Translations under genes and position numbers: made by a program | Notes under the pieces: model-generated | What the model was told of the DNA's origin: nothing | Seen by the model: the letters and a program-made list of their open reading frames with translations, nothing else | Databases searched by the model: none | Origin: Alphaproteobacteria bacterium | GTDB lineage: Bacteria; Pseudomonadota; Alphaproteobacteria; Bin95 | NCBI GenBank assembly: GCA_963665325.3 | Contig: CAXXWS020000003.1 | Coordinates: 1 to 64,000, forward strand | Reading direction: 5' to 3' | Length of the DNA: 64,000 nt | Part shown: positions 1 through 64,000 of the stretch, piece by piece | Layout: every line of letters begins with the position of its first letter | Position numbering within the stretch: the stretch's first letter is position 1

Positions 1-1127
1 TCTCCGAGAGCTGAAGGTGGACGTGGCGTTTCCGTTTCTGCTTGAGCTTTACGACGACTACGTTCGCGGTCGTCTTCCGAAACTGGACCTTATCCAGTCT
101 GTTCGCTTGATCGAAGCCTACGTGTTCCGGCGAGCGGTGTGCTCTATACCTACCAACTCGCTCAATAAGACCTTTGCCACGTTTGGTCGTGCACTCAAGA
201 AGGACCGGTACGTCCCAGAGCATCCAGGCCCATCTACTCACCCTGCCGTCCTACAGACGCTTTCCAGGGGACGAGGAGTTCAAGCGTGAGCTGGCAGTGC
301 GCGACCTCTACAACTTCCCGCGTCGCAGCTACTGGCTGCGTCGCTTGGAAAATCATGAACGTAAAGAGCGGGTGCCGGTTGACGAATACACAATCGAACA
401 CATTATGCCGCAGAATGAGAACCTCTCAGCCGAGTGGCGAGCGGCACTGGGCTCCGAATGGCAGCAAGTGCAGGCTAGATGGTTGCATACGCTCGGGAAT
501 TTGACGCTGACTGGATACAACCCCGAGTACAGTGATCATGCTTTTGCAAGGAAGCGCGATATGACAGGTGGGTTGAAGGAGAGTCCACTGCGATTAAATG
601 AAGGCCTCGGTGGGCTGCAAGTCTGGAACGAAGATACTATCCAGGAGCGTGCTGAGCGATTGGCGACCAAAGCCGCGAAGGTCTGGGCACCACCGGCGCT
701 ACCGGCCGATATATTGGCGGATCTCCGCGCAAAGCCCGAGGCGCCGTCGAGTTACAGCCTCAACGATCATCCGCATCTAGCCCCGACCAGCCCCATGCAA
801 CCGGTGTTCGAGGCCTTCCGCAAGTCCGTATTGTCGCTTGATAGCTGCGTGAGCGAAGAGTTCTTGAAACTATACGTTGCCTACAAGGCTGAGACCAACT
901 TCGTGGACGTCGTGCCGCAACTGAGCCGCCTGCGGCTCTCTCTCAACCTGAAATTTCATGAACTACACGATCCCAAGGGACTGGCAAGAGACGTGACCAA
1001 CCTCGGCCGATGGGGTAACGGCGATGCAGAAATTGCACTGAGTACAGTCGAAGAGCTTCCGTACGTCATGGGACTCGTGCGCCAAGCTTTCGAGAAGCAA
1101 ATGGGAAATGGCGCCGTTGACGCATGA
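1..1127 (+). pseudogene. 3' part of a GmrSD-like (DUF262/DUF1524 HNH plus C-terminal DUF5655-like) type IV restriction protein, with a +1 frameshift near nt 213
   Basis: ORFs 17..289 (…IEAYVFRRAVCSIPTNSLNKTF…KDRY) and 174..1127 (SIQAHLL…TIEHIMPQ…LGNLTLT…N…; LYVAYKAETNFVDVVPQ…GRWGNGD) join into one protein if one C is removed from gtcccag. EHIxPQ and GNL are DUF1524 motifs. The 5' end lies outside the window. Confidence 0.8.
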
Positions 1128-1607
1128 TTGCTGGGACGGGCGAGATATGCGGCCTCGGGCGTATCGAGAGCCGAATTCGACAGGAAACGTCTACGTGGGC
1201 AGGTACTGCTTCTTGAGGTGCTTTAAGTCGCCCAGCGCGACCTTGATGGTGGCGTTATCCGCAGTATCGTCGTCGTGCTTGGCAGGGGTGATCGGGCTCC
1301 TTTTTGTGCGCAGTTTTCCGGGATGCAACGGGTCGACCGTGAGCAGCGGCTCCACCTTGGGTTCGACCTGCCCGAGGCTCTTGCCGTCTTAGTCGCTCAG
1401 CGCTGTGAAAATATTGTACAAATTTATTGCGTATCTATGAAGGAATGGAATGGGTGAAATTTCTGCAGAAGGTAGAATTTCTTGAATTAACACTGGAGAC
1501 CAAGGTGTTGGAGAAAGAACAGCAATTTGCTTGCTGGCCGCTGGTGGCGCGCGGTGCGACAGCAAATTATAGCGCAACAGGGCTTTATGGGGGAGGGTTC
1601 TGAGGAA

Positions 1608-2324
1608 CTATTCGTTCCACGACGCTGCGGTAAGCGGCAACTCATTCAGTTCAGCCCTGGCTTCTCGCCAGGTGGGGTAATGCTTGTTCATTAGCCCGAG
1701 GAACCGCTCGCTGTGCGTCGGATCCAAGAGGTGCAGCATCTCGTGGACCACCACGTATTCGAGCAGATCCTTGGGCTTTTTCACGAGCTCCGTATTGAGC
1801 CGTATGGTGCGGGCGCGGTGATTGCAGCTACCCCACTTCGTCTTCATTCGTTGCAGGAAGTAGCCGGACACCTCGACACCCAGCTTGGGCTCCCACCTTG
1901 GGATCAGTTCCCGAACGACCTCATGCAGAAGCGACTTGTGCCATTTGTGCATGACCGCTGCGCGTTTGACCTCGCCGCTGCCGGGACGCACTGTGAGCAT
2001 GATGGCGCGATGGCTTAGACGAATGGAGGGCTTCGCCTCTTCTTCCCTGACGGTCAAGAGGTAGCGCCGACCCCATAGGTAGTGGCTCTCGCGCTCGACG
2101 AATTGGCGCGCCGTCTCGCGCGCCTGTCCAAGCATCTTTATCCGCTCGTCCCGAATCCACCCGAGTCTGGAGATCGCGTACGCGCGGGCCACCGCACTAC
2201 GTGTCCCCTTCGGGGCGACGAGCGTCACACGCCCGCTCGGCGGATGCACCGACAGGTAGACGTGCTTGACGTTCTTGCGGGTGAGAGCAATGGCAATCTC
2301 GCCGAGCTGGATGGTCTCTTCCAT
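1608..2324 (-). CDS. M48/YgjP-like (DUF45) zinc metallopeptidase associated with type I R-M
   Basis: MKTKWGSC and YVVVHEMLHL (HExxH) motifs; overlaps the hsdR stop codon. Confidence 0.9.
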   Translation of the reverse strand: MEETIQLGEIAIALTRKNVKHVYLSVHPPSGRVTLVAPKGTRSAVARAYAISRLGWIRDERIKMLGQARETARQFVERESHYLWGRRYLLTVREEEAKPSIRLSHRAIMLTVRPGSGEVKRAAVMHKWHKSLLHEVVRELIPRWEPKLGVEVSGYFLQRMKTKWGSCNHRARTIRLNTELVKKPKDLLEYVVVHEMLHLLDPTHSERFLGLMNKHYPTWREARAELNELPLTAASWNE

Positions 2325-5300
2325 CAGTAACCCGGCTGATTCTTTAAGAGTTCGAACAATGCCAGCGTGGCCTCACGATTCCGGTCGAGCAGCGGAAACA
2401 GCGCGTTCAATACCTGCGCCTCGCGCGCGTGGTCTCCCTTCCATCCTGCTGGCGCCTGCTCGCGCATCGCGCGGTCGATCTCCAGCGACAACCTAAGACG
2501 CTCGTCCCCAAATTCGGCCGGCGCCTCGGCGAGTCCATCCGCTTGGGCGCGACCGGCGGCGAGAATCTCCGGCAAGTTGTTGTACACCACCGTCGCCTCC
2601 CGCCTGCCGTGAAGCGCGGCCGGCACGCCGTCGTCAAGCTGCCTGGCCATAAGCCGTTTCACGAGCGCCTCCGCCTTTCGGAGAAATTCCTCGTAGGCCG
2701 CCGCATCCTCGCGGCTCTGCTTGATGAGGTCGTCGAGCAGCTTCGACATCTGCTCGTAGAAGCGGGGATCGGTAAGCCGGTTGCGGACAATGGTCTTTCG
2801 GACATTGTTGACGATCCCTTCCGCAATCGCATTCCTGGAGAGTTTGCCCCTCTCGTTGAGCTTGCGTGCGATAGCGTTGTGGATGCCGGTCTCGACAATC
2901 GCTTCCATCAGCGACATCTCGCTCAGTTCACCGAGACTCTCGGAAGGGTCGGCCTGGACGTACGTGTTCAGCAGATGGCGCATGTCCGTCTCGTACGGCT
3001 TGATGTCCAGTTCCTCGCCGGAGTGCTTTTTGATGGCTGAACGGATCTCGCCGTAAAACTCGACTTCTTTCCCGATGGCGGTTGCCTCCGGGTCCGAGTA
3101 TCCCGCCTCTGTCAGGTCCTGCGCCATGGCCGCGAAGGCTCGTACATAGACAGCAACGGCCTTGTAGAACGAGATCCGCAGGGTCTCGGTCTCGTGCAGC
3201 GCATTCGGGTTCGCGGCGTCGCCGCAGAAATAGCGAAGGTACTGTTCGACTTCGCGGGGCATTCGGACCGGTTCGCAAAGGTAGCCCAGCTTTTCGCGGG
3301 CTTCGTCGAGCTTCTTTCTGCCCTCGCTCAGCCGGTCCTTGACGTGAACGTTGTTGTCGCCGCCATTACCCGCATCGGTGTCAAGCTCGTCCGAGCTGTA
3401 GACCGCCACCGCTTCCTGCACCTCGCCGAAAAGCTCCTTGAAATCGACGATATGGCCGTAATCCTTATCGTCGCCGTCGAGGCGGTTCGTGCGGCAGATG
3501 GCCTGGAACAAGTTATGGTCGCGCAGCTCATTATCGAGATAGATGTACGTACAGCTCGGAGCGTCGAAGCCAGTGAGCAGCTTGCCCACGACGATCAGCA
3601 GTTTCATCTGCGCCGGCTCTTCGATGAAACGGCGCTTGGCCTCCTCCTCGTACTGGTTGGCCGTCTGGCCGTCCTTGAGGACTTGCAGGGTGTAGGTGTC
3701 GAACTTATAGCGTTCGTTGCTGCCAGCCGGCTCGCGGGAAATCGCGTTATGGTTCGGCTCGTACGACGTGACGATCCCACAGTACGGACCGAAGCCCGTA
3801 TTCTGGAACAGCTGGTAGTAGTGGCAGGCATCGTAGATCGAGGCGGCAACCAGGATCGCCGTGCCACGGTCATTATTGAGTCGAGGTTTAAGACTGAAGT
3901 CCTCAATGATGTCGGCGATGATTCTCTGCTTACGCTCGGCAGAGCTCATCAGCTCTTCCATCGTCGCCCAGCGCTGGCGCAGCACCGCCTTCTGGAAGTT
4001 GTTCAGGCCCTTGGTCTTCTGCTCGAACCATCGGTCGATAGCGGCCTGCGAGGTCAGACGCTGCGGAACGTCGCGCGCCTCGTATTTGAGATCGAGGATG
4101 ACGCCGTCGGCCACTCCTTCATGGAACTTGTAGGTGTGGATGTAGGTTCCGAAGACATCCCGCGTCATCCGCCTGTCCTTGCGGAGGAGCGGCGTGCCGG
4201 TGAAGCCGACGAAGACCGCCCCTTCCAGCCAGCGCTTCATCTGGCGGTTCATGTCGCCGCCCTGAGTGCGGTGGCATTCGTCTACAAACACGTAGAAGCG
4301 CCCTGAGATCGGCGGCGGACTGCCCCTGAGGTCGGCCGCGTCGAACTTGTGGATCAGCGCACACAGGAGTCGGGGCATCGTCGCTCCAAGCTTCTCGACG
4401 AACTCAGCCCGCGACGTGATACGCGGAGAGGCTGCGTCCGGGCCAATCACCCCCGCGTTCCTCATTACTCCTTCGATCTGCTTGTCCAGTTCGTCGCGGT
4501 CAGTGACGACGAGGACGCGAGCGTCGGGGTCCTGCTCAAGAATCCACTTCGCAAGCAGCACCATCACGATGCTCTTCCCGCTACCCTGGGTGTGCCAGAT
4601 GACGCCGCCTTCGCGCTTTGCGATACGCGCCTGCGCGGCTTTCACGCCGAAGAACTGATGCGCCCGCGGCACCTTCTTTTGCCCGGCGTCGAAGATCATG
4701 AAATTCCGAATCAGATCGAGCAGCCGGGCCTTGTTGCACATCTGGGCCAGCGGCCGGTCGAGCAGTGCGCCCACAGTAGGCTCGGCAGCAGCCGGCGCCT
4801 CATCCTTCCATTCCACGAAGAACTGTTCCGGTGTGCCCGTCGTGCCGTAGCGGAGTCCTTGTGAATCGTTGCCGGCGAAGAGGAGTTGAGCCGTGCTGAA
4901 GAACGCCGTATTGAAGATTTCTTCCTGATTCGTGATGAGCTGCCGGACGCCGTCGCCGATTTCCACAGAGCTGCGTTTCAGTTCGATGACACCGACGGCG
5001 AGGCCGTTGAGATAAAGCACGATGTCCGGTCGCCGTTCGTAGCCGCTTGTCAACGTTACCTCTTCGGCCAGCGCGAAATCGTTTTTCTCCGGGTCCTCCC
5101 AGTCGACGATGTGCACGGTCTCGTGGGCCTGGCCAGCGGCAATCTGCACGGGTATGCCGTAGCGCAAGAGCCGGTAGGTGCGGAGGTTCGCCTGGTAGAG
5201 CGTAATGCCGGTTGAATCGGCGGCAGCCTCCAGCTTCTGGAGGGCTGCGGAAATGTAGGCGTCGGAATAGCCGCGGGACTTGAGGTTGTCGCGCAGGAGC

Positions 5301-5443
5301 GCCGTTTCGACCGCGCGGTTGTCTTCTCGTTTGCTCCAGTCGCCAAGATAGCGGTAGCCGAGGTTGTCAGACCGCGCCAGATCGCTGAACAGGGCGACGA
5401 CGCGGTTCTGCGTCTCGCGCTCCGGCCGCAGCTGCTCAGGCAT
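2324..5443 (-). CDS. hsdR: Type I restriction endonuclease subunit R
   Basis: 1039 aa; [19 protein letters not shown] nuclease motif, HTQGSGKS Walker [29 protein letters not shown]. Confidence 0.97.
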
Positions 5444-6602
5444 GAGCCGTCTGTGGCTCGACGAGCCGTGTCTTACCGGTGAGCAGCTCTTGCATCATCG
5501 CCTGCTTCAGGTCGTATGTCTTGTCGCGCCGCGCTTCCAAGGCGGCAATTTCGGCATTCATGTCGCAGAGGACGGTGGTGATCGCCGCTTGCTCACCAAC
5601 CGGAGGTAGGGGCATCTCGATACCCGCTATATGTGCACGGTTAGTTGCATAGACTTTGGTTCCTGAGGCGAGGCGACGAAGCTGGGCCACGAACAGTGGA
5701 CAGAACTGAAGAAAGCCCTTGAAACCGTCGGCGAGCACTTCTTTGTCGAAACGTGCTGCGATTGTGTGCAACCCCGACACGACCTCCGTACTGCAAACTT
5801 CTTTCACCTCCACCGACTTACCAACTCCGGCGACATCCTCCGATGCATCGGCAAAGATCAAATCGCCGTCTTGCAGGCGATCAAGCGATGCCGCTTTTGT
5901 GTCAGGCAAGCACGGGAGCAAAGCGACGGAAAGATAAGTGTCATTGCAAGCATGGATATCGCCATAGTGGAGATATCTTACAGTACCTTCTGGGAGAAGC
6001 TCAGCGCGTGAGTTCACACCGTTTCGTAGAAATTCAACATGATCACCCAGCCGTTGAATAACCCACTCGCCATCGAATCCAGGGAGGCGCGTCCGGCCCG
6101 TCAGGAGCTGCTGCATAGCGGCCAACTTTAGGTCCCGTTTTTTGGCGATAACCCGACTCAACCGGTCTAAGAGCGCGTCCACATCGCTTAACGCCGCCGC
6201 AATGACATGTTGCTCGAAGGGATTGGTAGGCAGTGACACCGTTTCAACATGAAGATCATTGCGGTTTACTCCTGGCACTCCGCTTTTTCCGCTGAAAGAA
6301 GCGAAGTCAAACCTCTGCAGGAGGTAGTAAATGAAACCCGGGTCGTTACTATGGAAGTCTCGGACGTAGAGCGTCGTGTTCAGCGGCCAGAACGGCTCAG
6401 TGATTAGGAAGAGCTCTCCAATTGTGCCGTATCGGCCCGTGACGACTCCGGGAGGATCGACCATTGCCACGTCGTGGAAGTCGGTAACGCCAGCCGAGCT
6501 GATGATCGGTATCTCTCCGGTTTTCCGAGCGTGATGTGGGAGATCGTAGCCACGTTGGAACGTCACCACTTGGCCTAGGGGCAGCGTAGCCCATGCGCTC
6601 AT
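5436..6602 (-). CDS. hsdS: Type I R-M specificity subunit S
   Basis: Two different TRDs, each followed by a conserved helix (EQ..I…L…D…K…K.A.MQ.LLTG.TRL). The ATG at 6602 overlaps the hsdM stop (ATGA). Confidence 0.95.
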
Positions 6603-9076
6603 CGTGCGGCGCCCATCATCTTGAGGTGTTCTTCGACGCGAGCGGCGAGTGTATCCAAACCGTCGACGAGGTCTGGTAACGTCGTCCCGTAGCGCCCGGA
6701 TAGTTGGCAAATGCGGCCGTAGAGTGTCTGAGGGACGCGGCCGACCTCGCTGTGCACGGAGGCTGACAGGTGGACCATCCATTTGTCATCTACCACCAAC
6801 GTTCTGACCTCGGTCTCAGTGAGCTTCGGGTATTTCGCGTCGATCTTTCGGTCCAAATCCCATTGCGCAGCCTTGCGTTTCGAGTTGACGTCTGATTGCT
6901 GTTTTAGTAGGTCTGCGTACTGCTCGAGTGCTGCTCGTTCGTCGGCGTAAAGATAGTCAGAATTGATCTCCTTCAACCGCGCCTTTACAGCCCTCGCGGT
7001 GATCTTCTGTTTGTCGCCGTTGCCTTCGATCACCTCAGCCAGCAACCCGTCCTCGCCGCTATTCTCCTCGCGCAATTGGTCGAGCTGTTGCGCCAGCGCG
7101 ATAAGTCGTTCGTCCAGCGCTTCAAGTGCAGAGCGTTCGGCAACGAAGTAGCGGGCGATCAGAATCGACGCGGGGACGAGATCCGATTTGAAGCGCCGCT
7201 TGCCCTTCAGGTAATCGTGCTGTTCGGGCCAAGCGAGCTTACCATTCTTGCCTTTCACTTGGACGACTTCACGCGGCTCCGCCCCGTTCAGCCAGCCGTC
7301 GGCGGCGATCAGGTAAGCGTCGTCCTGCATTGATTCACCCCAGTAGTCCATCAGACGCTGGTAGACATCGTAGGCATCAAGCAACGGTGACTGCCGGAAC
7401 GCCGCCAACAAATCCTCCGCGATGGTCTCGATCAATTCCTTCGGGTGACCACCCTTGCCGAAGCCTGTGAGTCGCGGCGTGGTGGCCTCGCGCCAATCAC
7501 GAAAAACCTTCGCGGTCGTCTCCTGAAGACCGGTGAACTCGGGGTGCTCGAAGATCGCACGCTTCACCTCGGTGAGCGGCGGCTTCAGTCGCGCGTAACC
7601 GGGGCGACTGTCGCATTCGAAAAGGAAGCTGCGCACGTTCGGGAGCACCTGCCAGTACGCCCCAAGCGCGTCCACGTCGCGTTCCGGAATGCCGCCGTGC
7701 AGGTGGGCGTCGATGTCCTGCAGATCCTCGGGTTCGGTGCTGTCGATGTAGCGCGGCAGGTTGAGGTTGAAGCCGTTCTTCCGGTCGGCGATCTCCTCGA
7801 ATGGCACCATGCGGGCGAAGCGCGGTATTTCAACCTGCCGCATGAACGTATCGACGATCCTGTGAATGTCCTGTTCGCGCAGCCGGTTCTTGGGACCGTC
7901 CTTCCTGAAACCCCTGGAGGCGTCGATCATGAAGACGCCTCTGCGACCTGCAGCATTCTCCTTGTCGAGTACAATGATGCAGGCGGGGATGCCGGTGCCG
8001 AAAAAGAGGTTCGAGGGCAGTCCAATAATCCCCTTGAGGTAGCCGGAGCGGACAAGCTGCTCGCGGATCGTGGCTTCGGCATTGCCGCGGAACAGCACTC
8101 CGTGCGGCAGCACGCAGGCGGCCTTTCCCGTGCTCTGCATCGAACGGACGATGTGCAACAGGTACGCGTAGTCGCCCTGCTTGGCTGGCGGCTCGCCCCA
8201 GGTAAAGCGTTGGAACGGGTCGGTGGGCGGCGTGAGCCCGGTCGTCCAGGTCTTGTCAGAGAACGGCGGGTTGGCAACGACGTAGTCGTAGGTGCGGAGG
8301 CGCTCGCCGTCCTTGAACCTGGGTGCAGCCAGCGTGTTGCCCGCGACGATATTCGCCGTCGGAAAGTCGTGGAGGATCATGTTCATGCGGGCCAGACCCG
8401 CCGTGGTCACATCCTTCTCCTGCCCTTCGAGGGTAATCCGCTTGCCTGCCTGGGCGGCCACCTTGAGGAGCAGCGAGCCCGAGCCGCAGGTCGGGTCATA
8501 GGCGGTGGTGGATGCCTTCGTGTTCGCTGGCGAGATCCCGATTACCTGGGCGATGACACGGCTGACCTCGGCGGGCGTGTAGAATTGTCCCTTGCTCTTG
8601 CCGCTCTCGGTAGCGAAGTGGCGCATCAGGTACTCGTAGGCGTCGCCCAGGATGTCGTCGTGCTCGGCGCGGTTCTGCGAGAAGTCGAGTTCCGGTCTGT
8701 CGAAGATGCTGATCAGGTTTGTCAGCCGCTGTACCTTCTCGTCCCCTTCGCCGAGCTTGTTCGGGTCGTTGAAGTCGGGGAAATCGCTGCGCGCCAGGCG
8801 CGCGTTGGCCTGCACAAGCGGGGCGATGACCTGCGTATTGATTTTGTCGCCGATGTCGCTCTTGCCGCGCAGCTCGAGCATGTCCGAGAAGCTCGCGCCC
8901 GTGGGGATCGTTACGGGCGGGACGAGGTCGTTGCTGTCCCCGTACTTGTCGCTGATGTATTTGATGAACAGCAGGAACAGGACGTAGTCCTTGTACTGGC
9001 TCGCGTCCATCCCGCCGCGGAGTTCGTCGCAGGACTGCCAGAGAGAGGAGTAGAGGTCGGACTTCTTGATGGCCAT
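6599..9076 (-). CDS. hsdM: Type I R-M N6-adenine methyltransferase subunit M
   Basis: MAIKKSDLYSSLW…DELRGGMDASQYKDYV, GQFYTP, YDPTCGSGSLL, VANPPF motifs. Confidence 0.97.
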   Translation of the reverse strand: MAIKKSDLYSSLWQSCDELRGGMDASQYKDYVLFLLFIKYISDKYGDSNDLVPPVTIPTGASFSDMLELRGKSDIGDKINTQVIAPLVQANARLARSDFPDFNDPNKLGEGDEKVQRLTNLISIFDRPELDFSQNRAEHDDILGDAYEYLMRHFATESGKSKGQFYTPAEVSRVIAQVIGISPANTKASTTAYDPTCGSGSLLLKVAAQAGKRITLEGQEKDVTTAGLARMNMILHDFPTANIVAGNTLAAPRFKDGERLRTYDYVVANPPFSDKTWTTGLTPPTDPFQRFTWGEPPAKQGDYAYLLHIVRSMQSTGKAACVLPHGVLFRGNAEATIREQLVRSGYLKGIIGLPSNLFFGTGIPACIIVLDKENAAGRRGVFMIDASRGFRKDGPKNRLREQDIHRIVDTFMRQVEIPRFARMVPFEEIADRKNGFNLNLPRYIDSTEPEDLQDIDAHLHGGIPERDVDALGAYWQVLPNVRSFLFECDSRPGYARLKPPLTEVKRAIFEHPEFTGLQETTAKVFRDWREATTPRLTGFGKGGHPKELIETIAEDLLAAFRQSPLLDAYDVYQRLMDYWGESMQDDAYLIAADGWLNGAEPREVVQVKGKNGKLAWPEQHDYLKGKRRFKSDLVPASILIARYFVAERSALEALDERLIALAQQLDQLREENSGEDGLLAEVIEGNGDKQKITARAVKARLKEINSDYLYADERAALEQYADLLKQQSDVNSKRKAAQWDLDRKIDAKYPKLTETEVRTLVVDDKWMVHLSASVHSEVGRVPQTLYGRICQLSGRYGTTLPDLVDGLDTLAARVEEHLKMMGAAR

Positions 9077-9279
9077 TACTGTCGTTGACCCCTCGAATTC
9101 AGGCCCGCATCGTCGGCGAGGTGATCGACGCCGACCGGCATTATCGCCCAAAGGGGCGGTCTCGGTGATAGACGAATGATGTCCGCGTGTTGCCCATAGC
9201 TCAAGTGGCGGGGTGGCAGCCGCAAACCGCGCCGGCCTTGTATCGAGCCGGCCAACGCTCAGACAGGCCGTGGTGGCTT

Positions 9280-9510
9280 GATTGGGCTCCCGACCACCAG
9301 CGGCGCGAACTCTACCGCCGTCTGCACCGCCGACAGAACAAGACGTCCAACCCGTGCCAGGCGACGCCAGCCCGTCATTTGCGTCTCATGGACGTCAGAT
9401 CTTCGCGCAAGGTCGCCCCCGCCGCAAGCGTCTCCGCTACGATCCGCGCCTTCGAGTCGGCCGACCAGACACGACGACCGCCCCGCGATGGCAGCACTTC
9501 AATGCCGGAC
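9280..9510 (-). pseudogene. IS66-family TnpA (orf1) remnant
   Basis: Minus strand reads IEVLPSRGGRRVWSADSKARIVAETLAAGAT…, then after a break WRRLARVGRLVLSAVQTAVEFAPLVV, typical of IS66 accessory HTH proteins. Confidence 0.65.
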
Positions 9511-9679
9511 GCTGGAGGCGAATCTCGGCTTGCGGTATCTCGGGGAGAGGACAAAGTGGGCTTTGGGGAATGCGGATTGCTACGAGGTCGGGAATGAGCG
9601 GACGGGCGGCGCTGACGGGGAAGAGGGAAATGGCGTGTCCGGAGGTCACGGCACCTCCCGGTAAGACGGGGATCGGCTA

Positions 9680-10054
9680 ATGCTACGCGAGGGCTTCAAA
9701 CACGGGTTCTCAGAAGATCAATGGTCCGCGGCGAAGGAAGAGGCACGGCAGGCCATGATCGCTGTTGCGCGGTCCAAGAGCGTGATCGCCTACTCAGACT
9801 TGGTTCGGAAGATCACGAGCTGCATTCTGGAGCCAAATGGGACTCATCTAGCTCACATGCTTGGCCAAATCTCGTCGGAAGAGGACGAAGACGGCCGGGG
9901 ATTGCTCACTGTCGTGGTAGTGCACAAGACGGGCGATTTGAAACCGGGAACCGGATTCTTCCAGCTGGCCCGGTCACGTGGACGGCAAATAGTGGATGAG
10001 GAGCAATTTTGGATCGAGGAATTGCGCAATGTCTACGACGCTTGGTCCACATAG
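9680..10054 (+). CDS. Small hypothetical protein, possibly winged-helix-like
   Basis: 124 aa with protein-like composition: IAYSDLV…LAHMLGQIS…GRGLLTVVVVHK…PGTGFF. Confidence 0.75.
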   Translation: MLREGFKHGFSEDQWSAAKEEARQAMIAVARSKSVIAYSDLVRKITSCILEPNGTHLAHMLGQISSEEDEDGRGLLTVVVVHKTGDLKPGTGFFQLARSRGRQIVDEEQFWIEELRNVYDAWST

Positions 10055-10456
10055 GGCGACGCGAGAAAACGATGGGCGAGTCGTCGCCGCAATGTACGGT
10101 GGCACCAGTTCCCGTCTGACAAACTTGTGCGTCGGTCGTAAACTCATTGGTTGGCGCTCAAGGATGAGACAGGTAGGGAGCCGGGGGCGCTCCGAATTGC
10201 GACGAAAGGGTCATGAAGGGCCAGTCGTGGTCAGCAGTTGAAATTCACCCGCTTACGGCACGAAGACCGGGTGTGGGCCGGCGGCAAATGCACTGTCATA
10301 ACTTGCTGAATAAGCTGGGCTTTTCATGCCCTGGCCAGAGTTGCCGCGAATCCTGACGGATTCACATAAAACACGGATTTGCCAGCGGGACGGCTCCAGT
10401 TTCGGCGACGGGGGCGAATGAGGGTCTCGCCGAGCCGACCCGGAGCCCTGGCCGGA

Positions 10457-11854
10457 TTATGGCGGCCGCCTCCTCATCGACAGTTCGTGTTCGAACCGGC
10501 GGCCGGGCCACGCGACGGCATCGGCATGTTGAGGCAACGGAGCGGGATCGGGAGGTTCCTGGCGGAGGCTGAGAAGATCGCGGCCGAGCGGTCGGGGATC
10601 GGCGCAGTGGAAACGGGATTCGGCGCCATCGCCGCCCAGGAGGCGGCGGAGGGCCTGGCCCCGGCGCGCGCCCCGATCCGGGAGACCGCAAACCGGGAGC
10701 ACGGCCGATGCCGGCGCCGGCGGGGACCGTCGCGCGGCGGGTCCGTCCCGCCCCTGCAGGCGGGCGAGATGCGCGGCGGCGCCGCGCGACGCCAGGAGGC
10801 GCTCGCCGTAGCGGGTCGCCATGTCGGGGCTCTTCCAGCGCCCGGCCTGCTGGATCGCCGGCAGCTTCATATCGTGTGCGACCATGTCTTGCGCCGCGCC
10901 CACGCGGGTGCTGTGCCCGGAGAGGCGGTCGGCCAGGCCGGCCTCGATCCCGGCCTGCCTCGCCATGGTCTTGTAGATGCGCGGGATCTGGCTCGGGTCG
11001 AGCGCCTCGCCCAACCGCCCGCGGCAGAGCGAACGGAACAGCCGCCCGTCGGCAATGCCGCTCCACTCCAGCCACTCGGCCAGCAGCGCCATGCTGTCGG
11101 GCGCGACGTAGAGCACGGCGCCTTCGCCCTCGGCGTCGGTCTTGGAGTTGCGCACCAGCACGGTGCCCGCGCCGGTCGTCCCGTCGACCTCGAGGTCACA
11201 CACCCTGAGCGCGGCAAGTTCCGAGCGGCGAAGCATGGTGTCGTAGGCGACGGCCAGGAGGGCGCGGTTGCGGATGTCGATCGGGCGGTCTCCGGTTGCC
11301 TCGGCCAGTCTTTGCCTGAGCGGCCAGGTGAGGCCGGGCGCCTGCGCCTGGCGGCGTCCCCTGTCGCGGTGCGTGCGCTTCAGCGCGAGCTTGACCTCCG
11401 GGCTCCGCGGCGCCTCCGGGCTGCCGGCCGCCCGGTGTGCCATCGCGATGCTGGCGACGTAGCGGCGCGCCGTGGCCGGCGCGCGCGTCGCCGCCATCGG
11501 GTCCACGAAGGCGACGATCGTGTCGGGCGCGGCCGGCAGCGCCTCTCTCCCTTCTTCGGCGCACCATGCCCTGTAGATGCGCATATCGGCCTTCAGCGCG
11601 CGCCCGGTATTGGCGCTGAACGCGCCGGCGGCGGCCTCTATCCAGACATCGGGCAGTTCCCCGGCCGCGGCGCTGCGGTCCTCGCCGGCGGCCTCGGGGG
11701 GCGGCGCCGGGTGCGCGAGAGGCACCGGCGGGCAGTCGGAGCACCGGTCATGGGAAAGGACGGCATGCGGGGACTGCCGTGGGCGCCGGGCGTCGGTGGG
11801 CTGCACCCCCGGGGCTGCTGTCCATGGCAGGCGAAGACGAAACATTCCAGGCAA
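10457..11854 (-). CDS. Cre-like tyrosine recombinase (SAM-like N-domain plus catalytic domain); true start uncertain, probably near 11720-11750
   Basis: FSANTGRALKAD…Y..WC; RNRALLAVAYDTMLRRSEL (R), NSKTD (K), SGHSTRVG (HxxR), GRWKS (W), ATRY (Y). Confidence 0.85.
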   Translation of the reverse strand: MPGMFRLRLPWTAAPGVQPTDARRPRQSPHAVLSHDRCSDCPPVPLAHPAPPPEAAGEDRSAAAGELPDVWIEAAAGAFSANTGRALKADMRIYRAWCAEEGREALPAAPDTIVAFVDPMAATRAPATARRYVASIAMAHRAAGSPEAPRSPEVKLALKRTHRDRGRRQAQAPGLTWPLRQRLAEATGDRPIDIRNRALLAVAYDTMLRRSELAALRVCDLEVDGTTGAGTVLVRNSKTDAEGEGAVLYVAPDSMALLAEWLEWSGIADGRLFRSLCRGRLGEALDPSQIPRIYKTMARQAGIEAGLADRLSGHSTRVGAAQDMVAHDMKLPAIQQAGRWKSPDMATRYGERLLASRGAAAHLARLQGRDGPAARRSPPAPASAVLPVCGLPDRGARRGQALRRLLGGDGAESRFHCADPRPLGRDLLSLRQEPPDPAPLPQHADAVAWPGRRFEHELSMRRRPP

Positions 11855-13055
11855 CCGGCAGCCCGGCGTCCGGAAGCACTCCCATCACAACCGACCCAAA
11901 GGCTATAGCCTCAGCGATGATCGCCCCGACCCGCTCTGCGGCAGCTTCGACTTCGCGGTCACCGACATGGGCGTATCGCAGCGTCATGGTCGGCTGCGCA
12001 TGTCCAAGCATCCGGGCAACGGTCGGCAGCGGGACGCCCCGGGCCACTGCCTGGCTCGCTACCGTATGGCGCAAATCGTGCAGGCGCACATCCTGGATCC
12101 CCGCCTCCCGCCTTGCCCGGCGCCAGAAAGGGAGATTGTGGCAGAACGGCCTTGCCGGGCCCCGTGGCGAGGGAAACACGAAAGTGCTTCCCGTTCGCGG
12201 CTGGCGGGCGATGACGACCTGCGCCGCCTCGCTCAGCCATACCGCGCGCGGCCCCGTCTTGGCCGTGGCCAATCTGAGCATGTCGCCATCGACCTCCGAC
12301 CATCGAAGCGTCAGGATTTCGCTCTTCCGGCAGCCGGTCAGCAGAAGCAGGCGAATGATGTCGGCCTGCGGCCGGCGCGAGGGCCGTTCCTCCACAAGGC
12401 GGTCCAGGGTCCGGTGAAGCCGGCCGATCTCTTCTGCGGACAGGAACCGGGTCATCTTCCGGCGCGGGTTCGACCTGACGCCCGCGACCGGGTCGGTGCC
12501 GACATGGCCGGCGGCTTTCGCGGCGCTCATGATCTGGCGCAGCAGGGAGAGCGCCATGTTGGCCGCGCCCGGCGTCTTGCGGCTCACGGCGTCGAACCAG
12601 CGCTCGACCCGGGGCCTGCCGATACGGTCGAGGCGAAGCGTGCCGAAGGCCGGCAGAAGCCGACGCTGGACCATTTGTTCCACGCGCTCGCCCCAGCCGG
12701 CGCTGCAATGGCTCCGCCGCGCCGGCAGCCAGTCCTCCATTACGAAATCCCGGAAGAGGGGAACGGCAATCCGGTCGGCAGGGTCTCCGGCGCAAAGTGG
12801 ATGCGAGCCGTCCAGCAAGGCCCGGCATTCGATCCGGGCTTCCTCCACCGTCATCAGCGCGGCCGAACCGACGGTCGTCCGCATCGCCCTGCCGTTCACG
12901 GTCCCGTGCCACACGAAACTGCGATGCCCGGAAGGGCGAATCCGGACGCCAAGCCCGGCAACGCGGTTGTCCCTGACGATGTATTCGGTGCTGCCGGGAC
13001 GCAATCTCGCGACGCCTGCATCCGTCAGGCGTATCTTCCTTGCCTTGCCCGTCAT
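11748..13055 (-). CDS. Tyrosine integrase with N-terminal arm-binding (DUF4102-like) domain, pair 1 member B
   Basis: RD..VAGLGVRIRPSGHRSF; LLTGCRKSE, AKTG, HDLRH, LGH, LRYAH all intact; ATGA overlap with the upstream integrase. Confidence 0.93.
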   Translation of the reverse strand: MTGKARKIRLTDAGVARLRPGSTEYIVRDNRVAGLGVRIRPSGHRSFVWHGTVNGRAMRTTVGSAALMTVEEARIECRALLDGSHPLCAGDPADRIAVPLFRDFVMEDWLPARRSHCSAGWGERVEQMVQRRLLPAFGTLRLDRIGRPRVERWFDAVSRKTPGAANMALSLLRQIMSAAKAAGHVGTDPVAGVRSNPRRKMTRFLSAEEIGRLHRTLDRLVEERPSRRPQADIIRLLLLTGCRKSEILTLRWSEVDGDMLRLATAKTGPRAVWLSEAAQVVIARQPRTGSTFVFPSPRGPARPFCHNLPFWRRARREAGIQDVRLHDLRHTVASQAVARGVPLPTVARMLGHAQPTMTLRYAHVGDREVEAAAERVGAIIAEAIAFGSVVMGVLPDAGLPVAWNVSSSPAMDSSPGGAAHRRPAPTAVPACRPFP

Positions 13056-14179
13056 GACTGCGTCCCCGAGAGCAGCGGCGCCAGGGCCTCGACCGTCTCC
13101 CGGACCGTCGCGTCGGAAAGATGCGCGTATTTCAGCGTGGTCGCCGCATGGTCATGGCCCAGCAGCCGCCCCACCGTGCGGATCGTCTCGCCGCTCGACA
13201 GCGCCATGCTGGCGTAGCTGTGCCGCGTGTCATGAAGGCGCACGTCTTCAAGGCCCGCCTCGGCGCGCAGCTGCATCCAGAAGGCATCCAGCCAGCTCCA
13301 GGGCGCGCGACGGCCTTCGATGGGGAATACCCATCGCTGCGACCGCGGCAGCCCGTCGAGAACGTCCCGGGCCGCCTGGCAGAGCCAGACCGTGCGCGGC
13401 CCGGTCTTGCTGTCGCGAAGGAACAGGTGACCGTCGCGGTAGAAGCGCCATTCCAGCGTGACGATCTCCGACTTCCGGCAGCCGGTCAGCAGAAGCAGGC
13501 GCAGGGCCGCGACATGGAATGGGTATTCTCGCTCATGCCGGTCCAGAACCATGCCGAGGCGGCGGTATTCCTCCGGCGACAGGAAGCGCTCGGACCGCTT
13601 CTGCCGGAAGCGCTTTATGCCCTTGCAGGGGTTGCCGCCATCGGGACGATACCCCCAGGCTTCGGCCTGCTGCATGATGACCGACAGGACCGGCGCCGAA
13701 CGGTTCGCCGCCGCCGGGGTCGCATGGAGCGAGCGGAACCAGCGCTGCACCTCCTCCCGGTCGATCTCCGCGACAGGCCGGCCCGCGAAGAAGGGCAGGA
13801 TCTGGTTGTGGAGATAACCGCGGTTGACCTCAAGCGTGCGCGGCTTCCAGCGCCTGCCATAGCGGGAAAAGACTTCCTCGGCGACGGTCTCGAACAGCAC
13901 ATCGCCGGAAGCGACCGCTTCGATATCCTTGTCGTCGCGCAGCGCGGCCAGCATGGACCGGGAGCGGGCGCGCGCCTCGGCTTCGGTCATGACCGCCGCG
14001 TCGCCGACGATCTTCCAGACCCGATGGCCCCGGTGCTGGCTGTGGATGAAATACCGCTTTGCGCCCGAGGGCATGATCCGGACGCCGTATCCCTTCAGTT
14101 CCGCGTCCCGGACATTACGGACGGCCTTGCGGGGCCGGAGGGTATCGACCCGGCGCTGGGTGAGGCGAATGGCTGCCAT
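13052..14179 (-). CDS. Tyrosine integrase with arm-binding domain, pair 1 member A
   Basis: RDAELKGYGVRIMPSGAKRY; LLTGCRKSE, DSKTG, HDTRH, LLGH, LKYAH. Confidence 0.93.
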   Translation of the reverse strand: MAAIRLTQRRVDTLRPRKAVRNVRDAELKGYGVRIMPSGAKRYFIHSQHRGHRVWKIVGDAAVMTEAEARARSRSMLAALRDDKDIEAVASGDVLFETVAEEVFSRYGRRWKPRTLEVNRGYLHNQILPFFAGRPVAEIDREEVQRWFRSLHATPAAANRSAPVLSVIMQQAEAWGYRPDGGNPCKGIKRFRQKRSERFLSPEEYRRLGMVLDRHEREYPFHVAALRLLLLTGCRKSEIVTLEWRFYRDGHLFLRDSKTGPRTVWLCQAARDVLDGLPRSQRWVFPIEGRRAPWSWLDAFWMQLRAEAGLEDVRLHDTRHSYASMALSSGETIRTVGRLLGHDHAATTLKYAHLSDATVRETVEALAPLLSGTQS

Positions 14180-14575
14180 GACTGCGGCTCCCCGATCGGT
14201 TGCACGTGTGTGCAAAACCGGGTTCGATCTCGCGCCCGGTTGCACCGGAAACGGGAAAATTCCATAATCATGTCAGATAGTTAGCACCGAAGGTGCGGTA
14301 TCGCTTGTGCGCGTGCGCCCGCGTTTCGCGGCGGCGCGCGTAATGCGCGCCCAATTGCGCGCGAGCAGGCGCAGAGCGCACCTCGCCCGTTGGTTCGTTG
14401 GGGACTTTTCGCGCCGGCGCGAAGCGGGAGGCGAAGCGGCTTCCGGATGCCGTTTGCCTCCGTCTCATTCTCGCATAGATTCCCAGAGGTCAAGCCGCAT
14501 TCGGGAATTAATTCCAGATTAGCGCATCGACCGTTGCGACTGCCGGCACCGCTGACCGCGGGCACCGTCAACCCA

Positions 14576-15289
14576 CTACTGCTGCCGAAGATAGAGCGCG
14601 TCGCTGATTCGCTGAAGGATCGCTTCGTCAATCTGGACACCGTTGAAGGCGAAGCCCTGATAGTTGAAACCTTCAACCGTCTCAATTTGTCCCGTTTCGG
14701 GAGAAATTTCAAACTTCGGAGGGTTTGCATCGTAGAGCCGATGAAGATCCGCCCGCAGCAGAATGCCGTTCGTCGGGATTTCGGGGCCATCCTTCCACAC
14801 TGGTATAATATGTGCCGCTTCTAAGGCTTCCTCACATCTTTCCCCAGACAATGCGCACTTTCCATCTTTTCTCAACAATAACTTTCTGAATGCGGTTTGC
14901 CATCGTTTCGCCTTTGTTGTTCTAGCTCTTTGGCGTTTCTCTTTCTTCCAGCCCGGACCACACATTTCTTTACTACCTTCAGGTATCCAAATGGTTTTGC
15001 CCGCATTTGCACCTTCCTCCAAGAAGAGAATATGTGTGCCCCAAATAATACCTTTGCCGGCTAAGTGCGTATTCTTATCCTTATTGTTATAAGTTATGGA
15101 TATTTTTGTTTTTGTATCCTGCTTCTGGATTTCAACATCTACATAATAAGTTACCAGCTCCGAATTACTCCAAAATTGATGTGTTTCACTAAATTTTCTT
15201 GGGTTTTCTATGTCCAACTCAATTACTTCTCTACCACCCCAGCAATATTTTTTTTCCCACTCTGTATTATCAATGACGATGTAGGGCAT
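14576..15289 (-). CDS. HNH endonuclease (HNH_2-type C-domain) with an unrecognised N-terminal domain; AT-rich
   Basis: FRKLLL…CALSG…LEAAHIIP…NGILLRADLHRLYD. Confidence 0.88.
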   Translation of the reverse strand: MPYIVIDNTEWEKKYCWGGREVIELDIENPRKFSETHQFWSNSELVTYYVDVEIQKQDTKTKISITYNNKDKNTHLAGKGIIWGTHILFLEEGANAGKTIWIPEGSKEMCGPGWKKEKRQRARTTKAKRWQTAFRKLLLRKDGKCALSGERCEEALEAAHIIPVWKDGPEIPTNGILLRADLHRLYDANPPKFEISPETGQIETVEGFNYQGFAFNGVQIDEAILQRISDALYLRQQ

Positions 15290-15379
15290 TACTTTCTCCT
15301 GTTCGTGTCAAGTTCTTGGGAAATACATCCCATTCTCTTTAGGCGATAGGCAATAGCAGACCGAGCGCCATGCTTATAC

Positions 15380-16378
15380 TCATCCATGCCACCTCGCCAG
15401 CCCCTCGCACATCGCCACGAGCCTTCGCCGCAGGCGCGCGGGCTTCTCCACCGTGACGCTGTCGCCCCAGGTGATGAGGTGCCAGCACATTTCGTCGAGG
15501 CCACCGGCTTCGAAGCGGACCGTTGTCGTTCCATTCTTATTTCTATACACGGTCTGGTCTGGGTGGAAGAGGAAGGTTGCGGCGTCGGGCGCGGCGCGGG
15601 TGTCGAAGCGGAGTTGGACCTTGACCGGCTTCTCCTGGAAGGTGCCGAAGGAGCGCCGAGCGAAGGCTTGCAGGTCGAAATCCGGGTCGCGCTGGAAGTC
15701 GTCCAGCCCCGGCCTCGCCCCGCTCACATTCGCGAGGCGCCAGAGGCGCGGCTCGCCGCTCCAATCGGTCCGGGCCACCAGGAAGGCGCGGTTGCCGTAG
15801 AGCAGGCCGTAAGGCTCGACGGTCTGGCGACTTTGCAGCCCCGTTTGCCGCGAAAGATAGTCGAATTCGACCGTGCGGGAGGTCCGGATAGCGTCGCGCA
15901 GCAATGCAAGCAGGTCCGTATCGACCGGCTGCCTCGGGCCGGGCCGCATGGCGAGGCCCTCGGCCCGGAGCAGGGTTTCGAGGTCGGCCTCCAGTTGCTC
16001 CGGCGTCCGGGAGCGGTGGAGCGCTCGCAGCTTGTCCGCTACCGCTTCCAGTTTCGCGGCCCGTTCGGCGAGGCCCGACCGCTCAAGCGCCGCAGCGGCG
16101 GTGGAAAGCGCGCCCAATTCGTCCGCCGAAACGGAGACAAGGCCGCGCAGCCTGTCCGAACTGAGCCGCCAATGTCTCCGGCGGTCGCCGCTCTCCACCT
16201 CTTCCAGCGGACCGAACGCCTGTTCGACGGCGGCCCGCATCCGCTCGGCCGTTTTGCGGCTGACCGAGAACTCCTGCTCGATGTCGGTGAGCGTCATTCC
16301 CTCGCGCCGGCCCTGGAGGCGGACCGCCAATGCGATAATATCCGTCAGGCGTTCGTAACGTATGCCGTCGTCCGCCAT
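15380..16378 (-). CDS. HTH-WYL-WCX transcriptional regulator, DriD-like
   Basis: N-terminal EGMTLTDIEQEFSVSRKTAERMRAAVEQAF (wHTH, close to the DriD N-terminus), MRPGPR linker, VEPYGLLYGNRAFLVA (WYL), FLFHPDQ…EMCWHLITWGD (WCX). Confidence 0.92.
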   Translation of the reverse strand: MADDGIRYERLTDIIALAVRLQGRREGMTLTDIEQEFSVSRKTAERMRAAVEQAFGPLEEVESGDRRRHWRLSSDRLRGLVSVSADELGALSTAAAALERSGLAERAAKLEAVADKLRALHRSRTPEQLEADLETLLRAEGLAMRPGPRQPVDTDLLALLRDAIRTSRTVEFDYLSRQTGLQSRQTVEPYGLLYGNRAFLVARTDWSGEPRLWRLANVSGARPGLDDFQRDPDFDLQAFARRSFGTFQEKPVKVQLRFDTRAAPDAATFLFHPDQTVYRNKNGTTTVRFEAGGLDEMCWHLITWGDSVTVEKPARLRRRLVAMCEGLARWHG

Positions 16379-16444
16379 GCCGCCCCTCCCATGCCGGTTC
16401 CCCGCCGGGAGCACCATAGGCGGCGCTCCCGGCAGGGCCAAACC

Positions 16445-18508
16445 TCACGCCCGGAAGCCCACGACCTGCGGGCGCCCCGGCTTGGCGTCGCATTCCTTGC
16501 GCAGCATTTCGGCGAGCGCCCTGGGTTCGCCGAGCAGGTCCATGATTTCGGCCTTGCGGCGCACGACCGCGAAGTCGCCCGGCGCGAGCGCCGCGAGGTC
16601 GCGCAGGCAGGCGGGAGGCTCCAGCCCGAAATAGGCGCGGAACGCCGCGTCAGCCTGTTCGGGCGCCAGATAGTCCAGCGCGACCTTGAAGGTAAAGCGC
16701 CGCAGCGTCGCCGGGTCCAGATGGTCGCCGAAATTGGTCGTGCAGGCGAAGGGCAGCGGGTGGCTCTCCATCCAGGTCAGCATCTCGTTGACCTGGCTCA
16801 CCTCCCAGTTCCTTACCGCGAAGCGCCGGTCGGCAAGCAGCGAGTCGGCCTCGTCGAAGACCAGGAACGCGCCCGCATCGCGCGCCTCGGCGAAGGCGTC
16901 CACGATCTGCCGTTCCGTCCCCCCGAGCCACATGGAGAGCAGGTCGGAGGTCCGCTTCTGCAGCACTTCCAGGCCGAGCCGCTCGGCGAGGTGGCGGACA
17001 TATGCGCTTTTACCGGTCCCCGGCGGGCCCTCCAGGCAGAGCGAGAACCGCTGCCCGCCGGAGCCGGCCAGCCGGTCGGCTAGCGTGGCCGGATCGATGT
17101 CGGCGCGGATGAGCGCGGGGTCAAAGCGCTCGGGCGCGCCCTGCGGCGGCTTCTCGCAGCCCATCACGCGTGAGAGGCTGCGCACCCCGCGGCGCACCGT
17201 CTCGATATCGCCGCCGCTGAGCCGCGCGGCGGCCGTGGCGCCCGCCGCGACGCCGGGCGTGGCTTCGAACTCGCCGGCCAGCGCGCGCACCTCTTCCGGC
17301 GTCGCCCCGATGCCGTGGCGTTCGAGCTGCCGGGCCCAGACCCGCGCCCTGACCCGGCTCGTCGGCGGGCGCAGCTCGAACGCGAACATCATCCGCCGGA
17401 GAATGGCCGGGCTGACATGCCGGGCGTCGTTCATGGCCCAGAGGGTCGGCGCCGGTGCCCGCTCCAGCAGCCGGTGCATGAAGACCTTCGATGCGCCTTC
17501 CCCGGACTTCGGAGCGAACGGCCTTCCGAAGAAGGGAATCCTCGGCAAGCCGTCCGCGAGCAGGTCCTCCATCTCGTCGAAGAGAAGTAGCGAGTGCCGG
17601 TCCCGCGAGAGCAGGCGCTGGGCCAGGCGAAGCTCCTGCAGCCTCTCGCGGCGCGACGGCTCGCGGCCGTCCTCGTCCGATTCCCCCACGCTGAAGAGCG
17701 TGACGCCCAGGCGCTCGGCCACGGCCTTGCAGAACTCGGTCTTGCCGGTGCCGGGCGGCCCGTAAAGCAGGATGTTAACGCCCGGCGCCCCCTTGTCGAG
17801 AGCGCCTTTCAGCAGCGTCTCGGCATGGTCCCGGTCGCCGGCCACATGGTCGAAGTCCGACCAGTCGAGCTCGCTCCGGGGGGCGGCGTCGAACAGCAGG
17901 CGGTTGACGTCCGATTCGGCGTCGGCCGGAGCGTATGCGAGCCGGTTGAGCCGGTCGATAACCTTCAGGTCGCCGTCATTGTCGATGGTAACGAGTCCAG
18001 CCCTGACGAGCGGCGCATCGTTGCGGAGGCGCCGGCCGATCGCGCCGGCCGAAAGGCCCAGCATCAGGGACAGCGCACGTCCCTTGATGTTCAAATCGTG
18101 CCACTGGGAGGGATCGACGAAGACATCGTCGATCATCGATTCGAAAACCTGGTGCGTCTGGTAGCGCAGCAGGAGTTCCAGAATGGCGGTGTCCGTTCGC
18201 GAGAGGCCAGTGGTTTCCGCCAGGCGCAGGAGGCGCTGTCCAGTCCGGTCGCGCCTCCGCGGTCCGGCGGAGCGCTCGTCCTGCAACGCCTGCCGGAGAC
18301 TGCGAAACTGCTCTTTCGAGACTTTGTCGTAGTCGGGGGCCCAGCGGCGCGCACGCCGCCTGCGCCTTGGGCCCACGAGCGCAACGCGGTGTTCCTTGTC
18401 CGCCACCCATTCGGCAAGCGCCGCCGCCTCGCGGTCCCGGCGGCGAAGGCCGGTGGCGGCGTTGGCGAGGTAGCAGGCAAGCAGATGTCGTTCGTAAGCC
18501 GTCAGCAT
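16445..18508 (-). CDS. Tandem (double) AAA+ ATPase, 687 aa
   Basis: Two AAA modules: GPPGTGKT/LLFDEME/…RRM and GPPGTGKS/LVFDEADS/TTN/LRRF; helical N-terminal region. Confidence 0.92.
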   Translation of the reverse strand: MLTAYERHLLACYLANAATGLRRRDREAAALAEWVADKEHRVALVGPRRRRRARRWAPDYDKVSKEQFRSLRQALQDERSAGPRRRDRTGQRLLRLAETTGLSRTDTAILELLLRYQTHQVFESMIDDVFVDPSQWHDLNIKGRALSLMLGLSAGAIGRRLRNDAPLVRAGLVTIDNDGDLKVIDRLNRLAYAPADAESDVNRLLFDAAPRSELDWSDFDHVAGDRDHAETLLKGALDKGAPGVNILLYGPPGTGKTEFCKAVAERLGVTLFSVGESDEDGREPSRRERLQELRLAQRLLSRDRHSLLLFDEMEDLLADGLPRIPFFGRPFAPKSGEGASKVFMHRLLERAPAPTLWAMNDARHVSPAILRRMMFAFELRPPTSRVRARVWARQLERHGIGATPEEVRALAGEFEATPGVAAGATAAARLSGGDIETVRRGVRSLSRVMGCEKPPQGAPERFDPALIRADIDPATLADRLAGSGGQRFSLCLEGPPGTGKSAYVRHLAERLGLEVLQKRTSDLLSMWLGGTERQIVDAFAEARDAGAFLVFDEADSLLADRRFAVRNWEVSQVNEMLTWMESHPLPFACTTNFGDHLDPATLRRFTFKVALDYLAPEQADAAFRAYFGLEPPACLRDLAALAPGDFAVVRRKAEIMDLLGEPRALAEMLRKECDAKPGRPQVVGFRA

Positions 18509-18551
18509 GGCTCTCTCCGGATTGCGGTATCGGAGGTAGCCTAAGGGCCGG

Positions 18552-18572
18552 GTGCGTCAGATTTGGTCGTAT
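18552..18572. promoter_or_regulatory. Putative WYL (DriD-type) operator upstream of the AAA gene
   Basis: GTGCGTC-N7-GTCGTAT imperfect palindrome, just upstream of a minus-strand TAGGCT -10-like hexamer. Confidence 0.65.
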
Positions 18573-18662
18573 CCGGGAAGCGCGTCCCGAATTTTTTCTT
18601 GGCCGCGTCGGCGGTTCGGACGGCGGCAGGCCGACTTCCGGCTTCCGGGCAACCCCGTATCG

Positions 18663-19205
18663 TCAGGGCGCGAGCGGGTTGGGCCAGGCATCGGAACGGG
18701 AGGCGTCGTCACCGTCGCGCAGCTGCCGGCGTAGCTCCATCCAGAGCCGGCCGAGCCTGTTCGTGCCGACCAGGCAGTCGCCGCAGGGCCGCGCGCCCCA
18801 GAAGGTGTCCCGTGTCGAGAATTCGACAATGGGCCGGTTGCCGGTTCTGGCGAGTTCGGCGTCGACGAGCGACCGGTTGGCTTCGCGCTTCACGCGCAGC
18901 ACCCATCGCATGGCGTCGACGCGGCGCGCTGTCCAGTCCGGGTCGATCGGATGGCCCCGGTCGCGGCCGAGGCAGGCGGCCTCGCGCGCCGAAGGAGCAT
19001 TCGCGATAAGTCGCTGGACTGCGGAATTCCGGCTGAATTTGGCGGCCTGGTAGAGGTGCTCAGAGGTTGGCCAGACGCAGCCGGCGGCGGCAATCGGGCT
19101 CGGCAACGGACAGAAATTGCTGAAGATGCCCCACTCGGCTCGAGAGAAACGGAAGCTGCAGGCCGTGTTGGCGCGGTAGGTCCGCATCCGGTCCGCCGGG
19201 TTCAT
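18663..19205 (-). CDS. NADAR family (YbiA/DUF1768) protein
   Basis: FSNF, WPTSEHLYQAAKF, A..LGR, W…RVDAM..VLRVK, IVEFS.RDTFWG, GTNRLGRLWMELR. Confidence 0.92.
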   Translation of the reverse strand: MNPADRMRTYRANTACSFRFSRAEWGIFSNFCPLPSPIAAAGCVWPTSEHLYQAAKFSRNSAVQRLIANAPSAREAACLGRDRGHPIDPDWTARRVDAMRWVLRVKREANRSLVDAELARTGNRPIVEFSTRDTFWGARPCGDCLVGTNRLGRLWMELRRQLRDGDDASRSDAWPNPLAP

Positions 19206-19251
19206 GGTGCCTCTCTCCGGATGGCGATGCTGGAGAGAGGCTAGGGCCCGG

Positions 19252-19272
19252 ATGCGTCATACCCGGTCGTGT
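19252..19272. promoter_or_regulatory. Putative WYL (DriD-type) operator upstream of the NADAR gene
   Basis: ATGCGTC-N7-GTCGTGT at the same position relative to a TAGCCT -10-like hexamer as the box at 18552. Confidence 0.65.
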
Positions 19273-19318
19273 CTGCGCAATATGTTTCGGGCTGCGTGCG
19301 GTGCGTTTCGCAGCCGCC

Positions 19319-20368
19319 CTACCGGTATCTCGCTTCCTGGTCGCTCTCCTCGGCCGGGCGGGCTATGGCATCGATGATCTGCTTCAGGCTTATGCTGCCG
19401 ACCGTCTTGCCGTCGCCGTCCACGACATTGGCCCGGTCGGCCTCAGCGGCGCCCACGACCTGCAAGGCTTCGTCCAGGACGAGATCGTGCGCCACGCTCG
19501 GGCCCTCGACCCCTTCGCCGGGCGTCATGACCGACCTCGCCTCGATGACCCGGCCCCGGTTGATGTCCTTCACGAAGTCGAAAATGTAGTCGTCGGCCGG
19601 ATGCAGGATGATGTCCTGCGGATTGCCCTGCTGGATCAGGGCGCCGTCGCGCAGGATCGCGATGCTGTCTCCCAGGCGAAGCGCCTCGTCGAGATCGTGG
19701 GTGATGAACACGATGGTCTTGTGCAGCTCCTCCTGCAGTCCGAGCAGAACCTGCTGCATGTCGGTGCGGATCAATGGATCGAGCGCCGAGAACGGTTCGT
19801 CCATCAACAGGATTTCCGCGTCGGTGGCCAGCGCCCGCGCCAGGCCGACCCGCTGCTGCATGCCTCCGGAAAGCTGCGATGGGTAGTGGTCCTCGAATCC
19901 GGACAGGCCGACGCGGTCCAACCATTTCCGGCTTTGCTCTTTGGCCTGCCGGATGGGCATTCCCTGGACCGCCAGGCCGTAGGCGGCGTTCTCGGCCACC
20001 GTCTTGTGCACATGCAGTCCGAACTTCTGGAACACCATCGAAATGGTGTGGCGCCGGACTTCGATCAACTCCTCCCTGGTCATGGCGAGCACATCGCGCC
20101 CGTTGACCACGATCCGGCCCGACGTCGGCTCGATCAGCCGGTTGATGTGTCGGATCAGGGTGGACTTGCCGGAGCCCGACAAGCCCATGATGACCGAGAT
20201 TTCCCTGGCGGAAACGTCGATGTTGATGTCCTTCAGCCCGAGCACGTGATTGTGCTCTTCGAGCAGCTCCTGCTTGGACATGCCCTGCTGGACCGCAGCG
20301 AGCACGGATTGCGGGCGGGGACCGAAGATCTTGTACAGGTTTTCGATGCCGATCTTGATCTCAGCCAT
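19319..20368 (-). CDS. proV: Glycine betaine/proline (ProU-type) ABC transporter ATPase
   Basis: MGLSGSGKSTL, LSGGMQQRVGLARAL, LLMDEPFSALDPLIR, FITHDLDEA. Confidence 0.93.
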   Translation of the reverse strand: MAEIKIGIENLYKIFGPRPQSVLAAVQQGMSKQELLEEHNHVLGLKDINIDVSAREISVIMGLSGSGKSTLIRHINRLIEPTSGRIVVNGRDVLAMTREELIEVRRHTISMVFQKFGLHVHKTVAENAAYGLAVQGMPIRQAKEQSRKWLDRVGLSGFEDHYPSQLSGGMQQRVGLARALATDAEILLMDEPFSALDPLIRTDMQQVLLGLQEELHKTIVFITHDLDEALRLGDSIAILRDGALIQQGNPQDIILHPADDYIFDFVKDINRGRVIEARSVMTPGEGVEGPSVAHDLVLDEALQVVGAAEADRANVVDGDGKTVGSISLKQIIDAIARPAEESDQEARYR

Positions 20369-21251
20369 GATCGACTCCCCTGCGATGCCTTTGCAGGCGC
20401 TGGCCGAACCTTTGCGACACGCGGTCGAAGATGATCGCCAGCGCCACGATCGCAAGACCGTTCATCAGGCCGAGGGCCAGGTATTGGTTCGAAATCGACC
20501 GCAATACCGGCACCCCAAGGCCGGCGACGCCGATCATCGATGCGATCACCACCATGGACAGCGCCATCATGATGGTCTGGTTCACCCCGGCGAAGATGTT
20601 GGGCAGGGCGAGCGGTATCTGCACGCCGAACAGCTTCTGCCGGTAGTCAGCGCCGAAGGCGTCGGCGGCCTCCAGCGCTTCTTTCTCGACGAGCCGTATG
20701 CCGAGATTGGTCAGGCGCACGATCGGCGGAATCGCGTAGATGCACACCGCGATCAGGCCCGGCACCTTGCCGATGCCGAGCAGCATGACAACCGGTATGA
20801 GGTAAACGAATGCGGGAATCGTCTGCATGATGTCCAGCACCGGCGTAATCGCCGTCTGCATCCGGTCCGAGCGCGCCATCAGGATGCCGAGCGGGATGCC
20901 GACCGCGATGCAAAGCAGGGTCGCGACCGAGATGATGGCAAGCGTGGACATCGTGTCCTGCCACATGCCGAAATAGCCGATCGCGAAGAACGACAGCACG
21001 GAACCGGCGACGACCGCCTTGCTGCGCGAGCCGAGCCAGGCCAGCACGGCGATGACCAGGACGATCACGGGCCACGGCGTGGCGATCAGCAGCTTCTCGA
21101 ACCAGACGAGAAACCTGAGCAGGGGCTCGAAGAAATTCTCGAGCAGCTCGCCGAATTCGCGCGAAAAGTCGCGAAACCCTCCATCGATCGATTTCTTCAG
21201 ATCGCGAAGATCCTGGCGATCCATCGAGGGAAATTCTGTCAAAAAATCCAT
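20361..21251 (-). CDS. proW: ProU-type ABC transporter permease
   Basis: PVLDIMQTIPAFVYLIP, EAADAFGA (EAA loop), NQTIMMALSMVVIASMIG. Confidence 0.93.
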   Translation of the reverse strand: MDFLTEFPSMDRQDLRDLKKSIDGGFRDFSREFGELLENFFEPLLRFLVWFEKLLIATPWPVIVLVIAVLAWLGSRSKAVVAGSVLSFFAIGYFGMWQDTMSTLAIISVATLLCIAVGIPLGILMARSDRMQTAITPVLDIMQTIPAFVYLIPVVMLLGIGKVPGLIAVCIYAIPPIVRLTNLGIRLVEKEALEAADAFGADYRQKLFGVQIPLALPNIFAGVNQTIMMALSMVVIASMIGVAGLGVPVLRSISNQYLALGLMNGLAIVALAIIFDRVSQRFGQRLQRHRRGVDHG

Positions 21252-21317
21252 GCCGGCCTCCTGTCAGGCAAGAAAACGGTCCTCCGGTTCCGCGCTGCCG
21301 ATCCGGCCTCAAACGGC

Positions 21318-21352
21318 AAAAAGCCCGCCGGGACGGGTCCGGGCGGGCTTTT
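21318..21352 (-). terminator. Stem-loop between proX and proW (intrinsic terminator or mRNA-stabilising hairpin)
   Basis: AAAAGCCCGCC…GGCGGGCTTTT with T/A runs on both sides. Confidence 0.7.
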
Positions 21353-21391
21353 CTGTTCGAGTCGAGCAGTCGGGCCGATACCGGGCCCTGG

Positions 21392-22396
21392 CTACATCCC
21401 CTTCACTTTCGCGGCGATTTCGGCGGGCACCCAGGGCTTCCACACATCGCCATGCACCTTCAGGAATTCCGCCGCGGCATCCGCCCCGTCGGCCTGGTTC
21501 TCGTCCATATAAACGAGCATGCCGTTCATCACGTCACCGGGGAAAACGCGGTTCTTGAAGTATGCCATGACCTCTTCGCCGGCGTTCTCGGCGAAGTTTG
21601 CAGTGACTACGGTGTGCACTTCCGACTCCGTCCACGCCGACGCCTGCGGATCCGCGCATTCCTGTTCCGGCTTGACGATGCAGCCGTCCCAGTGCTCGCT
21701 GCCGACGAACGGCACGCCGAAGTCGAGCTTGACCATCTTGTGCCGGCCGATCAGGGCGGTCGGCGACCAGTAGTAGCCGAACCAGTTCTCGCCGCGGTTG
21801 ACCGCCTTGGACATCGAGCCGTCCAGCCCGGCCGCCGAGCCCGGGTCCACGAGCTTCCAGCCCATTTCCGCCATCTTGAAGCCGCGGAACAGGTTTGCGT
21901 TAGTGAGCTGGCAGCCCCAGCCGGCAGGGCACCCTATAAACGCGCCCTTCGAGGGGTCCTCGGCATCCGGGAAGAGGTCGGGACGCTTCAGCACATCCAG
22001 CACCGTCTTGAGTTCGGGGTGCTTCTCCTGCACGTAGGGCGGAACCCACCAGCCCTCGCCCAGCCCGCTGATGGGACCGCCATTGGCGGATTTCAGCCGG
22101 CCTTCGTCCATGGCGACCTTCAGGGGGTCGCGCACAGCGTTGATCCAGAGTTCCGGGGCGACGTCCGGCTCGCCCTTTTCGTTGAGGGAGGTAAAGGTCG
22201 GCATGGTATCGCCGGGGACCAGCTCCACTTCGCAACCGTATCCTTCGGCGAGGATGATCTTGTCGACTTCGGCCATCAATTGGGCGGAGGCCCAGTTCAT
22301 ATTCGCGATCTGGACCTTGCCGCAGTCCGCCATCGCCGCATTCGCGCCGAACGCCAACGCCAAGCCCAGCAAAGCCGTCTTTGGCAAGTATTTCAT
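21392..22396 (-). CDS. proX: ProU-type ABC substrate-binding protein
   Basis: Signal peptide; MNWASA, GYGC, PELW, CPAGWGC, GYYWSPT motifs. Confidence 0.9.
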   Translation of the reverse strand: MKYLPKTALLGLALAFGANAAMADCGKVQIANMNWASAQLMAEVDKIILAEGYGCEVELVPGDTMPTFTSLNEKGEPDVAPELWINAVRDPLKVAMDEGRLKSANGGPISGLGEGWWVPPYVQEKHPELKTVLDVLKRPDLFPDAEDPSKGAFIGCPAGWGCQLTNANLFRGFKMAEMGWKLVDPGSAAGLDGSMSKAVNRGENWFGYYWSPTALIGRHKMVKLDFGVPFVGSEHWDGCIVKPEQECADPQASAWTESEVHTVVTANFAENAGEEVMAYFKNRVFPGDVMNGMLVYMDENQADGADAAAEFLKVHGDVWKPWVPAEIAAKVKGM

Positions 22397-22644
22397 GTTC
22401 GTTACCTCCCCAGGTTCGTGCGCAGCGGGCGACATGGCCCCCTGTCATTGGCAGCACTACGGAAACGGCCGACGGGCCGCCACCGGCAAACGAAAAGGTT
22501 AACATGCGGCTGCGGCGCGGACAAGGAGCGGCTCCGGTCCGGCCCGGCGGCCCGGGCGCCCGGGCCGCGTTTTCGACGAACGGGAAAGTCCTGTAACCTC
22601 TCCCTCCGCGGCCGAGGCACGCAACCGCCGGCGGGAGCGGGACA

Positions 22645-23703
22645 GTGGACGATCTTCAGGGGCTTCTAAGGCGCATTCCCAAGGTGGAGCTGCATTGCCA
22701 CCTGCTCGGTACCGTGCGCAAGGCGACGATGAAGGCGATGGCGGCGCGGAACGGCGCGCGCACAACCGAAGATGAGATCGAGGCGTTCTACGTCCGCGGC
22801 GAGAAGCCGGTTGGCGTGCTCGCGATCTTCCGCGAGCAGGAAGCCCATATCCTGAAGACGCCGGCGGACTTCCGGCAGATCGCCTGTGAATATCTGGAGG
22901 ACGCCGCCGCGCATACGGTCCGCTATGCGGAGATCTACTGGAACCCGACCGCCAACCTCCTTCATACGGGCCTCTCCTACCGGGAATTGCAGGCCGCCAT
23001 CCTCGCCGGCATGGCCGATGCCGAACGCGGCTTCGGCATAAGGAGCAATCTCATCCCGAGCATCGACCGGGAGGCCCCGCCCGGCGACGCGGTCGAGATG
23101 GTCCGCCTGATGGCCGCCGACCGGGACCCGCGCGTGCCCGGCATCGGCATCGACTACCGGGAGGTAGACAACCCGCCGGAGAAGTTCGCGGAGGCTTATG
23201 CGCTGGCGCGGGAGGCCGGGTTCCGGGTGACGGCCCATGCGGGCGAGTTCGGCGAGCCCTGGAACAATGTCGAGACTTCGCTCGACCTGCTCAAGGTGGA
23301 GCGGCTCGACCACGCCTATACGATCCTGGACAATCCCGACCTGGTGGCGCGTTGTGTGGCCAACGGGACCGTCATCACGGTTGTGCCGTCCAACAGCTAC
23401 TATCTGCGCACGCTGGACCGGGCCGAATGGGCGGAGAAACACCCGATCCAGCGCATGGGCCGCGCGGGACTGCGCATCCACCCCAACACGGACGACCCGG
23501 CCTTCCACCTGACCGACCCGACCCGCTGCTGGCATAGCATGATGGCTGATTTCGGCTATTCGCTGGCCGACCTCCGGGGCTTCATGCTGAACGGCCTCGA
23601 CGGCGCGTGGATCGACGACGGGCTGCGCGCCCGCTGGAAGCGGGAGTGGGCTGCCGAGTTCGACCGCCTGGTGGAAGAGCACAGGACCGGGCCGGAGGGT
23701 TAG
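22645..23703 (+). CDS. Adenosine/adenine deaminase family amidohydrolase
   Basis: PKVELHCHL, TAHAGE, ERLDHAY, NTDDP. Confidence 0.9.
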   Translation: MDDLQGLLRRIPKVELHCHLLGTVRKATMKAMAARNGARTTEDEIEAFYVRGEKPVGVLAIFREQEAHILKTPADFRQIACEYLEDAAAHTVRYAEIYWNPTANLLHTGLSYRELQAAILAGMADAERGFGIRSNLIPSIDREAPPGDAVEMVRLMAADRDPRVPGIGIDYREVDNPPEKFAEAYALAREAGFRVTAHAGEFGEPWNNVETSLDLLKVERLDHAYTILDNPDLVARCVANGTVITVVPSNSYYLRTLDRAEWAEKHPIQRMGRAGLRIHPNTDDPAFHLTDPTRCWHSMMADFGYSLADLRGFMLNGLDGAWIDDGLRARWKREWAAEFDRLVEEHRTGPEG

Positions 23704-23780
23704 TTCAAAACCCGTTCCGATTGGACTGTAGCGGAATTCCCGCGTCCCGGGATGCGTCCGAACGAGAGGAGCGCCGCCGC

Positions 23781-24458
23781 ATGGCGAAATACCGGCTGGT
23801 CACCTTCGACGCCTACTCCGGCCTGGCCGATTTCCGCGCTACGCTGACGCCCGTCATCGCGCGGCTCCTGGCCCTGCCCGCCGATACCGCGGACGCCTTC
23901 CTGACCTCCTGGCGGGCCGGTCAGCTTCGCGTTGCCGCGCTGTCGAACGCGCTGAAACGGGGACGCACGAGCTTCCACGACTGCACGGCGCTGGCGCTCG
24001 AATATGCAGCGAGCGAGCACGGCGTAACCGTCCCGGCCGACCGGCGGGACGAACTGGTCGCGGCCTGGTACCCGCTTCGGCCGTGGCCCGAGGCCGCCGG
24101 GGTGCTGCGCGAACTCAAGTCGCGCGGCTGCGAGCTGGCGCTTCTGTCGAACGGCGACCGCGCCATGCTCGAAGGCATTGCCGGCGAACTGCCCGGCTCC
24201 CTGGATTTCATATTTTCGACGGAGGAGTCGGGCGTCTACAAGCCCGATCCGGAGGTCTATGACCTGCCGGTCCGCGCGCTCGGCATCGCCCGCGAGGACT
24301 ATCTGCACGTCGCCGGCGGCGCCAACGATGTCATCGGCGCCAAATCGGCCGGCGTCGCGTGCTACTGGAACAACCGGACCGGCGACCGGGTGCTGCTGCC
24401 CGAATTCGCCGCCGACGCCGAGGGGCCGGACCTCCGCGGGGTGCTGGACCTGGTGTAG
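23781..24458 (+). CDS. HAD-superfamily hydrolase, type II haloacid dehalogenase-like
   Basis: TFDAY, W…L.PWPE, LSNGD, YKPDPEVY, HVAG…DVIGAK. Confidence 0.85.
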   Translation: MAKYRLVTFDAYSGLADFRATLTPVIARLLALPADTADAFLTSWRAGQLRVAALSNALKRGRTSFHDCTALALEYAASEHGVTVPADRRDELVAAWYPLRPWPEAAGVLRELKSRGCELALLSNGDRAMLEGIAGELPGSLDFIFSTEESGVYKPDPEVYDLPVRALGIAREDYLHVAGGANDVIGAKSAGVACYWNNRTGDRVLLPEFAADAEGPDLRGVLDLV

Positions 24459-24825
24459 CAAAAAACAACTATCTTTCATCGTTGCTTCTTGTTTGGGGAC
24501 AGCGTCATCGTTCTCCCATTTCGATCATGAATACAACGACTTGAGATGCATGTCAAGAGGCAATCCGGGTTATCTTGCAAACCAATTAGCGGCATTTCCG
24601 GGAGTCATTTTGTTGCATTTGGGGAACTTGCTGTGCATTGTAGCGACAGCAGCTCAAGTGAATGATCCACGCAGGTTCTTAGGGCATGTCAACCGCAATC
24701 TGCCATACATGGAATACATGACGACAATTTTACCTATGGAGAATTATGGGTATTTCCTGTGTAAATATAGACCCATTGTTGTGCCATATCGGGTGCCATT
24801 GGAGCAATATGCTGCCGCCCGCGGC

Positions 24826-25449
24826 TCACCGGCTCCACTGCGGCGGGCCATTGGCGCTCCAGCGCGGCGCGGGGTCGGTCGGCCAGATCTCCCAAGGCGG
24901 ACAGAGGTACGTGGCGCCGCCCTTCGCCTCGACCCGGAGGCAGTCGGGGCCGTATCTGTCGAAGTGGATCTGGCAGACAAAGGGTTCGCCCTTCTTGCGA
25001 GCCTCGTTGATGCACCAGAGCACGTCGCCGCCGTACCGGTTCCAGACATGGGCGCGCCAGGGCCATACGCTCCGGAACCAGTCGTCCTGCATGGGGAAGA
25101 CAGGGAGGTATGCGGCGGTGACGATGACGGCGCACATTAGCGTGACGGCCGCCGTCCATGTCAGGTTGATCCTGAGGCGGGTCCGGGAGAGTTCGCGGCG
25201 CCGGGCGGTTTCCCGGATGGCGTCCGTCCGGTTCGGCGGCGTCTTCCATATCGGCCGTGCCTGCTCAGGGCGGCCTGCCGGTTCGTTCATGGGCGCCGGA
25301 TGGTCCGGCGGTTGTACGGCGGCGACCGGTTTCGCCGGATCCGGGGACGGCTCGGGGACCGGGCCGTCGGCGGAGGGTTGGGAATCGGTCCGGCGGGTCA
25401 GCCCCGCCCTCAGGCGGTCGAGAGCGGTTTCCGGCGGTTTGTCGGTCAT
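24826..25449 (-). CDS. Hypothetical membrane-anchored protein, divergent from the RHH genes
   Basis: 207 aa; Pro-rich N-terminus, one hydrophobic helix, Cys/Trp-rich C-terminus. Confidence 0.55.
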   Translation of the reverse strand: MTDKPPETALDRLRAGLTRRTDSQPSADGPVPEPSPDPAKPVAAVQPPDHPAPMNEPAGRPEQARPIWKTPPNRTDAIRETARRRELSRTRLRINLTWTAAVTLMCAVIVTAAYLPVFPMQDDWFRSVWPWRAHVWNRYGGDVLWCINEARKKGEPFVCQIHFDRYGPDCLRVEAKGGATYLCPPWEIWPTDPAPRWSANGPPQWSR

Positions 25450-25512
25450 GGCATTCCCCCAGCGGCGGCACCGTCAACAAAATACAGGCGATGACGGGAA
25501 AGGACGAAGGTC

Positions 25513-25842
25513 ATGACCAGGGACATGGAAGACCGGCGGCGCCAGCGCGCCATCACGGTGACCGACAGCGAGTGGCTCCGGCTGAAGACGCGGGCGAAGG
25601 AGGCGGGCATGCCGGTCTCGCGCTTCATCGTCCACCGGCTGGCGGAGGCGGACCCGGGCCCGCCGCCGGACCGGGGGCCGGGCGGCCTGCCGGCGCCGGT
25701 ATGGCGGCGCGTCGCGCACGAGGTGCTGCTGCTCGGCCGGCTGGAGGAAGAAAGGCTGGCGGCCGCGCGCGTCTCCGGGGAGCGCGACGCGCTCGCCGCC
25801 GAAGTGGATGACTGGCTGGACCGGCAGGAGGAACTGGCATGA
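25513..25842 (+). CDS. MobC-like ribbon-helix-helix protein 1
   Basis: RAITVTDSEWLRLKTRAKEAGMPVSRFIV. Confidence 0.75.
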   Translation: MTRDMEDRRRQRAITVTDSEWLRLKTRAKEAGMPVSRFIVHRLAEADPGPPPDRGPGGLPAPVWRRVAHEVLLLGRLEEERLAAARVSGERDALAAEVDDWLDRQEELA

Positions 25843-25867
25843 ACGCGGGATACCGGAGGAGGTCGTC

Positions 25868-26188
25868 ATGAAGCAGGCGAAGTCGCGCTGCCTCTATCCG
25901 ACGCCGGCCGAGTGGTCGCGCATCCAGGCGCGGGCGAAGGCCGCGGGCATGAAAGTCTCGCCGTTCCTGGTCGCCTGCGCGCTGAAGCGCGATGCGGAGC
26001 CCCGCGCGGGACAGGCTCTCGTGCTGACGGCGGACGAACAGCGGGAACTCCACGACCGGGTGGCGCGGCTCGACCTTTTCAGCCGGACCATGCTGGCGCC
26101 GCTGCCGGGCATGGACATGGCCGCCTTCGAGGCCGTCGCGCTGCTCTGCCGGCTGCTCGCGCCGGCGGAGCCGGGAGAAACGCAATGA
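25868..26188 (+). CDS. MobC-like ribbon-helix-helix protein 2
   Basis: RCLYPTPAEWSRIQARAKAAGMKVSPFLV; GGAGG RBS. Confidence 0.75.
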   Translation: MKQAKSRCLYPTPAEWSRIQARAKAAGMKVSPFLVACALKRDAEPRAGQALVLTADEQRELHDRVARLDLFSRTMLAPLPGMDMAAFEAVALLCRLLAPAEPGETQ

Positions 26189-26637
26189 GGCGCCCGCGCT
26201 CCGGGCCGAAGAAGATCGTGCGCTCCTTCTCCTGCACGGACTGGCAGAGGGAGGAGATCGGCAAGCGGGCGGCGGAAGCCGGCATGAACCTCTCGCCCTT
26301 CGTCATCGAGCGCGGGCTGACGGTCGACCTCGACGCTCCCGAAGACGAAGCCGCCCCACCGCCCTCCCTCATCCTCGGGCAGGAAGAACAGCGGCAACTG
26401 CACGAGCGCATCGCCGGGATCGCCGAGCGGTGGCTGGGTCCGGCCGCGCCCGATCCGGCGGGCATGGCGGAGCTTCCGGCGGTGCTCGGCGTGCTGCTCG
26501 AACGGCTCATGACCGACATGATCGAGATGGGGCAGGAAGAGCGGATGCGCGGCCTGCTCCGGGACGCCTTCGGCGAGGCCCGGGGCTCGGAACTCGCCCG
26601 GCAATACGCCGCGAAGGCGCGCCGGCCGGACAGCTGA
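26185..26637 (+). CDS. MobC-like ribbon-helix-helix protein 3
   Basis: RSFSCTDWQREEIGKRAAEAGMNLSPFVI; ATGA overlap. Confidence 0.75.
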   Translation: MRRPRSGPKKIVRSFSCTDWQREEIGKRAAEAGMNLSPFVIERGLTVDLDAPEDEAAPPPSLILGQEEQRQLHERIAGIAERWLGPAAPDPAGMAELPAVLGVLLERLMTDMIEMGQEERMRGLLRDAFGEARGSELARQYAAKARRPDS

Positions 26638-26640
26638 CCG

Positions 26641-28468
26641 TCAGGGCGTCATGCCGCCGCCGATGTCGCGGCTGCGGTCCCGTCGGCGGGCGGCATCGTG
26701 AATGGCGACCTGCCGTTCGAGCTTCGTCCGGGCGCCGGGGTCCAGTTCGGGCCGGTCCAGCAGCCGCCGGGCCTCCCCGGCGACCCTTATCCGTTCGGGG
26801 CCGCCCAGATCGTAGCGGCCGAGCTTCGGGGCGATCTTGCCGTAAGCCGTGTCGGTCTCCAGCGCCTGCGAGAGCCTCTTCCCGTCCCGTCCGATGTCCT
26901 CGCGCGCACCCTCGATGCGGTCCAGGTGGACGGCATACCGGTCCTCCGCGAGAATCCGCTCCGCCGTCTTGCAGAGCCGCCGCGCCTCCTCCGACCAGAA
27001 CCGGTAGCTCGCCCCGTCTTCCGTCAGGCTCCTGCCGCGCGGCGCGGTGACGTCCGACAGATGCTTGCGCTGGTCCAGGGAGGAGCCGAGGTCCCGGACG
27101 AGGCGCTCCACCTCCGAGTGCGCCGCCGCCTCCCTGTCATGCTCCGCGACCAGCCGGTCGAAAAGGGCGCGCGCGTCCCCGTTCAGCTCCGGCTCCGCCG
27201 CCAGAACCCGCATGCCCGCGACGGCCTCGCCATTGCCCTCGCGGTAGAAGAGCGGCGTGCCGGTCTCCCGGCGCACGACCTCCAGCCTCTCCCGCACGCA
27301 GGCCGCATGGCGCCCGTCGAGCGAGACCGCGCCTTTCAGCAATTCGCGGTCTTCCGCAATGCCGTCGCGCAGGTCCGGCAGGGCGCCGGCATGGGCGAAC
27401 GAGCCGTCTGCATCCAGAAGGTCCCGAGCCTCCTCCAGAAGGCTCCCGGCCTCCTCCCGCCAGGCCGCCAGCCCGGGATGCAGGGAATATGTGGCCCTGG
27501 CCTCTCCGGTTGCCTCGATTAGGCGCTCGCGCTCCTCCACGCAGTCCCGAAGCCTCGCGGCGAGCGGCCTGAATTTGTCCTCAGCGGCGGCGATGCCCCG
27601 GCCCTCCGCGACAATGGCGGCCAGACCCTCGCGCAGGGTAGCGTCCATATGCCGCAGGTCCGGCATGGCCTCCATGCGGCCGAGCACGTCCTCGCGGCCG
27701 TCTTCGTGGAACCAGTGCGTCCCGGCCTCCTTCGCGTGTTCGTCCAGCTTTCGCCACTCGTCCAGGACCGGGAGGACAACATTATCCGCGTCGAGCATGC
27801 CCTTCAGCTTCCCGCCGGCCTCTGCAATCCCGTCGCGAACCGCCGGCAGGGCGTCGAGATGCGGCCGGTAGCGGTCCTCCTCTCCGGCGATTCCATCCGC
27901 CTCTGCGCTGAGCTTCAGCGCTGCCTCGCACCAGAACACGTAGTCGCGACCGCGCTCGCCGGTCCCGTCGGTGAGGCCGGCCCGTCCGGCGATTTCGGCC
28001 TCAAGTCCCTCATGCAGCCGATCGAGGGTGGCGCGCGCCGCGCTTGCCGCGTCATGCGCCTCGGCCGCGCGTTCCGCCTCGGCGGCGACGTCTGCCGATA
28101 TGCCGGGGGCGCGGCCGAGTTCGGTGAGGCGTTCCACCGCCTCCGTGCATCCGTCCACATAGAACGGGATCGTGCCCTGCTGCCGCGCCGCCTCCTCCAG
28201 CGCGCGCCAGGCGGAAAGCTCCGGCCAGACCGCCTCGCGCTCCGGGATGGGCAAGGGCACAGGCGGGGCGATCTCCTCGCCCACCGCCTCCAGCGCCGTC
28301 ATCGGCAGGCCTGCATGATCCTCCAGCGCCTCGACAAGGTCCTCGCGGTTGTCGGTCAGCACCACCGCATTGTCGCGCGCCCGGCTGATCCCGACATAGA
28401 ACGCCGCCCGGTCCACAGGCGCGTCATGGCCCGAGTCCAGCACCGCGATGACATTGTCGCGGGTCGTG
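26641..28468 (-). pseudogene. 3' portion of a TraI/TrwC-like relaxase-helicase truncated by IS21
   Basis: Begins …TTRDNVIAVLDSG…FYVGISRARD (SF1 helicase motifs V-VI) immediately at the IS end; ends with a basic RDRSRDIGGGM tail typical of relaxases. Confidence 0.75.
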
Positions 28469-28669
28469 TGTCAATCGGCTTTCAATAATGACCCCCTATC
28501 GGCGTGCAAAATTGACCCCCTGAGAGGCACGGTGGAGGTTGTCCCGGTAGTCAATAGGGGGGACCCGCGCGGCTTCGTGTAGCGTCTCACGCTACGCGGA
28601 GCGAAGCCGCGTGGGGGGTCCCTGTTGACCCACCGGGGCAACCGGGCCGCAGGGGAGGCCGGCGGCGGG

Positions 28670-29398
28670 TCAGGAGCGGTTCTTGAAGCGCCAGCTCTCG
28701 TTGCCGGTCTCGATGATCTCGCAATGGTGGGTGAGACGATCGAGCAACGCCGTGGTCATCTTGGGATCGCCGAAGACGGACGGCCACTCGCCGAAGGCGA
28801 GGTTGGTGGTGATGACGATCGAGGTTCGCTCGTAGAGCCGGCTCATGAGGTGGAAGAGGAGCTGTCCGCCGGCTTGGGCGAAGGGCAGGTAGCCGAGTTC
28901 GTCGAGGATGACGAAGTCGCGTCGGACGAGCTGGTCTGCGGTGCGGCCCTGGCGCCCGGCACGGAGTTCGGCCTCGAGGTGGTTCACCAGGTCGACGACG
29001 TTGTAGCAGCGGCCACGGGCGCCCTTGCGGATGCAGGAGCGCGCGACGGCGACGGCGAGATGGGTCTTGCCGGTGCCGGTGCCGCCGACCAGGACGATGT
29101 TGCGCTGGCCCTCGAGGAAGCCGCCGCCGGCGAGCTCCTGGATCAGGGGCTCGTTGACCGGCGAGCCGGCGAAGTCGAAGTCGGCCAGTTCCTTGGCCGT
29201 GGGCAGCTTGGCGGACGCCATCTGGTACTTGATCGAGCGTGCCCTCTTGTCGGCGATCTCGACCTGCAGCAGCGTACCGATGATCTGCTGCACCGGATGA
29301 CGGCGCTTGAGCCCGTCGGCGAGGATGTCGTCATAGGCGGCTCGCATGCCTGCGAGCTTCAGCTGGGTCATCATCTCCAGCACATCATGACGCTCCAT
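28670..29398 (-). CDS. istB: IS21 helper ATPase
   Basis: [26 protein letters not shown]. Confidence 0.96.
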
Positions 29399-30899
29399 GA
29401 CCGGCCTCCCTCAGGCTGTCGTAGCGCTGACAGTCGGCCACCGGCTGGTGGCGGAGCTTCAGGCCCTCGGGCGTCGGGATGATTGCCGGCGGTGCCGGCT
29501 GGCGCTGCCGGGCGAGGATGTTGAGCACGACGTCGGCGCTGCAGGCGCCGCAGGCGAGCGCCTCGGCGCAGGCCGCCTCGACCGCCTCCAGCCCGTCCTC
29601 CAGCACCGCCGCGAGGATCTTGACGAACTGCCGGTCGCCGTCGTCGTGGCCGGCGAGCCGGGTTCGCAGGCGGCCCAGCGCGTTGGGCAACTGCCAGTCC
29701 TTGAAGGGTGCGCCGTTCCTCAGTGCGCCGGGCTTCCTCGTCAGGATCGGCACGTAATGCCACGGATCGTAGACGAACCGACCGCGCCCGAAGCTCCGGG
29801 GATGCTCGGCGACGATCTCGCCGTCCTGGCGGATGACGATCCGCTCGGCATAGGCCCGCACGTCCACCGGCCGTCCCACCGCGCGGGCAGAGACGCTGTA
29901 CTGGTTGTTGTCGAAGCGCACCAGGCAGGTCTTCGAGACTGACACCTCGCTGGCATGGAAGCCGTCGAAGGGACCGCGGTATGCCATCAGGAAGGGCCGC
30001 TCCTCCTCGAATACCTGCCACACCGTCTTGCCCTCGATCGTCGGATGCGGCTGCTTCCTGGCCTCCTCGATGCACCGATCCATCAGCCACTCGTTGATCT
30101 CGGTGTAGGAGCGGCCCCGCGGGCTGCGCGCGAACAGACGCCCGCGAAGGTCTCCCACCTGCTTCTCAACCTGCCCCTTCTCCCAGCCCGCCCCTGGCGT
30201 GCACGCCACTGGCTCCACCAGATGGTGCGAGCACATCTCCTGGAAGCGGCGGTTGTAGGCACGCTCCTTGCCGACGAAGATCGTGTTCACCGCCGTCTTC
30301 ATGTTGTCGTAGATGCCCCGTCGGCAGACCCCGCCGAAGAAGCGGAAGGCACGCTCGTGCGCCTCAAAGACCATCTCCTGGCTCTCGCGGGGAAAGATCT
30401 GCACCAGATACATGCGGCTGTGGCACAGCCGCATGTGCGCCGCCTTCACCTTGGTCGTCGCTCCCGCCAGACGCGCATACTCGTGGCTCCAGTCGAACTG
30501 GTAGGCCTCGCCCGGATCGAAGATCAGCGGCACATAGGCCTGCGACGGCGATAACAGACGGCGTCGGCGCCGCCACGCCCTGGCGTAGCGCCGGACCGCG
30601 TCATAGCCGCCCTTGTAGCCCAGCTCGCCAAGGTCCTCATGGATCTGCAGCAGGGACAGGCGATCCCGGCGCTTCTTCTTCTCGTTGGCCTCCAGCTGGC
30701 GCTCAAGCTCTGCCACCCAAGGCCCAAGCTTCGGCATCGGCTGGATCTTGCGCTCATAGCTGTGCGAGGTCGTATCGCCCCGAACCACCTTGCGTATCGT
30801 GTTCTTCGAAACCCTCAAATCCCGCGCCAGCTTCTTGATCGGAACGCCCTTCACCAGATGATCCCGACGGATCCGCGCTATCGTCTCCACAACCAGCAT
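29385..30899 (-). CDS. istA: IS21 DDE transposase
   Basis: [40 protein letters not shown]. Confidence 0.96.
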
Positions 30900-31014
30900 C
30901 TCCCCCACCCCGTCCGTCCAACGACAGGGCGTGTTCATGGACACAATCCATGGGGGGTCAATTTTGGACGCCGATAACCCCCAACAGGGGGTCAATCTTC
31001 CACGCTTAACAACA

Positions 31015-31155
31015 CGGCCAGGCATAGAACTCCGCTTTCTTGCTATGAGGCGGGGCCGACGGGCTACGGGCTGCAGCGGTTGATCAAGGGTCTTGGCCAC
31101 GAACTCGCCATTATCGCCCCTTCCCTGATTCCAAGGCGGCCCGGTGAGCGGGCAA
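31015..31155 (+). pseudogene. IS110-family transposase N-terminal fragment
   Basis: YEAGPTGYGLQRLIKGLGHELAIIAPSLIPRRPGER. Confidence 0.75.
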
Positions 31156-31329
31156 ATGCGAACACTATCCAATGATTTCAACTACTTGTTGAAACCCAAA
31201 TCGCCAAAATCGACGCCTGCTATTCAAGTTCAGTCATGCAATGGCGGCACAACGCAGGCGCGATCTCGCGGCCGGCCGCTCGTGTCGGCGATCCCTCGCA
31301 GCGGCAAGGCCGTCCGGTCGCCCCAAGGC

Positions 31330-32190
31330 TTACCTGCCGTGGCAAATATCCGCGATTTCGCGGCCGACAGCGCTTGCGGCCTCGTTGTCGAGGCCCGGCC
31401 TCTCCAGCATCTGAATCCCGATCCTGTCCAACTTGGGCAACAGCGAAGGCCGGTTGAGGACCGTCAGATCGTTGGGCACGAGGTTTTCCGGCATTGCGGT
31501 AATCGCCCAGCCCGACCGGACGGCACGGTCAAGAACCCGGTCGTTCCAGCTTGTCAGGGCCACACGGTAGGCCACGCTCCGGCCCTCCAGCGCGGCCAGC
31601 GCCGCGGCACGGACGGGGCATCCCTCCGGATAGCCCGCGAAAATGATGGGCCTGTCCTCGTCGAATGCGAAATCCGGAGCGCCCACCCACTGCAGGCGTG
31701 GCTGGCTCAACATCGTCGCCGAGGGCGTTTCTTCCGCCTGGACAAGGAGGGCCAGGTCCAGGCTACCCGCCTCGAGCGCCTGCTGCAGCCCGGCACCGAA
31801 ATCGCAGGCGACTTCCAGCTCGACCGCCGCATACCGCTCGCGAACGCGCTCGGGAAGCTCGGCCAGCAGTCTCGCGCCGAAGCCCTCGACCGCACCGACC
31901 CGGACAGGGCCGGTAACCGTCCGGACCCCTGCATCGAGAAAGAGGCGGTCGTGCTGGTCTAGCAATGTCCGTACTCTCGGAAGCAGCTCCTCACCCACCG
32001 GCGTCAGCCGCACATTGAACCGGGCCCGGAGGAACAAGCGCACTCCAAGCTGCTGTTCAAGCACCCGGACGCGTGTCGATATGGCCCCCTGCGAGCAGCC
32101 GATCGACCGGGCGGCGGCGGTGAAGCTCCGCTCGGTGGCGACGCTTACGAAAGCGCGCAGGAGCTTGAACTCGATATCGGATGTTGCCAT
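31330..32190 (-). CDS. LysR-family transcriptional regulator
   Basis: LLRAFVSVATERSFTAAARSIGCSQGAISTRVRVLEQQLGVRLF…LTPVGE. Confidence 0.92.
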   Translation of the reverse strand: MATSDIEFKLLRAFVSVATERSFTAAARSIGCSQGAISTRVRVLEQQLGVRLFLRARFNVRLTPVGEELLPRVRTLLDQHDRLFLDAGVRTVTGPVRVGAVEGFGARLLAELPERVRERYAAVELEVACDFGAGLQQALEAGSLDLALLVQAEETPSATMLSQPRLQWVGAPDFAFDEDRPIIFAGYPEGCPVRAAALAALEGRSVAYRVALTSWNDRVLDRAVRSGWAITAMPENLVPNDLTVLNRPSLLPKLDRIGIQMLERPGLDNEAASAVGREIADICHGR

Positions 32191-32307
32191 TCGATCATTT
32201 GGCACAATTGGAGATCCCGTTCGCCGGTGCTCTATGTCTTCCGATAATAGCTCAACCGAAGCTTCCATCTCCTGTCGTCTCCAAACGCAGGAAATAGTTG
32301 CCCAGGA

Positions 32308-33638
32308 TGAACCGCCTCGGGTTTCCCGGAGGCAGTTCACCCTGCGAGCTGGAGCCAAATCCAGAAGAAAGCAAAGAGCACCGGCTGGTGGAGCAGGTAA
32401 TAAACGAGGCTGTGGCGCCCGATGAAGCGGACGATGCTTCCCGACCTTCCCTCAAGCCTCGGCGTCGCCAGCACCGGCAGCCAGCCTGCCCGGTGGCACA
32501 CCTTCGCCGCCCCGACCCCGAGAAGCGCCGGAGCCAGCCACGGGAACACCGGGCGGAAATCGCTGGTCACCGGCGCGACGCTTCCGAGGCCGAGCCAGCT
32601 CAAGGCGAATGCGTTCAGCCATTCGATCACGATGAACTCATCGATCAGGAAGATCGCCGCCGCTGCTGCCACCGCCAACCACCAAGGGGCGCGAAGGAAT
32701 GCGAGCCCAGCGATGCTCGCAATCGCAATCATATGCAGGATACCGAAGAAGACGTACATCTCCGGCGTCACAAATCGGGTCACCGCGGTAATCGCAAGCG
32801 CAGCCAGCACGATGATGACGAGGCGCCGTCCCCAGGACCGCCACCGGACCTCTTCTCTGTGTGCGAGATAGAGGCTCGCGCCCGTGAGAAAGAGAAAGCT
32901 CCCAGCGACGACGGTGGCAAGGGTCCACCAATGCAGCTGGTCCGAGTAGCCGTATTCTTCCAGGCCGAAAAACTCAAGGTCGTAAACAAAGTGGAAGACG
33001 GTCATGCCGATAAGGGCCATGCCCCGGAGGAAATCCACGAGCGCAATGCGGGGGATCGCGCCCGACGAAGAGACCGCCCGGCTTGCATCATCCTTCAGAG
33101 CTTGGGGCTTCCCTGCCAATCTCCGCGCCATCCCGGCAATTCCCTTCATCGACAAGAATTACTGGACTGCACAATGAGGTTATACAATAGCATGGCAATC
33201 GCCTGAGAGGTTTTGGAGACAGGACTCGGCAGGCCGGAACCTTCGCAAAGTGAGCGCTGGAACCGCCTGCGCCGGACGGCGCACGTGATGGTCTGAATCT
33301 TCGGATCGGCCTGCACAGGCACAGCAGGGCTACCAAGCCCGTTCCATTACGCGAGCGGAGCACCGCTCGGAAGAGCCGGGCAAGACGATCGGGACAGCAT
33401 CGTCGAAGCCGGCTGCCATGCCTGCGTCATTAGGCGGCCGGGCAGGTCCCGTACGCCGGCAGCTTTGACCGGCTCCGATGCACCGCGACATCAAACTCGT
33501 TGCGCACCGTCGCACGCTGGACTGCTCCTTGAATGAACGGCACTGCTGTTCTTGTCGGGCCACCACGATGCGAACCAGTCCCTGTACCGCCGCTCGAAGC
33601 GCAAGGTGAAAAATTCACCTTTGATCCGGGGCGGTTCA
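32308..33638. mobile_element. Possible non-autonomous element with IS3-type ends carrying a passenger gene
   Basis: TGAACCGCCTCGG at 32308 and CCGGGGCGGTTCA ending at 33638 (12/13 inverted match), flanked by GGA on both sides. Confidence 0.5.
32337..33155 (-). CDS. DUF1624 / HGSNAT-catalytic-domain-like membrane protein
   Basis: RIALVDFLRGMALIGMTVFHFVYDL, FFGILH, D..PVFPW, GRHSLVYYLLHQP. Confidence 0.88.
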   Translation of the reverse strand: MSMKGIAGMARRLAGKPQALKDDASRAVSSSGAIPRIALVDFLRGMALIGMTVFHFVYDLEFFGLEEYGYSDQLHWWTLATVVAGSFLFLTGASLYLAHREEVRWRSWGRRLVIIVLAALAITAVTRFVTPEMYVFFGILHMIAIASIAGLAFLRAPWWLAVAAAAAIFLIDEFIVIEWLNAFALSWLGLGSVAPVTSDFRPVFPWLAPALLGVGAAKVCHRAGWLPVLATPRLEGRSGSIVRFIGRHSLVYYLLHQPVLFAFFWIWLQLAG

Positions 33639-34350
33639 GGATTCGTCTATGTGGCCTTCGTGATCGATGCCTTCGCACGCCGGATCGTCGGATGGCGGGT
33701 GAGCCGCACGGCCCATGCAAGCTTCGTTCTGGATGCCCTGGAACAGGCGATACATGCCCGGAAGCCCGCTAGAGCCGAATCCATTCGAATTGAACCGCAA
33801 CTGGAACCGGGCCCAAAATCGTCACCCCGGCCCCCGATCCGGGGTCCAGAACCGCCTTCGAAACCTGGTGAAGCCCCGGTAGTCTGAACCCCGGATCTCC
33901 GCTCCGCTCCGTCCGGGGTGACAATTGAGGCTGCGCGTTCGACTTCGTTTCAACTCGAACGGACCGTGCTCTAGGGGATCGGGCCTCGTGCATCACAGCG
34001 ACCGCGGCGTCCAATACCTGTCGATCAAATACTCCGAGCGCCTGGCCGAAGCCGGGATCGATCCTTCGGTCGGCAGTGTCGGCGACAGTTACGACAACGC
34101 GTTGGCCGAAACGATCAACGGCCTCTACAAGGCCGAGGTGATCCACCGGCACGGCCCGTGGAGATCGTTCGAGGCCGTCGAATACGCCACCCTCGAATGG
34201 GTGGACTGGTTCAATAATCGCCGCCTGCTCGGCCCCATCGGTAACATCCCGCCCGCTGAGGCCGAAGCAAATTACTATGCTGCCAGCGAGAACCTCGATA
34301 TGGCTGCATGACTCAGACCAAACTGCCTCCGGGAAACCCGGGGCAGTTCA
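33639..34350 (+). mobile_element. IS3-family 3' remnant (OrfB integrase core plus right end), interrupted by a MITE
   Basis: GFVYVAFVIDAFARRIVGW…HHSDRGVQY…DNALAETING; right end …CCGGGAAACCCGGGGCAGTTCA at 34350. Confidence 0.9.
33769..33974. mobile_element. MITE (about 200 bp) with CTAG ends containing REP-like palindromes
   Basis: CTAGAGCCGAATCCATTCGAATTGAA…TTCAACTCGAACGGACCGTGCTCTAG; removing it restores the OrfB frame (…RKPARGSGLVHH…). Confidence 0.85.
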
Positions 34351-34525
34351 CAAGGCGGTCAAGGGCTTGCCAAACTTGAAGGAGTCTCAAGTCAGGCTCT
34401 AATATGTCATTTACTCATATGCACGTCAAGGAGCCAGGGTGCCTAGAACGCGCCGCGCAGGAACCGGATCCCGGTCCGGCGCTTCCTGTGGAACCTCCGG
34501 GGATATCTGCGTTGGTGCAAGTTGT

Positions 34526-34760
34526 TCAGCGAATGTATCGGGGCATGCGGTCAGGAGCGATCCCCGGGATCGTCATCAGGCGCGCCGCTCCTTCGTCCAG
34601 ACGCGTGCTGGCCCGGATCTCCTTTTCCAACCCGCCGATCTTCTCATTGAGATCGCGCCCGCGGTAGCTTGCGCCTGTTGCAAACCCAAGATGCTGCAGG
34701 GTACCGACGCAATCGAAACGGGCTGCTCCAGGGTTATGGAAAGATCCGCAAGCATTCGGC
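34526..34760 (-). pseudogene. IS110-family transposase internal remnant
   Basis: …DLNEKIGGLEKEIRA…AARLMTIPGIAP (helix-hairpin motif), frameshifted. Confidence 0.6.
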
Positions 34761-34776
34761 CTTCGGGAGTCACAGG

Positions 34777-35499
34777 ATGACCGGCCCAGCCCCCGGCGGC
34801 ACGTCTGCCGCGCAAGACGCCGGAAAGTCGGGAGGTGGCGGCGTTGGTACGGCACCCGCTCCGGCGCGGAAGACCATCGGTTCGGTGGCCAGCGACGCCA
34901 TCCGCGAGGGGCTGACCAACGAGCAGGCGCTGGAACGCGTCCTGGCGGAATTCCCTTATGCGCGGACGACGAAGCACACGATTGGCAAGTATCGCCGCAT
35001 GCTCAGGAACGGGGGCGAGCCGGTTCCGACAGCGGCCCAGGCGAAGGCCGAAGCGGCGCACAGACAGCCCTCCACGTCGCCGTCGCGCCCGCGCGGCGCC
35101 TCGTCGGATCGGCGGCGTTCCACGCCACCATCGGAACGGGAGACCGTGGGCTCGGTGGCGATGAACGCCATTCGCGATGACAAGACCAACAGACAGGTCG
35201 TCGAAATCGTGAAGGCGCGCTTTCCTGAGGCCCAGATATCGGGGTCCTCGGTCAATTCCTATCGCAGTCGGCTGCGCCGCCGGGGAGAAGCCGTCCTGAC
35301 GGCGCGCGAGGCGACCGACGCCTACACGGCCGGTTCCGGTCCGCTCGTCGCGGAGCTGGAGGCGGCCAGGGCCGCGCGCGACGAGATGGCGACGAAGGCC
35401 GACCTTTCCGCCCTGGAAGCGCGTCTCGTCCGGCGCCTCGCCGGGCTGGTCATCGCCGCGGGCATAGCGGTGGTTGGCGCGGTAACGCTGCTTTCCTGA
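34777..35499 (+). CDS. Protein with two repeated ~60-aa basic helical domains and a C-terminal DUF1640/CCDC90-like coiled coil with TM anchor
   Basis: T[IV]GSVA..AIR…TN.Q..E.V.A.FP.A……[IV]..YR..LR..GE.V.TA occurs twice; MATKADLSALEARL followed by a hydrophobic tail. Confidence 0.75.
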   Translation: MTGPAPGGTSAAQDAGKSGGGGVGTAPAPARKTIGSVASDAIREGLTNEQALERVLAEFPYARTTKHTIGKYRRMLRNGGEPVPTAAQAKAEAAHRQPSTSPSRPRGASSDRRRSTPPSERETVGSVAMNAIRDDKTNRQVVEIVKARFPEAQISGSSVNSYRSRLRRRGEAVLTAREATDAYTAGSGPLVAELEAARAARDEMATKADLSALEARLVRRLAGLVIAAGIAVVGAVTLLS

Positions 35500-35526
35500 G
35501 GAGAGCGGCGCCCTGTGGTGCAAACG

Positions 35527-35594
35527 GGCTCTGTTGCAAACCCGGCTTTCCCGGCCGCGTCTCCAAGTCTCGCCAGGTTTGCAACAACAGGGCC
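35527..35594. repeat. IS6-type terminal-repeat mini-element
   Basis: GGCTCTGTTGCAAA … TTTGCAACAACAGGGCC. Confidence 0.5.
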
Positions 35595-35914
35595 GCTGAA
35601 ATTGCCCGCAACCGGGTCGCCACGACAGAATTCGGACCGGCTCGAAATCGAGCCAAGGGCCGCCCCCGCCACATCGCGAGGACGATGGCAGAGGCGGCTG
35701 TTGCAACACACCCCTAGGGAAAGGGTGTGGCGCGCACGCTAATGTTTCGGCCGCTGAAGATCAACAGCGACCGGATCCCGGCCGGCGGTGCAAGAGCGTG
35801 GCGCCGGTCGCGGTATCCGGCGGACCGTCCCGCCCTGGAATGTCGGTCCGTCGCGCCCGCGGCCGCGCTGGCGCGACCCTCCCGGCAAGGCGACCCCGTT
35901 CGACTGCGGGGCGA

Positions 35915-36092
35915 CCTGAAGACCTCCCAGGTCCCGGTGGAGTGCTTCTGTGCGTGCCATGGTTCTTCGACCCCGGGATGCCCCACTTCGCCTCACCATA
36001 TCGGCTGGTGGGTGTTGCCTTCGACCATGACAACGGTCTCGGCGCATCCATTTCGTGCCATTTCGGAGCTCAATAGCCCGGCCCGCACCGGC
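35915..36092 (-). ncRNA. Group II intron domain I fragment (no RT ORF)
   Basis: Minus strand GGGCCGGGCTATTGAGCTCCGAAAT…GCCGAGACCGTT…GAAGGCAACAC…GGGGTCGAAGAACCATGGCACG…GGGACCTGGGAGGTC follows the order of conserved group IIB DI blocks. Confidence 0.55.
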
Positions 36093-36149
36093 CGCCGCAG
36101 AAGACAATCCCGACTGACCAAAATCCAGGCGCCCGGAGCCATGCTCAAG

Positions 36150-36221
36150 GCCGGCCGGAACTTATTGAAATCCGCGGCCGGGACTTAGTGAAATACCCGG
36201 CCGGAATCTCTGAAATACGCA
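36150..36221. mobile_element. Isolated IS21-type end inserted into the second istA
   Basis: rc TGCGTATTTCAGAGATTCCGGCCGG with reiterated ATTTCA…CCGGCC units. Confidence 0.6.
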
Positions 36222-37030
36222 AACGGCAGGAACGCGGCACGAACCCCCAGTGCGCGGCAAAGCGCAGGAACTCCGCGTTGAGCACCAGGCCACCGTCGGC
36301 GGAGCGGTCATCGGACAGCACGACGGCACGCATCTGGTCGAACAGCAGCTCGTCGGGAACCCCGCCGAACGTTTCGAAGGCGCTCTCCAGCCCTTCCATC
36401 AGGATCGCCATCGTCTGACGCGGGAAGAAGCGCAGCCAGAGCAGCCGGGAGTAGCTGAGCACGATCACAAGCGCATGGCGCCGGCCCCAGGGAAGCCGGA
36501 ACGTCCCGAAGTCCACCTGACCCTGGCGGCCCGCCGGCGTCTCGAACCGCACCACCGCCTCGACCGGCTCAGACGGCCGCGTCGCACGCACATAGTCCAG
36601 AACGCGGCGATAGCCGCCCGGGTAACCCGCCGCGCGGACCTCGTCGAACAGACGCTTCGCCGAGAGCTTCGGGAACGCCACAAGGCGCGCGTCGATGATC
36701 CCCTTGTAGGGATCCAGCTTGTGAGCCACCGGGGGACGCGCAGCATAGCCTCGCGGGCCGGCACACAAATCGCGGTCCAGTTGGCCTGTCTCGATCCAGT
36801 AGTGGATCGTGCGGCGGTTCACCCCGAACCGCCGCGACAGCTCAGCCTTCGAGACACCCTGGTCCAGATAGTGCTTCAACAACATCCTCGTCTCCCATCC
36901 ATAGATCCGTGCGCTGACCCCGCTCCGTTGGCAAAGCCAACACGGCGGCCCGACGCGCCTTCAGCGACAAGCCAAAAAAATGAGAAATCTTGGGTTGCCA
37001 TAAATGGAAGACTTGCGGGTGCCACCAACA
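36222..37030 (-). mobile_element. Truncated IS21-family element (left end plus 5' istA)
   Basis: Left end rc TGTTGGTGGCACCCGC; IstA motifs RFETPAGRQGQVDFG, LSYSR, FDQMRAVV; truncated at 36221. Confidence 0.85.
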
Positions 37031-37152
37031 CGAGCTCGGGACGCGGATTTCAGAGACCCGGTCGTGTTGTCCGGCGCCCCGATTTGGCTGCCGGTCAGGC
37101 TAACGGCATATCGATCTGTCTCCCATTGGCGGGGTCAATATTGAAGGTCGAC

Positions 37153-37350
37153 CTAATTCCGCTCTCCGGACATGAGCTTGTCGATCGCTTCTCCTATGCG
37201 CTCGGCCGCAGCTTCGATTTCCCGGTCCCCCACATGGGCGTAGCGCAGCGTCAACTGCACGTTGGAATGCCCGAGCAGCCTGGAGACCACAGGCACGGAC
37301 ACTCCGTTCATCACAGCATGGCTCGCCATGGTATGGCAAATATCGTGTAT
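37153..37350 (-). pseudogene. 3' stub of an arm-type tyrosine integrase
   Basis: IHDICHTMASHAVMNG…LLGHSNVQLTLRYAHVGDREIEAAAERIGEAI*, closely similar to the C-terminus of 11748..13055. Confidence 0.8.
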
Positions 37351-37548
37351 TTAATCTAACCACCGCCCAGCGCCGACCAGTGCCGACTGAACTACGATTA
37401 ATCACGGTATAACAACTATCTATGAGATATTCAGTCCGACCGGAAGGGGTTGCACTGCCGCCCGCCACCGCCTATAACCGGCTCGATTATGACACCGGTC
37501 GGTTCCTATGTGTTTACGATCCGGGACCGAAAAATTCCAGGATCCGGG

Positions 37549-38739
37549 ATGCCCGCACGAAACGCGATCAGGATTTCCAAGCGCTCGGTGGACGCGCTGA
37601 GGGTCGAGCGCGGCGACGCGGTGTTCTGGGACCGCGACCTGACCGGCTTCGGCGTCAGGGTGTATGCGACGGGGCGCAAGGTCTACGTGGTGCAGATGCG
37701 GGGGCTGGCGGGCAGCATGAAACGCGCCACGCTCGGCGCGCACGGCGAGATGGCGCCCGACGAGGCGCGCAAGGACGCGGCGGGCGTGCTCGACCGCATC
37801 CGGCGCGGCGAGGAGCCGTTCCCGCCCGCACCTGAGGCGGAGCCCACCGTCGCGGACCTGGCGGCACGCTACATGAAGGCGCATGTCGAGGTGAACTGCC
37901 AACCGGGAACGGTGGAGACCTTCCGGCGCATTGTGGACCGCTACATCGTGCCCGAGCTCGGCCATCTGGCGCTGTCGGCGGTGGAGCGTTCGCATGTGTC
38001 GGACCTGCACTTCGGGATGCGGGACAAGCCGTCCCAGGCGAACCAGACGGTCGGCGTGCTCTCGAAGATGTTCCGGCTCGCCGAGGCGTGGGGGATGACG
38101 CCGCCCCGGCGCAATCCGTGCCGCTCGGTGCGGCCTTACACGAAGACCCGGCGCGAGCGGTTCCTGACGCCCGAGGAATACCGCACGCTCGGCCGGGTGC
38201 TGGACGAGGCCGAAACGCAGGGCGGGTTTCTTCCCTCGGGGGTGGCGGCGATCCGCCTGCTGCTGCTGACCGGGTGCCGCAAGAACGAGATCGTCACGCT
38301 CCGGTGGGACGACATCGACCGCACGGCGGGCGAGATCCGGCTCCGCTGTACGAAAACCGGGGCGCGGCGCATCCCGCTGACGCCGGCGGTGGAATGGGTG
38401 CTGGCCGGCGTTCCGCGCATCGAGGGCAATCCCTGGGTGATCGCGGGCCAGAAGCCGGGGGACCATCTGAAGAACCTCGACCAGGTCTGGGCGCGCCTGC
38501 GCCGCCGCGCCGGGCTGAAGGACGTGCGGATTCACGACTGCCGACATTCGTATGCCTCGCGGGCGCTGGCGATCGGCGAGGGCCTGCCGACGATCGGCAA
38601 GCTGCTGGGCCACCGCAAGGTGACGACGACCGCGCGCTATGCGCATCTCGCGCGCGACACCGAGAAGGCCTCGGCGGTCAGGGTCGGGGGCAGCATCGGC
38701 GCGGACATTCTCGGCGGCGGGGAAGGCCGGGCGGCGTAG
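37549..38739 (+). CDS. Tyrosine integrase with arm-binding domain, pair 2 member A
   Basis: FWDRDLTGFGVRVYATGRKVY; TGCRKNE, TKTG, HDCRH, LLGH, ARYAH. Confidence 0.94.
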   Translation: MPARNAIRISKRSVDALRVERGDAVFWDRDLTGFGVRVYATGRKVYVVQMRGLAGSMKRATLGAHGEMAPDEARKDAAGVLDRIRRGEEPFPPAPEAEPTVADLAARYMKAHVEVNCQPGTVETFRRIVDRYIVPELGHLALSAVERSHVSDLHFGMRDKPSQANQTVGVLSKMFRLAEAWGMTPPRRNPCRSVRPYTKTRRERFLTPEEYRTLGRVLDEAETQGGFLPSGVAAIRLLLLTGCRKNEIVTLRWDDIDRTAGEIRLRCTKTGARRIPLTPAVEWVLAGVPRIEGNPWVIAGQKPGDHLKNLDQVWARLRRRAGLKDVRIHDCRHSYASRALAIGEGLPTIGKLLGHRKVTTTARYAHLARDTEKASAVRVGGSIGADILGGGEGRAA

Positions 38740-38769
38740 CGCCCGGAAGAGACCGGAGACGGAGAGGAC

Positions 38770-39978
38770 ATGGCGCGGCTCGGGACGAAGAAGATTTCGC
38801 GGCGGACGGTCGAGGCGCTGAGGGTGGAGAAGGACACCATCTTCTGGGACAGCGAGCTGGCGGGCTTCGGGGTGCGCGTCCATCCGACGGGGCGGAAGGT
38901 CTACATCGCGCAGACCCGCGCGGGCGGCAGGGCGGCCAAACGGGTGACGGTGGGACGGCACGGCGTCATCACCGCGGAGGAGGCCCGGCGCCGCGCCGCG
39001 CTGATCGTTGCCCGGATCAAGGCGGGCGAGGAGGCGATCCCCGAGCCGATGGCCGCGAAACCGGCCGGGGGGCCGAGCGTGGGAGCGTTGGCCGGGCGCT
39101 GGCTCGAGCAGCATGTGGCGGTGCGCTGCAAGCCGAAGACGCAATCCATGTACCGCCTTGTTGTCGCGAAGTACATCCTGCCGGAACTCGGCAAGCGCCC
39201 GGCGCCGGCGGTAGGCCACAAGGAGGTGACGGAGCTTCATCACTCGCTGAGCGCAACGCCGGTGATGGCGAACCATGTGGTCGATGTCCTGTCGCGGATC
39301 TACAACGCCGCCGAGGACCGTGGAGATATCCCGGAGGCGACCAACCCGTGCCGGCAGGTGGTCAAGAACCGCGAGCGCAGGCGCGAGCGGTTCCTGACCG
39401 ACGAGGAGTTCCGGCGCCTGGGCCGGGTGCTGGACGAGGCGGAGACCCGCAAGGGGGTCTCGGTGCACGCCGTGGCGGCGATCCGGCTGCTGCTGCTGAC
39501 CGGCTGCCGCAAGGGCGAGATCCTGAACCTGCGCTGGGACCAGGTGGATCTGGAGGCGAGCGAGCTCCGCATACCCGAGACGAAAACGGGTCCCCGGACG
39601 ATTTCGCTGTCGCCGGAGGCGGCGGCGGTGCTGTGCGGGACACCCCGGCGGTGTGGCAATCCGTTCGTGATACCGGGGAAGCTCAGGGGCAAGGCGATGC
39701 GCAACCTCAACGACCCCTGGGAGATCGTCTGCAAGCGCGCCGGACTGGAGGACATGCGGCTTCACGACTGCCGGCACAGCTACGCGTCCAGGGCGCTCGC
39801 ACTCGGCGAATCCCTGCCGATGATCGGCCGGCTGCTCGGTCACACGCAGGTGGAGACCACCGCGCGCTATGCGCATCTCGCGGAGGCCTCGGTGAAGGAA
39901 TCGGCGGTGCGGGTGGCGGACAGCATTGCCGGCGATCTTCTGGCGAAGTATCCGGGGACCGGGAGCGTCGCCGGTTGA
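38770..39978 (+). CDS. Tyrosine integrase with arm-binding domain, pair 2 member B
   Basis: FWDSELAGFGVRVHPTGRKVY; TGCRKGE, TKTG, HDCRH, LLGH, ARYAH. Confidence 0.94.
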   Translation: MARLGTKKISRRTVEALRVEKDTIFWDSELAGFGVRVHPTGRKVYIAQTRAGGRAAKRVTVGRHGVITAEEARRRAALIVARIKAGEEAIPEPMAAKPAGGPSVGALAGRWLEQHVAVRCKPKTQSMYRLVVAKYILPELGKRPAPAVGHKEVTELHHSLSATPVMANHVVDVLSRIYNAAEDRGDIPEATNPCRQVVKNRERRRERFLTDEEFRRLGRVLDEAETRKGVSVHAVAAIRLLLLTGCRKGEILNLRWDQVDLEASELRIPETKTGPRTISLSPEAAAVLCGTPRRCGNPFVIPGKLRGKAMRNLNDPWEIVCKRAGLEDMRLHDCRHSYASRALALGESLPMIGRLLGHTQVETTARYAHLAEASVKESAVRVADSIAGDLLAKYPGTGSVAG

Positions 39979-40204
39979 ATGGCGGGATCGCGAACCGCGG
40001 CAGCCACACGGCCGTCCTTGCCGGTGAGACGGAAGCTGCTCCGTCCATCGCCGCCCGGCATGTTGACTGCCGTAGTCACGTTCGGCATGACGCGCACGGA
40101 CTCCGCGGGCCGCCGGCCCGGCCTGCCGGGTCCGATGTGCCGCCCGGGTATCCGCGGCGCGCCCGGCGCCCCGCGATGGCCACCGCCCGCAAGCGGACGA
40201 CGTG

Positions 40205-40423
40205 TCAGTGCTCGGTGGATTCCAGTTTCTCGCCGAGCTGCTTCAGATGCATTCCGAGCTCGACGGCGTCCCCGGGGGTCAGTCCGAAGGCGAGGCGCAC
40301 GGGTTCGTCCGGGTCGACGCGGTACTCGAGCTCGACACCGACATACGCCGCTCCGTCCGCGGTGGTGAGCTTGCGCAGGCGCACCTTCTCGATGGGTGGA
40401 ACGCGCTTCGGGACATCGCTCAT
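40205..40423 (-). CDS. Small hypothetical protein (72 aa)
   Basis: MSDVPKRVPPIEKVRL…; GC3-rich codons, protein-like composition. Confidence 0.55.
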   Translation of the reverse strand: MSDVPKRVPPIEKVRLRKLTTADGAAYVGVELEYRVDPDEPVRLAFGLTPGDAVELGMHLKQLGEKLESTEH

Positions 40424-40444
40424 CGGACGGGCCGGGTCCGGCCC

Positions 40445-40582
40445 GTCCGCACCGGCGGATCGTCTCTGCGGTGCGGCATCGTCATCGCATCGAACCTCCA
40501 CGGCCTCGCGGGATGCCGCGACCGGGGTGGAGCCTCGTCCGGGCGCGAACCCGGCGGACTCTACGCCATGGCGGGCGCGGGC
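40445..40582. repeat. ~138-bp direct repeat, copy 1
   Basis: Ungapped alignment to 41425..41562 at a 980-bp offset. Confidence 0.9.
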
Positions 40583-40684
40583 CGATAGCGCGGGGCACGG
40601 TACTCTTGTCTTGCCCCACGCTCAGCCCGGTTCATGCAAGACAGCGAGCGAGCATGCGAACCGCGCGCACCGACCGGACCGACG

Positions 40685-41011
40685 TCAATCGCGGGCGTTG
40701 TGTTCAGCGATGCCGGCAAGCTCGACCGGAGGGCGGTCGGGGAAGCGGGCAACCAGTGACAGGCTGCCGCCCATCGCCTCGACGGTCTTGCGCAGCGTGG
40801 ACAGCAGCAGGTCGCTGCGCTGTTCCAGCCGGGAGATGGCGTCCTGGCTGATACCGAGCTCGCGCGCGACGCTCGCCTGGGTGAGCCGACGGGCCTTGCG
40901 CAGCTCGCGCAACGTCATTTCCTCGGCGATCAGCTCAGCCGCCCGCTCCTCGATCCTGCGCCGTCGCTCGGGGTCGAGGCCGGCGATCACGTCTTCCACA
41001 TCCAGCGCCAT
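40685..41011 (-). CDS. XRE/HTH antitoxin (HigA-like)
   Basis: LRELRKARRLTQASVARELGISQDAISRLEQRSDLLLSTLR. Confidence 0.9.
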   Translation of the reverse strand: MALDVEDVIAGLDPERRRRIEERAAELIAEEMTLRELRKARRLTQASVARELGISQDAISRLEQRSDLLLSTLRKTVEAMGGSLSLVARFPDRPPVELAGIAEHNARD

Positions 41012-41026
41012 GACGATTCTCCTTCT

Positions 41027-41383
41027 CTATCTGTCGGCGAGCCGGGCAAGGTGCCGGTCGAAGCGTTCGTCGGCCTTGCGGATCAATACGCGGTAGAACC
41101 GCCGCTCGCTGCCGCCCGACTTGTCGCCGGCCACCAGAAGCATGGCGCGGCGGACGGGATCGAACGCGAAGGCGACCCGCCACTCCCCGCCTGCCGCGCT
41201 GAGCCGCATCTCCTTCATGTTCGCGTGCCGCGACCCGTTCAGCGTGTCCACCTGCGGCCGGCCCAGTTGCGGACCGAACTGCCGCAGAAGGCGCGTCATG
41301 GTCAGGATCGTATCCTGAACCTCCAACTGTAGAGCAAAGAACTCGGGCTCGAACTCCTCGGCAATCCGGACCTGCCAACTCAT
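41027..41383 (-). CDS. RelE/HigB-like (Gp49-type) toxin
   Basis: GPQLGRPQVDTLNGSRHANMKEMR…WRVAFAFDP.R..LLVAGDK; toxin-first gene order. Confidence 0.9.
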   Translation of the reverse strand: MSWQVRIAEEFEPEFFALQLEVQDTILTMTRLLRQFGPQLGRPQVDTLNGSRHANMKEMRLSAAGGEWRVAFAFDPVRRAMLLVAGDKSGGSERRFYRVLIRKADERFDRHLARLADR

Positions 41384-41424
41384 GACGGCAGGATGGAACT
41401 GCCGCGATATGAAGTCAAGGACAT

Positions 41425-41562
41425 GTCCGCGGCGGCGGCTGGTCCCTGCGGTGCGGCATCGTCATCGCATCGAACCTCCACGGCCTCGAGAGGCGTCGCG
41501 GCCGGGGTGGAGCCTCACCCGGGCGCGGACCCGGCGAACTCTACGCCATGGCGGGCGCGGGC
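41425..41562. repeat. ~138-bp direct repeat, copy 2
   Basis: Ungapped alignment to 40445..40582. Confidence 0.9.
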
Positions 41563-41758
41563 GGACATCGCGGCTCAGGCGCTTCCCTTGCGGTTGCGGC
41601 GGTGGTACAAGGTGGAAGACCACCGTGCGATACTTGGCGTCCTTCGACCTTGGGGGGCGCCGTCGCCCCGACACAGTAGGGACAGGGCCATGATCGGATA
41701 TGTGAACAGGGCTTGGGTTGCGTTCTCCGCCGCCGTTGCGGCGATGGGCAATTCGGGG

Positions 41759-41790
41759 TTGACAAACGGAGATGACGCCACGGCTATAAT
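41759..41790 (+). promoter_or_regulatory. Sigma70-like hexamers TTGACA / TATAAT (20-bp spacer)
   Basis: Both consensus hexamers lie in GC-rich DNA, but the spacer is longer than the usual 17 bp. Confidence 0.45.
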
Positions 41791-41901
41791 GGTCGCCGGG
41801 TCGCCGGGTCGCCGGGTCGCCGGGTCGCCGGGTCGCCGGGTCGCCGGGTCGCCGGGTCGCCGGGTCGCCGGGTCGCCGGGTCGCCGGGTCGCCGGGTCGC
41901 C
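41791..41901. repeat. Perfect 8-bp tandem repeat (GGTCGCCG) x ~13.9
   Basis: 111 bp, uninterrupted. Confidence 0.97.
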
Positions 41902-41915
41902 CCACCTGCGTCCGC

Positions 41916-44900
41916 GTGACGGCCATGAGCGTTCCCGCATGGCTATGCCGCTACTGGCGTCCCTCCTCACCGCCTGAATCTTCCTCCTCCGCCGGACTGC
42001 GTTCAGCATCAGGCCGTCCCGCTTCCTCCTCAGACAGCTTCGATTCTTCCGTCACCCGTGCCGCAGCGGGCGTGCGCCATGCCGCGCCCGGCCCGCGCGC
42101 TTTCCTTGCTTCCGCGTTCCCGGGCGCCTCCACTGCGGGCCGCCTCCTCCGCCGTTCCGCGGCGGCGTTCCTGCTCGCCCTGCCGCTTCTGGGCGTGTCG
42201 GCGCCTGCCGTCCTTGCCCAGGGCCCGGTATTATCTATTGCTACAGGCACCACCCCCACACCAGAAGATACTCCGCATGGGATTCTGAATTGCAACATTC
42301 TGGGCGGCGTAAATCCATCGATGAGAATCAATCTGCACGTCACCCAGACCGGCGACTTTCTGAGGCCCGGACAGACCGGCAACAGGGTGTACATTCCAAA
42401 CATCCCTAGGAACACTGGGTTCGTTCCAGTAACGATTGACAACGACAACGTGGACGAGCCCGACGGCACGGTGACCTGCACGCTGCTGCCCGGCACGGGA
42501 TATAGGGTCCATAGCACACGGGATAGGTCTGATAGACCCATCGCTGACGACGATCCGACCATCGTCTCGCTCGCGCGTGTGGGCAGCGGCGCGGTTGACG
42601 AGGGGAGCACGGCGGAGTTCACGGTGACGCTGGGCCGCGCGCTGGTTGCGGGCGAGATCGTGGACGTTCCGCTGGCGGTCGGCGGCACGGCCTCCACGGC
42701 CGACCGGAGCCTGGCGCTGAAGTCCGGCGGGTCCCTCAACACGGGCGTGACGCTTACGGGCCAGGCGACGGCGACCCCGAAGCTGCGCTTCTCGGGCGCG
42801 GCCGCGCAGACGGCGACGCTGGTGCTGACCGCTAGGTACGACTCCTGGAAAGACCACGGCGAGACCGTCACGGTGGCGCTGGGCCCGGACGGCACGGGGT
42901 CGAACGGGTTCGACCACTCCAGCGGCGGCACCAACGTGGGCGGCGGCGCGGACCCGCACGGCACGAACAACGAGTTCACCGTCACCATCAACAACACCAT
43001 CGCCACCACCAGCGCGGGCCACTTCTGGTTCGATTCGTGGCCCGCAGATGGAGCCGGAAATGTCGCACTCGGCTCCTCATCTACCATTTACGAAGGGGAC
43101 AGCATCACCTACACGGTCAAGAGGAGTCAGGAAGCTGGCGCGGCCACGGTGGACTATGCGACCGCCGACATCTCGGCCAAAGCGCCCGGCGACTACACCC
43201 ATGTCTCGGGCACCCTGCACTTCGCACGTGGTGATCGTTTCAAGAGTTTCACCGTCCGGACCGTTTGCGACAACGTGGGGCATGAACTCCCCGAGCAGTT
43301 CTGGCTGATCCTGTCGAACCCGACCGGCGGGTATAGCCTTACCAGTACAAACAGAACCTACCCGCACAAAAGCAGGGTGATGATAAAGCCGGTGCGTAAC
43401 TGTACGGGGGGGCAGCGCAAGCTGACGGTCCCGGAGGTGACGATCTCGGCGGACCGGGCCTCGGTGACGGAGGGCGGCGACGTGACGTTCACGGCGACGG
43501 CGAGCCCTGCGCCGCAGCAGGCCCTGACGGTGAACGTCGGTCACTTCGAGGAAATGGGGGACGGCCTGGAATACCGGGGCCAGGGGGGAACGGACACGGT
43601 GACGATCGCGGTGGGCCAGACGACGGCGAGCTGGACGGTGACGACGATGTCGGACGAGGACGACCTGGCCGACGGCACGGTGGTGGGCAACATTGCAGCG
43701 GGCGACAACTACACGGTAGGCGATCCGTCGGAGGTGACGGTTGCGCTGCTCGACGACGACGGGGCGGTGCCGCAGGACGTGCCGGATTCGGTCGTGGGCG
43801 ACCCCGCGACCCCGGCCATCGACCCGGCGCTGGTCGCCGAGGTCAGGGCCCGCGCGGCGGAGACGCGGCACGGCGCGGCGCATGTGAACCGCTGGCGGCG
43901 GGTGCTGATGGCGTTCGGTGTGGAGACCTATGCGGGTCTCGCGCCGACGACGGCGGCGGAGGCCAAGGCGAACGCGAAGCGGTACAGCAGCCCGCTGTGG
44001 CCCCGGATCGCGACCGTGCTGACGGCGCTGGAGGCGGCGGCCGCACTGGCGGAGCAGCAGGAACAACAACCCGCGACCGTGCCCGGGATCACGGTCTCGG
44101 CCGGCAACGCGGTGACCGAGGGCGAGGACGCGACTTTCACGGTCACGGCGAGCCCGGCGCCTGCCTCGCCCCTGTCGGTGAGCGTGACGGTGGCGGCCGA
44201 GGGCGACTTCGGACTGACCGTGGGCGAGCGGCCCGTCACCATCCCGACGACGGGCAGCGTCACGCTGACGCTGACGACGGAGAACGACGACGCCGACGAG
44301 CCCGACGGCTCGGCGAGCGTGACGGTGAATGCGGGCGAGGGCTACACGGTGGGCGATCCCGCGTCCGGCACCGTATCCATAGCGGACGACGACGCGCCGC
44401 TGCCCGGGATCACGGTCTCGGCCGGGGATGCGGTCACCGAAGGCGGCGACGCGACCTTCACGGTCACGGCGAGCCCGGCGCCTACATCGCCCCTGTCGGT
44501 GAGCGTGACGGTGGCGGCCGAGGGCGACTTCGGACTGACCACGGGCACGCGGACCGTCAGCATCCCGACCGCGGGCAGCTTCATGCTGACGCTGGCGACG
44601 ACCGGCGACGATGCGGACGAGCCGGACGGCTCGGCGAGCGTGACGGTGAACGCGGGCGACGGCTACACGGTGGGCGACCCCGCGTCGGGGACGGTCGCGG
44701 TGCGCGACGACGACCTGCCGCCGCCGGCGGTGTCGATCGCGGCGACGGCGGCCTCGGTGACGGAGGGCGGCGCGGCCGCCTTCACGCTGACCGCCGACCG
44801 CGCGCCCGACGCCGACCTGACGGTGACGCTTTCGGTCGCGGAGACCGGGGACGGCGACCATGTGGCGGCGGCGGACGAGGGTCCGGCCACGGCGACGATC

Positions 44901-47069
44901 GCGAAGGGAGCAACGGAGGCGTTGTTCTCCGTCGCCACGGTGGATGACGACGTGGACGAGCCGGACGGTTCGGTCACGGTGACGCTGAAGGACGGCGGGG
45001 GCTACACGGTCCCGTCGCCGCCGGGCAATGCGGCCACGGTGACGGTCTCCGACGACGACGCGGCGGTCGGCCCGGCGCTCTCGGTCGACGATGCGACGGG
45101 CAAGGAGAACGGCCGCCTTCCGGTGATGCCGTTCACGGTGCGGCTGTCGGCGCCCTCGCAGGCGCCGGTGCGGGTGCATGTCTCGACGCGGCCCTCGACG
45201 CCGGTGTCGGCGACCCCGAGGGTCGACTATGCGCCGGGCAGCTACAACCTGCTGTTCCGCGCGGGCGAGACCGAGAAGCAGGTATGGATCTGGATCTACA
45301 ACGACAGCCATGACGAGGAGCCGGAGACGTTCGAGGTGGTGCTGTCGGCGGCGCAAGGCGCGCCGGTGGGCGACGGTGTAGCGGTTGGGACGATCGTGAA
45401 CGACGACCCGATGCCGGCGGCGTGGCTGGCGCGGTTCGGGCGCACGGTGGCGGAGCAGGCGCTGGACGGGATCGCGGGCCGCATGTCGGCGGACCGCACG
45501 CCCGGTATGCAGGGCTCGATCGCCGGGCAGGCGCTCTCGTTCGATCCGGCCGCCAACGACAACCCCGGATCGCGGGGAGCCGGCCCCGGCCTCCGAGCCG
45601 GGGGGGCAGGCGCGGCTGCGGGCAATGTTGCGGCCGGGTCCTCGACACTCGGAGGGACTGGGTCTCCGGCGCTAGCCGACGTCGCGCAGGCGTTCGGCGG
45701 CCAGTCCGGCCACTCCGGCCCGGGCGGCTTCGGTCATGACGCGGCGGGCTTCGGTCCCGGCCTGCAAGCCGGGGAGGCAAGCGCGGCAGGCTTCTCGCAA
45801 TCGCAAACCATGACGGCGCGCGACGCGCTGCTGGGATCGAGCTTCTCGCTGACCGGCGCGGCGGACGGCTCGGGCGGCAGCATGGCGTTCTGGGGCCGTG
45901 CGGCTCAGGGCGGCTTCGACGGCCGGGAGGGGACGTTCTCGCTCGACGGCACGGTCACCACCGGCATGTTGGGCGCGGACTATGCCCGCGGCAAGTGGCT
46001 GGTGGGGCTGGCGCTTGCGCAAAGCGAGGGCGAGGGCGATTACCGCGACAGCGATGTCAGCCCCCGTCCCGACGGCCAGACCTGTCCCGCGATTGACGGA
46101 CAGGAGATGCCGGAGTGGTGCAACGGGGCCGTGCGCGCGGGCGACGGCAGTGTGGAGGCGTCGCTGACGGCGGCGATCCCCTATGCGGCGTTGCAGGCTT
46201 CGGAGCGTCTGAAGCTCTGGGGCGCGGCGGGCTACGGCACGGGCGAAGTGACGCTCAAGACCGCGCTCGGCGGCAGCTACAAGGCGGACACCACCTGGAG
46301 CATGGCGGCGGCGGGGCTCAGGGGCGACCTGCTGGCGCCCCCCGCTGAGGGCAGCGGTCCCGCCCTGGCGGTGACCTCGGACGCCCTGTGGACGCGGAGC
46401 TCGTCTGAGAAGACGGACCAGCTCGCGGCGTCGGACTCCGACGCGACCCGGCTGCGGCTCGGCCTGGAGGGCAGCTACCGCATGGCCTTTGAAGGCGGCG
46501 GTCATGTCACGCCGAAGCTGGAGATCGGCGCGCGCCATGACGGCGGCGACGCGGAGACCGGCTTCGGAGTCGAGCTCGGCGGCGGCATCGCGTGGACCGA
46601 CCCGGCGCTGGGGCTCTCGCTCGACGTGTCGGGCCGCACGCTGATCGCGCACGGCAACGACGACCTGAAGGACCGGGGCTATGCGGCCGCGCTTGCCTTC
46701 GATCCGGACCCGGCGACGCGGCGGGGGCCGTCGCTGAGCCTGCGCCAGGAGTTCGGCGGGCAGGCGCAGGGCGGGCTCGACGCGCTGTTCCAGCCGGCGA
46801 CGCTGGAGGACCGCACGGGCGGCGAGGCCACATCCCGCTGGGCGATGGAGGCGGCATACGGCTTCCCGGCCTTCGGCGGGCGCTGGACCGGCAGCCCGCA
46901 TGTCGGATTGGGGCTGGCGGCGGCTGCGCGCGACTACAGCGTCGGCTGGCGGCTCGCGCCGGAGACCAACGCGCCCGACCTCTCCTTCGGGGTGAAGGCG
47001 AGTCGTCGGGAGACCGATACGGACGCGCCGGAGCATACGGTCGGGTTCGAGGTCCGCGCCCGCTGGTGA
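41916..47069 (+). CDS. Large surface protein: Calx-beta/Ig-like repeats plus C-terminal autotransporter-like beta-barrel (in-frame ATG at 41925)
   Basis: Signal-like FLLALPLLGVSAPAVLAQ; repeated VTEG…F.VT…DD..DEPDG.V.V…Y.VG…V…DDD; PMPAAWLARFGRTVA linker; beta-strand C-terminus ending in W. Confidence 0.88.
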   Translation: MTAMSVPAWLCRYWRPSSPPESSSSAGLRSASGRPASSSDSFDSSVTRAAAGVRHAAPGPRAFLASAFPGASTAGRLLRRSAAAFLLALPLLGVSAPAVLAQGPVLSIATGTTPTPEDTPHGILNCNILGGVNPSMRINLHVTQTGDFLRPGQTGNRVYIPNIPRNTGFVPVTIDNDNVDEPDGTVTCTLLPGTGYRVHSTRDRSDRPIADDDPTIVSLARVGSGAVDEGSTAEFTVTLGRALVAGEIVDVPLAVGGTASTADRSLALKSGGSLNTGVTLTGQATATPKLRFSGAAAQTATLVLTARYDSWKDHGETVTVALGPDGTGSNGFDHSSGGTNVGGGADPHGTNNEFTVTINNTIATTSAGHFWFDSWPADGAGNVALGSSSTIYEGDSITYTVKRSQEAGAATVDYATADISAKAPGDYTHVSGTLHFARGDRFKSFTVRTVCDNVGHELPEQFWLILSNPTGGYSLTSTNRTYPHKSRVMIKPVRNCTGGQRKLTVPEVTISADRASVTEGGDVTFTATASPAPQQALTVNVGHFEEMGDGLEYRGQGGTDTVTIAVGQTTASWTVTTMSDEDDLADGTVVGNIAAGDNYTVGDPSEVTVALLDDDGAVPQDVPDSVVGDPATPAIDPALVAEVRARAAETRHGAAHVNRWRRVLMAFGVETYAGLAPTTAAEAKANAKRYSSPLWPRIATVLTALEAAAALAEQQEQQPATVPGITVSAGNAVTEGEDATFTVTASPAPASPLSVSVTVAAEGDFGLTVGERPVTIPTTGSVTLTLTTENDDADEPDGSASVTVNAGEGYTVGDPASGTVSIADDDAPLPGITVSAGDAVTEGGDATFTVTASPAPTSPLSVSVTVAAEGDFGLTTGTRTVSIPTAGSFMLTLATTGDDADEPDGSASVTVNAGDGYTVGDPASGTVAVRDDDLPPPAVSIAATAASVTEGGAAAFTLTADRAPDADLTVTLSVAETGDGDHVAAADEGPATATIAKGATEALFSVATVDDDVDEPDGSVTVTLKDGGGYTVPSPPGNAATVTVSDDDAAVGPALSVDDATGKENGRLPVMPFTVRLSAPSQAPVRVHVSTRPSTPVSATPRVDYAPGSYNLLFRAGETEKQVWIWIYNDSHDEEPETFEVVLSAAQGAPVGDGVAVGTIVNDDPMPAAWLARFGRTVAEQALDGIAGRMSADRTPGMQGSIAGQALSFDPAANDNPGSRGAGPGLRAGGAGAAAGNVAAGSSTLGGTGSPALADVAQAFGGQSGHSGPGGFGHDAAGFGPGLQAGEASAAGFSQSQTMTARDALLGSSFSLTGAADGSGGSMAFWGRAAQGGFDGREGTFSLDGTVTTGMLGADYARGKWLVGLALAQSEGEGDYRDSDVSPRPDGQTCPAIDGQEMPEWCNGAVRAGDGSVEASLTAAIPYAALQASERLKLWGAAGYGTGEVTLKTALGGSYKADTTWSMAAAGLRGDLLAPPAEGSGPALAVTSDALWTRSSSEKTDQLAASDSDATRLRLGLEGSYRMAFEGGGHVTPKLEIGARHDGGDAETGFGVELGGGIAWTDPALGLSLDVSGRTLIAHGNDDLKDRGYAAALAFDPDPATRRGPSLSLRQEFGGQAQGGLDALFQPATLEDRTGGEATSRWAMEAAYGFPAFGGRWTGSPHVGLGLAAAARDYSVGWRLAPETNAPDLSFGVKASRRETDTDAPEHTVGFEVRARW
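44081..44722 (+). repeat. 321-bp intragenic tandem duplication (two near-identical Calx-beta-like units)
   Basis: GCCCGGGATCACGGTCTCGGCCGG… at 44081 and 44402. Confidence 0.9.
45564..45605. repeat. In-frame palindromic element, copy 1
   Basis: 40/42 nt identical to 55547..55588; encodes PGSRGAGPGLRAGG. Confidence 0.85.
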
Positions 47070-47089
47070 GCGCGGCGCGCGCGTTGACC

Positions 47090-47852
47090 ATGGCGGGATC
47101 CGGCCGAAAGCTGCCCGAGGACGGCGGGGTGTGGGCGTGGCAGGTGCTGCGGGACCGGGAGGACTACCGCGAGGCGTGGGCGGCCCGTGCGGGTTGTGCC
47201 GCCGCGCCCGATCTCGAGCCGGCGCCCTTTCCGGTCCGCGTCCAGTCGGCGGGCGATCTCGACGCGGCGCGCTGGGGTCTGCTGGCCTGGGAGGACCCGG
47301 AGGCGGTGGACGGGCCGGGTTCCGCGTTCTGGTCGGACGCTCCGATGCTGGGTTGCGCGCTCGGCGAGGGCGAGCCGGCGCTTGTCGACCTGCTCGAGGA
47401 GGCCGGGTCCACGGTGACCGGGTTGAGGCTCGCGGGTGGGGCACTGATCCTGAAGATCGAGCGCGGTCCCGATGCGGTGCAGCTGCGGCTGGCCGATGCG
47501 GCGGCGTTCCCCGGGGGCGGCGGCATCGAGCTGCGGCACGGCATTGCAGGGCTGCCGGCGACGGCGGCGCGGGAGCTGGAGCTGTGGGCGCTTGCCGGCG
47601 AGGCGGCTCCCCCTCCCGGGGGCGATATCGGGGGGCGGGGCACGTGAGCTCCTGATTGCGCTGAACGGGCGGCGGGCGAAGAGGGACGCCCGCGTGATCG
47701 CGGTCGAGCTTTACGGCGCGAAGCTGGCGGCGGAGTGGGAGACCGACGGCTGGCTGCGTTCGCGCACGCGGCGCCAGCTGCGCAAGGCGAAGCGGTTCGT
47801 GGAAGAGCGGCGGGGCTGGGACTACCGCGCGATGGCGGTGCGGCCGGGCTGA
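47090..47852 (+). CDS. FseA-like ICE activator (DUF6499 plus DUF2285-like), split by a +1 frameshift near 47610-47645
   Basis: WAWQVLRDREDYREAW and RWGL in 47090..47647; ELLIALNG…IAVELYG…EW…WLRSRTRR…A…YR in the +1 frame to 47852; rdfS-like gene downstream. Confidence 0.75.
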
Positions 47853-48397
47853 GCCGCCGGGCGCCCGGACCGGGCGAAGCCGCCGATGTTCGCCGCTGCC
47901 GGGTGCGGGCCCCGGTGTGTGCGGCCGCGCCCCGGAGCCCGCTCTCCCATGCCGTGTCCGTCATCCGTCACCGTCATGGACGGGGCGCCGGATGCGCCTG
48001 CAGGTCGCCGGGGAGCGGCCCCGGCGCCTGACGGAGGCTGGCATCGTGTGCGGCAATATTCGCCCGGGTTGACGATCCCCGCGATTGCGGCGGGCTGTGC
48101 CATCCGGCTGAACCGCGATCCGGTATTGCCGATGTTCCGTAATCCGGCTGACGGCTGACGGCCGTCCGCCGCCCGCGGGCCGGTGACGCGCAATCGCAAC
48201 CGTCCCTCCACCGCCGGCGCCGGTCCCGCAAACGCCATCCCGCCCGGTCTGCCGGATCGCACCGTTCCGGCGCGGTCCGCCGCCCGATTCGCGATTTCGC
48301 CGCCGTGCTCCGGCCCGTGCCGTGGACGGCGTACGCGCCCGGCCGCGGCGATGTCGGCGCCTGGCGGCCCGTGGCGGTTTCTGGCGGCTCCTGCGGG

Positions 48398-48425
48398 GGG
48401 TCGTTTTCGACTCGCAAAACGACCC
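48398..48425. promoter_or_regulatory. Perfect 10-bp inverted repeat upstream of the rdfS-tra operon
   Basis: GGGTCGTTTT-N8-AAAACGACCC. Confidence 0.5.
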
Positions 48426-48524
48426 TCCCCCCGCGCCCGGTTCTTCGCTTCGATCGCTGCAGCGGACGCGCCCGGAACGGCCCGGGCGGTCCTCGGACCG
48501 AGGCAACGGAGAAGGGGGAACGGG

Positions 48525-48779
48525 ATGGCGAAGAAGACCAGGTATCTGAAGACCCGCAAGGCGGCGAAGCATCTCGGGATGTCGGTGCGCACGCTGGAGC
48601 GCTACCGGCTGTCGGGGGGCGGGCCGGTGTTCCACCGCTTCCGGAGCGGGGTGCGCTACCTGCGCGCGGACCTCGATTCGTGGGCGGCGACGCGGCGGCG
48701 CAATTCGACCTCGGACGACGGTCCGGGGGAGCGCCCCGGTCCGGGGAAGGATCCCGCACCGCCGGGGTCCGGGCGATGA
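48525..48779 (+). CDS. rdfS: Excisionase / recombination directionality factor (HTH_17, RdfS-like)
   Basis: RYLKTRKAAKHLGMSVRTLERYRLSGGGPVFHRF…VRY…DLDSWA…RRNSTSD. Confidence 0.85.
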   Translation: MAKKTRYLKTRKAAKHLGMSVRTLERYRLSGGGPVFHRFRSGVRYLRADLDSWAATRRRNSTSDDGPGERPGPGKDPAPPGSGR

Positions 48780-49090
48780 GGGGCGCGGGAGATGCCGGCG
48801 CCGCGCGCCTTGCCGCCGTCATGGCGCTCGCCGCGGCGGCGGTGCTGGCCGGACCGGATATCGTGCTGGCGAGCACCGACACGACCTTCGGCGATCCGCT
48901 GGATACGGTCGAGGGGATCGTCGGCGGCACCGGCGGGCAGCTCGCGGCGGCGCTCGCCGTCGGCGCGGCCCTGGTCGGCTCGGTGCTGCGCTTCAACGCG
49001 ATGCAGCTGATGGGCGCGGTCGGGGTCGGCATAGCGGCCGGCGCCGGCACCGGCATCGTGACCGGCCTGGTCGGCACGGCGATCGTGTGA
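48776..49090 (+). CDS. traA: Conjugative pilin
   Basis: Small, signal peptide plus two hydrophobic helices, immediately before traL. Confidence 0.7.
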   Translation: MRGAGDAGAARLAAVMALAAAAVLAGPDIVLASTDTTFGDPLDTVEGIVGGTGGQLAAALAVGAALVGSVLRFNAMQLMGAVGVGIAAGAGTGIVTGLVGTAIV

Positions 49091-49383
49091 TGAACGACAC
49101 CGCGCGCCACACCATCCCGCGCCGTCTCGACGACCCGGAGCGCTGGCTGTTCTGGACCGTCGACGAGGCGGCGGCGCTGATGGGCCCGGCGCTCCTCGGG
49201 CTTGCCGCCAACCAGTTCGTGCCGGGGCTGGTGGCCGGCGTCGGCGGCTGGCTGCTGCTCAGGCGCGTGAAGCGCGGCGGCGGGGCCAACATCGCGCGCT
49301 ACGCGCTCTACTGGTTCCTGCCGGACTTCGTGCTGCGCCTTGAACGCACGCCGCCGAGCCATCTGCGGCGCTTCGCCGGGTGA
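49087..49383 (+). CDS. traL: F-type T4SS TraL
   Basis: IPRRLDDPERWLFWTVDE…LYWFLP…TPPS. Confidence 0.9.
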   Translation: MMNDTARHTIPRRLDDPERWLFWTVDEAAALMGPALLGLAANQFVPGLVAGVGGWLLLRRVKRGGGANIARYALYWFLPDFVLRLERTPPSHLRRFAG

Positions 49384-49405
49384 GGCGCGGAGCGGGAACG
49401 GGGCG

Positions 49406-49978
49406 ATGAACCGCGCCTTCATGGAGACCGGCATCCGGCGCGCCCGCGATATCAGGGTGGCGCTGGCCGGGCTGCTGGCGCTGTCGATGACCGCCAACCT
49501 GGCGCTGACCGTGGGCTTCGTCGGGCGCGAGACGGCGACCGTGCTGGTGCCGGCGGCGGCGGGGCCTTCCTGGGCGGTGGGCGGCGGCGGCGCCGGCGAG
49601 GGCCGCGCCGGCGCGCGCTATCTGGAGGACATGGCGCGCACGGTGGCGGTGACGCTGCTGACGCTGACGCCGGAGAACGCGGCCCATGTCCGCCTTGCGG
49701 CGGCGCGCCTGGCGCACCCGTCCGCGCGCGGCGCCATCGGCGCCTGGGTCGAGGCCGAGGCGGCGCGCATGGCCGGGCGCGACCTCGCGAGCGCGTTCTA
49801 TCCCGACAGTATCGAGGCCGACCCGGCGCGGCTCGGCGTCGAGGTCGCGGGCGAGCTGGTGACCTGGATCGGGCGCGAGGAGGCCTCGCGCGAGGACCGG
49901 CGCTACCGGCTCGCGTTCCGCATCGACGCCGGGCGCATCGGCCTTGTGCGCTTCGAACAGATGGAGACCGGAAAATGA
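49406..49978 (+). CDS. traE: F-type T4SS TraE
   Basis: N-terminal TM, TVLVP, YLEDMAR…LLTLTPEN, SAFYP, GELVTWIG. Confidence 0.88.
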   Translation: MNRAFMETGIRRARDIRVALAGLLALSMTANLALTVGFVGRETATVLVPAAAGPSWAVGGGGAGEGRAGARYLEDMARTVAVTLLTLTPENAAHVRLAAARLAHPSARGAIGAWVEAEAARMAGRDLASAFYPDSIEADPARLGVEVAGELVTWIGREEASREDRRYRLAFRIDAGRIGLVRFEQMETGK

Positions 49979-50775
49979 CATTCATCGACCGATTGCGGCC
50001 GCTTGCGGTCCTGATTGCGATATCCCTTCTTTACATGGGCGGGCTCGCGGCGTCCGCCCCGGCGGCGGCGATGCAGATCCTGGAGGCGGCCGACCACGCC
50101 GAGCTCGCCGCCGAAATCTCCGCGAGGGAGGTCAGCCGGATCGCGCTTGCACGCGACCGGATCGCGCGGGTGGTGCGCTCGCCGGACGGCTTCGCGGTCG
50201 AGCACGACGCCGCCTCGGGCGACCTCTATCTCAGGCCCGCGGACGCGGCGAACCCGGTCACGGCCCATGCCCCGGTCACGCTGTTCATCGGCACCGAGCG
50301 GGGCTTCACCTACCGGCTGACGCTGACGCCGGCCGAGCGGGGATCGGCGCAGATCCTGATCCGCAACCCCGGGGCCATGCCGGGCGCGGCGCAGGGCGTC
50401 GACGGCGCCGGCCCGGCATTGGCGGGCGATCCGCGGATCGCGGCGCTGGTCCGCCTGGTCCGCGCGGTGGCGCGGCGCGAGCCGCTGCCGGGGTATGCCA
50501 TCCATGCCGGGGCGATCCATGCCGGGACCATGCCGGGCGGGCTCAGGCTCATCGAGACCTGGCGGGGTCCGCGTTACCGGGCGCTGGTGCTGGAAGCGGG
50601 GCGCCTCCGCTCCGCCGGCACGCCGGATGCGGCGGGCCTCGCCGGGACCGTCGGAGCGCTTCCGGGCGCCGGGCGCGTCGCGGCGCTGTGGCTGGCGGCG
50701 CCGGGCACCGGCCCCTCGGGCGGGCGGCTCGCGGTGGCGGTGACGGAAGGCGCCGCGACCGGAGAGCCGCGATGA
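49975..50775 (+). CDS. traK: F-type T4SS TraK
   Basis: ISAREVSRIAL..DRI, GDLYLRP, TLFIGTERGFTYRL. Confidence 0.88.
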   Translation: MTFIDRLRPLAVLIAISLLYMGGLAASAPAAAMQILEAADHAELAAEISAREVSRIALARDRIARVVRSPDGFAVEHDAASGDLYLRPADAANPVTAHAPVTLFIGTERGFTYRLTLTPAERGSAQILIRNPGAMPGAAQGVDGAGPALAGDPRIAALVRLVRAVARREPLPGYAIHAGAIHAGTMPGGLRLIETWRGPRYRALVLEAGRLRSAGTPDAAGLAGTVGALPGAGRVAALWLAAPGTGPSGGRLAVAVTEGAATGEPR

Positions 50776-52073
50776 ACGCGCAACGGGATCCCCGCGACGG
50801 CGCCGATCCCGGGACGGTGCGCCGGCGCCAGCTGCTGCTGTTCTCGGGCGTAGCGGCGCTCGTGCTGGTCGCGGTGGCGGCGTGGCTCGGCATGGGCGGC
50901 GGCAAGGCCCCGGCGCCGCGCAGCGGCATCGAGGCCGGGATCGCCGGACCGGACGCGGCCGAGAAGGTCTGGACGCGGCGCTCCGAGGCCCGGCTCGGCG
51001 GGATCGAGACCAAGCTGCGCGAGATGGGGCAGGAAGCGCGCCGGCTCGCCGCCGACAACGACCGGCTGCGCGCGAAGCTGGAGACCGGCGCCGCCGATGC
51101 GCGCACCGTCATCGACCGCCAGGCGGCGATGATCGGCGAGCTGGAACGCCGCCTTCAGCCGCCCGGGCAGACGGGCAATGGCCCGGGCAATGGCCCGGGC
51201 AATGCGCCGGGTGGAGACGGGTATTTCCGGGTGCCGGCGACGGCGCCCTCGACCGGCGGCCACGGACAGACGCAGCCCGTCGCGCCCGCGCCGATGATCG
51301 AGACCTTCGAGCTGACGGACAGTCCGCGGTCGTCCGCAGCCGATCCCCGCAGCGGCCCGGAACTCGTGGCCGATGCGGTGGCGAAGCCGGTCTCGGTATG
51401 GCTGCCGGCGGGCGCCCATGCGCAAGCCGTGGTGCTGGCCGGCGTCGACGCCTCGGCGGGCGTGTCGTCCCAGGGCGATCCGCGTCCGGTGCTGCTGCGC
51501 ATCGCCGGCCCGGCCTGGACGGCGGCCGAGGACGGTGTCGCGCTCGCCGTCGACATCGACGGCTGCACCGTGACGGGTGCGGCCCATGGCGACCTCTCCT
51601 CGGAGAAGGTTTATGTGCGCTTCCGCACCATGACCTGTGCCGGGCCGCGTCCGGGCACGGTGGTCGAGACGCCGGTGGCGGGCTTCGTCGCCGGCTCGGG
51701 CAAGACCGGGGTGCGCGGTCCGGTGGTGAGCCGCGAGGGGGCGCTGGTCGAGAAGGCCTTCCTCGCCGGCACGATCTCCGGCGTCGGCCAGGGCGTGGCG
51801 CAGGCCTTCCAGCCGCAGGCGGTGGCGACCGGCGGGGGCGCCGCGGTCGCCAACACCGCGCTCGGCGACATCGGCCGGGCCGGTCTCGGCGCCGGGGCGT
51901 CCTCGGCCGGGCAGAAGGTGGCCGACTACATGATCCGGCGCGCCGAGCAGTACCAGCCGGTGATCCAGCTCCAGGCCGGGACGAAGGTGACGCTGGTGTT
52001 CCTCGAAGGCGCGCGCATCGACGGGCGCGCCGTGCAACCCCGACAGACGCAAACCTCCCGGGGAGGGAAATGA
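50772..52073 (+). CDS. traB: F-type T4SS TraB (VirB10-like)
   Basis: TM plus coiled coil; WLPAG..AVVLAGVDA, GDLSSEKVYVR, GVRGPVVSREG, RAEQYQPVIQ. Confidence 0.92.
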   Translation: MNAQRDPRDGADPGTVRRRQLLLFSGVAALVLVAVAAWLGMGGGKAPAPRSGIEAGIAGPDAAEKVWTRRSEARLGGIETKLREMGQEARRLAADNDRLRAKLETGAADARTVIDRQAAMIGELERRLQPPGQTGNGPGNGPGNAPGGDGYFRVPATAPSTGGHGQTQPVAPAPMIETFELTDSPRSSAADPRSGPELVADAVAKPVSVWLPAGAHAQAVVLAGVDASAGVSSQGDPRPVLLRIAGPAWTAAEDGVALAVDIDGCTVTGAAHGDLSSEKVYVRFRTMTCAGPRPGTVVETPVAGFVAGSGKTGVRGPVVSREGALVEKAFLAGTISGVGQGVAQAFQPQAVATGGGAAVANTALGDIGRAGLGAGASSAGQKVADYMIRRAEQYQPVIQLQAGTKVTLVFLEGARIDGRAVQPRQTQTSRGGK

Positions 52074-52074
52074 C

Positions 52075-52680
52075 ATGACGCACGAAACGAACCACGCGCG
52101 GCATCGCTCGGCAATCCCGGCCGTCGCGCTCGCGGCCCTGCTGCTGGCGGGCTGCTCGTCGGGGCATGTCGGCGAGGACTGGCAGTGCCCGCTGGCCGCG
52201 GGCGGCGCCTGCGACAGCGTCGCCGCGGCCGATCCGGCGGTGCCGGACCCGGGCAAGGCCGGAAACGCGGTCCTCGCGGAGCCGCTCTACCGGGTGCGGG
52301 GTGGCGCCGGGGGAGCCGGCGCGCCGTCCGGAAAGCCGCTCTGCGCGGCGGGATGCGGCGCGGGGCTCGATCCCTTCGGCTGGCTCACGCGGCTGTTCGG
52401 AGCGGAGGATGGCGGCGGCGCGCGCCCCGGCCAAGAGCCTGGCACGGTCGCGCGGACGGGTGCCGGGGACTCCCCGAAGTCGGGGGCCGAGGAAACGTCG
52501 GCTGGGTCGCAACGGGTCGAAACCGCGTCGACCGGTCACGATGCGGGCGGCGACGATCTCCGCAGCGGCGAAGTCGTCGCGCGCGTCTGGATCGCGCCCT
52601 TCGTCGATGCCGACGGCGTCTATCGCGAGGCGTCCCATGTCCGGGTGGTGCTGGAGCCGGCCGGCTGGAGGTTGAAGTGA
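52075..52680 (+). CDS. traV: F-type T4SS lipoprotein TraV
   Basis: LLAGC lipobox, CP…G.C, RVWIAPFVDADG. Confidence 0.88.
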   Translation: MTHETNHARHRSAIPAVALAALLLAGCSSGHVGEDWQCPLAAGGACDSVAAADPAVPDPGKAGNAVLAEPLYRVRGGAGGAGAPSGKPLCAAGCGAGLDPFGWLTRLFGAEDGGGARPGQEPGTVARTGAGDSPKSGAEETSAGSQRVETASTGHDAGGDDLRSGEVVARVWIAPFVDADGVYREASHVRVVLEPAGWRLK

Positions 52681-55238
52681 GCCCGCCCGCCGCCGGGCCC
52701 GGACGCCTGCTGGAGCTGTTCGAGGGGCCGGAGGCGCCGGGTCCCTGGTCACCGCCCCCGATGCCGGCCGCGCTGCACGCGCTGCTGCCCTGGCGCGCGT
52801 TCGACGAGGCGAGCGAGCTCCATGTCAACGCCGCCAGCACCGGCTTCGTGCTGGAGCTGCCGCCCTTCGCCGGCATCGACGCCGAGACCCTGGGCGCGCT
52901 CTCGGGCACGCTCGCCGACGCCGCGCCCGAGCGCTGCACCATACAGGTCGTCCACTGGGCGAGCCCGCGCTTCGGCGCGGCAAGCCGGGCCTGGGCGGAG
53001 CCGCGCGGCGACGCCGGGGGCGCGCTCGCCAGGATGGGTTCGCGCCGCCGCGACCTGCTCGCCCCGGGCGGCTGGCGCAGGCTGCATGAAGGAGGGCCGC
53101 CCTTCACCCTCTCGGACTACCGGGTGTTCGTCACCGCCTGTCTGGTGGGCGGTCCCGGCCCGGCCGCGGAGACCGCGCTCGGCGCCTTCCGCCGCGCGCT
53201 CGAAGGTACGCTGGCCTCCGCAGGCGCGCAGACCCGGCGTCTGGAGCCGGACGGGCTGCTGTCGCTCGCGGCCGAGCTGATCGTGCCCGATGTGCATGGC
53301 GAGCGCGACGGCGGGACCGAGCGCCCGGCGCGGCGCTGGTCGCCGCGCGACCCGCTGCACGAGCAATGCATCGCCCCGGGGCGCGCGCTCACCGTGACGC
53401 CGACCGGCCTCACCTTCCATCATCCGGACGGAGAAGACATTGCCGTGCGGGTGCTGTCGGCCGTCGCCTTCCCCGAGGTCTGGCCGGGTTGGCGCGGCAA
53501 CGCGCTGATCGGCGATTTCCACCGCGACTTCCTCCAGCCCGGCTGCCCCGTGCTGACCTGCCTCACCGTGGTCACCGGCGACGAGGCGGCGGGCGAGAAG
53601 GCGTTCCTGAAGTCGGCCCGCGCGACCCAGCAGGCCGGCACCGGCATCGCCCGATACCTGCCCGGCCTGCCGGAGAAGGCGCGCGACTGGCAGGCGGTCA
53701 CCGAGCGGCTCAAGGACGGCGAGCGGCTGGTGCGGGCCTGCTACATGGCGGCGGTCTATGCCCCGCTGGACGCGCTCGACGAGGCCGAGCAGGCGGTGCG
53801 CGCGATCTATCACGGCCAGGGCTGGCGGGTGAACGCCGAGCGCTACATGCAGCTGCCGTCATGGCTCGCCTGCCTGCCCATGGCCTCGGCCGGCGGCCTC
53901 GACGCCGATCTCGAGCGCATGGGCCGTATGAAGACCCTGCTGACCGCCTCGGCGGTCAACCTCGCGCCGCTCCACGGCGAGTGGCGGGGCCAGCCGACGA
54001 ACCCGGACAACCCGCCCGCCCTGTTCCTGATCGGGCGGCGCGGGCAGCCGGCCTGCTGGTCGCCCTTCGCCAACGAGGCGGGCAACTACAACGTGGCCGT
54101 CACGGGGAAGTCGGGCTCCGGCAAGTCGGTGCTGATGCAGGAGCTGGTCACCGGCCTGATCGGCGCCGGCGGCGAGGCCGTGGTGATCGACGACGGGCGC
54201 TCCTTCCAGCACACGGCGGAAGCGCTCGGCGGCGCCTTCATCGCGTTCGGCAAGGATCCCGCCTGCCTCAACCCCTTCGCCATGATCGACGCCGGAACGG
54301 CGGAGCATGACGGCGATTACCGCGAGGAATGTTTCGCCATGCTCGCCGGCGTGATCGGGCGCATGGCAAGGCGAAGGGGCGGGATCGACGACATCGAGGC
54401 GGCGCTGATCGCCGAAGCCATCGCGGCTGCCTGGGACGAGGCTGGCAACGACGCCGATCTCGGCACCGTCCGGAAGAACCTGGAGGGCCGCGACGATCGG
54501 CGTGCGAAGGACATGGCGACCGCGCTCGGCCCCTGGTGCCCGGGCGGGGCGATGGGGCGGCTGTTCGCGGGCTCGAACGTGCCGGACCTGGAGAACGCCA
54601 TGACGGTGTTCGAGCTCGCGGAGCTCAAGGGAAGGGGCGACGTGCAGGCGGTGGTTCTGATGCTGGTGGTCTTCCTCGCCACCCAGCGCATGTATCACGG
54701 CCCCCGCACAAGGGCGAAGGCGATCGTCATCGACGAGGCCTGGGACCTGCTCTCCGGCGAGGACAGCAAGTCCTTCCTGGAAGGCGCCGCGAGACGGGCG
54801 AGGAAGTACCGCGGCGCGCTCATTACCGGCACCCAGAGCGTCAACGACTACTACGCCAACCCGGCCGCGCGCGCGGCCTGGGAGAACTCGGACTGGGTGA
54901 TCTTCCTCGCCCAGAAGGACGAGTCGGTCGAGCTGCTGAAATCCGAGAAGCGCATCCACTGCGATCCCGGCATGGAGCGCGCGCTCAAGAGCCTGACCAC
55001 CGCCGACGGCCGCTATGCCGAGCTGGTGCTGCACGGTCCCGACGGCTGGCGCGTCGCCCGCCTCGTGCTCGATGCCTGGTCGGTGGCGCTGTTCTCCTCG
55101 CGCGGCCCCGCCTTCGCGGCGGTGGAGACCCTCAAGGCGGAGGGACTCTCCACCGTCGAGGCCATCGACCGGCTCGCGGGCAACGCCCCCGCCGCTACCG
55201 GACATTCCGATCCACCTGAAACGGAGGCAAACGCATGA
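52677..55238 (+). CDS. traC: F-type T4SS ATPase TraC (VirB4-like)
   Basis: GRRGQ, NYNVAVTGKSGSGKS, VIDDGRS, VIDEAWDLL, RRARKY. Confidence 0.95.
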   Translation: MSPPAAGPGRLLELFEGPEAPGPWSPPPMPAALHALLPWRAFDEASELHVNAASTGFVLELPPFAGIDAETLGALSGTLADAAPERCTIQVVHWASPRFGAASRAWAEPRGDAGGALARMGSRRRDLLAPGGWRRLHEGGPPFTLSDYRVFVTACLVGGPGPAAETALGAFRRALEGTLASAGAQTRRLEPDGLLSLAAELIVPDVHGERDGGTERPARRWSPRDPLHEQCIAPGRALTVTPTGLTFHHPDGEDIAVRVLSAVAFPEVWPGWRGNALIGDFHRDFLQPGCPVLTCLTVVTGDEAAGEKAFLKSARATQQAGTGIARYLPGLPEKARDWQAVTERLKDGERLVRACYMAAVYAPLDALDEAEQAVRAIYHGQGWRVNAERYMQLPSWLACLPMASAGGLDADLERMGRMKTLLTASAVNLAPLHGEWRGQPTNPDNPPALFLIGRRGQPACWSPFANEAGNYNVAVTGKSGSGKSVLMQELVTGLIGAGGEAVVIDDGRSFQHTAEALGGAFIAFGKDPACLNPFAMIDAGTAEHDGDYREECFAMLAGVIGRMARRRGGIDDIEAALIAEAIAAAWDEAGNDADLGTVRKNLEGRDDRRAKDMATALGPWCPGGAMGRLFAGSNVPDLENAMTVFELAELKGRGDVQAVVLMLVVFLATQRMYHGPRTRAKAIVIDEAWDLLSGEDSKSFLEGAARRARKYRGALITGTQSVNDYYANPAARAAWENSDWVIFLAQKDESVELLKSEKRIHCDPGMERALKSLTTADGRYAELVLHGPDGWRVARLVLDAWSVALFSSRGPAFAAVETLKAEGLSTVEAIDRLAGNAPAATGHSDPPETEANA

Positions 55239-55924
55239 GCTCCACGCGAAGCCCGGCAGGCACACAATCCCCGCTCAACTGGCCGGACGACCCCGAGACC
55301 GTGACGGCGGCCGATATCGACTTCGAGGCGCTGGCCCATGTGCTGGCCAACACCTGCCGCCGGGGCGGCTGCTGCCGGCAGTACCACTCGGTCGCGGCGC
55401 ACGCGGTAATCGTCTCGGAGGAGATCGAGGCGCTCGACGGGCTCGGGGACGAAGACCGGCGGCAGCTCGCGCTGCATGCCCTTCTGGCGCCCGCGCCGTC
55501 GGCATGGCTTCGGGGCCGCCTGCCCGACTCGCAGCGGGCGGCGGAGCCCGGATCGCGGGGAGCCGGCCCCGGCCCGCGAGCCGGGGGGCCAGGACGCGCC
55601 GGAAGGCTGGCCACGGGGATCGAGACCGCAGTGCGCGAGGCCGCCGGGCTCGGTGCGGTGCTGGACGAGGAACATGGCGAGCTTCTGCGATTCGTGACCC
55701 GCATGGCGGCCGCCGCCGAGCGCCGCGACGTTATGGACGGGAATGCCGCCGCGGGCGCCGGCGTGGCCTTCCCGCCGCTGAAGCGGCGCATCCGCGGCAT
55801 GGCCCCCGACAGGGCGGCGGAGGCCTGGCTCGCCCGCTTCCGGGCGCTGGCGGGAGACAGGGCTTCGGCTCCGCGCGTTGGCGGCGCTCCGGCGGAGGAC
55901 AGTGCGGATGCGCCGGCGTCCTGA
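55235..55924 (+). CDS. YfbR-like HD-domain homologue with a degenerate active site
   Basis: DIDFEALAHVLANTCR.GG….HSVAAHA.IVS; ALLAPAPSAWL where ALLHDA.EAYL is expected. Confidence 0.65.
   Translation: MSSTRSPAGTQSPLNWPDDPETVTAADIDFEALAHVLANTCRRGGCCRQYHSVAAHAVIVSEEIEALDGLGDEDRRQLALHALLAPAPSAWLRGRLPDSQRAAEPGSRGAGPGPRAGGPGRAGRLATGIETAVREAAGLGAVLDEEHGELLRFVTRMAAAAERRDVMDGNAAAGAGVAFPPLKRRIRGMAPDRAAEAWLARFRALAGDRASAPRVGGAPAEDSADAPAS
55547..55588. repeat. In-frame palindromic element, copy 2
   Basis: Encodes PGSRGAGPGPRAGG; near-identical to 45564..45605. Confidence 0.85.
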
Positions 55925-56318
55925 AGCTGACGGGCGGTCCGATCCGGCCTGGCCGGCGATGGTGTCCGCGGTGCTGCTCTCGGGCGCGGTGGCGGCGGCG
56001 GTCGCGGCGGCAACGCTGCGCTACGGGATCGAATCGCCGCCGGGCATCGCCGGCGTCCGGCTTGCGCAGATGACTGCGGCCTGGACGACGCGGGCGGCAG
56101 CCGAAGGCCGGTCGGCGGCGGAGGTGCGCGCCTGGGGCGCGGCGCTGGAGACCGCGCTGGACCGGGTGGCGCACGATCACGGCGTGGTGCTGCTGCCGGC
56201 CCGGGCGGTCGCCGCCGGGGCGCCGGACCTGACGCCGCAGGTCGAGGCGGCGCTCGCCGAAACCCTTGCGCGGAAGCCGGGCGGGGAAGCCGGCGCCCCG
56301 CGGGGAGCGGTCCGGTGA
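55908..56318 (+). CDS. trbI: F-type TrbI
   Basis: TM helix; H.VVLLPARAVAAGAPDLTPQV; position after traC. Confidence 0.8.
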   Translation: MRRRPEADGRSDPAWPAMVSAVLLSGAVAAAVAAATLRYGIESPPGIAGVRLAQMTAAWTTRAAAEGRSAAEVRAWGAALETALDRVAHDHGVVLLPARAVAAGAPDLTPQVEAALAETLARKPGGEAGAPRGAVR

Positions 56319-56902
56319 GCGCGCCGCGCCCGATATTCAACCTGCGGGCGGACAGGCAGCGCCGCCGCCATGTAGGCCTGGTGGTCATGATCGCCCTGGC
56401 GGCACTCTGGATCGGCCTCGCCTCGCGCGTGCATGTCAACGCCAGCTGGTCGGACGAAGCCTGGGGCTATGCCGCCCTGCCGCTGTTCGGCGAAGACCCG
56501 GAGATCGGCGACCGGGTGCTGTTCGATCCTCCCGAAGCGCTGGAATCCCGGGTTCCGTATCTGAAGACCGTGCGCGGCGTGCCGGGCATGGCGGTCGCGG
56601 TCGCGGAAGACGGGACGGTCAGTCTCGACGGCGTCGCGGTCGGCCGCGCAAAGACCAATGCCCTCGACGGGCGCCCGCTCGCGGCGGTCGCGCCGGGGAT
56701 CGTTCCGCCCGGATATTACTTCCTTCACGCCGACCATCGCGACAGTCACGACAGCCGCTACGCCGAAATCGGCCTGGTGCCGCGTTCGCGCATTCTCGGC
56801 CGCGCGATTGCCCTGCCGAACCTGCCCTGGCTCGGCCTCAAGGGGCCGCTGGTCGGGCCGGAAGATGTCCGGCCGGACCCGAAACCGGAGGCGTGGCGAT
56901 GA
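56315..56902 (+). CDS. trhF: Conjugative S26 signal peptidase (TrhF-like pilin processing)
   Basis: VNASWS, YLKTVRGVPG, VPPGYYF…SHDSRYAEIGLV. Confidence 0.85.
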   Translation: MSAPRPIFNLRADRQRRRHVGLVVMIALAALWIGLASRVHVNASWSDEAWGYAALPLFGEDPEIGDRVLFDPPEALESRVPYLKTVRGVPGMAVAVAEDGTVSLDGVAVGRAKTNALDGRPLAAVAPGIVPPGYYFLHADHRDSHDSRYAEIGLVPRSRILGRAIALPNLPWLGLKGPLVGPEDVRPDPKPEAWR

Positions 56903-57606
56903 GACGGTCGGCAACCCTGTTGCTTGCTGCCCTGCTCGCGGCGCCGGCACCAGGCGCATCGGCGAAGGACCTGGGCGTGCGCGGCGCGACCTGGCCGGTG
57001 GCGGAGCCCGACCTGCTGCTCGAAATAGAGACGCGGCTCCTGAAGATGCAGCGCTCGGGCGAGCTGGCGCGGCTGGAGGACGAGGCCCGCACCCGCGCCC
57101 GCCGGAAGCTGGAGACGCCGGACCCGGTTCCCGGTATCGCGCCGGCGCGGGAGCAACGCAGCCGCCTGTTCGATTCCTCGATCGCGGTCGCGCAGGACAT
57201 CCGCACGCCGGACGGCACTCTCATCGCCGCCGCCGGCACGAGGGTCAACCCGCTGGAGCGCTTGCCGCTGACGCGCGACCTGATCTTCGTCGACGGCAGG
57301 CGCGAGGCGGAGATCGCCTGGGCGCTCGGCCATGACCGGCCCGCGAAGATCGTGCTGCTCGCCGGGCGCCCGCTCGACCTGATGCGCCGCCATCGTCGGC
57401 CCTTCTTCTTCGATACCGGCGGCAGGCTCGCCGCGCGCTTCGGTATCGCCGCGACGCCCACGCTGGTCCAACAGGATGGCGTTCGACTGCGCCTTACCGA
57501 AATCCCGGTTGTGGGTCGGGCGGGGCCGCAGTCCGGCCAATGCGATGGCGATACGCAACCCACCGAATCATTGAAACCGACAGCGAGGGGAGAAAAGCCA
57601 TGCTGA
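56899..57606 (+). CDS. traW: F-type TraW
   Basis: DLGVRGATWPVAEPDLL, GTRVNPL, FFDTGG.L..RFGI.ATP. Confidence 0.92.
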   Translation: MRRSATLLLAALLAAPAPGASAKDLGVRGATWPVAEPDLLLEIETRLLKMQRSGELARLEDEARTRARRKLETPDPVPGIAPAREQRSRLFDSSIAVAQDIRTPDGTLIAAAGTRVNPLERLPLTRDLIFVDGRREAEIAWALGHDRPAKIVLLAGRPLDLMRRHRRPFFFDTGGRLAARFGIAATPTLVQQDGVRLRLTEIPVVGRAGPQSGQCDGDTQPTESLKPTARGEKPC

Positions 57607-57986
57607 CCGTGAACCGCGCGACCCTGGTGGGCCATGCCGGGCGCGACCCCGAGATCCGTTCCCTGCCGAACGGCGGCAGGGCGGCGACCTTCCCGCTCGC
57701 CACCGCCGAAAAATGGACCGACCGGGAGGGCAAGCCCGTGGAGGCCACCGACTGGCATCGCATCGTGGTCTACGGCGCGGCCGTCGAGATCGTCGGGACC
57801 ATGCTGCGCAGGGGCGATCCGGTCATGGTCGAGGGCCGCATCGTTACCCGGCAATATCAGGATCGCGAGGGTGCCGACCGCACCGTCACCGAAATCGTCG
57901 TCGCCGGGCCCCAGGGCATGGTCAACATCCTCAGCCCGAGGAAGGCGGAGCATGGCGACGCCGCGGCAACCGGGTCCATCGCATGA
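57600..57986 (+). CDS. ssb: Single-stranded DNA-binding protein
   Basis: VNRATLVGHAGRDPEIR, ATAEKW, TDWHRIV, VEGRI.TRQY. Confidence 0.93.
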   Translation: MLTVNRATLVGHAGRDPEIRSLPNGGRAATFPLATAEKWTDREGKPVEATDWHRIVVYGAAVEIVGTMLRRGDPVMVEGRIVTRQYQDREGADRTVTEIVVAGPQGMVNILSPRKAEHGDAAATGSIA

Positions 57987-58984
57987 TCCGCCGCTTCCTC
58001 GCCGTCTGCGCGGTCGTGCTGGCGTCCGCCCTGTGGGCCGGCCCGGCCTCGGCGCAGAGCTGCACCGGCCGGTTCGTGAACCCGATCTCGGACGTCTGCT
58101 GGGAATGCCTGTTCCCGATCTCGATCGGCCCGCTCACCATCGGCAGCACCGGCGGCGTCACGGATACGCCGAACCCGTCCTCGCCGATCTGCTTCTGCGG
58201 CTCCCCCATCCCCCGCATCGGCCTCTCGCTCGGGGTGTGGGAGCCGGCACGGCTGGTCGATGTCACCAGAACCCCCTGGTGCTTCCCCAATCTGGGCGGC
58301 CTCACCATCGATCCCGGCCTGCCCGCCGCGCGGGGCCGCACCGGGTCGTCGGGCGGCGACGGGGCGAAGGGCTCGGTCTGGCATGCGCACTATTACATGT
58401 ATCCGCTCTTGTCCTGGATCGGCGTGCTGCTCGATCTCGGCTGCCTGGAAGGCGGAAGCCTCGACATCGCCTGGGTCTCGGAACTCGACCCGGCCTGGCT
58501 CGACGACGAGCTGTCGTTCCTGCTCAACCCGGAGGCGGCGCTGTTCGCCAACCTGCCGGCGCAGGCGGCCTGCGCCGCCGACTGCGCGGCGGCCTCGGTC
58601 GGCCTGCCGCAGGACGGTCTGTTCTGGTGCGCGGGCTGCCAGGGCGGGATGTATCCGCTGACCGGCAACGTGGCGGCCCATGTGGGCGGCGTGCAGGCCT
58701 CGCTGCTGGCGGCCCAGCGCCTGGTCTACCGCCTGCACCGCGCCGGCCTCGCCTGGGGCACCTCGGGCTCGGCCGCGCTCTGCGGTCGCTACCCGATGCC
58801 GGTGATGAAGAAGTCGCAGTACCGCTGGCAGATGACCGAGCCGGTGCCGGCGACCACGCCCGCGACCGGCTGCAACCCGACCGGACGCTCCTCGGTGCTC
58901 TGGGAATCGCTCCGCGAGCTGCCGGTCTCCGGCGAGAGCTTCGGCTACCTGCTGTGGAGAAAACGATCGTGCTGTCTTTTGTGA
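57983..58984 (+). CDS. traU: F-type TraU
   Basis: C.GRFVNPISDVCWECLFPI, WEPARL, SELDP.W, WRKRSCC. Confidence 0.95.
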   Translation: MIRRFLAVCAVVLASALWAGPASAQSCTGRFVNPISDVCWECLFPISIGPLTIGSTGGVTDTPNPSSPICFCGSPIPRIGLSLGVWEPARLVDVTRTPWCFPNLGGLTIDPGLPAARGRTGSSGGDGAKGSVWHAHYYMYPLLSWIGVLLDLGCLEGGSLDIAWVSELDPAWLDDELSFLLNPEAALFANLPAQAACAADCAAASVGLPQDGLFWCAGCQGGMYPLTGNVAAHVGGVQASLLAAQRLVYRLHRAGLAWGTSGSAALCGRYPMPVMKKSQYRWQMTEPVPATTPATGCNPTGRSSVLWESLRELPVSGESFGYLLWRKRSCCLL

Positions 58985-59025
58985 ACCCGATGAAACGCAA
59001 TGACAGACACGACCCTGAAAAGACC

Positions 59026-59754
59026 ATGACGACGCTCTCTTCACCCTTCCGGACCGCCCTCCTGCTCACGGCCATGCTGGCGCTCGGCGCCTGCGCCTGT
59101 CCGGCGCGGGCCGGCGAAATGCCCGCCGCAGGCCCCGAAGCCGAGGCATCGCGCCTCGTTGAGGAGGTCATGCGCAAGGCGGGAGACGACTCGCTCGGGG
59201 CCTGGACGCGTTCCATCATCGACCGCGCACTGAAACGCGCCGGGGAGTCCGCGCGGCGGACGGTTCCCGGACAGGCCGTACCCCTTCCGGCCGAACGCCA
59301 TGCGCGTGCATTGACTACCCGGCGGCCGTCCACGGCGGAAGTGCTCATCTTCACCAGCCTTTCGGTCCCGGCGGCGAGCTGGCGGCAATGGGCGAATGAC
59401 GCGGCCCGGACGGCTGTGCCGCTGGTGCTGCGCGGTGTCGGTGCGGGCGGTCTGCGGCAGACGGCCGGGGTGATCGGCGCCCGGCTCGGTGGCCACGATC
59501 CGGGCATCGCGATCGATCCGCGCCTGTTCCGCCTGTTCGGCGTCGAACGGGTGCCCGCCGTTGTCGTCGTGCCCGGCGGCGTGCCGCCCTGCGAGAGCCG
59601 CGGCTGCTCAGAGGACCCTGCCCCGCCGCACGATCTGATCGCCGGCAATATCGGTCTCGTCGCCGCGCTGGAGGCGGTCGCCGCGGAAGGCGATGCCGGT
59701 CGCGCGGCCGCGAAAAGGCATCTCGAACGGCTGAGAAAGGGAAACGGGCCATGA
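59026..59754 (+). CDS. trbC: F-type TrbC
   Basis: LIFTSLSVP, LVLRG, IDPRLFRLFGVERVPAVV, GNI.L..AL. Confidence 0.9.
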   Translation: MTTLSSPFRTALLLTAMLALGACACPARAGEMPAAGPEAEASRLVEEVMRKAGDDSLGAWTRSIIDRALKRAGESARRTVPGQAVPLPAERHARALTTRRPSTAEVLIFTSLSVPAASWRQWANDAARTAVPLVLRGVGAGGLRQTAGVIGARLGGHDPGIAIDPRLFRLFGVERVPAVVVVPGGVPPCESRGCSEDPAPPHDLIAGNIGLVAALEAVAAEGDAGRAAAKRHLERLRKGNGP

Positions 59755-60872
59755 CCCGGAGGCCGATATTCCGGAGAGCGCGCGCTCCCCTGGCGATGCG
59801 CGCGGTGGGCTGGGCGCTCATGGCGGCGGTCCTGGGCTTGCTGCTCTGGATCGTCTTGGGCGGAGTTGCTCACTCCGGCGATCCGAAGGCAGAAGCGCGT
59901 GCCATCGGCAATGCGGGTACGGCCACCGCGCGCGCAATTGCAAGGGACGCCTCGAAGGCCGCCGCCGTGCCGGGCTATGCCGGCACGAACATCCCGGAGC
60001 GCAATATCGGCGCGAATGCCCTGGAGGACGAAGGCCGGGCCCGGCTCGCCGACCCGGACGATCCCGGCGGGCAGGCGGGACGCAGCGTCGTCGAGGGCGT
60101 GACGGTCCGGCCCCACGTGCCGGTGACGGTGAGCGATCCCGGCATCGCGCGCGGCAAGGCCGTCTCCGCCGATCCCGGCAATGCCGCCCATGGCGCCGAC
60201 AATCTCGCCTCGGGCAGCGTTTCCGACTGCGGCGCGGGATTGCAGGACGCGCAGGACGGCGGGGCTTGCGGCTCGGTCCGCTGGTGCGTCGGCGCCGGCT
60301 GCGAGACGGTGGAGCCGGAGGCCAATACCGGCTTCGTCGAGGCCACGACCCGGCTCAACATGACGCTGGAGCTGGGCGGCGAGGAGTTCGACCGCGAGAA
60401 CCTGCGCTTCTTCGCCGGCAAGCGGCGGCGCTGCCACATCCATTTCGGGGGGCTCGCGAACTGCTGCAGGAACTCGGGGCTCCTGGTCGGGCTCGCCAAC
60501 TGCTCGGCCTCGGAGCGCGAGCTGGCGAAGGAGCGCAACGCCGGCAACACCCACTATCTCGGCCGATACTGCTCGAAGCGCGTCTTCGGCGTCTGCATCC
60601 GCCGGTCGCGGGCCTGGTGCGTGTTCGGCTCGAAGCTCGGACGCATCCTCCAGCAGCAGGCGCGGCCCCAGCTCGGGATCGGCTGGGGCAGCTGCCGGGG
60701 TTTCTCGGTGGCCGAGGTCGAGCGCATCGATTTCGCGAGCCTCGATCTCTCCGAGTTCACGCAGGACCTGATGGACGGCTCGAAGGAGCCGGCGGTGACC
60801 CTGCCCGACGCCGGCGACACGCAGTCGGTCATGCGCGACCGGGTGCGCGACTTCTACGGGAGAAGCCCGTGA
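59751..60872 (+). CDS. traN: TraN mating-pair stabilisation protein (short form)
   Basis: FFAG…C…NCC, C…E..LA, HYLGRYC, C.F.SKLGRILQQQAR.QL, CRGFS..E…IDF..LDLSEF. Confidence 0.9.
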   Translation: MTRRPIFRRARAPLAMRAVGWALMAAVLGLLLWIVLGGVAHSGDPKAEARAIGNAGTATARAIARDASKAAAVPGYAGTNIPERNIGANALEDEGRARLADPDDPGGQAGRSVVEGVTVRPHVPVTVSDPGIARGKAVSADPGNAAHGADNLASGSVSDCGAGLQDAQDGGACGSVRWCVGAGCETVEPEANTGFVEATTRLNMTLELGGEEFDRENLRFFAGKRRRCHIHFGGLANCCRNSGLLVGLANCSASERELAKERNAGNTHYLGRYCSKRVFGVCIRRSRAWCVFGSKLGRILQQQARPQLGIGWGSCRGFSVAEVERIDFASLDLSEFTQDLMDGSKEPAVTLPDAGDTQSVMRDRVRDFYGRSP

Positions 60873-61729
60873 TGGCGGTCGCGGCGAAGCTCACCCTCTT
60901 GCGCGCCCTGGGACGCGTCCTTGCGGCGATCGGCATATGGGCGGCGCTCGGCGCCCCGGCGGCGGGCGGGGACACTCGTGCCGGAGAATGGCGGTCCTGG
61001 TGCACCGATCCGGGCTCCGGCGCCTCGCTCGGCTGGCACTTCTACTGCGACCGGGAGGAAGAGCGGCGGGAAGCCGAACCGGCGCCGGCGCAGCCGGAAC
61101 CGTCTGCCGCCAAGGATGCGCAATCGGCCACCGAGCGCATCATGGCGCTGCGCCGCGCTCTGGAGGAGGCCCGCGCCGAGGCGATCCTCGATCCAACGCC
61201 GGCGAAGGTGACCGCCTATCTGCGGCTTCAGCAGAAGACCCTGCAACGGGCCGCTGTCTTCTCCGACGCCTTCCGGCGCACGGTCTGGGCGACGCCGGAG
61301 CTCGACTACACGCTGAAGCGCCCGGTCGGCGCGCTCGCCAAGCAGGTCTGGTCGGACGAACGGCGCGAGGCCCGCGACCGGGCATTGGCGAGCCTGAAGG
61401 ACCGCTACGGGCTGATCTATCTGGGCCATGCCGGCTGTGCGGGCTGCAAGGTGTTCGGCCCGCTGCTGCGCGCCTTCGCCATGCGCCACGGCCTCGACGT
61501 GCTGGCCGTGTCGCTCACCGGCGCGGCGCTGGAGGGCTGGCCCGAGGCGGTCGCCGACAACGGGCGCGCCGCCCGGCTCGGCCTCGGCAACGCCCCGGTG
61601 CCAGCGCTGGTGCTGTTCGACACGAGGACGAAGCGCGTCCTGCCGGTCGGCTTCGGCGTGATGGCCGAGGACGAGATGGCCGAGCGCATCTTCGCGCTCA
61701 CCGCCCTGGAGCCCGGACATGACTATTGA
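60872..61729 (+). CDS. traF: F-type TraF (thioredoxin-like)
   Basis: GWHFYCD, AILDPT, PELDY, CAGC, VPALVL. Confidence 0.9.
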   Translation: MAVAAKLTLLRALGRVLAAIGIWAALGAPAAGGDTRAGEWRSWCTDPGSGASLGWHFYCDREEERREAEPAPAQPEPSAAKDAQSATERIMALRRALEEARAEAILDPTPAKVTAYLRLQQKTLQRAAVFSDAFRRTVWATPELDYTLKRPVGALAKQVWSDERREARDRALASLKDRYGLIYLGHAGCAGCKVFGPLLRAFAMRHGLDVLAVSLTGAALEGWPEAVADNGRAARLGLGNAPVPALVLFDTRTKRVLPVGFGVMAEDEMAERIFALTALEPGHDY

Positions 61730-63191
61730 GAATGCTCGCCCTCATATCGGCGGTATCCAGCTCCGGCTGCGCCGGATCGCTCTCGGCATGCTGCCGCACG
61801 CCATGATAGCCGCGACCGTGTTCGCCACCGCGCCGGCGAACGCGGACGTCCTCTCGGAGATGAACCGCTTCTGGCAGGGCGCGGCGGTCAATGTCACCGG
61901 CCCGACCGCGTTCAACGGTCAGGCCTCCGGCCATTGGACGCTGGGCAATCTCTATCTCCGCGCGCCCGTGCGCTCCGAGCAGGTCGCCACCGTGAGCCTG
62001 CCCTCCTTCCGCGCCGGCTGCGGCGGCATCGACGCCTTCGCCGGGGCGTTCTCGTTCATCAACTCGGACCAGCTGATCGCCTTCGGGCGCGCGGTCGCCC
62101 AGAACGCCGCCGGCTTCGCCTTCGAGCTGGCCCTGGAAACCATCTCGCCGGTGATCGCCGAGACCATGGCCAAGCTCAGGGCGCTGGCGCAATGGGTCAA
62201 CTCGCAGAACCTCAACTCCTGCGAGACCGCCCAGGCGCTGGTCGGCGCGCTCTGGTCGAAGAACGACCGGGCGAGCGCGTCGATCTGCGCCGCCATCGGC
62301 ACCAGCCAGGGCATCTTCTCCGACTATGCCGCCGCGAAGCACGGCTGCGGCGCCGACGGCAAGCGGAACTCCACCCTCGCCTCGGCCTCCGGGGCGATGG
62401 CCGACCAGGTGCCGGTCAACGTCAACTATGCCTGGAAGGCGATCAGGGCGTCGTCGTTCCTCTCGGGCGACACCCAGCTTGCGGAGTTCGCCATGGCGGT
62501 GACCGGCACGCTGATCGTCACGGCGCCCACCTCCGACGGCGACGCGTCGGGACCGCGGGTGCGCATCCTGGAGCCGCTGGCGCTCGACCGCCGGGTGACG
62601 GAAGTGCTGATGGAGGGCGGCGGCAGCCTGCCGGTCTATCGCTGCGATACGCCCGACCGCTGCCTCAACCCCACGCTCGGCACGGTATCGATCCCGGCCG
62701 ACCGGGGCTTCCGGGCGCGGGTGGCGGAGCTGCTGCGCGACCTCGTCGATGCGGTCAGGAACGATACCGCCCCGCCGGCCGCCGCGCTCGGTCTGGTCAA
62801 TCTCACCACCCTGCCGGTCTACCGGGTCGCCAATGCGGCAGCGGCCTATCGCGGCGCGGTGGTCGACCAGGAAATGGACGCGCTCGCCGAGGCCGTGGCG
62901 CTGGACGTCATGCAGGTCTGGCTCTCCGACCTCCACCGCACGGTCGAGGAACGCGCCGGAACCCTCGACATCGCCGACGGCGAGCAACTCCAGCGTTGGC
63001 GCGAGGGTCTCAGGACCAACCGCATCGCTCTGGCCCGGCACCGCAACGAGGGCTTGGCTCGCTTCAACACCGCGCTCGCCGTGGTCGAGAAGCTGCGCCT
63101 GATCGAGACCGAGCTCGCCGGGGCCCTCTCCGCCGATCTCCGCGCCGCACTCGCCTTCGCACGCGGCGGCGCCGGGGCCGGGTCCCGCTGA
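61719..63191 (+). CDS. traH: F-type TraH
   Basis: NVTGP.AF.GQ..G, LPS.RAGCGGIDAF.GAFSFIN, F.LALET..P, NSCETA. Confidence 0.93.
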   Translation: MTIENARPHIGGIQLRLRRIALGMLPHAMIAATVFATAPANADVLSEMNRFWQGAAVNVTGPTAFNGQASGHWTLGNLYLRAPVRSEQVATVSLPSFRAGCGGIDAFAGAFSFINSDQLIAFGRAVAQNAAGFAFELALETISPVIAETMAKLRALAQWVNSQNLNSCETAQALVGALWSKNDRASASICAAIGTSQGIFSDYAAAKHGCGADGKRNSTLASASGAMADQVPVNVNYAWKAIRASSFLSGDTQLAEFAMAVTGTLIVTAPTSDGDASGPRVRILEPLALDRRVTEVLMEGGGSLPVYRCDTPDRCLNPTLGTVSIPADRGFRARVAELLRDLVDAVRNDTAPPAAALGLVNLTTLPVYRVANAAAAYRGAVVDQEMDALAEAVALDVMQVWLSDLHRTVEERAGTLDIADGEQLQRWREGLRTNRIALARHRNEGLARFNTALAVVEKLRLIETELAGALSADLRAALAFARGGAGAGSR

Positions 63192-63216
63192 CCCGTGAAC
63201 GGGTGACACCTTAACT

Positions 63217-64000
63217 ATGTACGAGCTCTTCACCCTCGGCGGCGGCGCCTACCTGGTCGACCTGCTGAACGCGGTGGCCGCCATTACCGGCGGCGGGGCG
63301 TTTATCAATCTCGCGCAGCTGGCCGGCATGGCGGGTCTCGCCTGGGTCCTGTTCCGCACCGCCTTCGGCGGCTCGTGGAAGGACAACGCGAAGTGGATGC
63401 TGCTCTTCGCCGCCGTCTGGGGCGCGATGATCGTGCCGAAGGCGACGGTCAGGGTGGTCGACCGGCTCGATCCGGCGCTGGCGCCGGCGGTGGTCGCCAA
63501 CGTCCCCATCGGGCTCGCGCTGTTCGCGTCATTGACCAGCCAGGTCGGCGACGGTCTGACGCGCCTGACCGAACAGGCCTTCGCGCTGCCGAACGATCTC
63601 GCCTACCGGCGCCACGGGCTGATCTTCGGGGCGCGGCTGGCCGGCAAGGCGACCCGGCTCGAAGTGACCGACGCGGTGTTCGCAAGGAACATCCGCAACT
63701 ATGCCCGCCAGTGCGTCTTCCCCGCCCTGCTGCTGGGCCATGTCTCGGCGGACGATCTCAGGGAGAGCACCGACATCTGGCGGCTGGTGACCGCCACGGG
63801 CACGCCGTCGGCCGGGGCCTCGCCCGCGCGCATGGTCGAGTTCGCCACCAGGCAGGCCGCCTCCGGCACCGGCGCCACCACCGTAGACCGGACCATCGTC
63901 ACCTGCCGGGATGCGGCGGGCAGGCTGAATGCGCAGTGGAACGCCGAGATCGCGCGGGCCGGCACCATCTTCGGGCGGCGCATCTTCCCCGATGCCAGGA
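63217..64000 (+). CDS. traG: TraG N-terminal part (runs off the window)
   Basis: MYELFTLGGGAYLVDLLNAVAA…V.VVDR…VANVPIGLA…NY..QCV; follows traH. Confidence 0.9.
   Translation, partial: MYELFTLGGGAYLVDLLNAVAAITGGGAFINLAQLAGMAGLAWVLFRTAFGGSWKDNAKWMLLFAAVWGAMIVPKATVRVVDRLDPALAPAVVANVPIGLALFASLTSQVGDGLTRLTEQAFALPNDLAYRRHGLIFGARLAGKATRLEVTDAVFARNIRNYARQCVFPALLLGHVSADDLRESTDIWRLVTATGTPSAGASPARMVEFATRQAASGTGATTVDRTIVTCRDAAGRLNAQWNAEIARAGTIFGRRIFPDAR

Follow-up and report, generated by a model that had tools for sequence, protein, structure and literature searches.

The window analysed here is a 64,000-nucleotide stretch of contig CAXXWS020000003.1 from an alphaproteobacterium of the Bin95 lineage. 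Within it, four co-oriented ORFs lie on the minus strand: a 180-aa NADAR gene (18663..19205), a 687-aa tandem AAA+ ATPase gene (16445..18508), a 332-aa gene for a predicted DriD-like WYL activator (15380..16378), and a 237-aa HNH_2 endonuclease gene (14576..15289). ORF positions and Pfam domains agreed with the initial annotation, in which a four-gene, co-oriented array next to integrases and restriction–modification (R-M) genes had been described. Three tyrosine integrases stand in tandem at 10457–14245, the type I R-M genes are hsdR (2324–5443), hsdS (5436–6782), and hsdM (6599–9151), and a GmrSD_C protein is encoded at 174–1127. The integrases and R-M genes are missing at the nearest sister-species locus, and this block is therefore a separate insertion. 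No convincing candidate for a minus-strand terminator was seen between the four genes. PADLOC models were run on the locus and, as had been expected, no full system was matched; IetA models matched the second AAA domain only, and generic WYL and HNH models were matched too.

The longest ORF for the regulator runs from 15380 to 16441, with a TTG start at 16441 (353 aa). By hand reading, translation probably starts at the ATG at 16378, which is preceded 5 nt upstream by GGGAGGGG. Pfam WYL (3.7e-12) and WCX (1.8e-12) were both matched, and the architecture (wHTH, three-helix bundle, WYL, WCX) could be aligned nearly end to end with DriD of Caulobacter crescentus (PDB 8tp8, E 1.4e-52, residues 17–353 on chain residues 9–345), confirming the earlier description of the protein as DriD-like. 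PDB chains which we take to be PafBC were matched at only E 5e-4. The genome contains one DriD homologue. For DriD, ssDNA contacts in the WYL pocket have been assigned to Y168, S172, R178, Y192, K202, R204, and W206 (PMC9186387). A hand count on the 8tp8 alignment found four of these seven positions to be identical (Y195, R205, R232, and W234); Y192 is conservatively replaced by F220, and two positions are changed (S172 to Q199, K202 to E230). We infer from the sequence that ssDNA is the signal for the WYL protein and that the protein activates transcription.

The ATPase matched Pfam AAA in two stretches (1.6e-31). Walker A/B motifs, sensor-1 Asn, and Arg-finger pairs are intact in both D1 (Walker A K256, Walker B D311 E312) and D2 (K500, D552 E553), and K256, D311/E312, N360, R371/R372, K500, D552/E553, N592, and R603/R604 show no variation across 40 homologues. 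By hand reading, an aromatic pore loop (W527-x-G529) is found in D2 only; across the 40 homologues G529 is invariant and W527 nearly so. With an AF2 model (pLDDT 80.8), the best Foldseek matches were p97/Cdc48/Rix7/NVL (E ~1e-16, identity 15–20%). The protein is thus predicted to be a Cdc48/p97-like double-ring AAA+ unfoldase, sharing with the type II unfoldases Cdc48/p97/VAT, Rix7, and NVL two stacked classic-clade AAA domains and the aromatic D2 pore loop. It differs from the Cdc48 class in D1, which lacks an aromatic pore loop, and apparently in its N-domain. The N-domain of Cdc48 is a double-psi barrel, whereas that of the window protein is predicted to consist of bundled helices and a winged helix (residues ~85–199); a model of this domain (pLDDT 82.1) matched winged-helix structures at Z 5.2–7.5, the best being MarR/ArsR-like and other winged-helix proteins, and a barrel-type match was not among the matches listed. 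The best defence-model match of the ATPase was to IetA/IteA of IetAS (4.1e-24 in PADLOC, 5.1e-25 in NCBIfam). Membership of IetAS was rejected: the match covers only D2 residues 488–613, scores 88.4 against a cut-off of 510, and no IetS-like protease is encoded among the four genes.

For the NADAR protein, matches to Pfam NADAR (PF08719, E 4e-22, 79.6 bits against a cut-off of 35.1) and TIGR02464 (76.3 bits, cut-off 73.7) were obtained. The initial annotation had linked this gene to DarT1–NADAR; the link was not supported by comparison with PDB chains, where YbiA (PDB 2b3w) was matched at E 1.5e-21 and 8bau at E 5.2e-5, marking the enzyme as YbiA-type and not DarG1-type. The gene is flanked by an ABC ATPase gene and the AAA gene, and no DarT-like gene is found among the genes adjoining it; PF14487 (DarT) has no match in the genome, but also none in 14 control genomes. 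NADAR-fold enzymes are found in conflict or damage contexts as the DarTG1 antitoxin, phage AdfN, and E. coli DS-32 (NADAR plus PRTase), of which DS-32B has been validated as an anti-phage NADAR (bioRxiv 10.1101/2025.01.08.631726). The window gene appears to differ from these in standing behind a DriD-type promoter instead of acting as a toxin partner. Its best NCBIfam match was an anti-phage NADAR model, DS32_2 (NF053876), and membership of DS-32 was rejected with 121.7 bits against a cut-off of 240 and no PRTase gene adjacent. According to PMC12945103, YbiA-type NADARs take G- and C-linked ADP-ribose off ssDNA in vitro, and guanine-linked ADP-ribose is removed by NADARs of all families.

The longest direct repeat within 14200–19400 pairs positions 18508–18573 with 19208–19273 (66 nt, 74% identity), both copies being placed alike relative to the start codons of NADAR and AAA. 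Homologous leaders of ~65 bp sharing a palindrome had been claimed for these two genes, and the claim stands. Each copy holds one 20-nt pseudo-palindromic box on the minus strand. Box 1, before NADAR (19253..19272, ACACGACCGGGTATGACGCA), agrees with the didA box at 14 of 20 positions by hand count and aligns with 45 other boxes; box 2, before AAA–WYL (18553..18572, ATACGACCAAATCTGACGCA), agrees at 15 of 20 and is a perfect match to the consensus TACGWCC-N5-TGRCGYA. The didA box used for comparison was taken from PMC9186387. Nine nucleotides past each box, a -10-like hexamer could be read on the same strand: TAGCCT past box 1 (19238..19243) and, from the sequence and the box alignment, TAGGCT past box 2 (18538..18543). 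As stated in PMC13004042, DriD promoters have a fixed distance from box to -10 and no -35 element, and the promoter oligonucleotides printed there show, by hand reading, the same layout with 9-nt spacing. In both leaders, the duplicated WYL-box promoters of the initial annotation hence contain boxes of the DriD type, spaced from a -10 hexamer as in DriD promoters. Since the regulator is DriD-like as well, the best reading is a putative WYL-activated promoter before both NADAR and AAA–WYL.

To follow these features across species, 80 related AAA loci from many phyla were compared, 75 of which were evaluable for the box. A box with at most one mismatch lay within 200 nt upstream of the AAA gene at 50 of the 75, leaving 25 with no good box. 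Exactly 9 nt past the box, xAxxxT was found in all 50 with no indel, and TAxxxT in 46; only 63 boxes of this kind occur in the 2.57 Mb of these loci on both strands. A WYL gene stands directly downstream of AAA at 47 of the 80 loci and elsewhere at 7; it was not found at 21, and 5 gave no room to tell. WYL is adjacent at 41 of the 50 boxed loci versus 4 of the 25 box-less loci. No other gene family was common to more than 11 of the 81 loci compared for shared families. The conserved unit is therefore box–AAA–WYL and not the four-gene set. No published description of the box–AAA–WYL module was found in the literature, and it is a new variant among WYL-controlled modules. Of 401 genomes sampled at random from the phylum, 41 contained an AAA homologue at E ≤ 1e-40. 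None of 20 loci inspected from this sample had a window-type WYL gene within ~6 kb, and the WYL query recovers four of five plasmid loci that carry annotated WYL genes; the AAA–WYL pairing therefore belongs to one clade and not to the whole AAA family.

From record titles, relatives 52–82% identical come from Alpha- and Gammaproteobacteria, Nitrospirales, Acidobacteriota, Latescibacterota, Gemmatimonadetes, and Binatia. Among 16 genomes of the same genus, 7 carry the pair, in up to three copies, and 9 lack it. AAA–WYL is probably a horizontally mobile two-gene operon. The window's regulator shares with Caulobacter DriD (promoters didA, bapE, and CCNA_03891/01149) both protein architecture and a 20-bp pseudo-palindromic box replacing the -35 element at a fixed -10 distance. 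Several differences set the two apart: the window activator lies within its own operon, so that autoactivation would be expected; its perfect boxes are local only, and the module moves across phyla; and it is partnered with a tandem AAA+ ATPase, which driD does not have. According to PMC13004042 and PMC12340889, C. crescentus DriD is not autoregulated and has no adjacent AAA gene, the neighbouring operon encoding an unknown protein and a TonB-dependent transporter.

That the locus belongs to an ordinary chromosomal DriD regulon, an SOS-independent damage response as in Caulobacter with the neighbouring genes as regulon members, is extremely improbable. The single DriD homologue in the genome and the close resemblance of the box to that of Caulobacter would suit such a regulon. 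A degenerate pattern built from box 1, box 2, and the didA box was scanned against the 5.58-Mb genome, however, and perfect matches were found exactly twice, at box 1 and box 2. With one mismatch allowed, 16 matches were obtained versus 13 for a reversed control pattern, and therefore no wider regulon is visible. Absence of the pair from most same-genus genomes despite its presence in distant phyla, together with an activator inside the operon that it drives, also argues against this reading.

The HNH_2 gene (PF13391, E 1e-9, 38.5 bits against 21, residues 145–188) carries, as read from its translation, EAAHIIP...NGILLRADLHRLYD, presumably the His/Asn/His catalytic core of HNH_2. It had been noted as AT-rich, and its GC content of 0.36–0.55 compared with 0.66–0.72 in WYL and AAA (250-nt bins) supports this. 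It has its own Shine–Dalgarno sequence and no DriD box. Full-length relatives were found only at locus L013 (75%) and in the sister genome G411 (50%), with the HNH core alone matching elsewhere; the window, G411, and L013 have the gene, and the other 79 loci lack it. Its position is the same in the sister species and L013, and even between window and sister the N-terminal half shows no conservation. At L013, copies of the WYL 3′-end stand on both sides of the gene, one of 125 nt before it (80%) and one of 300 nt after it (76%). Presence or absence at one site among close relatives, with flanking target sequence carried along, would mark a free-standing homing endonuclease, and the HNH protein may be considered a candidate for one. 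The HNH gene is apparently a later, foreign, and lineage-specific add-on that moves with the 3′-end of the WYL gene.

These data bear on a reading that follows from the initial annotation, in which NADAR, AAA, WYL, and HNH would make up one dedicated system working only as a set. The genes are close and co-oriented, two share a promoter type, the intergenic regions show no convincing minus-strand terminator, and HNH keeps its place in the sister species and at L013. Against this, NADAR was found at only 1 of the 80 related loci and HNH likewise at 1, and in the nearest sister species NADAR is reduced to its last 73 codons without its promoter, yet AAA (90% identical) and WYL (77%) are both intact there. 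The foreign composition of HNH, its missing box, and its unconserved N-terminal half add to these points. A single obligate system of this kind is very improbable, and a fixed four-gene defence system is not favoured. Recurrence elsewhere, whose absence the initial annotation would have counted against its proposal, fails for the exact set, but not for the AAA–WYL pair or for the class of ADP-ribose hydrolases.

ADP-ribosylglycohydrolases (ARH), unrelated in fold to NADAR, occur with the AAA gene at 5 of the 80 loci (Pfam ADP_ribosyl_GH, 2e-66): directly after AAA at L044, L056, L060, and L086, and after WYL at L054. Plasmids of cultured Leisingera and Fuscovulum strains have the layout box–AAA–WYL–box–ARH, and genome contig G727 has box–ARH–AAA; the second (ARH) boxes are each 9 nt from TAGTCT or TAACAT. 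De-ADP-ribosylating enzymes thus recur with this AAA family, three of them with their own DriD-type promoter. ADP-ribose hydrolases are present at a minority of the loci only.

A different reading would make the module an abortive defence system, anti-phage or anti-plasmid, in which invader ssDNA would induce a toxic unfoldase in an all-or-none manner through feedback and translational insulation. ADP-ribose hydrolases and nucleases would then be co-effectors or defence-island neighbours. Patchy presence within a genus, cross-phylum spread, and up to three copies per genome would fit such a role. So would the window copy adjoining type I R-M and GmrSD, the plasmid copies adjoining HEPN, ParDE, HipA, and SbcCD genes, the similarity of D2 to IetA (PADLOC 4e-24), the top NCBIfam match of NADAR, and the known existence of defence systems under WYL regulators. 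On the other side, PADLOC gave no full match, the 187 scanned flanking ORFs are mostly unrelated housekeeping genes with few conflict genes, and the R-M/integrase block is missing at the sister locus. Moreover, the defence WYL proteins BrxR and CapW are repressors (PMC13004042), whereas the promoter geometry here is of the activator type, and repair-type partners (AddAB-like enzymes, RtcB, and ADP-ribose hydrolases) suit damage reversal better than killing. We regard abortive defence, co-effectors included, as possible but somewhat unlikely.

Each leader also contains an inverted repeat on the minus strand. In the NADAR leader (19209..19241), the 5′ arm (19241–19232) covers the -10/discriminator and the 3′ arm (19218–19209) the Shine–Dalgarno sequence GGAGAGAGG; RNAfold gave a 10-bp stem with -19.7 kcal/mol and z -4.8. 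In the AAA leader (18509..18541), the 5′ arm is at 18541–18531 and the 3′ arm at 18519–18509, over the Shine–Dalgarno sequence (-14.5 kcal/mol, z -3.0). Across 47 leaders the fold z had a median of -2.2, being below -2 in 26 and no better than -2 in 21, and the 5′ arm begins at positions 2–5 of the -10 hexamer in 35. The repeat covaries: 70.4% of cells were paired versus 65.3 ± 1.1 in shuffled alignments, and the covariation score was 0.256 versus 0.176 (neither value reached in 500 shuffles, and all slid controls scoring lower on covariation), a comparison in which kinship alone can let related sequences exceed shuffles with no structure. RNAalifold on the raw leader alignment predicted zero pairs. 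In the fold-back inhibition of IS10/IS50 transposase translation, the 3′ arm covers the ribosome-binding site, and the 5′ arm is located at the transcription start of the element itself or upstream of it, so that only outside transcripts are silenced. The layout of the arms is alike here, with a predicted start site, but the window repeat guards a regulator–effector operon and not a transposase. The geometry suggests that transcription would start at the DriD promoter and that the inverted repeat would stop translation of read-through transcripts.

Taken as a whole, the locus is probably best explained as a mobile, DriD-driven unfoldase–activator operon to which NADAR and HNH were added in this lineage. 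Its promoter would carry a 19–20-bp pseudo-palindromic box instead of a -35 element, 9 nt before the -10 hexamer. ssDNA arising from damage, stalled replication, or incoming DNA would be bound by the WYL domain, and the WYL dimer on the box would recruit RNA polymerase, producing the unfoldase and further activator and hence positive feedback. Transcripts from the DriD promoter would be free of the 5′ arm and translated, whereas read-through from outside would fold back and stay untranslated; such insulation would suit a gene pair that settles in varied genomic surroundings. A putative protein substrate may be threaded through the D2 pore of the unfoldase. In this lineage, promoter and leader appear to have been copied before the YbiA-type NADAR, by which a nucleic-acid de-ADP-ribosylase would join the same regulon, and in other lineages unrelated ADP-ribosylglycohydrolases would have been recruited likewise. 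Partners gained in still other lineages include nucleases and AddAB-like enzymes. As for its role, the preferred view is of a self-amplifying response by which DNA lesions or obstacles, such as ADP-ribose adducts and bound proteins, would be cleared.

By analogy with PafBC, whose control is reportedly linked to the Pup-proteasome system, the unfoldase might instead strip or unfold the ssDNA-bound activator and so end the response. Tight linkage and predicted co-transcription of AAA and WYL would be in keeping with such a reset, and the winged-helix N-domain might provide a contact with DNA or with the regulator. However, AAA genes of the clade at L044, L056, L060, and L086 stand with an ADP-ribosylglycohydrolase and no DriD-like WYL gene nearby, the box has no adjacent WYL gene at 9 of 50 loci, and a pure feedback device leaves the spread of a self-standing pair unexplained, making this reading quite improbable. 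PafBC and the Pup-proteasome/Mpa of Actinobacteria do resemble the window module in tying a damage-response WYL activator to an AAA+ unfoldase machine; they differ from it in that the window ATPase is of the two-ring, Cdc48-like kind, and genes for a protease or for Pup were not seen. PMC13004042 describes PafBC as a heterodimer with a binding position at -26, which it occupies only jointly with RNA polymerase.

The preferred obstacle-clearing role can be extended, as an unlikely and tentative proposal, to a phylum-crossing DNA obstacle response. A DriD-type ssDNA sensor would induce a Cdc48-like segregase that strips proteins from damaged DNA, for example stalled machines, DNA-bound toxins, or adducts, alongside end-processing nucleases and an independently recruited NADAR or ARH. 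If true, this would be a bacterial equivalent of chromatin extraction by p97, and it would specifically answer DNA ADP-ribosylating toxins of phages, competitors, or toxin–antitoxin systems.

Domain matches identified four genes on the minus strand within 14576–19272, encoding a 180-aa NADAR protein (18663–19205), a 687-aa protein with two AAA domains (16445–18508), an HTH-WYL-WCX protein of 353 aa as longest ORF (15380–16441) and a 237-aa HNH_2 protein (14576–15289). The initial annotation had described four co-oriented genes with repeated palindromic leaders, and ORFs, domains and a 66-nt repeat at 74% identity confirmed this. The repeat is the longest direct repeat of the region; its copies end exactly at the NADAR and AAA start codons, and each opens with a 20-nt box. 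Because GGGAGGGG lies 5 nt upstream of the ATG at 16378 and homology to DriD, a WYL activator of Caulobacter, starts there, the WYL start codon was set at this position, giving a probable product of 332 aa. A terminator scan found no convincing minus-strand terminator between the four genes, and an Rfam search over 14200–19500 returned nothing near significance (best E 0.037, far under gathering). In four contig sets compared, out of five from one organism, identical pieces were present, including 14411–15485 and 17961–19400, and no alternative junction without NADAR or without HNH was seen.

On the coding strand, NADAR is preceded by an ABC-transporter ATPase gene (19319–20455). Downstream of HNH is a tandem trio of slightly overlapping tyrosine-integrase genes on the minus strand (13052–14245, 11748–13055, and 10457–11854), in a layout that we take to be that of "recombinase in trio" elements. 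A tRNA scan found no tRNA genes in the 64-kb window, so no tRNA attachment site accounts for the integrases. The stretch 174–9151, also downstream, is a defence cluster composed of a GmrSD_C/DUF5655 protein gene (174–1127) and a type I R-M system (hsdR, hsdS, hsdM) with a YgjP-like metallopeptidase gene (1608–9151); two small ORFs of no assigned family (9282–10054) lie beyond the type I R-M genes. GC content is 0.56–0.70 across most of 1–44000, lower than the 0.70–0.76 of 44000–64000; acquired DNA may make up most of the window's left part.

Known WYL regulators sense ssDNA for a chromosomal damage response (DriD, PafBC) or repress defence systems. The best solved relatives of the WYL protein are DriD constructs, namely 8tp8 (E 1.4e-52, nearly end to end) and 9pfq; apart from these, matches to solved structures are limited to chains at E 5e-4, presumably PafBC. 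Of seven ssDNA-contact residues of DriD named in PMC9186387, hand mapping found four identical, one changed from Tyr to Phe, and two otherwise changed. PMC9186387 also prints the 20-bp DriD site from the didA promoter; by hand count, it is matched at 15 of 20 positions by the AAA box and at 14 of 20 by the NADAR box, and its outer arms ACG.CC and TG.CGCA are retained in both. The regulator is DriD-like, as the initial annotation had rightly proposed, and it is the single DriD homologue of the genome. Two perfect matches to the box pattern occur in the genome, both at this locus; with one mismatch allowed, 16 matches were found versus 13 for the reversed control, and thus no genome-wide regulon is visible. 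The possibility that Caulobacter driD has the same ATPase as neighbour was rejected, the neighbouring operon encoding a TonB-dependent transporter and an unknown protein; PMC5172544, PMC3973325, and PMC3951458 yielded nothing further.

The AAA protein was then searched for in one genome per species, whereby at least 580 stretches matched, at least 526 were confirmed as relatives and the best 80 were kept. These 80 best of at least 526 are 52–82% identical, come almost all from metagenome-assembled genomes and, by record titles, belong to the Alpha- and Gammaproteobacteria, Nitrospirales, Acidobacteriota, Latescibacterota, Gemmatimonadetes, Binatia, and others. A protein database search gave 2393 relative clusters at E ≤ 1e-10 out of 8000 scored candidates, and relatives there are named just "AAA family ATPase." By tblastn, 47 of the 80 loci (best 80 of at least 526) have a DriD-like WYL gene as the immediate downstream neighbor of AAA; in the others, WYL was located elsewhere in the locus (7), room was insufficient to tell (5), or WYL was not found (21). 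NADAR and HNH were each detected by tblastn in 1 of these 80 (of at least 526), at 41% in locus L033 and 75% in locus L013, respectively. All-against-all clustering of 5505 ORFs from the best 80 of at least 526 revealed no further gene family shared by more than 11 of 81 loci, and Pfam tallies for 187 neighbor ORFs are mostly of unrelated housekeeping families.

Within the window's genus, the AAA gene occurs in 7 of 16 other genomes, with three copies in one. Three full AAA–WYL copies (L011, L013, and L014; 79–82% to the window) lie within ~340 kb on contig CBDBIS010000005.1 of genome G413. Of 401 genomes sampled evenly from the phylum, 41 have an AAA homologue at E ≤ 1e-40, and a window-type WYL within ~6 kb was found in none of 20 loci taken from those 41; the same WYL query recovers four of five plasmid loci having annotated WYL genes. 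The AAA–WYL pairing is a property of one clade. A phage origin was rejected: 22 phage records match partially, none covers 80%, and the best is 32% identical.

Boxes were sought with the consensus TACGWCC-N5-TGRCGYA, allowing at most one mismatch, within 200 nt upstream of AAA, with 75 loci evaluable among the best 80 of at least 526. A box was found in 50 of these 75, mostly 60–72 nt from the start codon, and WYL is adjacent in 41 of the 50 box-bearing loci versus 4 of the 25 boxless ones. The hexamer 9 nt past the box reads xAxxxT in 50 of 50 and TAxxxT in 46 of 50 (same best 80 of at least 526), and the stretch from box to hexamer is free of indels in an alignment of 47 leaders. According to PMC13004042, DriD promoters lack a −35 element, the DriD site occupying its place at a single fixed distance from the −10; in our own reading of the oligonucleotides printed there, CAAGGT (didA) and CAATCT (CCNA_03891) stand 9 nt past the box. 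This predicted DriD-type promoter is conserved across phyla. Further local duplications of the box-leader unit were noted at L017 (2472–2606), where two leaders stand in tandem before AAA, and at L020 (5415–5800), where a second box and leader precede a 99-codon AAA N-terminal fragment.

In the sister species (G411), the locus occupies the same position behind the ABC operon, with AAA 90% and WYL 77% identical. There, a promoter-less NADAR remnant is left, consisting of the last 73 codons (108–180; 93% identical); at ~18875–18921 of this locus (L126), promoter copy 1 and the 5′ part of NADAR, ~400 bp in the window, have given way to 46 bp. Its HNH is 50% identical, with a DNA match restricted to the 3′ part, and this syntenic locus lacks the integrases. 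The AAA promoter comes straight after the ABC gene in L010 and L012. Taken together with the recurrence counts, these loci show AAA–WYL to be the core; NADAR with its copied promoter entered in the window's lineage and already decays in the sister species, and the integrase and R-M block was inserted separately.

With NADAR and HNH each in 1 of the best 80 of at least 526 loci and NADAR a remnant in the sister species, the four-gene system envisaged in the initial annotation is not a conserved entity; of the recurrent neighborhood it had anticipated, the AAA–WYL pair stood (47 of the same 80), and the NADAR and HNH partners did not. What is conserved is a mobile operon joining a DriD-type promoter to the unfoldase and the activator, in which lesion-reversal and nuclease partners are optional. 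The initial annotation knew of no named system with this composition, and PADLOC yielded no description of the operon. In the literature on DriD and on WYL with DUF2779, ADP-ribosylglycohydrolase, and AAA+ operons, judged in part by title and abstract, no description of the AAA–WYL pair was found; supplementary regulon or candidate tables might list it. Across many phyla, a DriD-type activator, its box and an unusual −35-less promoter move together with one candidate effector gene, for which at least 526 relatives were confirmed. This compact cassette offers dozens of natural box and promoter variants to work on DriD. Caulobacter DriD is not autoregulated, whereas AAA–WYL would provide an autoactivating circuit for comparison.

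The HNH gene has a GC content of 0.36–0.55 versus 0.66–0.72 around it. Among the loci and genomes compared, full-length relatives were found only in L013 and the sister species; of 400 further genomes sampled from the class, 24 had HNH matches, all limited to the HNH core. At L013 (11994–13320), next to an intact AAA–WYL, a copy of the final 125 nt of a WYL gene stands before HNH and a second WYL 3′-end copy, of 300 nt, after it. This flanking on both sides may indicate that HNH moves with the WYL 3′-end target, as a homing-type gene would.

Across 40 homologues of the AAA+ ATPase, no change occurs in Walker A and B of both domains, in the sensor-1 Asn or in the Arg-finger pairs, and the W-x-G pore loop of the second domain is also kept. 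The AF2 model (pLDDT 80.8) matches p97, Cdc48, Rix7, NVL, and AFG2 in structure, and a sequence search gave the same families; a Cdc48-like unfoldase is thereby offered as candidate effector. The N-terminal 232 residues modeled singly (pLDDT 82.1) are helical with a winged helix at ~85–199 and give Z 5.2–7.5 to many MarR/ArsR-type and other winged-helix proteins; as these Z values are middling, the predicted N-domain is named by winged-helix fold class only. Complex prediction of the N-domain with two WYL copies (score 0.01, mark 0.32) gave no answer either way.

The leaders also contain an inverted repeat, whereby CTCTCC or a variant directly past the −10 is the complement of GGAGAG, the Shine-Dalgarno region that immediately precedes the ATG. 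The arms co-vary, CTGCCGCC occurring with GGAGGCAG, CCCTCC with GGAGGG, and CCCCCAT with ATGGGGGG. Pairs were counted on a manually specified structure in the unrefined alignment: 70.4% of cells are paired versus 65.3% in shuffles, and the covariation score is 0.256 versus 0.176 (each reached by 0 of 500 shuffles), although kinship among these related leaders can inflate pairing counts. Slid controls were all lower (best 53.8% paired), and RNAalifold on the raw MAFFT leader alignment predicted no pairs. Every leader was then folded singly (n = 47), with a median z of −2.2 and 26 of 47 below −2. In 35 of 47 leaders, the 5′ arm starts within the −10 hexamer, at positions 2–5, and a sigma-70 start ~7 nt past the hexamer would yield a native transcript without this arm. 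For this reason, the repeat is proposed to act on read-through transcripts only, which it would silence, native ones being spared. Fold-back control is known from IS10, to which such silencing might be likened; if the repeat works as proposed, a mobile operon would have a simple means to ignore outside transcription.

A fixed third "nuclease" gene after WYL was rejected as a rule, because downstream genes vary: among the best 80 of at least 526, DUF2779 is found in 9–10 loci, PDDEXK_4-like genes in 7–10, and AddAB-like genes in L028, L047, and L036, with housekeeping genes otherwise. An ADP-ribosylglycohydrolase (Pfam 2e-66) directly follows AAA in L044, L056, L060, and L086 and WYL in L054; these hydrolases occur in a minority of loci, with no matched background for comparison. 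On plasmids of cultured bacteria, AAA homologues of 34–47% identity have an annotated WYL beside them in five of six contexts, the exception being Croceicoccus. Those of Leisingera and Fuscovulum carry an ADP-ribosylglycohydrolase and an AddAB-like pair, that of Novosphingobium an AddAB-like pair and a PD-(D/E)XK nuclease, and those of Sphingobium and Diaphorobacter DUF2779. On the Croceicoccus plasmid (L091, 5360–8462), a WGR-protein gene directly precedes the AAA homologue, followed by a PD-(D/E)XK nuclease; WGR domains occur in poly(ADP-ribose) polymerases, and this gene may be another ADP-ribose hint.

The hydrolase genes of Leisingera and Fuscovulum are separated from WYL by a second DriD-type box, with TAGTCT or TAACAT at a distance of 9 nt, and genome G727 has the same promoter type before a hydrolase–AAA pair. 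With the window, whose NADAR is YbiA-type, these make at least four placements in which ADP-ribose hydrolases of two unrelated folds, recruited independently, stand under DriD-type promoters beside the ATPase. According to PMC12945103, YbiA-type NADARs act in vitro on ssDNA and RNA, taking off ADP-ribose linked to guanine and cytidine, and PMC13069673 reports an ARH-like antitoxin for a DarT system. Hydrolase recruitment would tie ssDNA sensing to the removal of ADP-ribose from nucleic acids, a link testable with existing assays, and the Leisingera thetidis and Fuscovulum blasticum plasmids provide cultured carriers.

Among 63 good boxes in the loci (best 80 of at least 526), 13 are not before the main AAA gene. 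At L075, boxes precede an RtcB RNA ligase gene and an Nmad2 gene with a conserved partner (1044–2255 and 6879–7562); at L040 (13469–15677), they precede Nmad2 with its partner and a 192-aa protein that consists solely of EF-Tu domains 2 and 3. This places genes related to RNA and translation in the same predicted regulon in some gammaproteobacterial genomes. At L039, a box stands before a second WYL gene, which is accompanied by a PDDEXK_4-like nuclease, and some other extra boxes precede genes of no assigned family.
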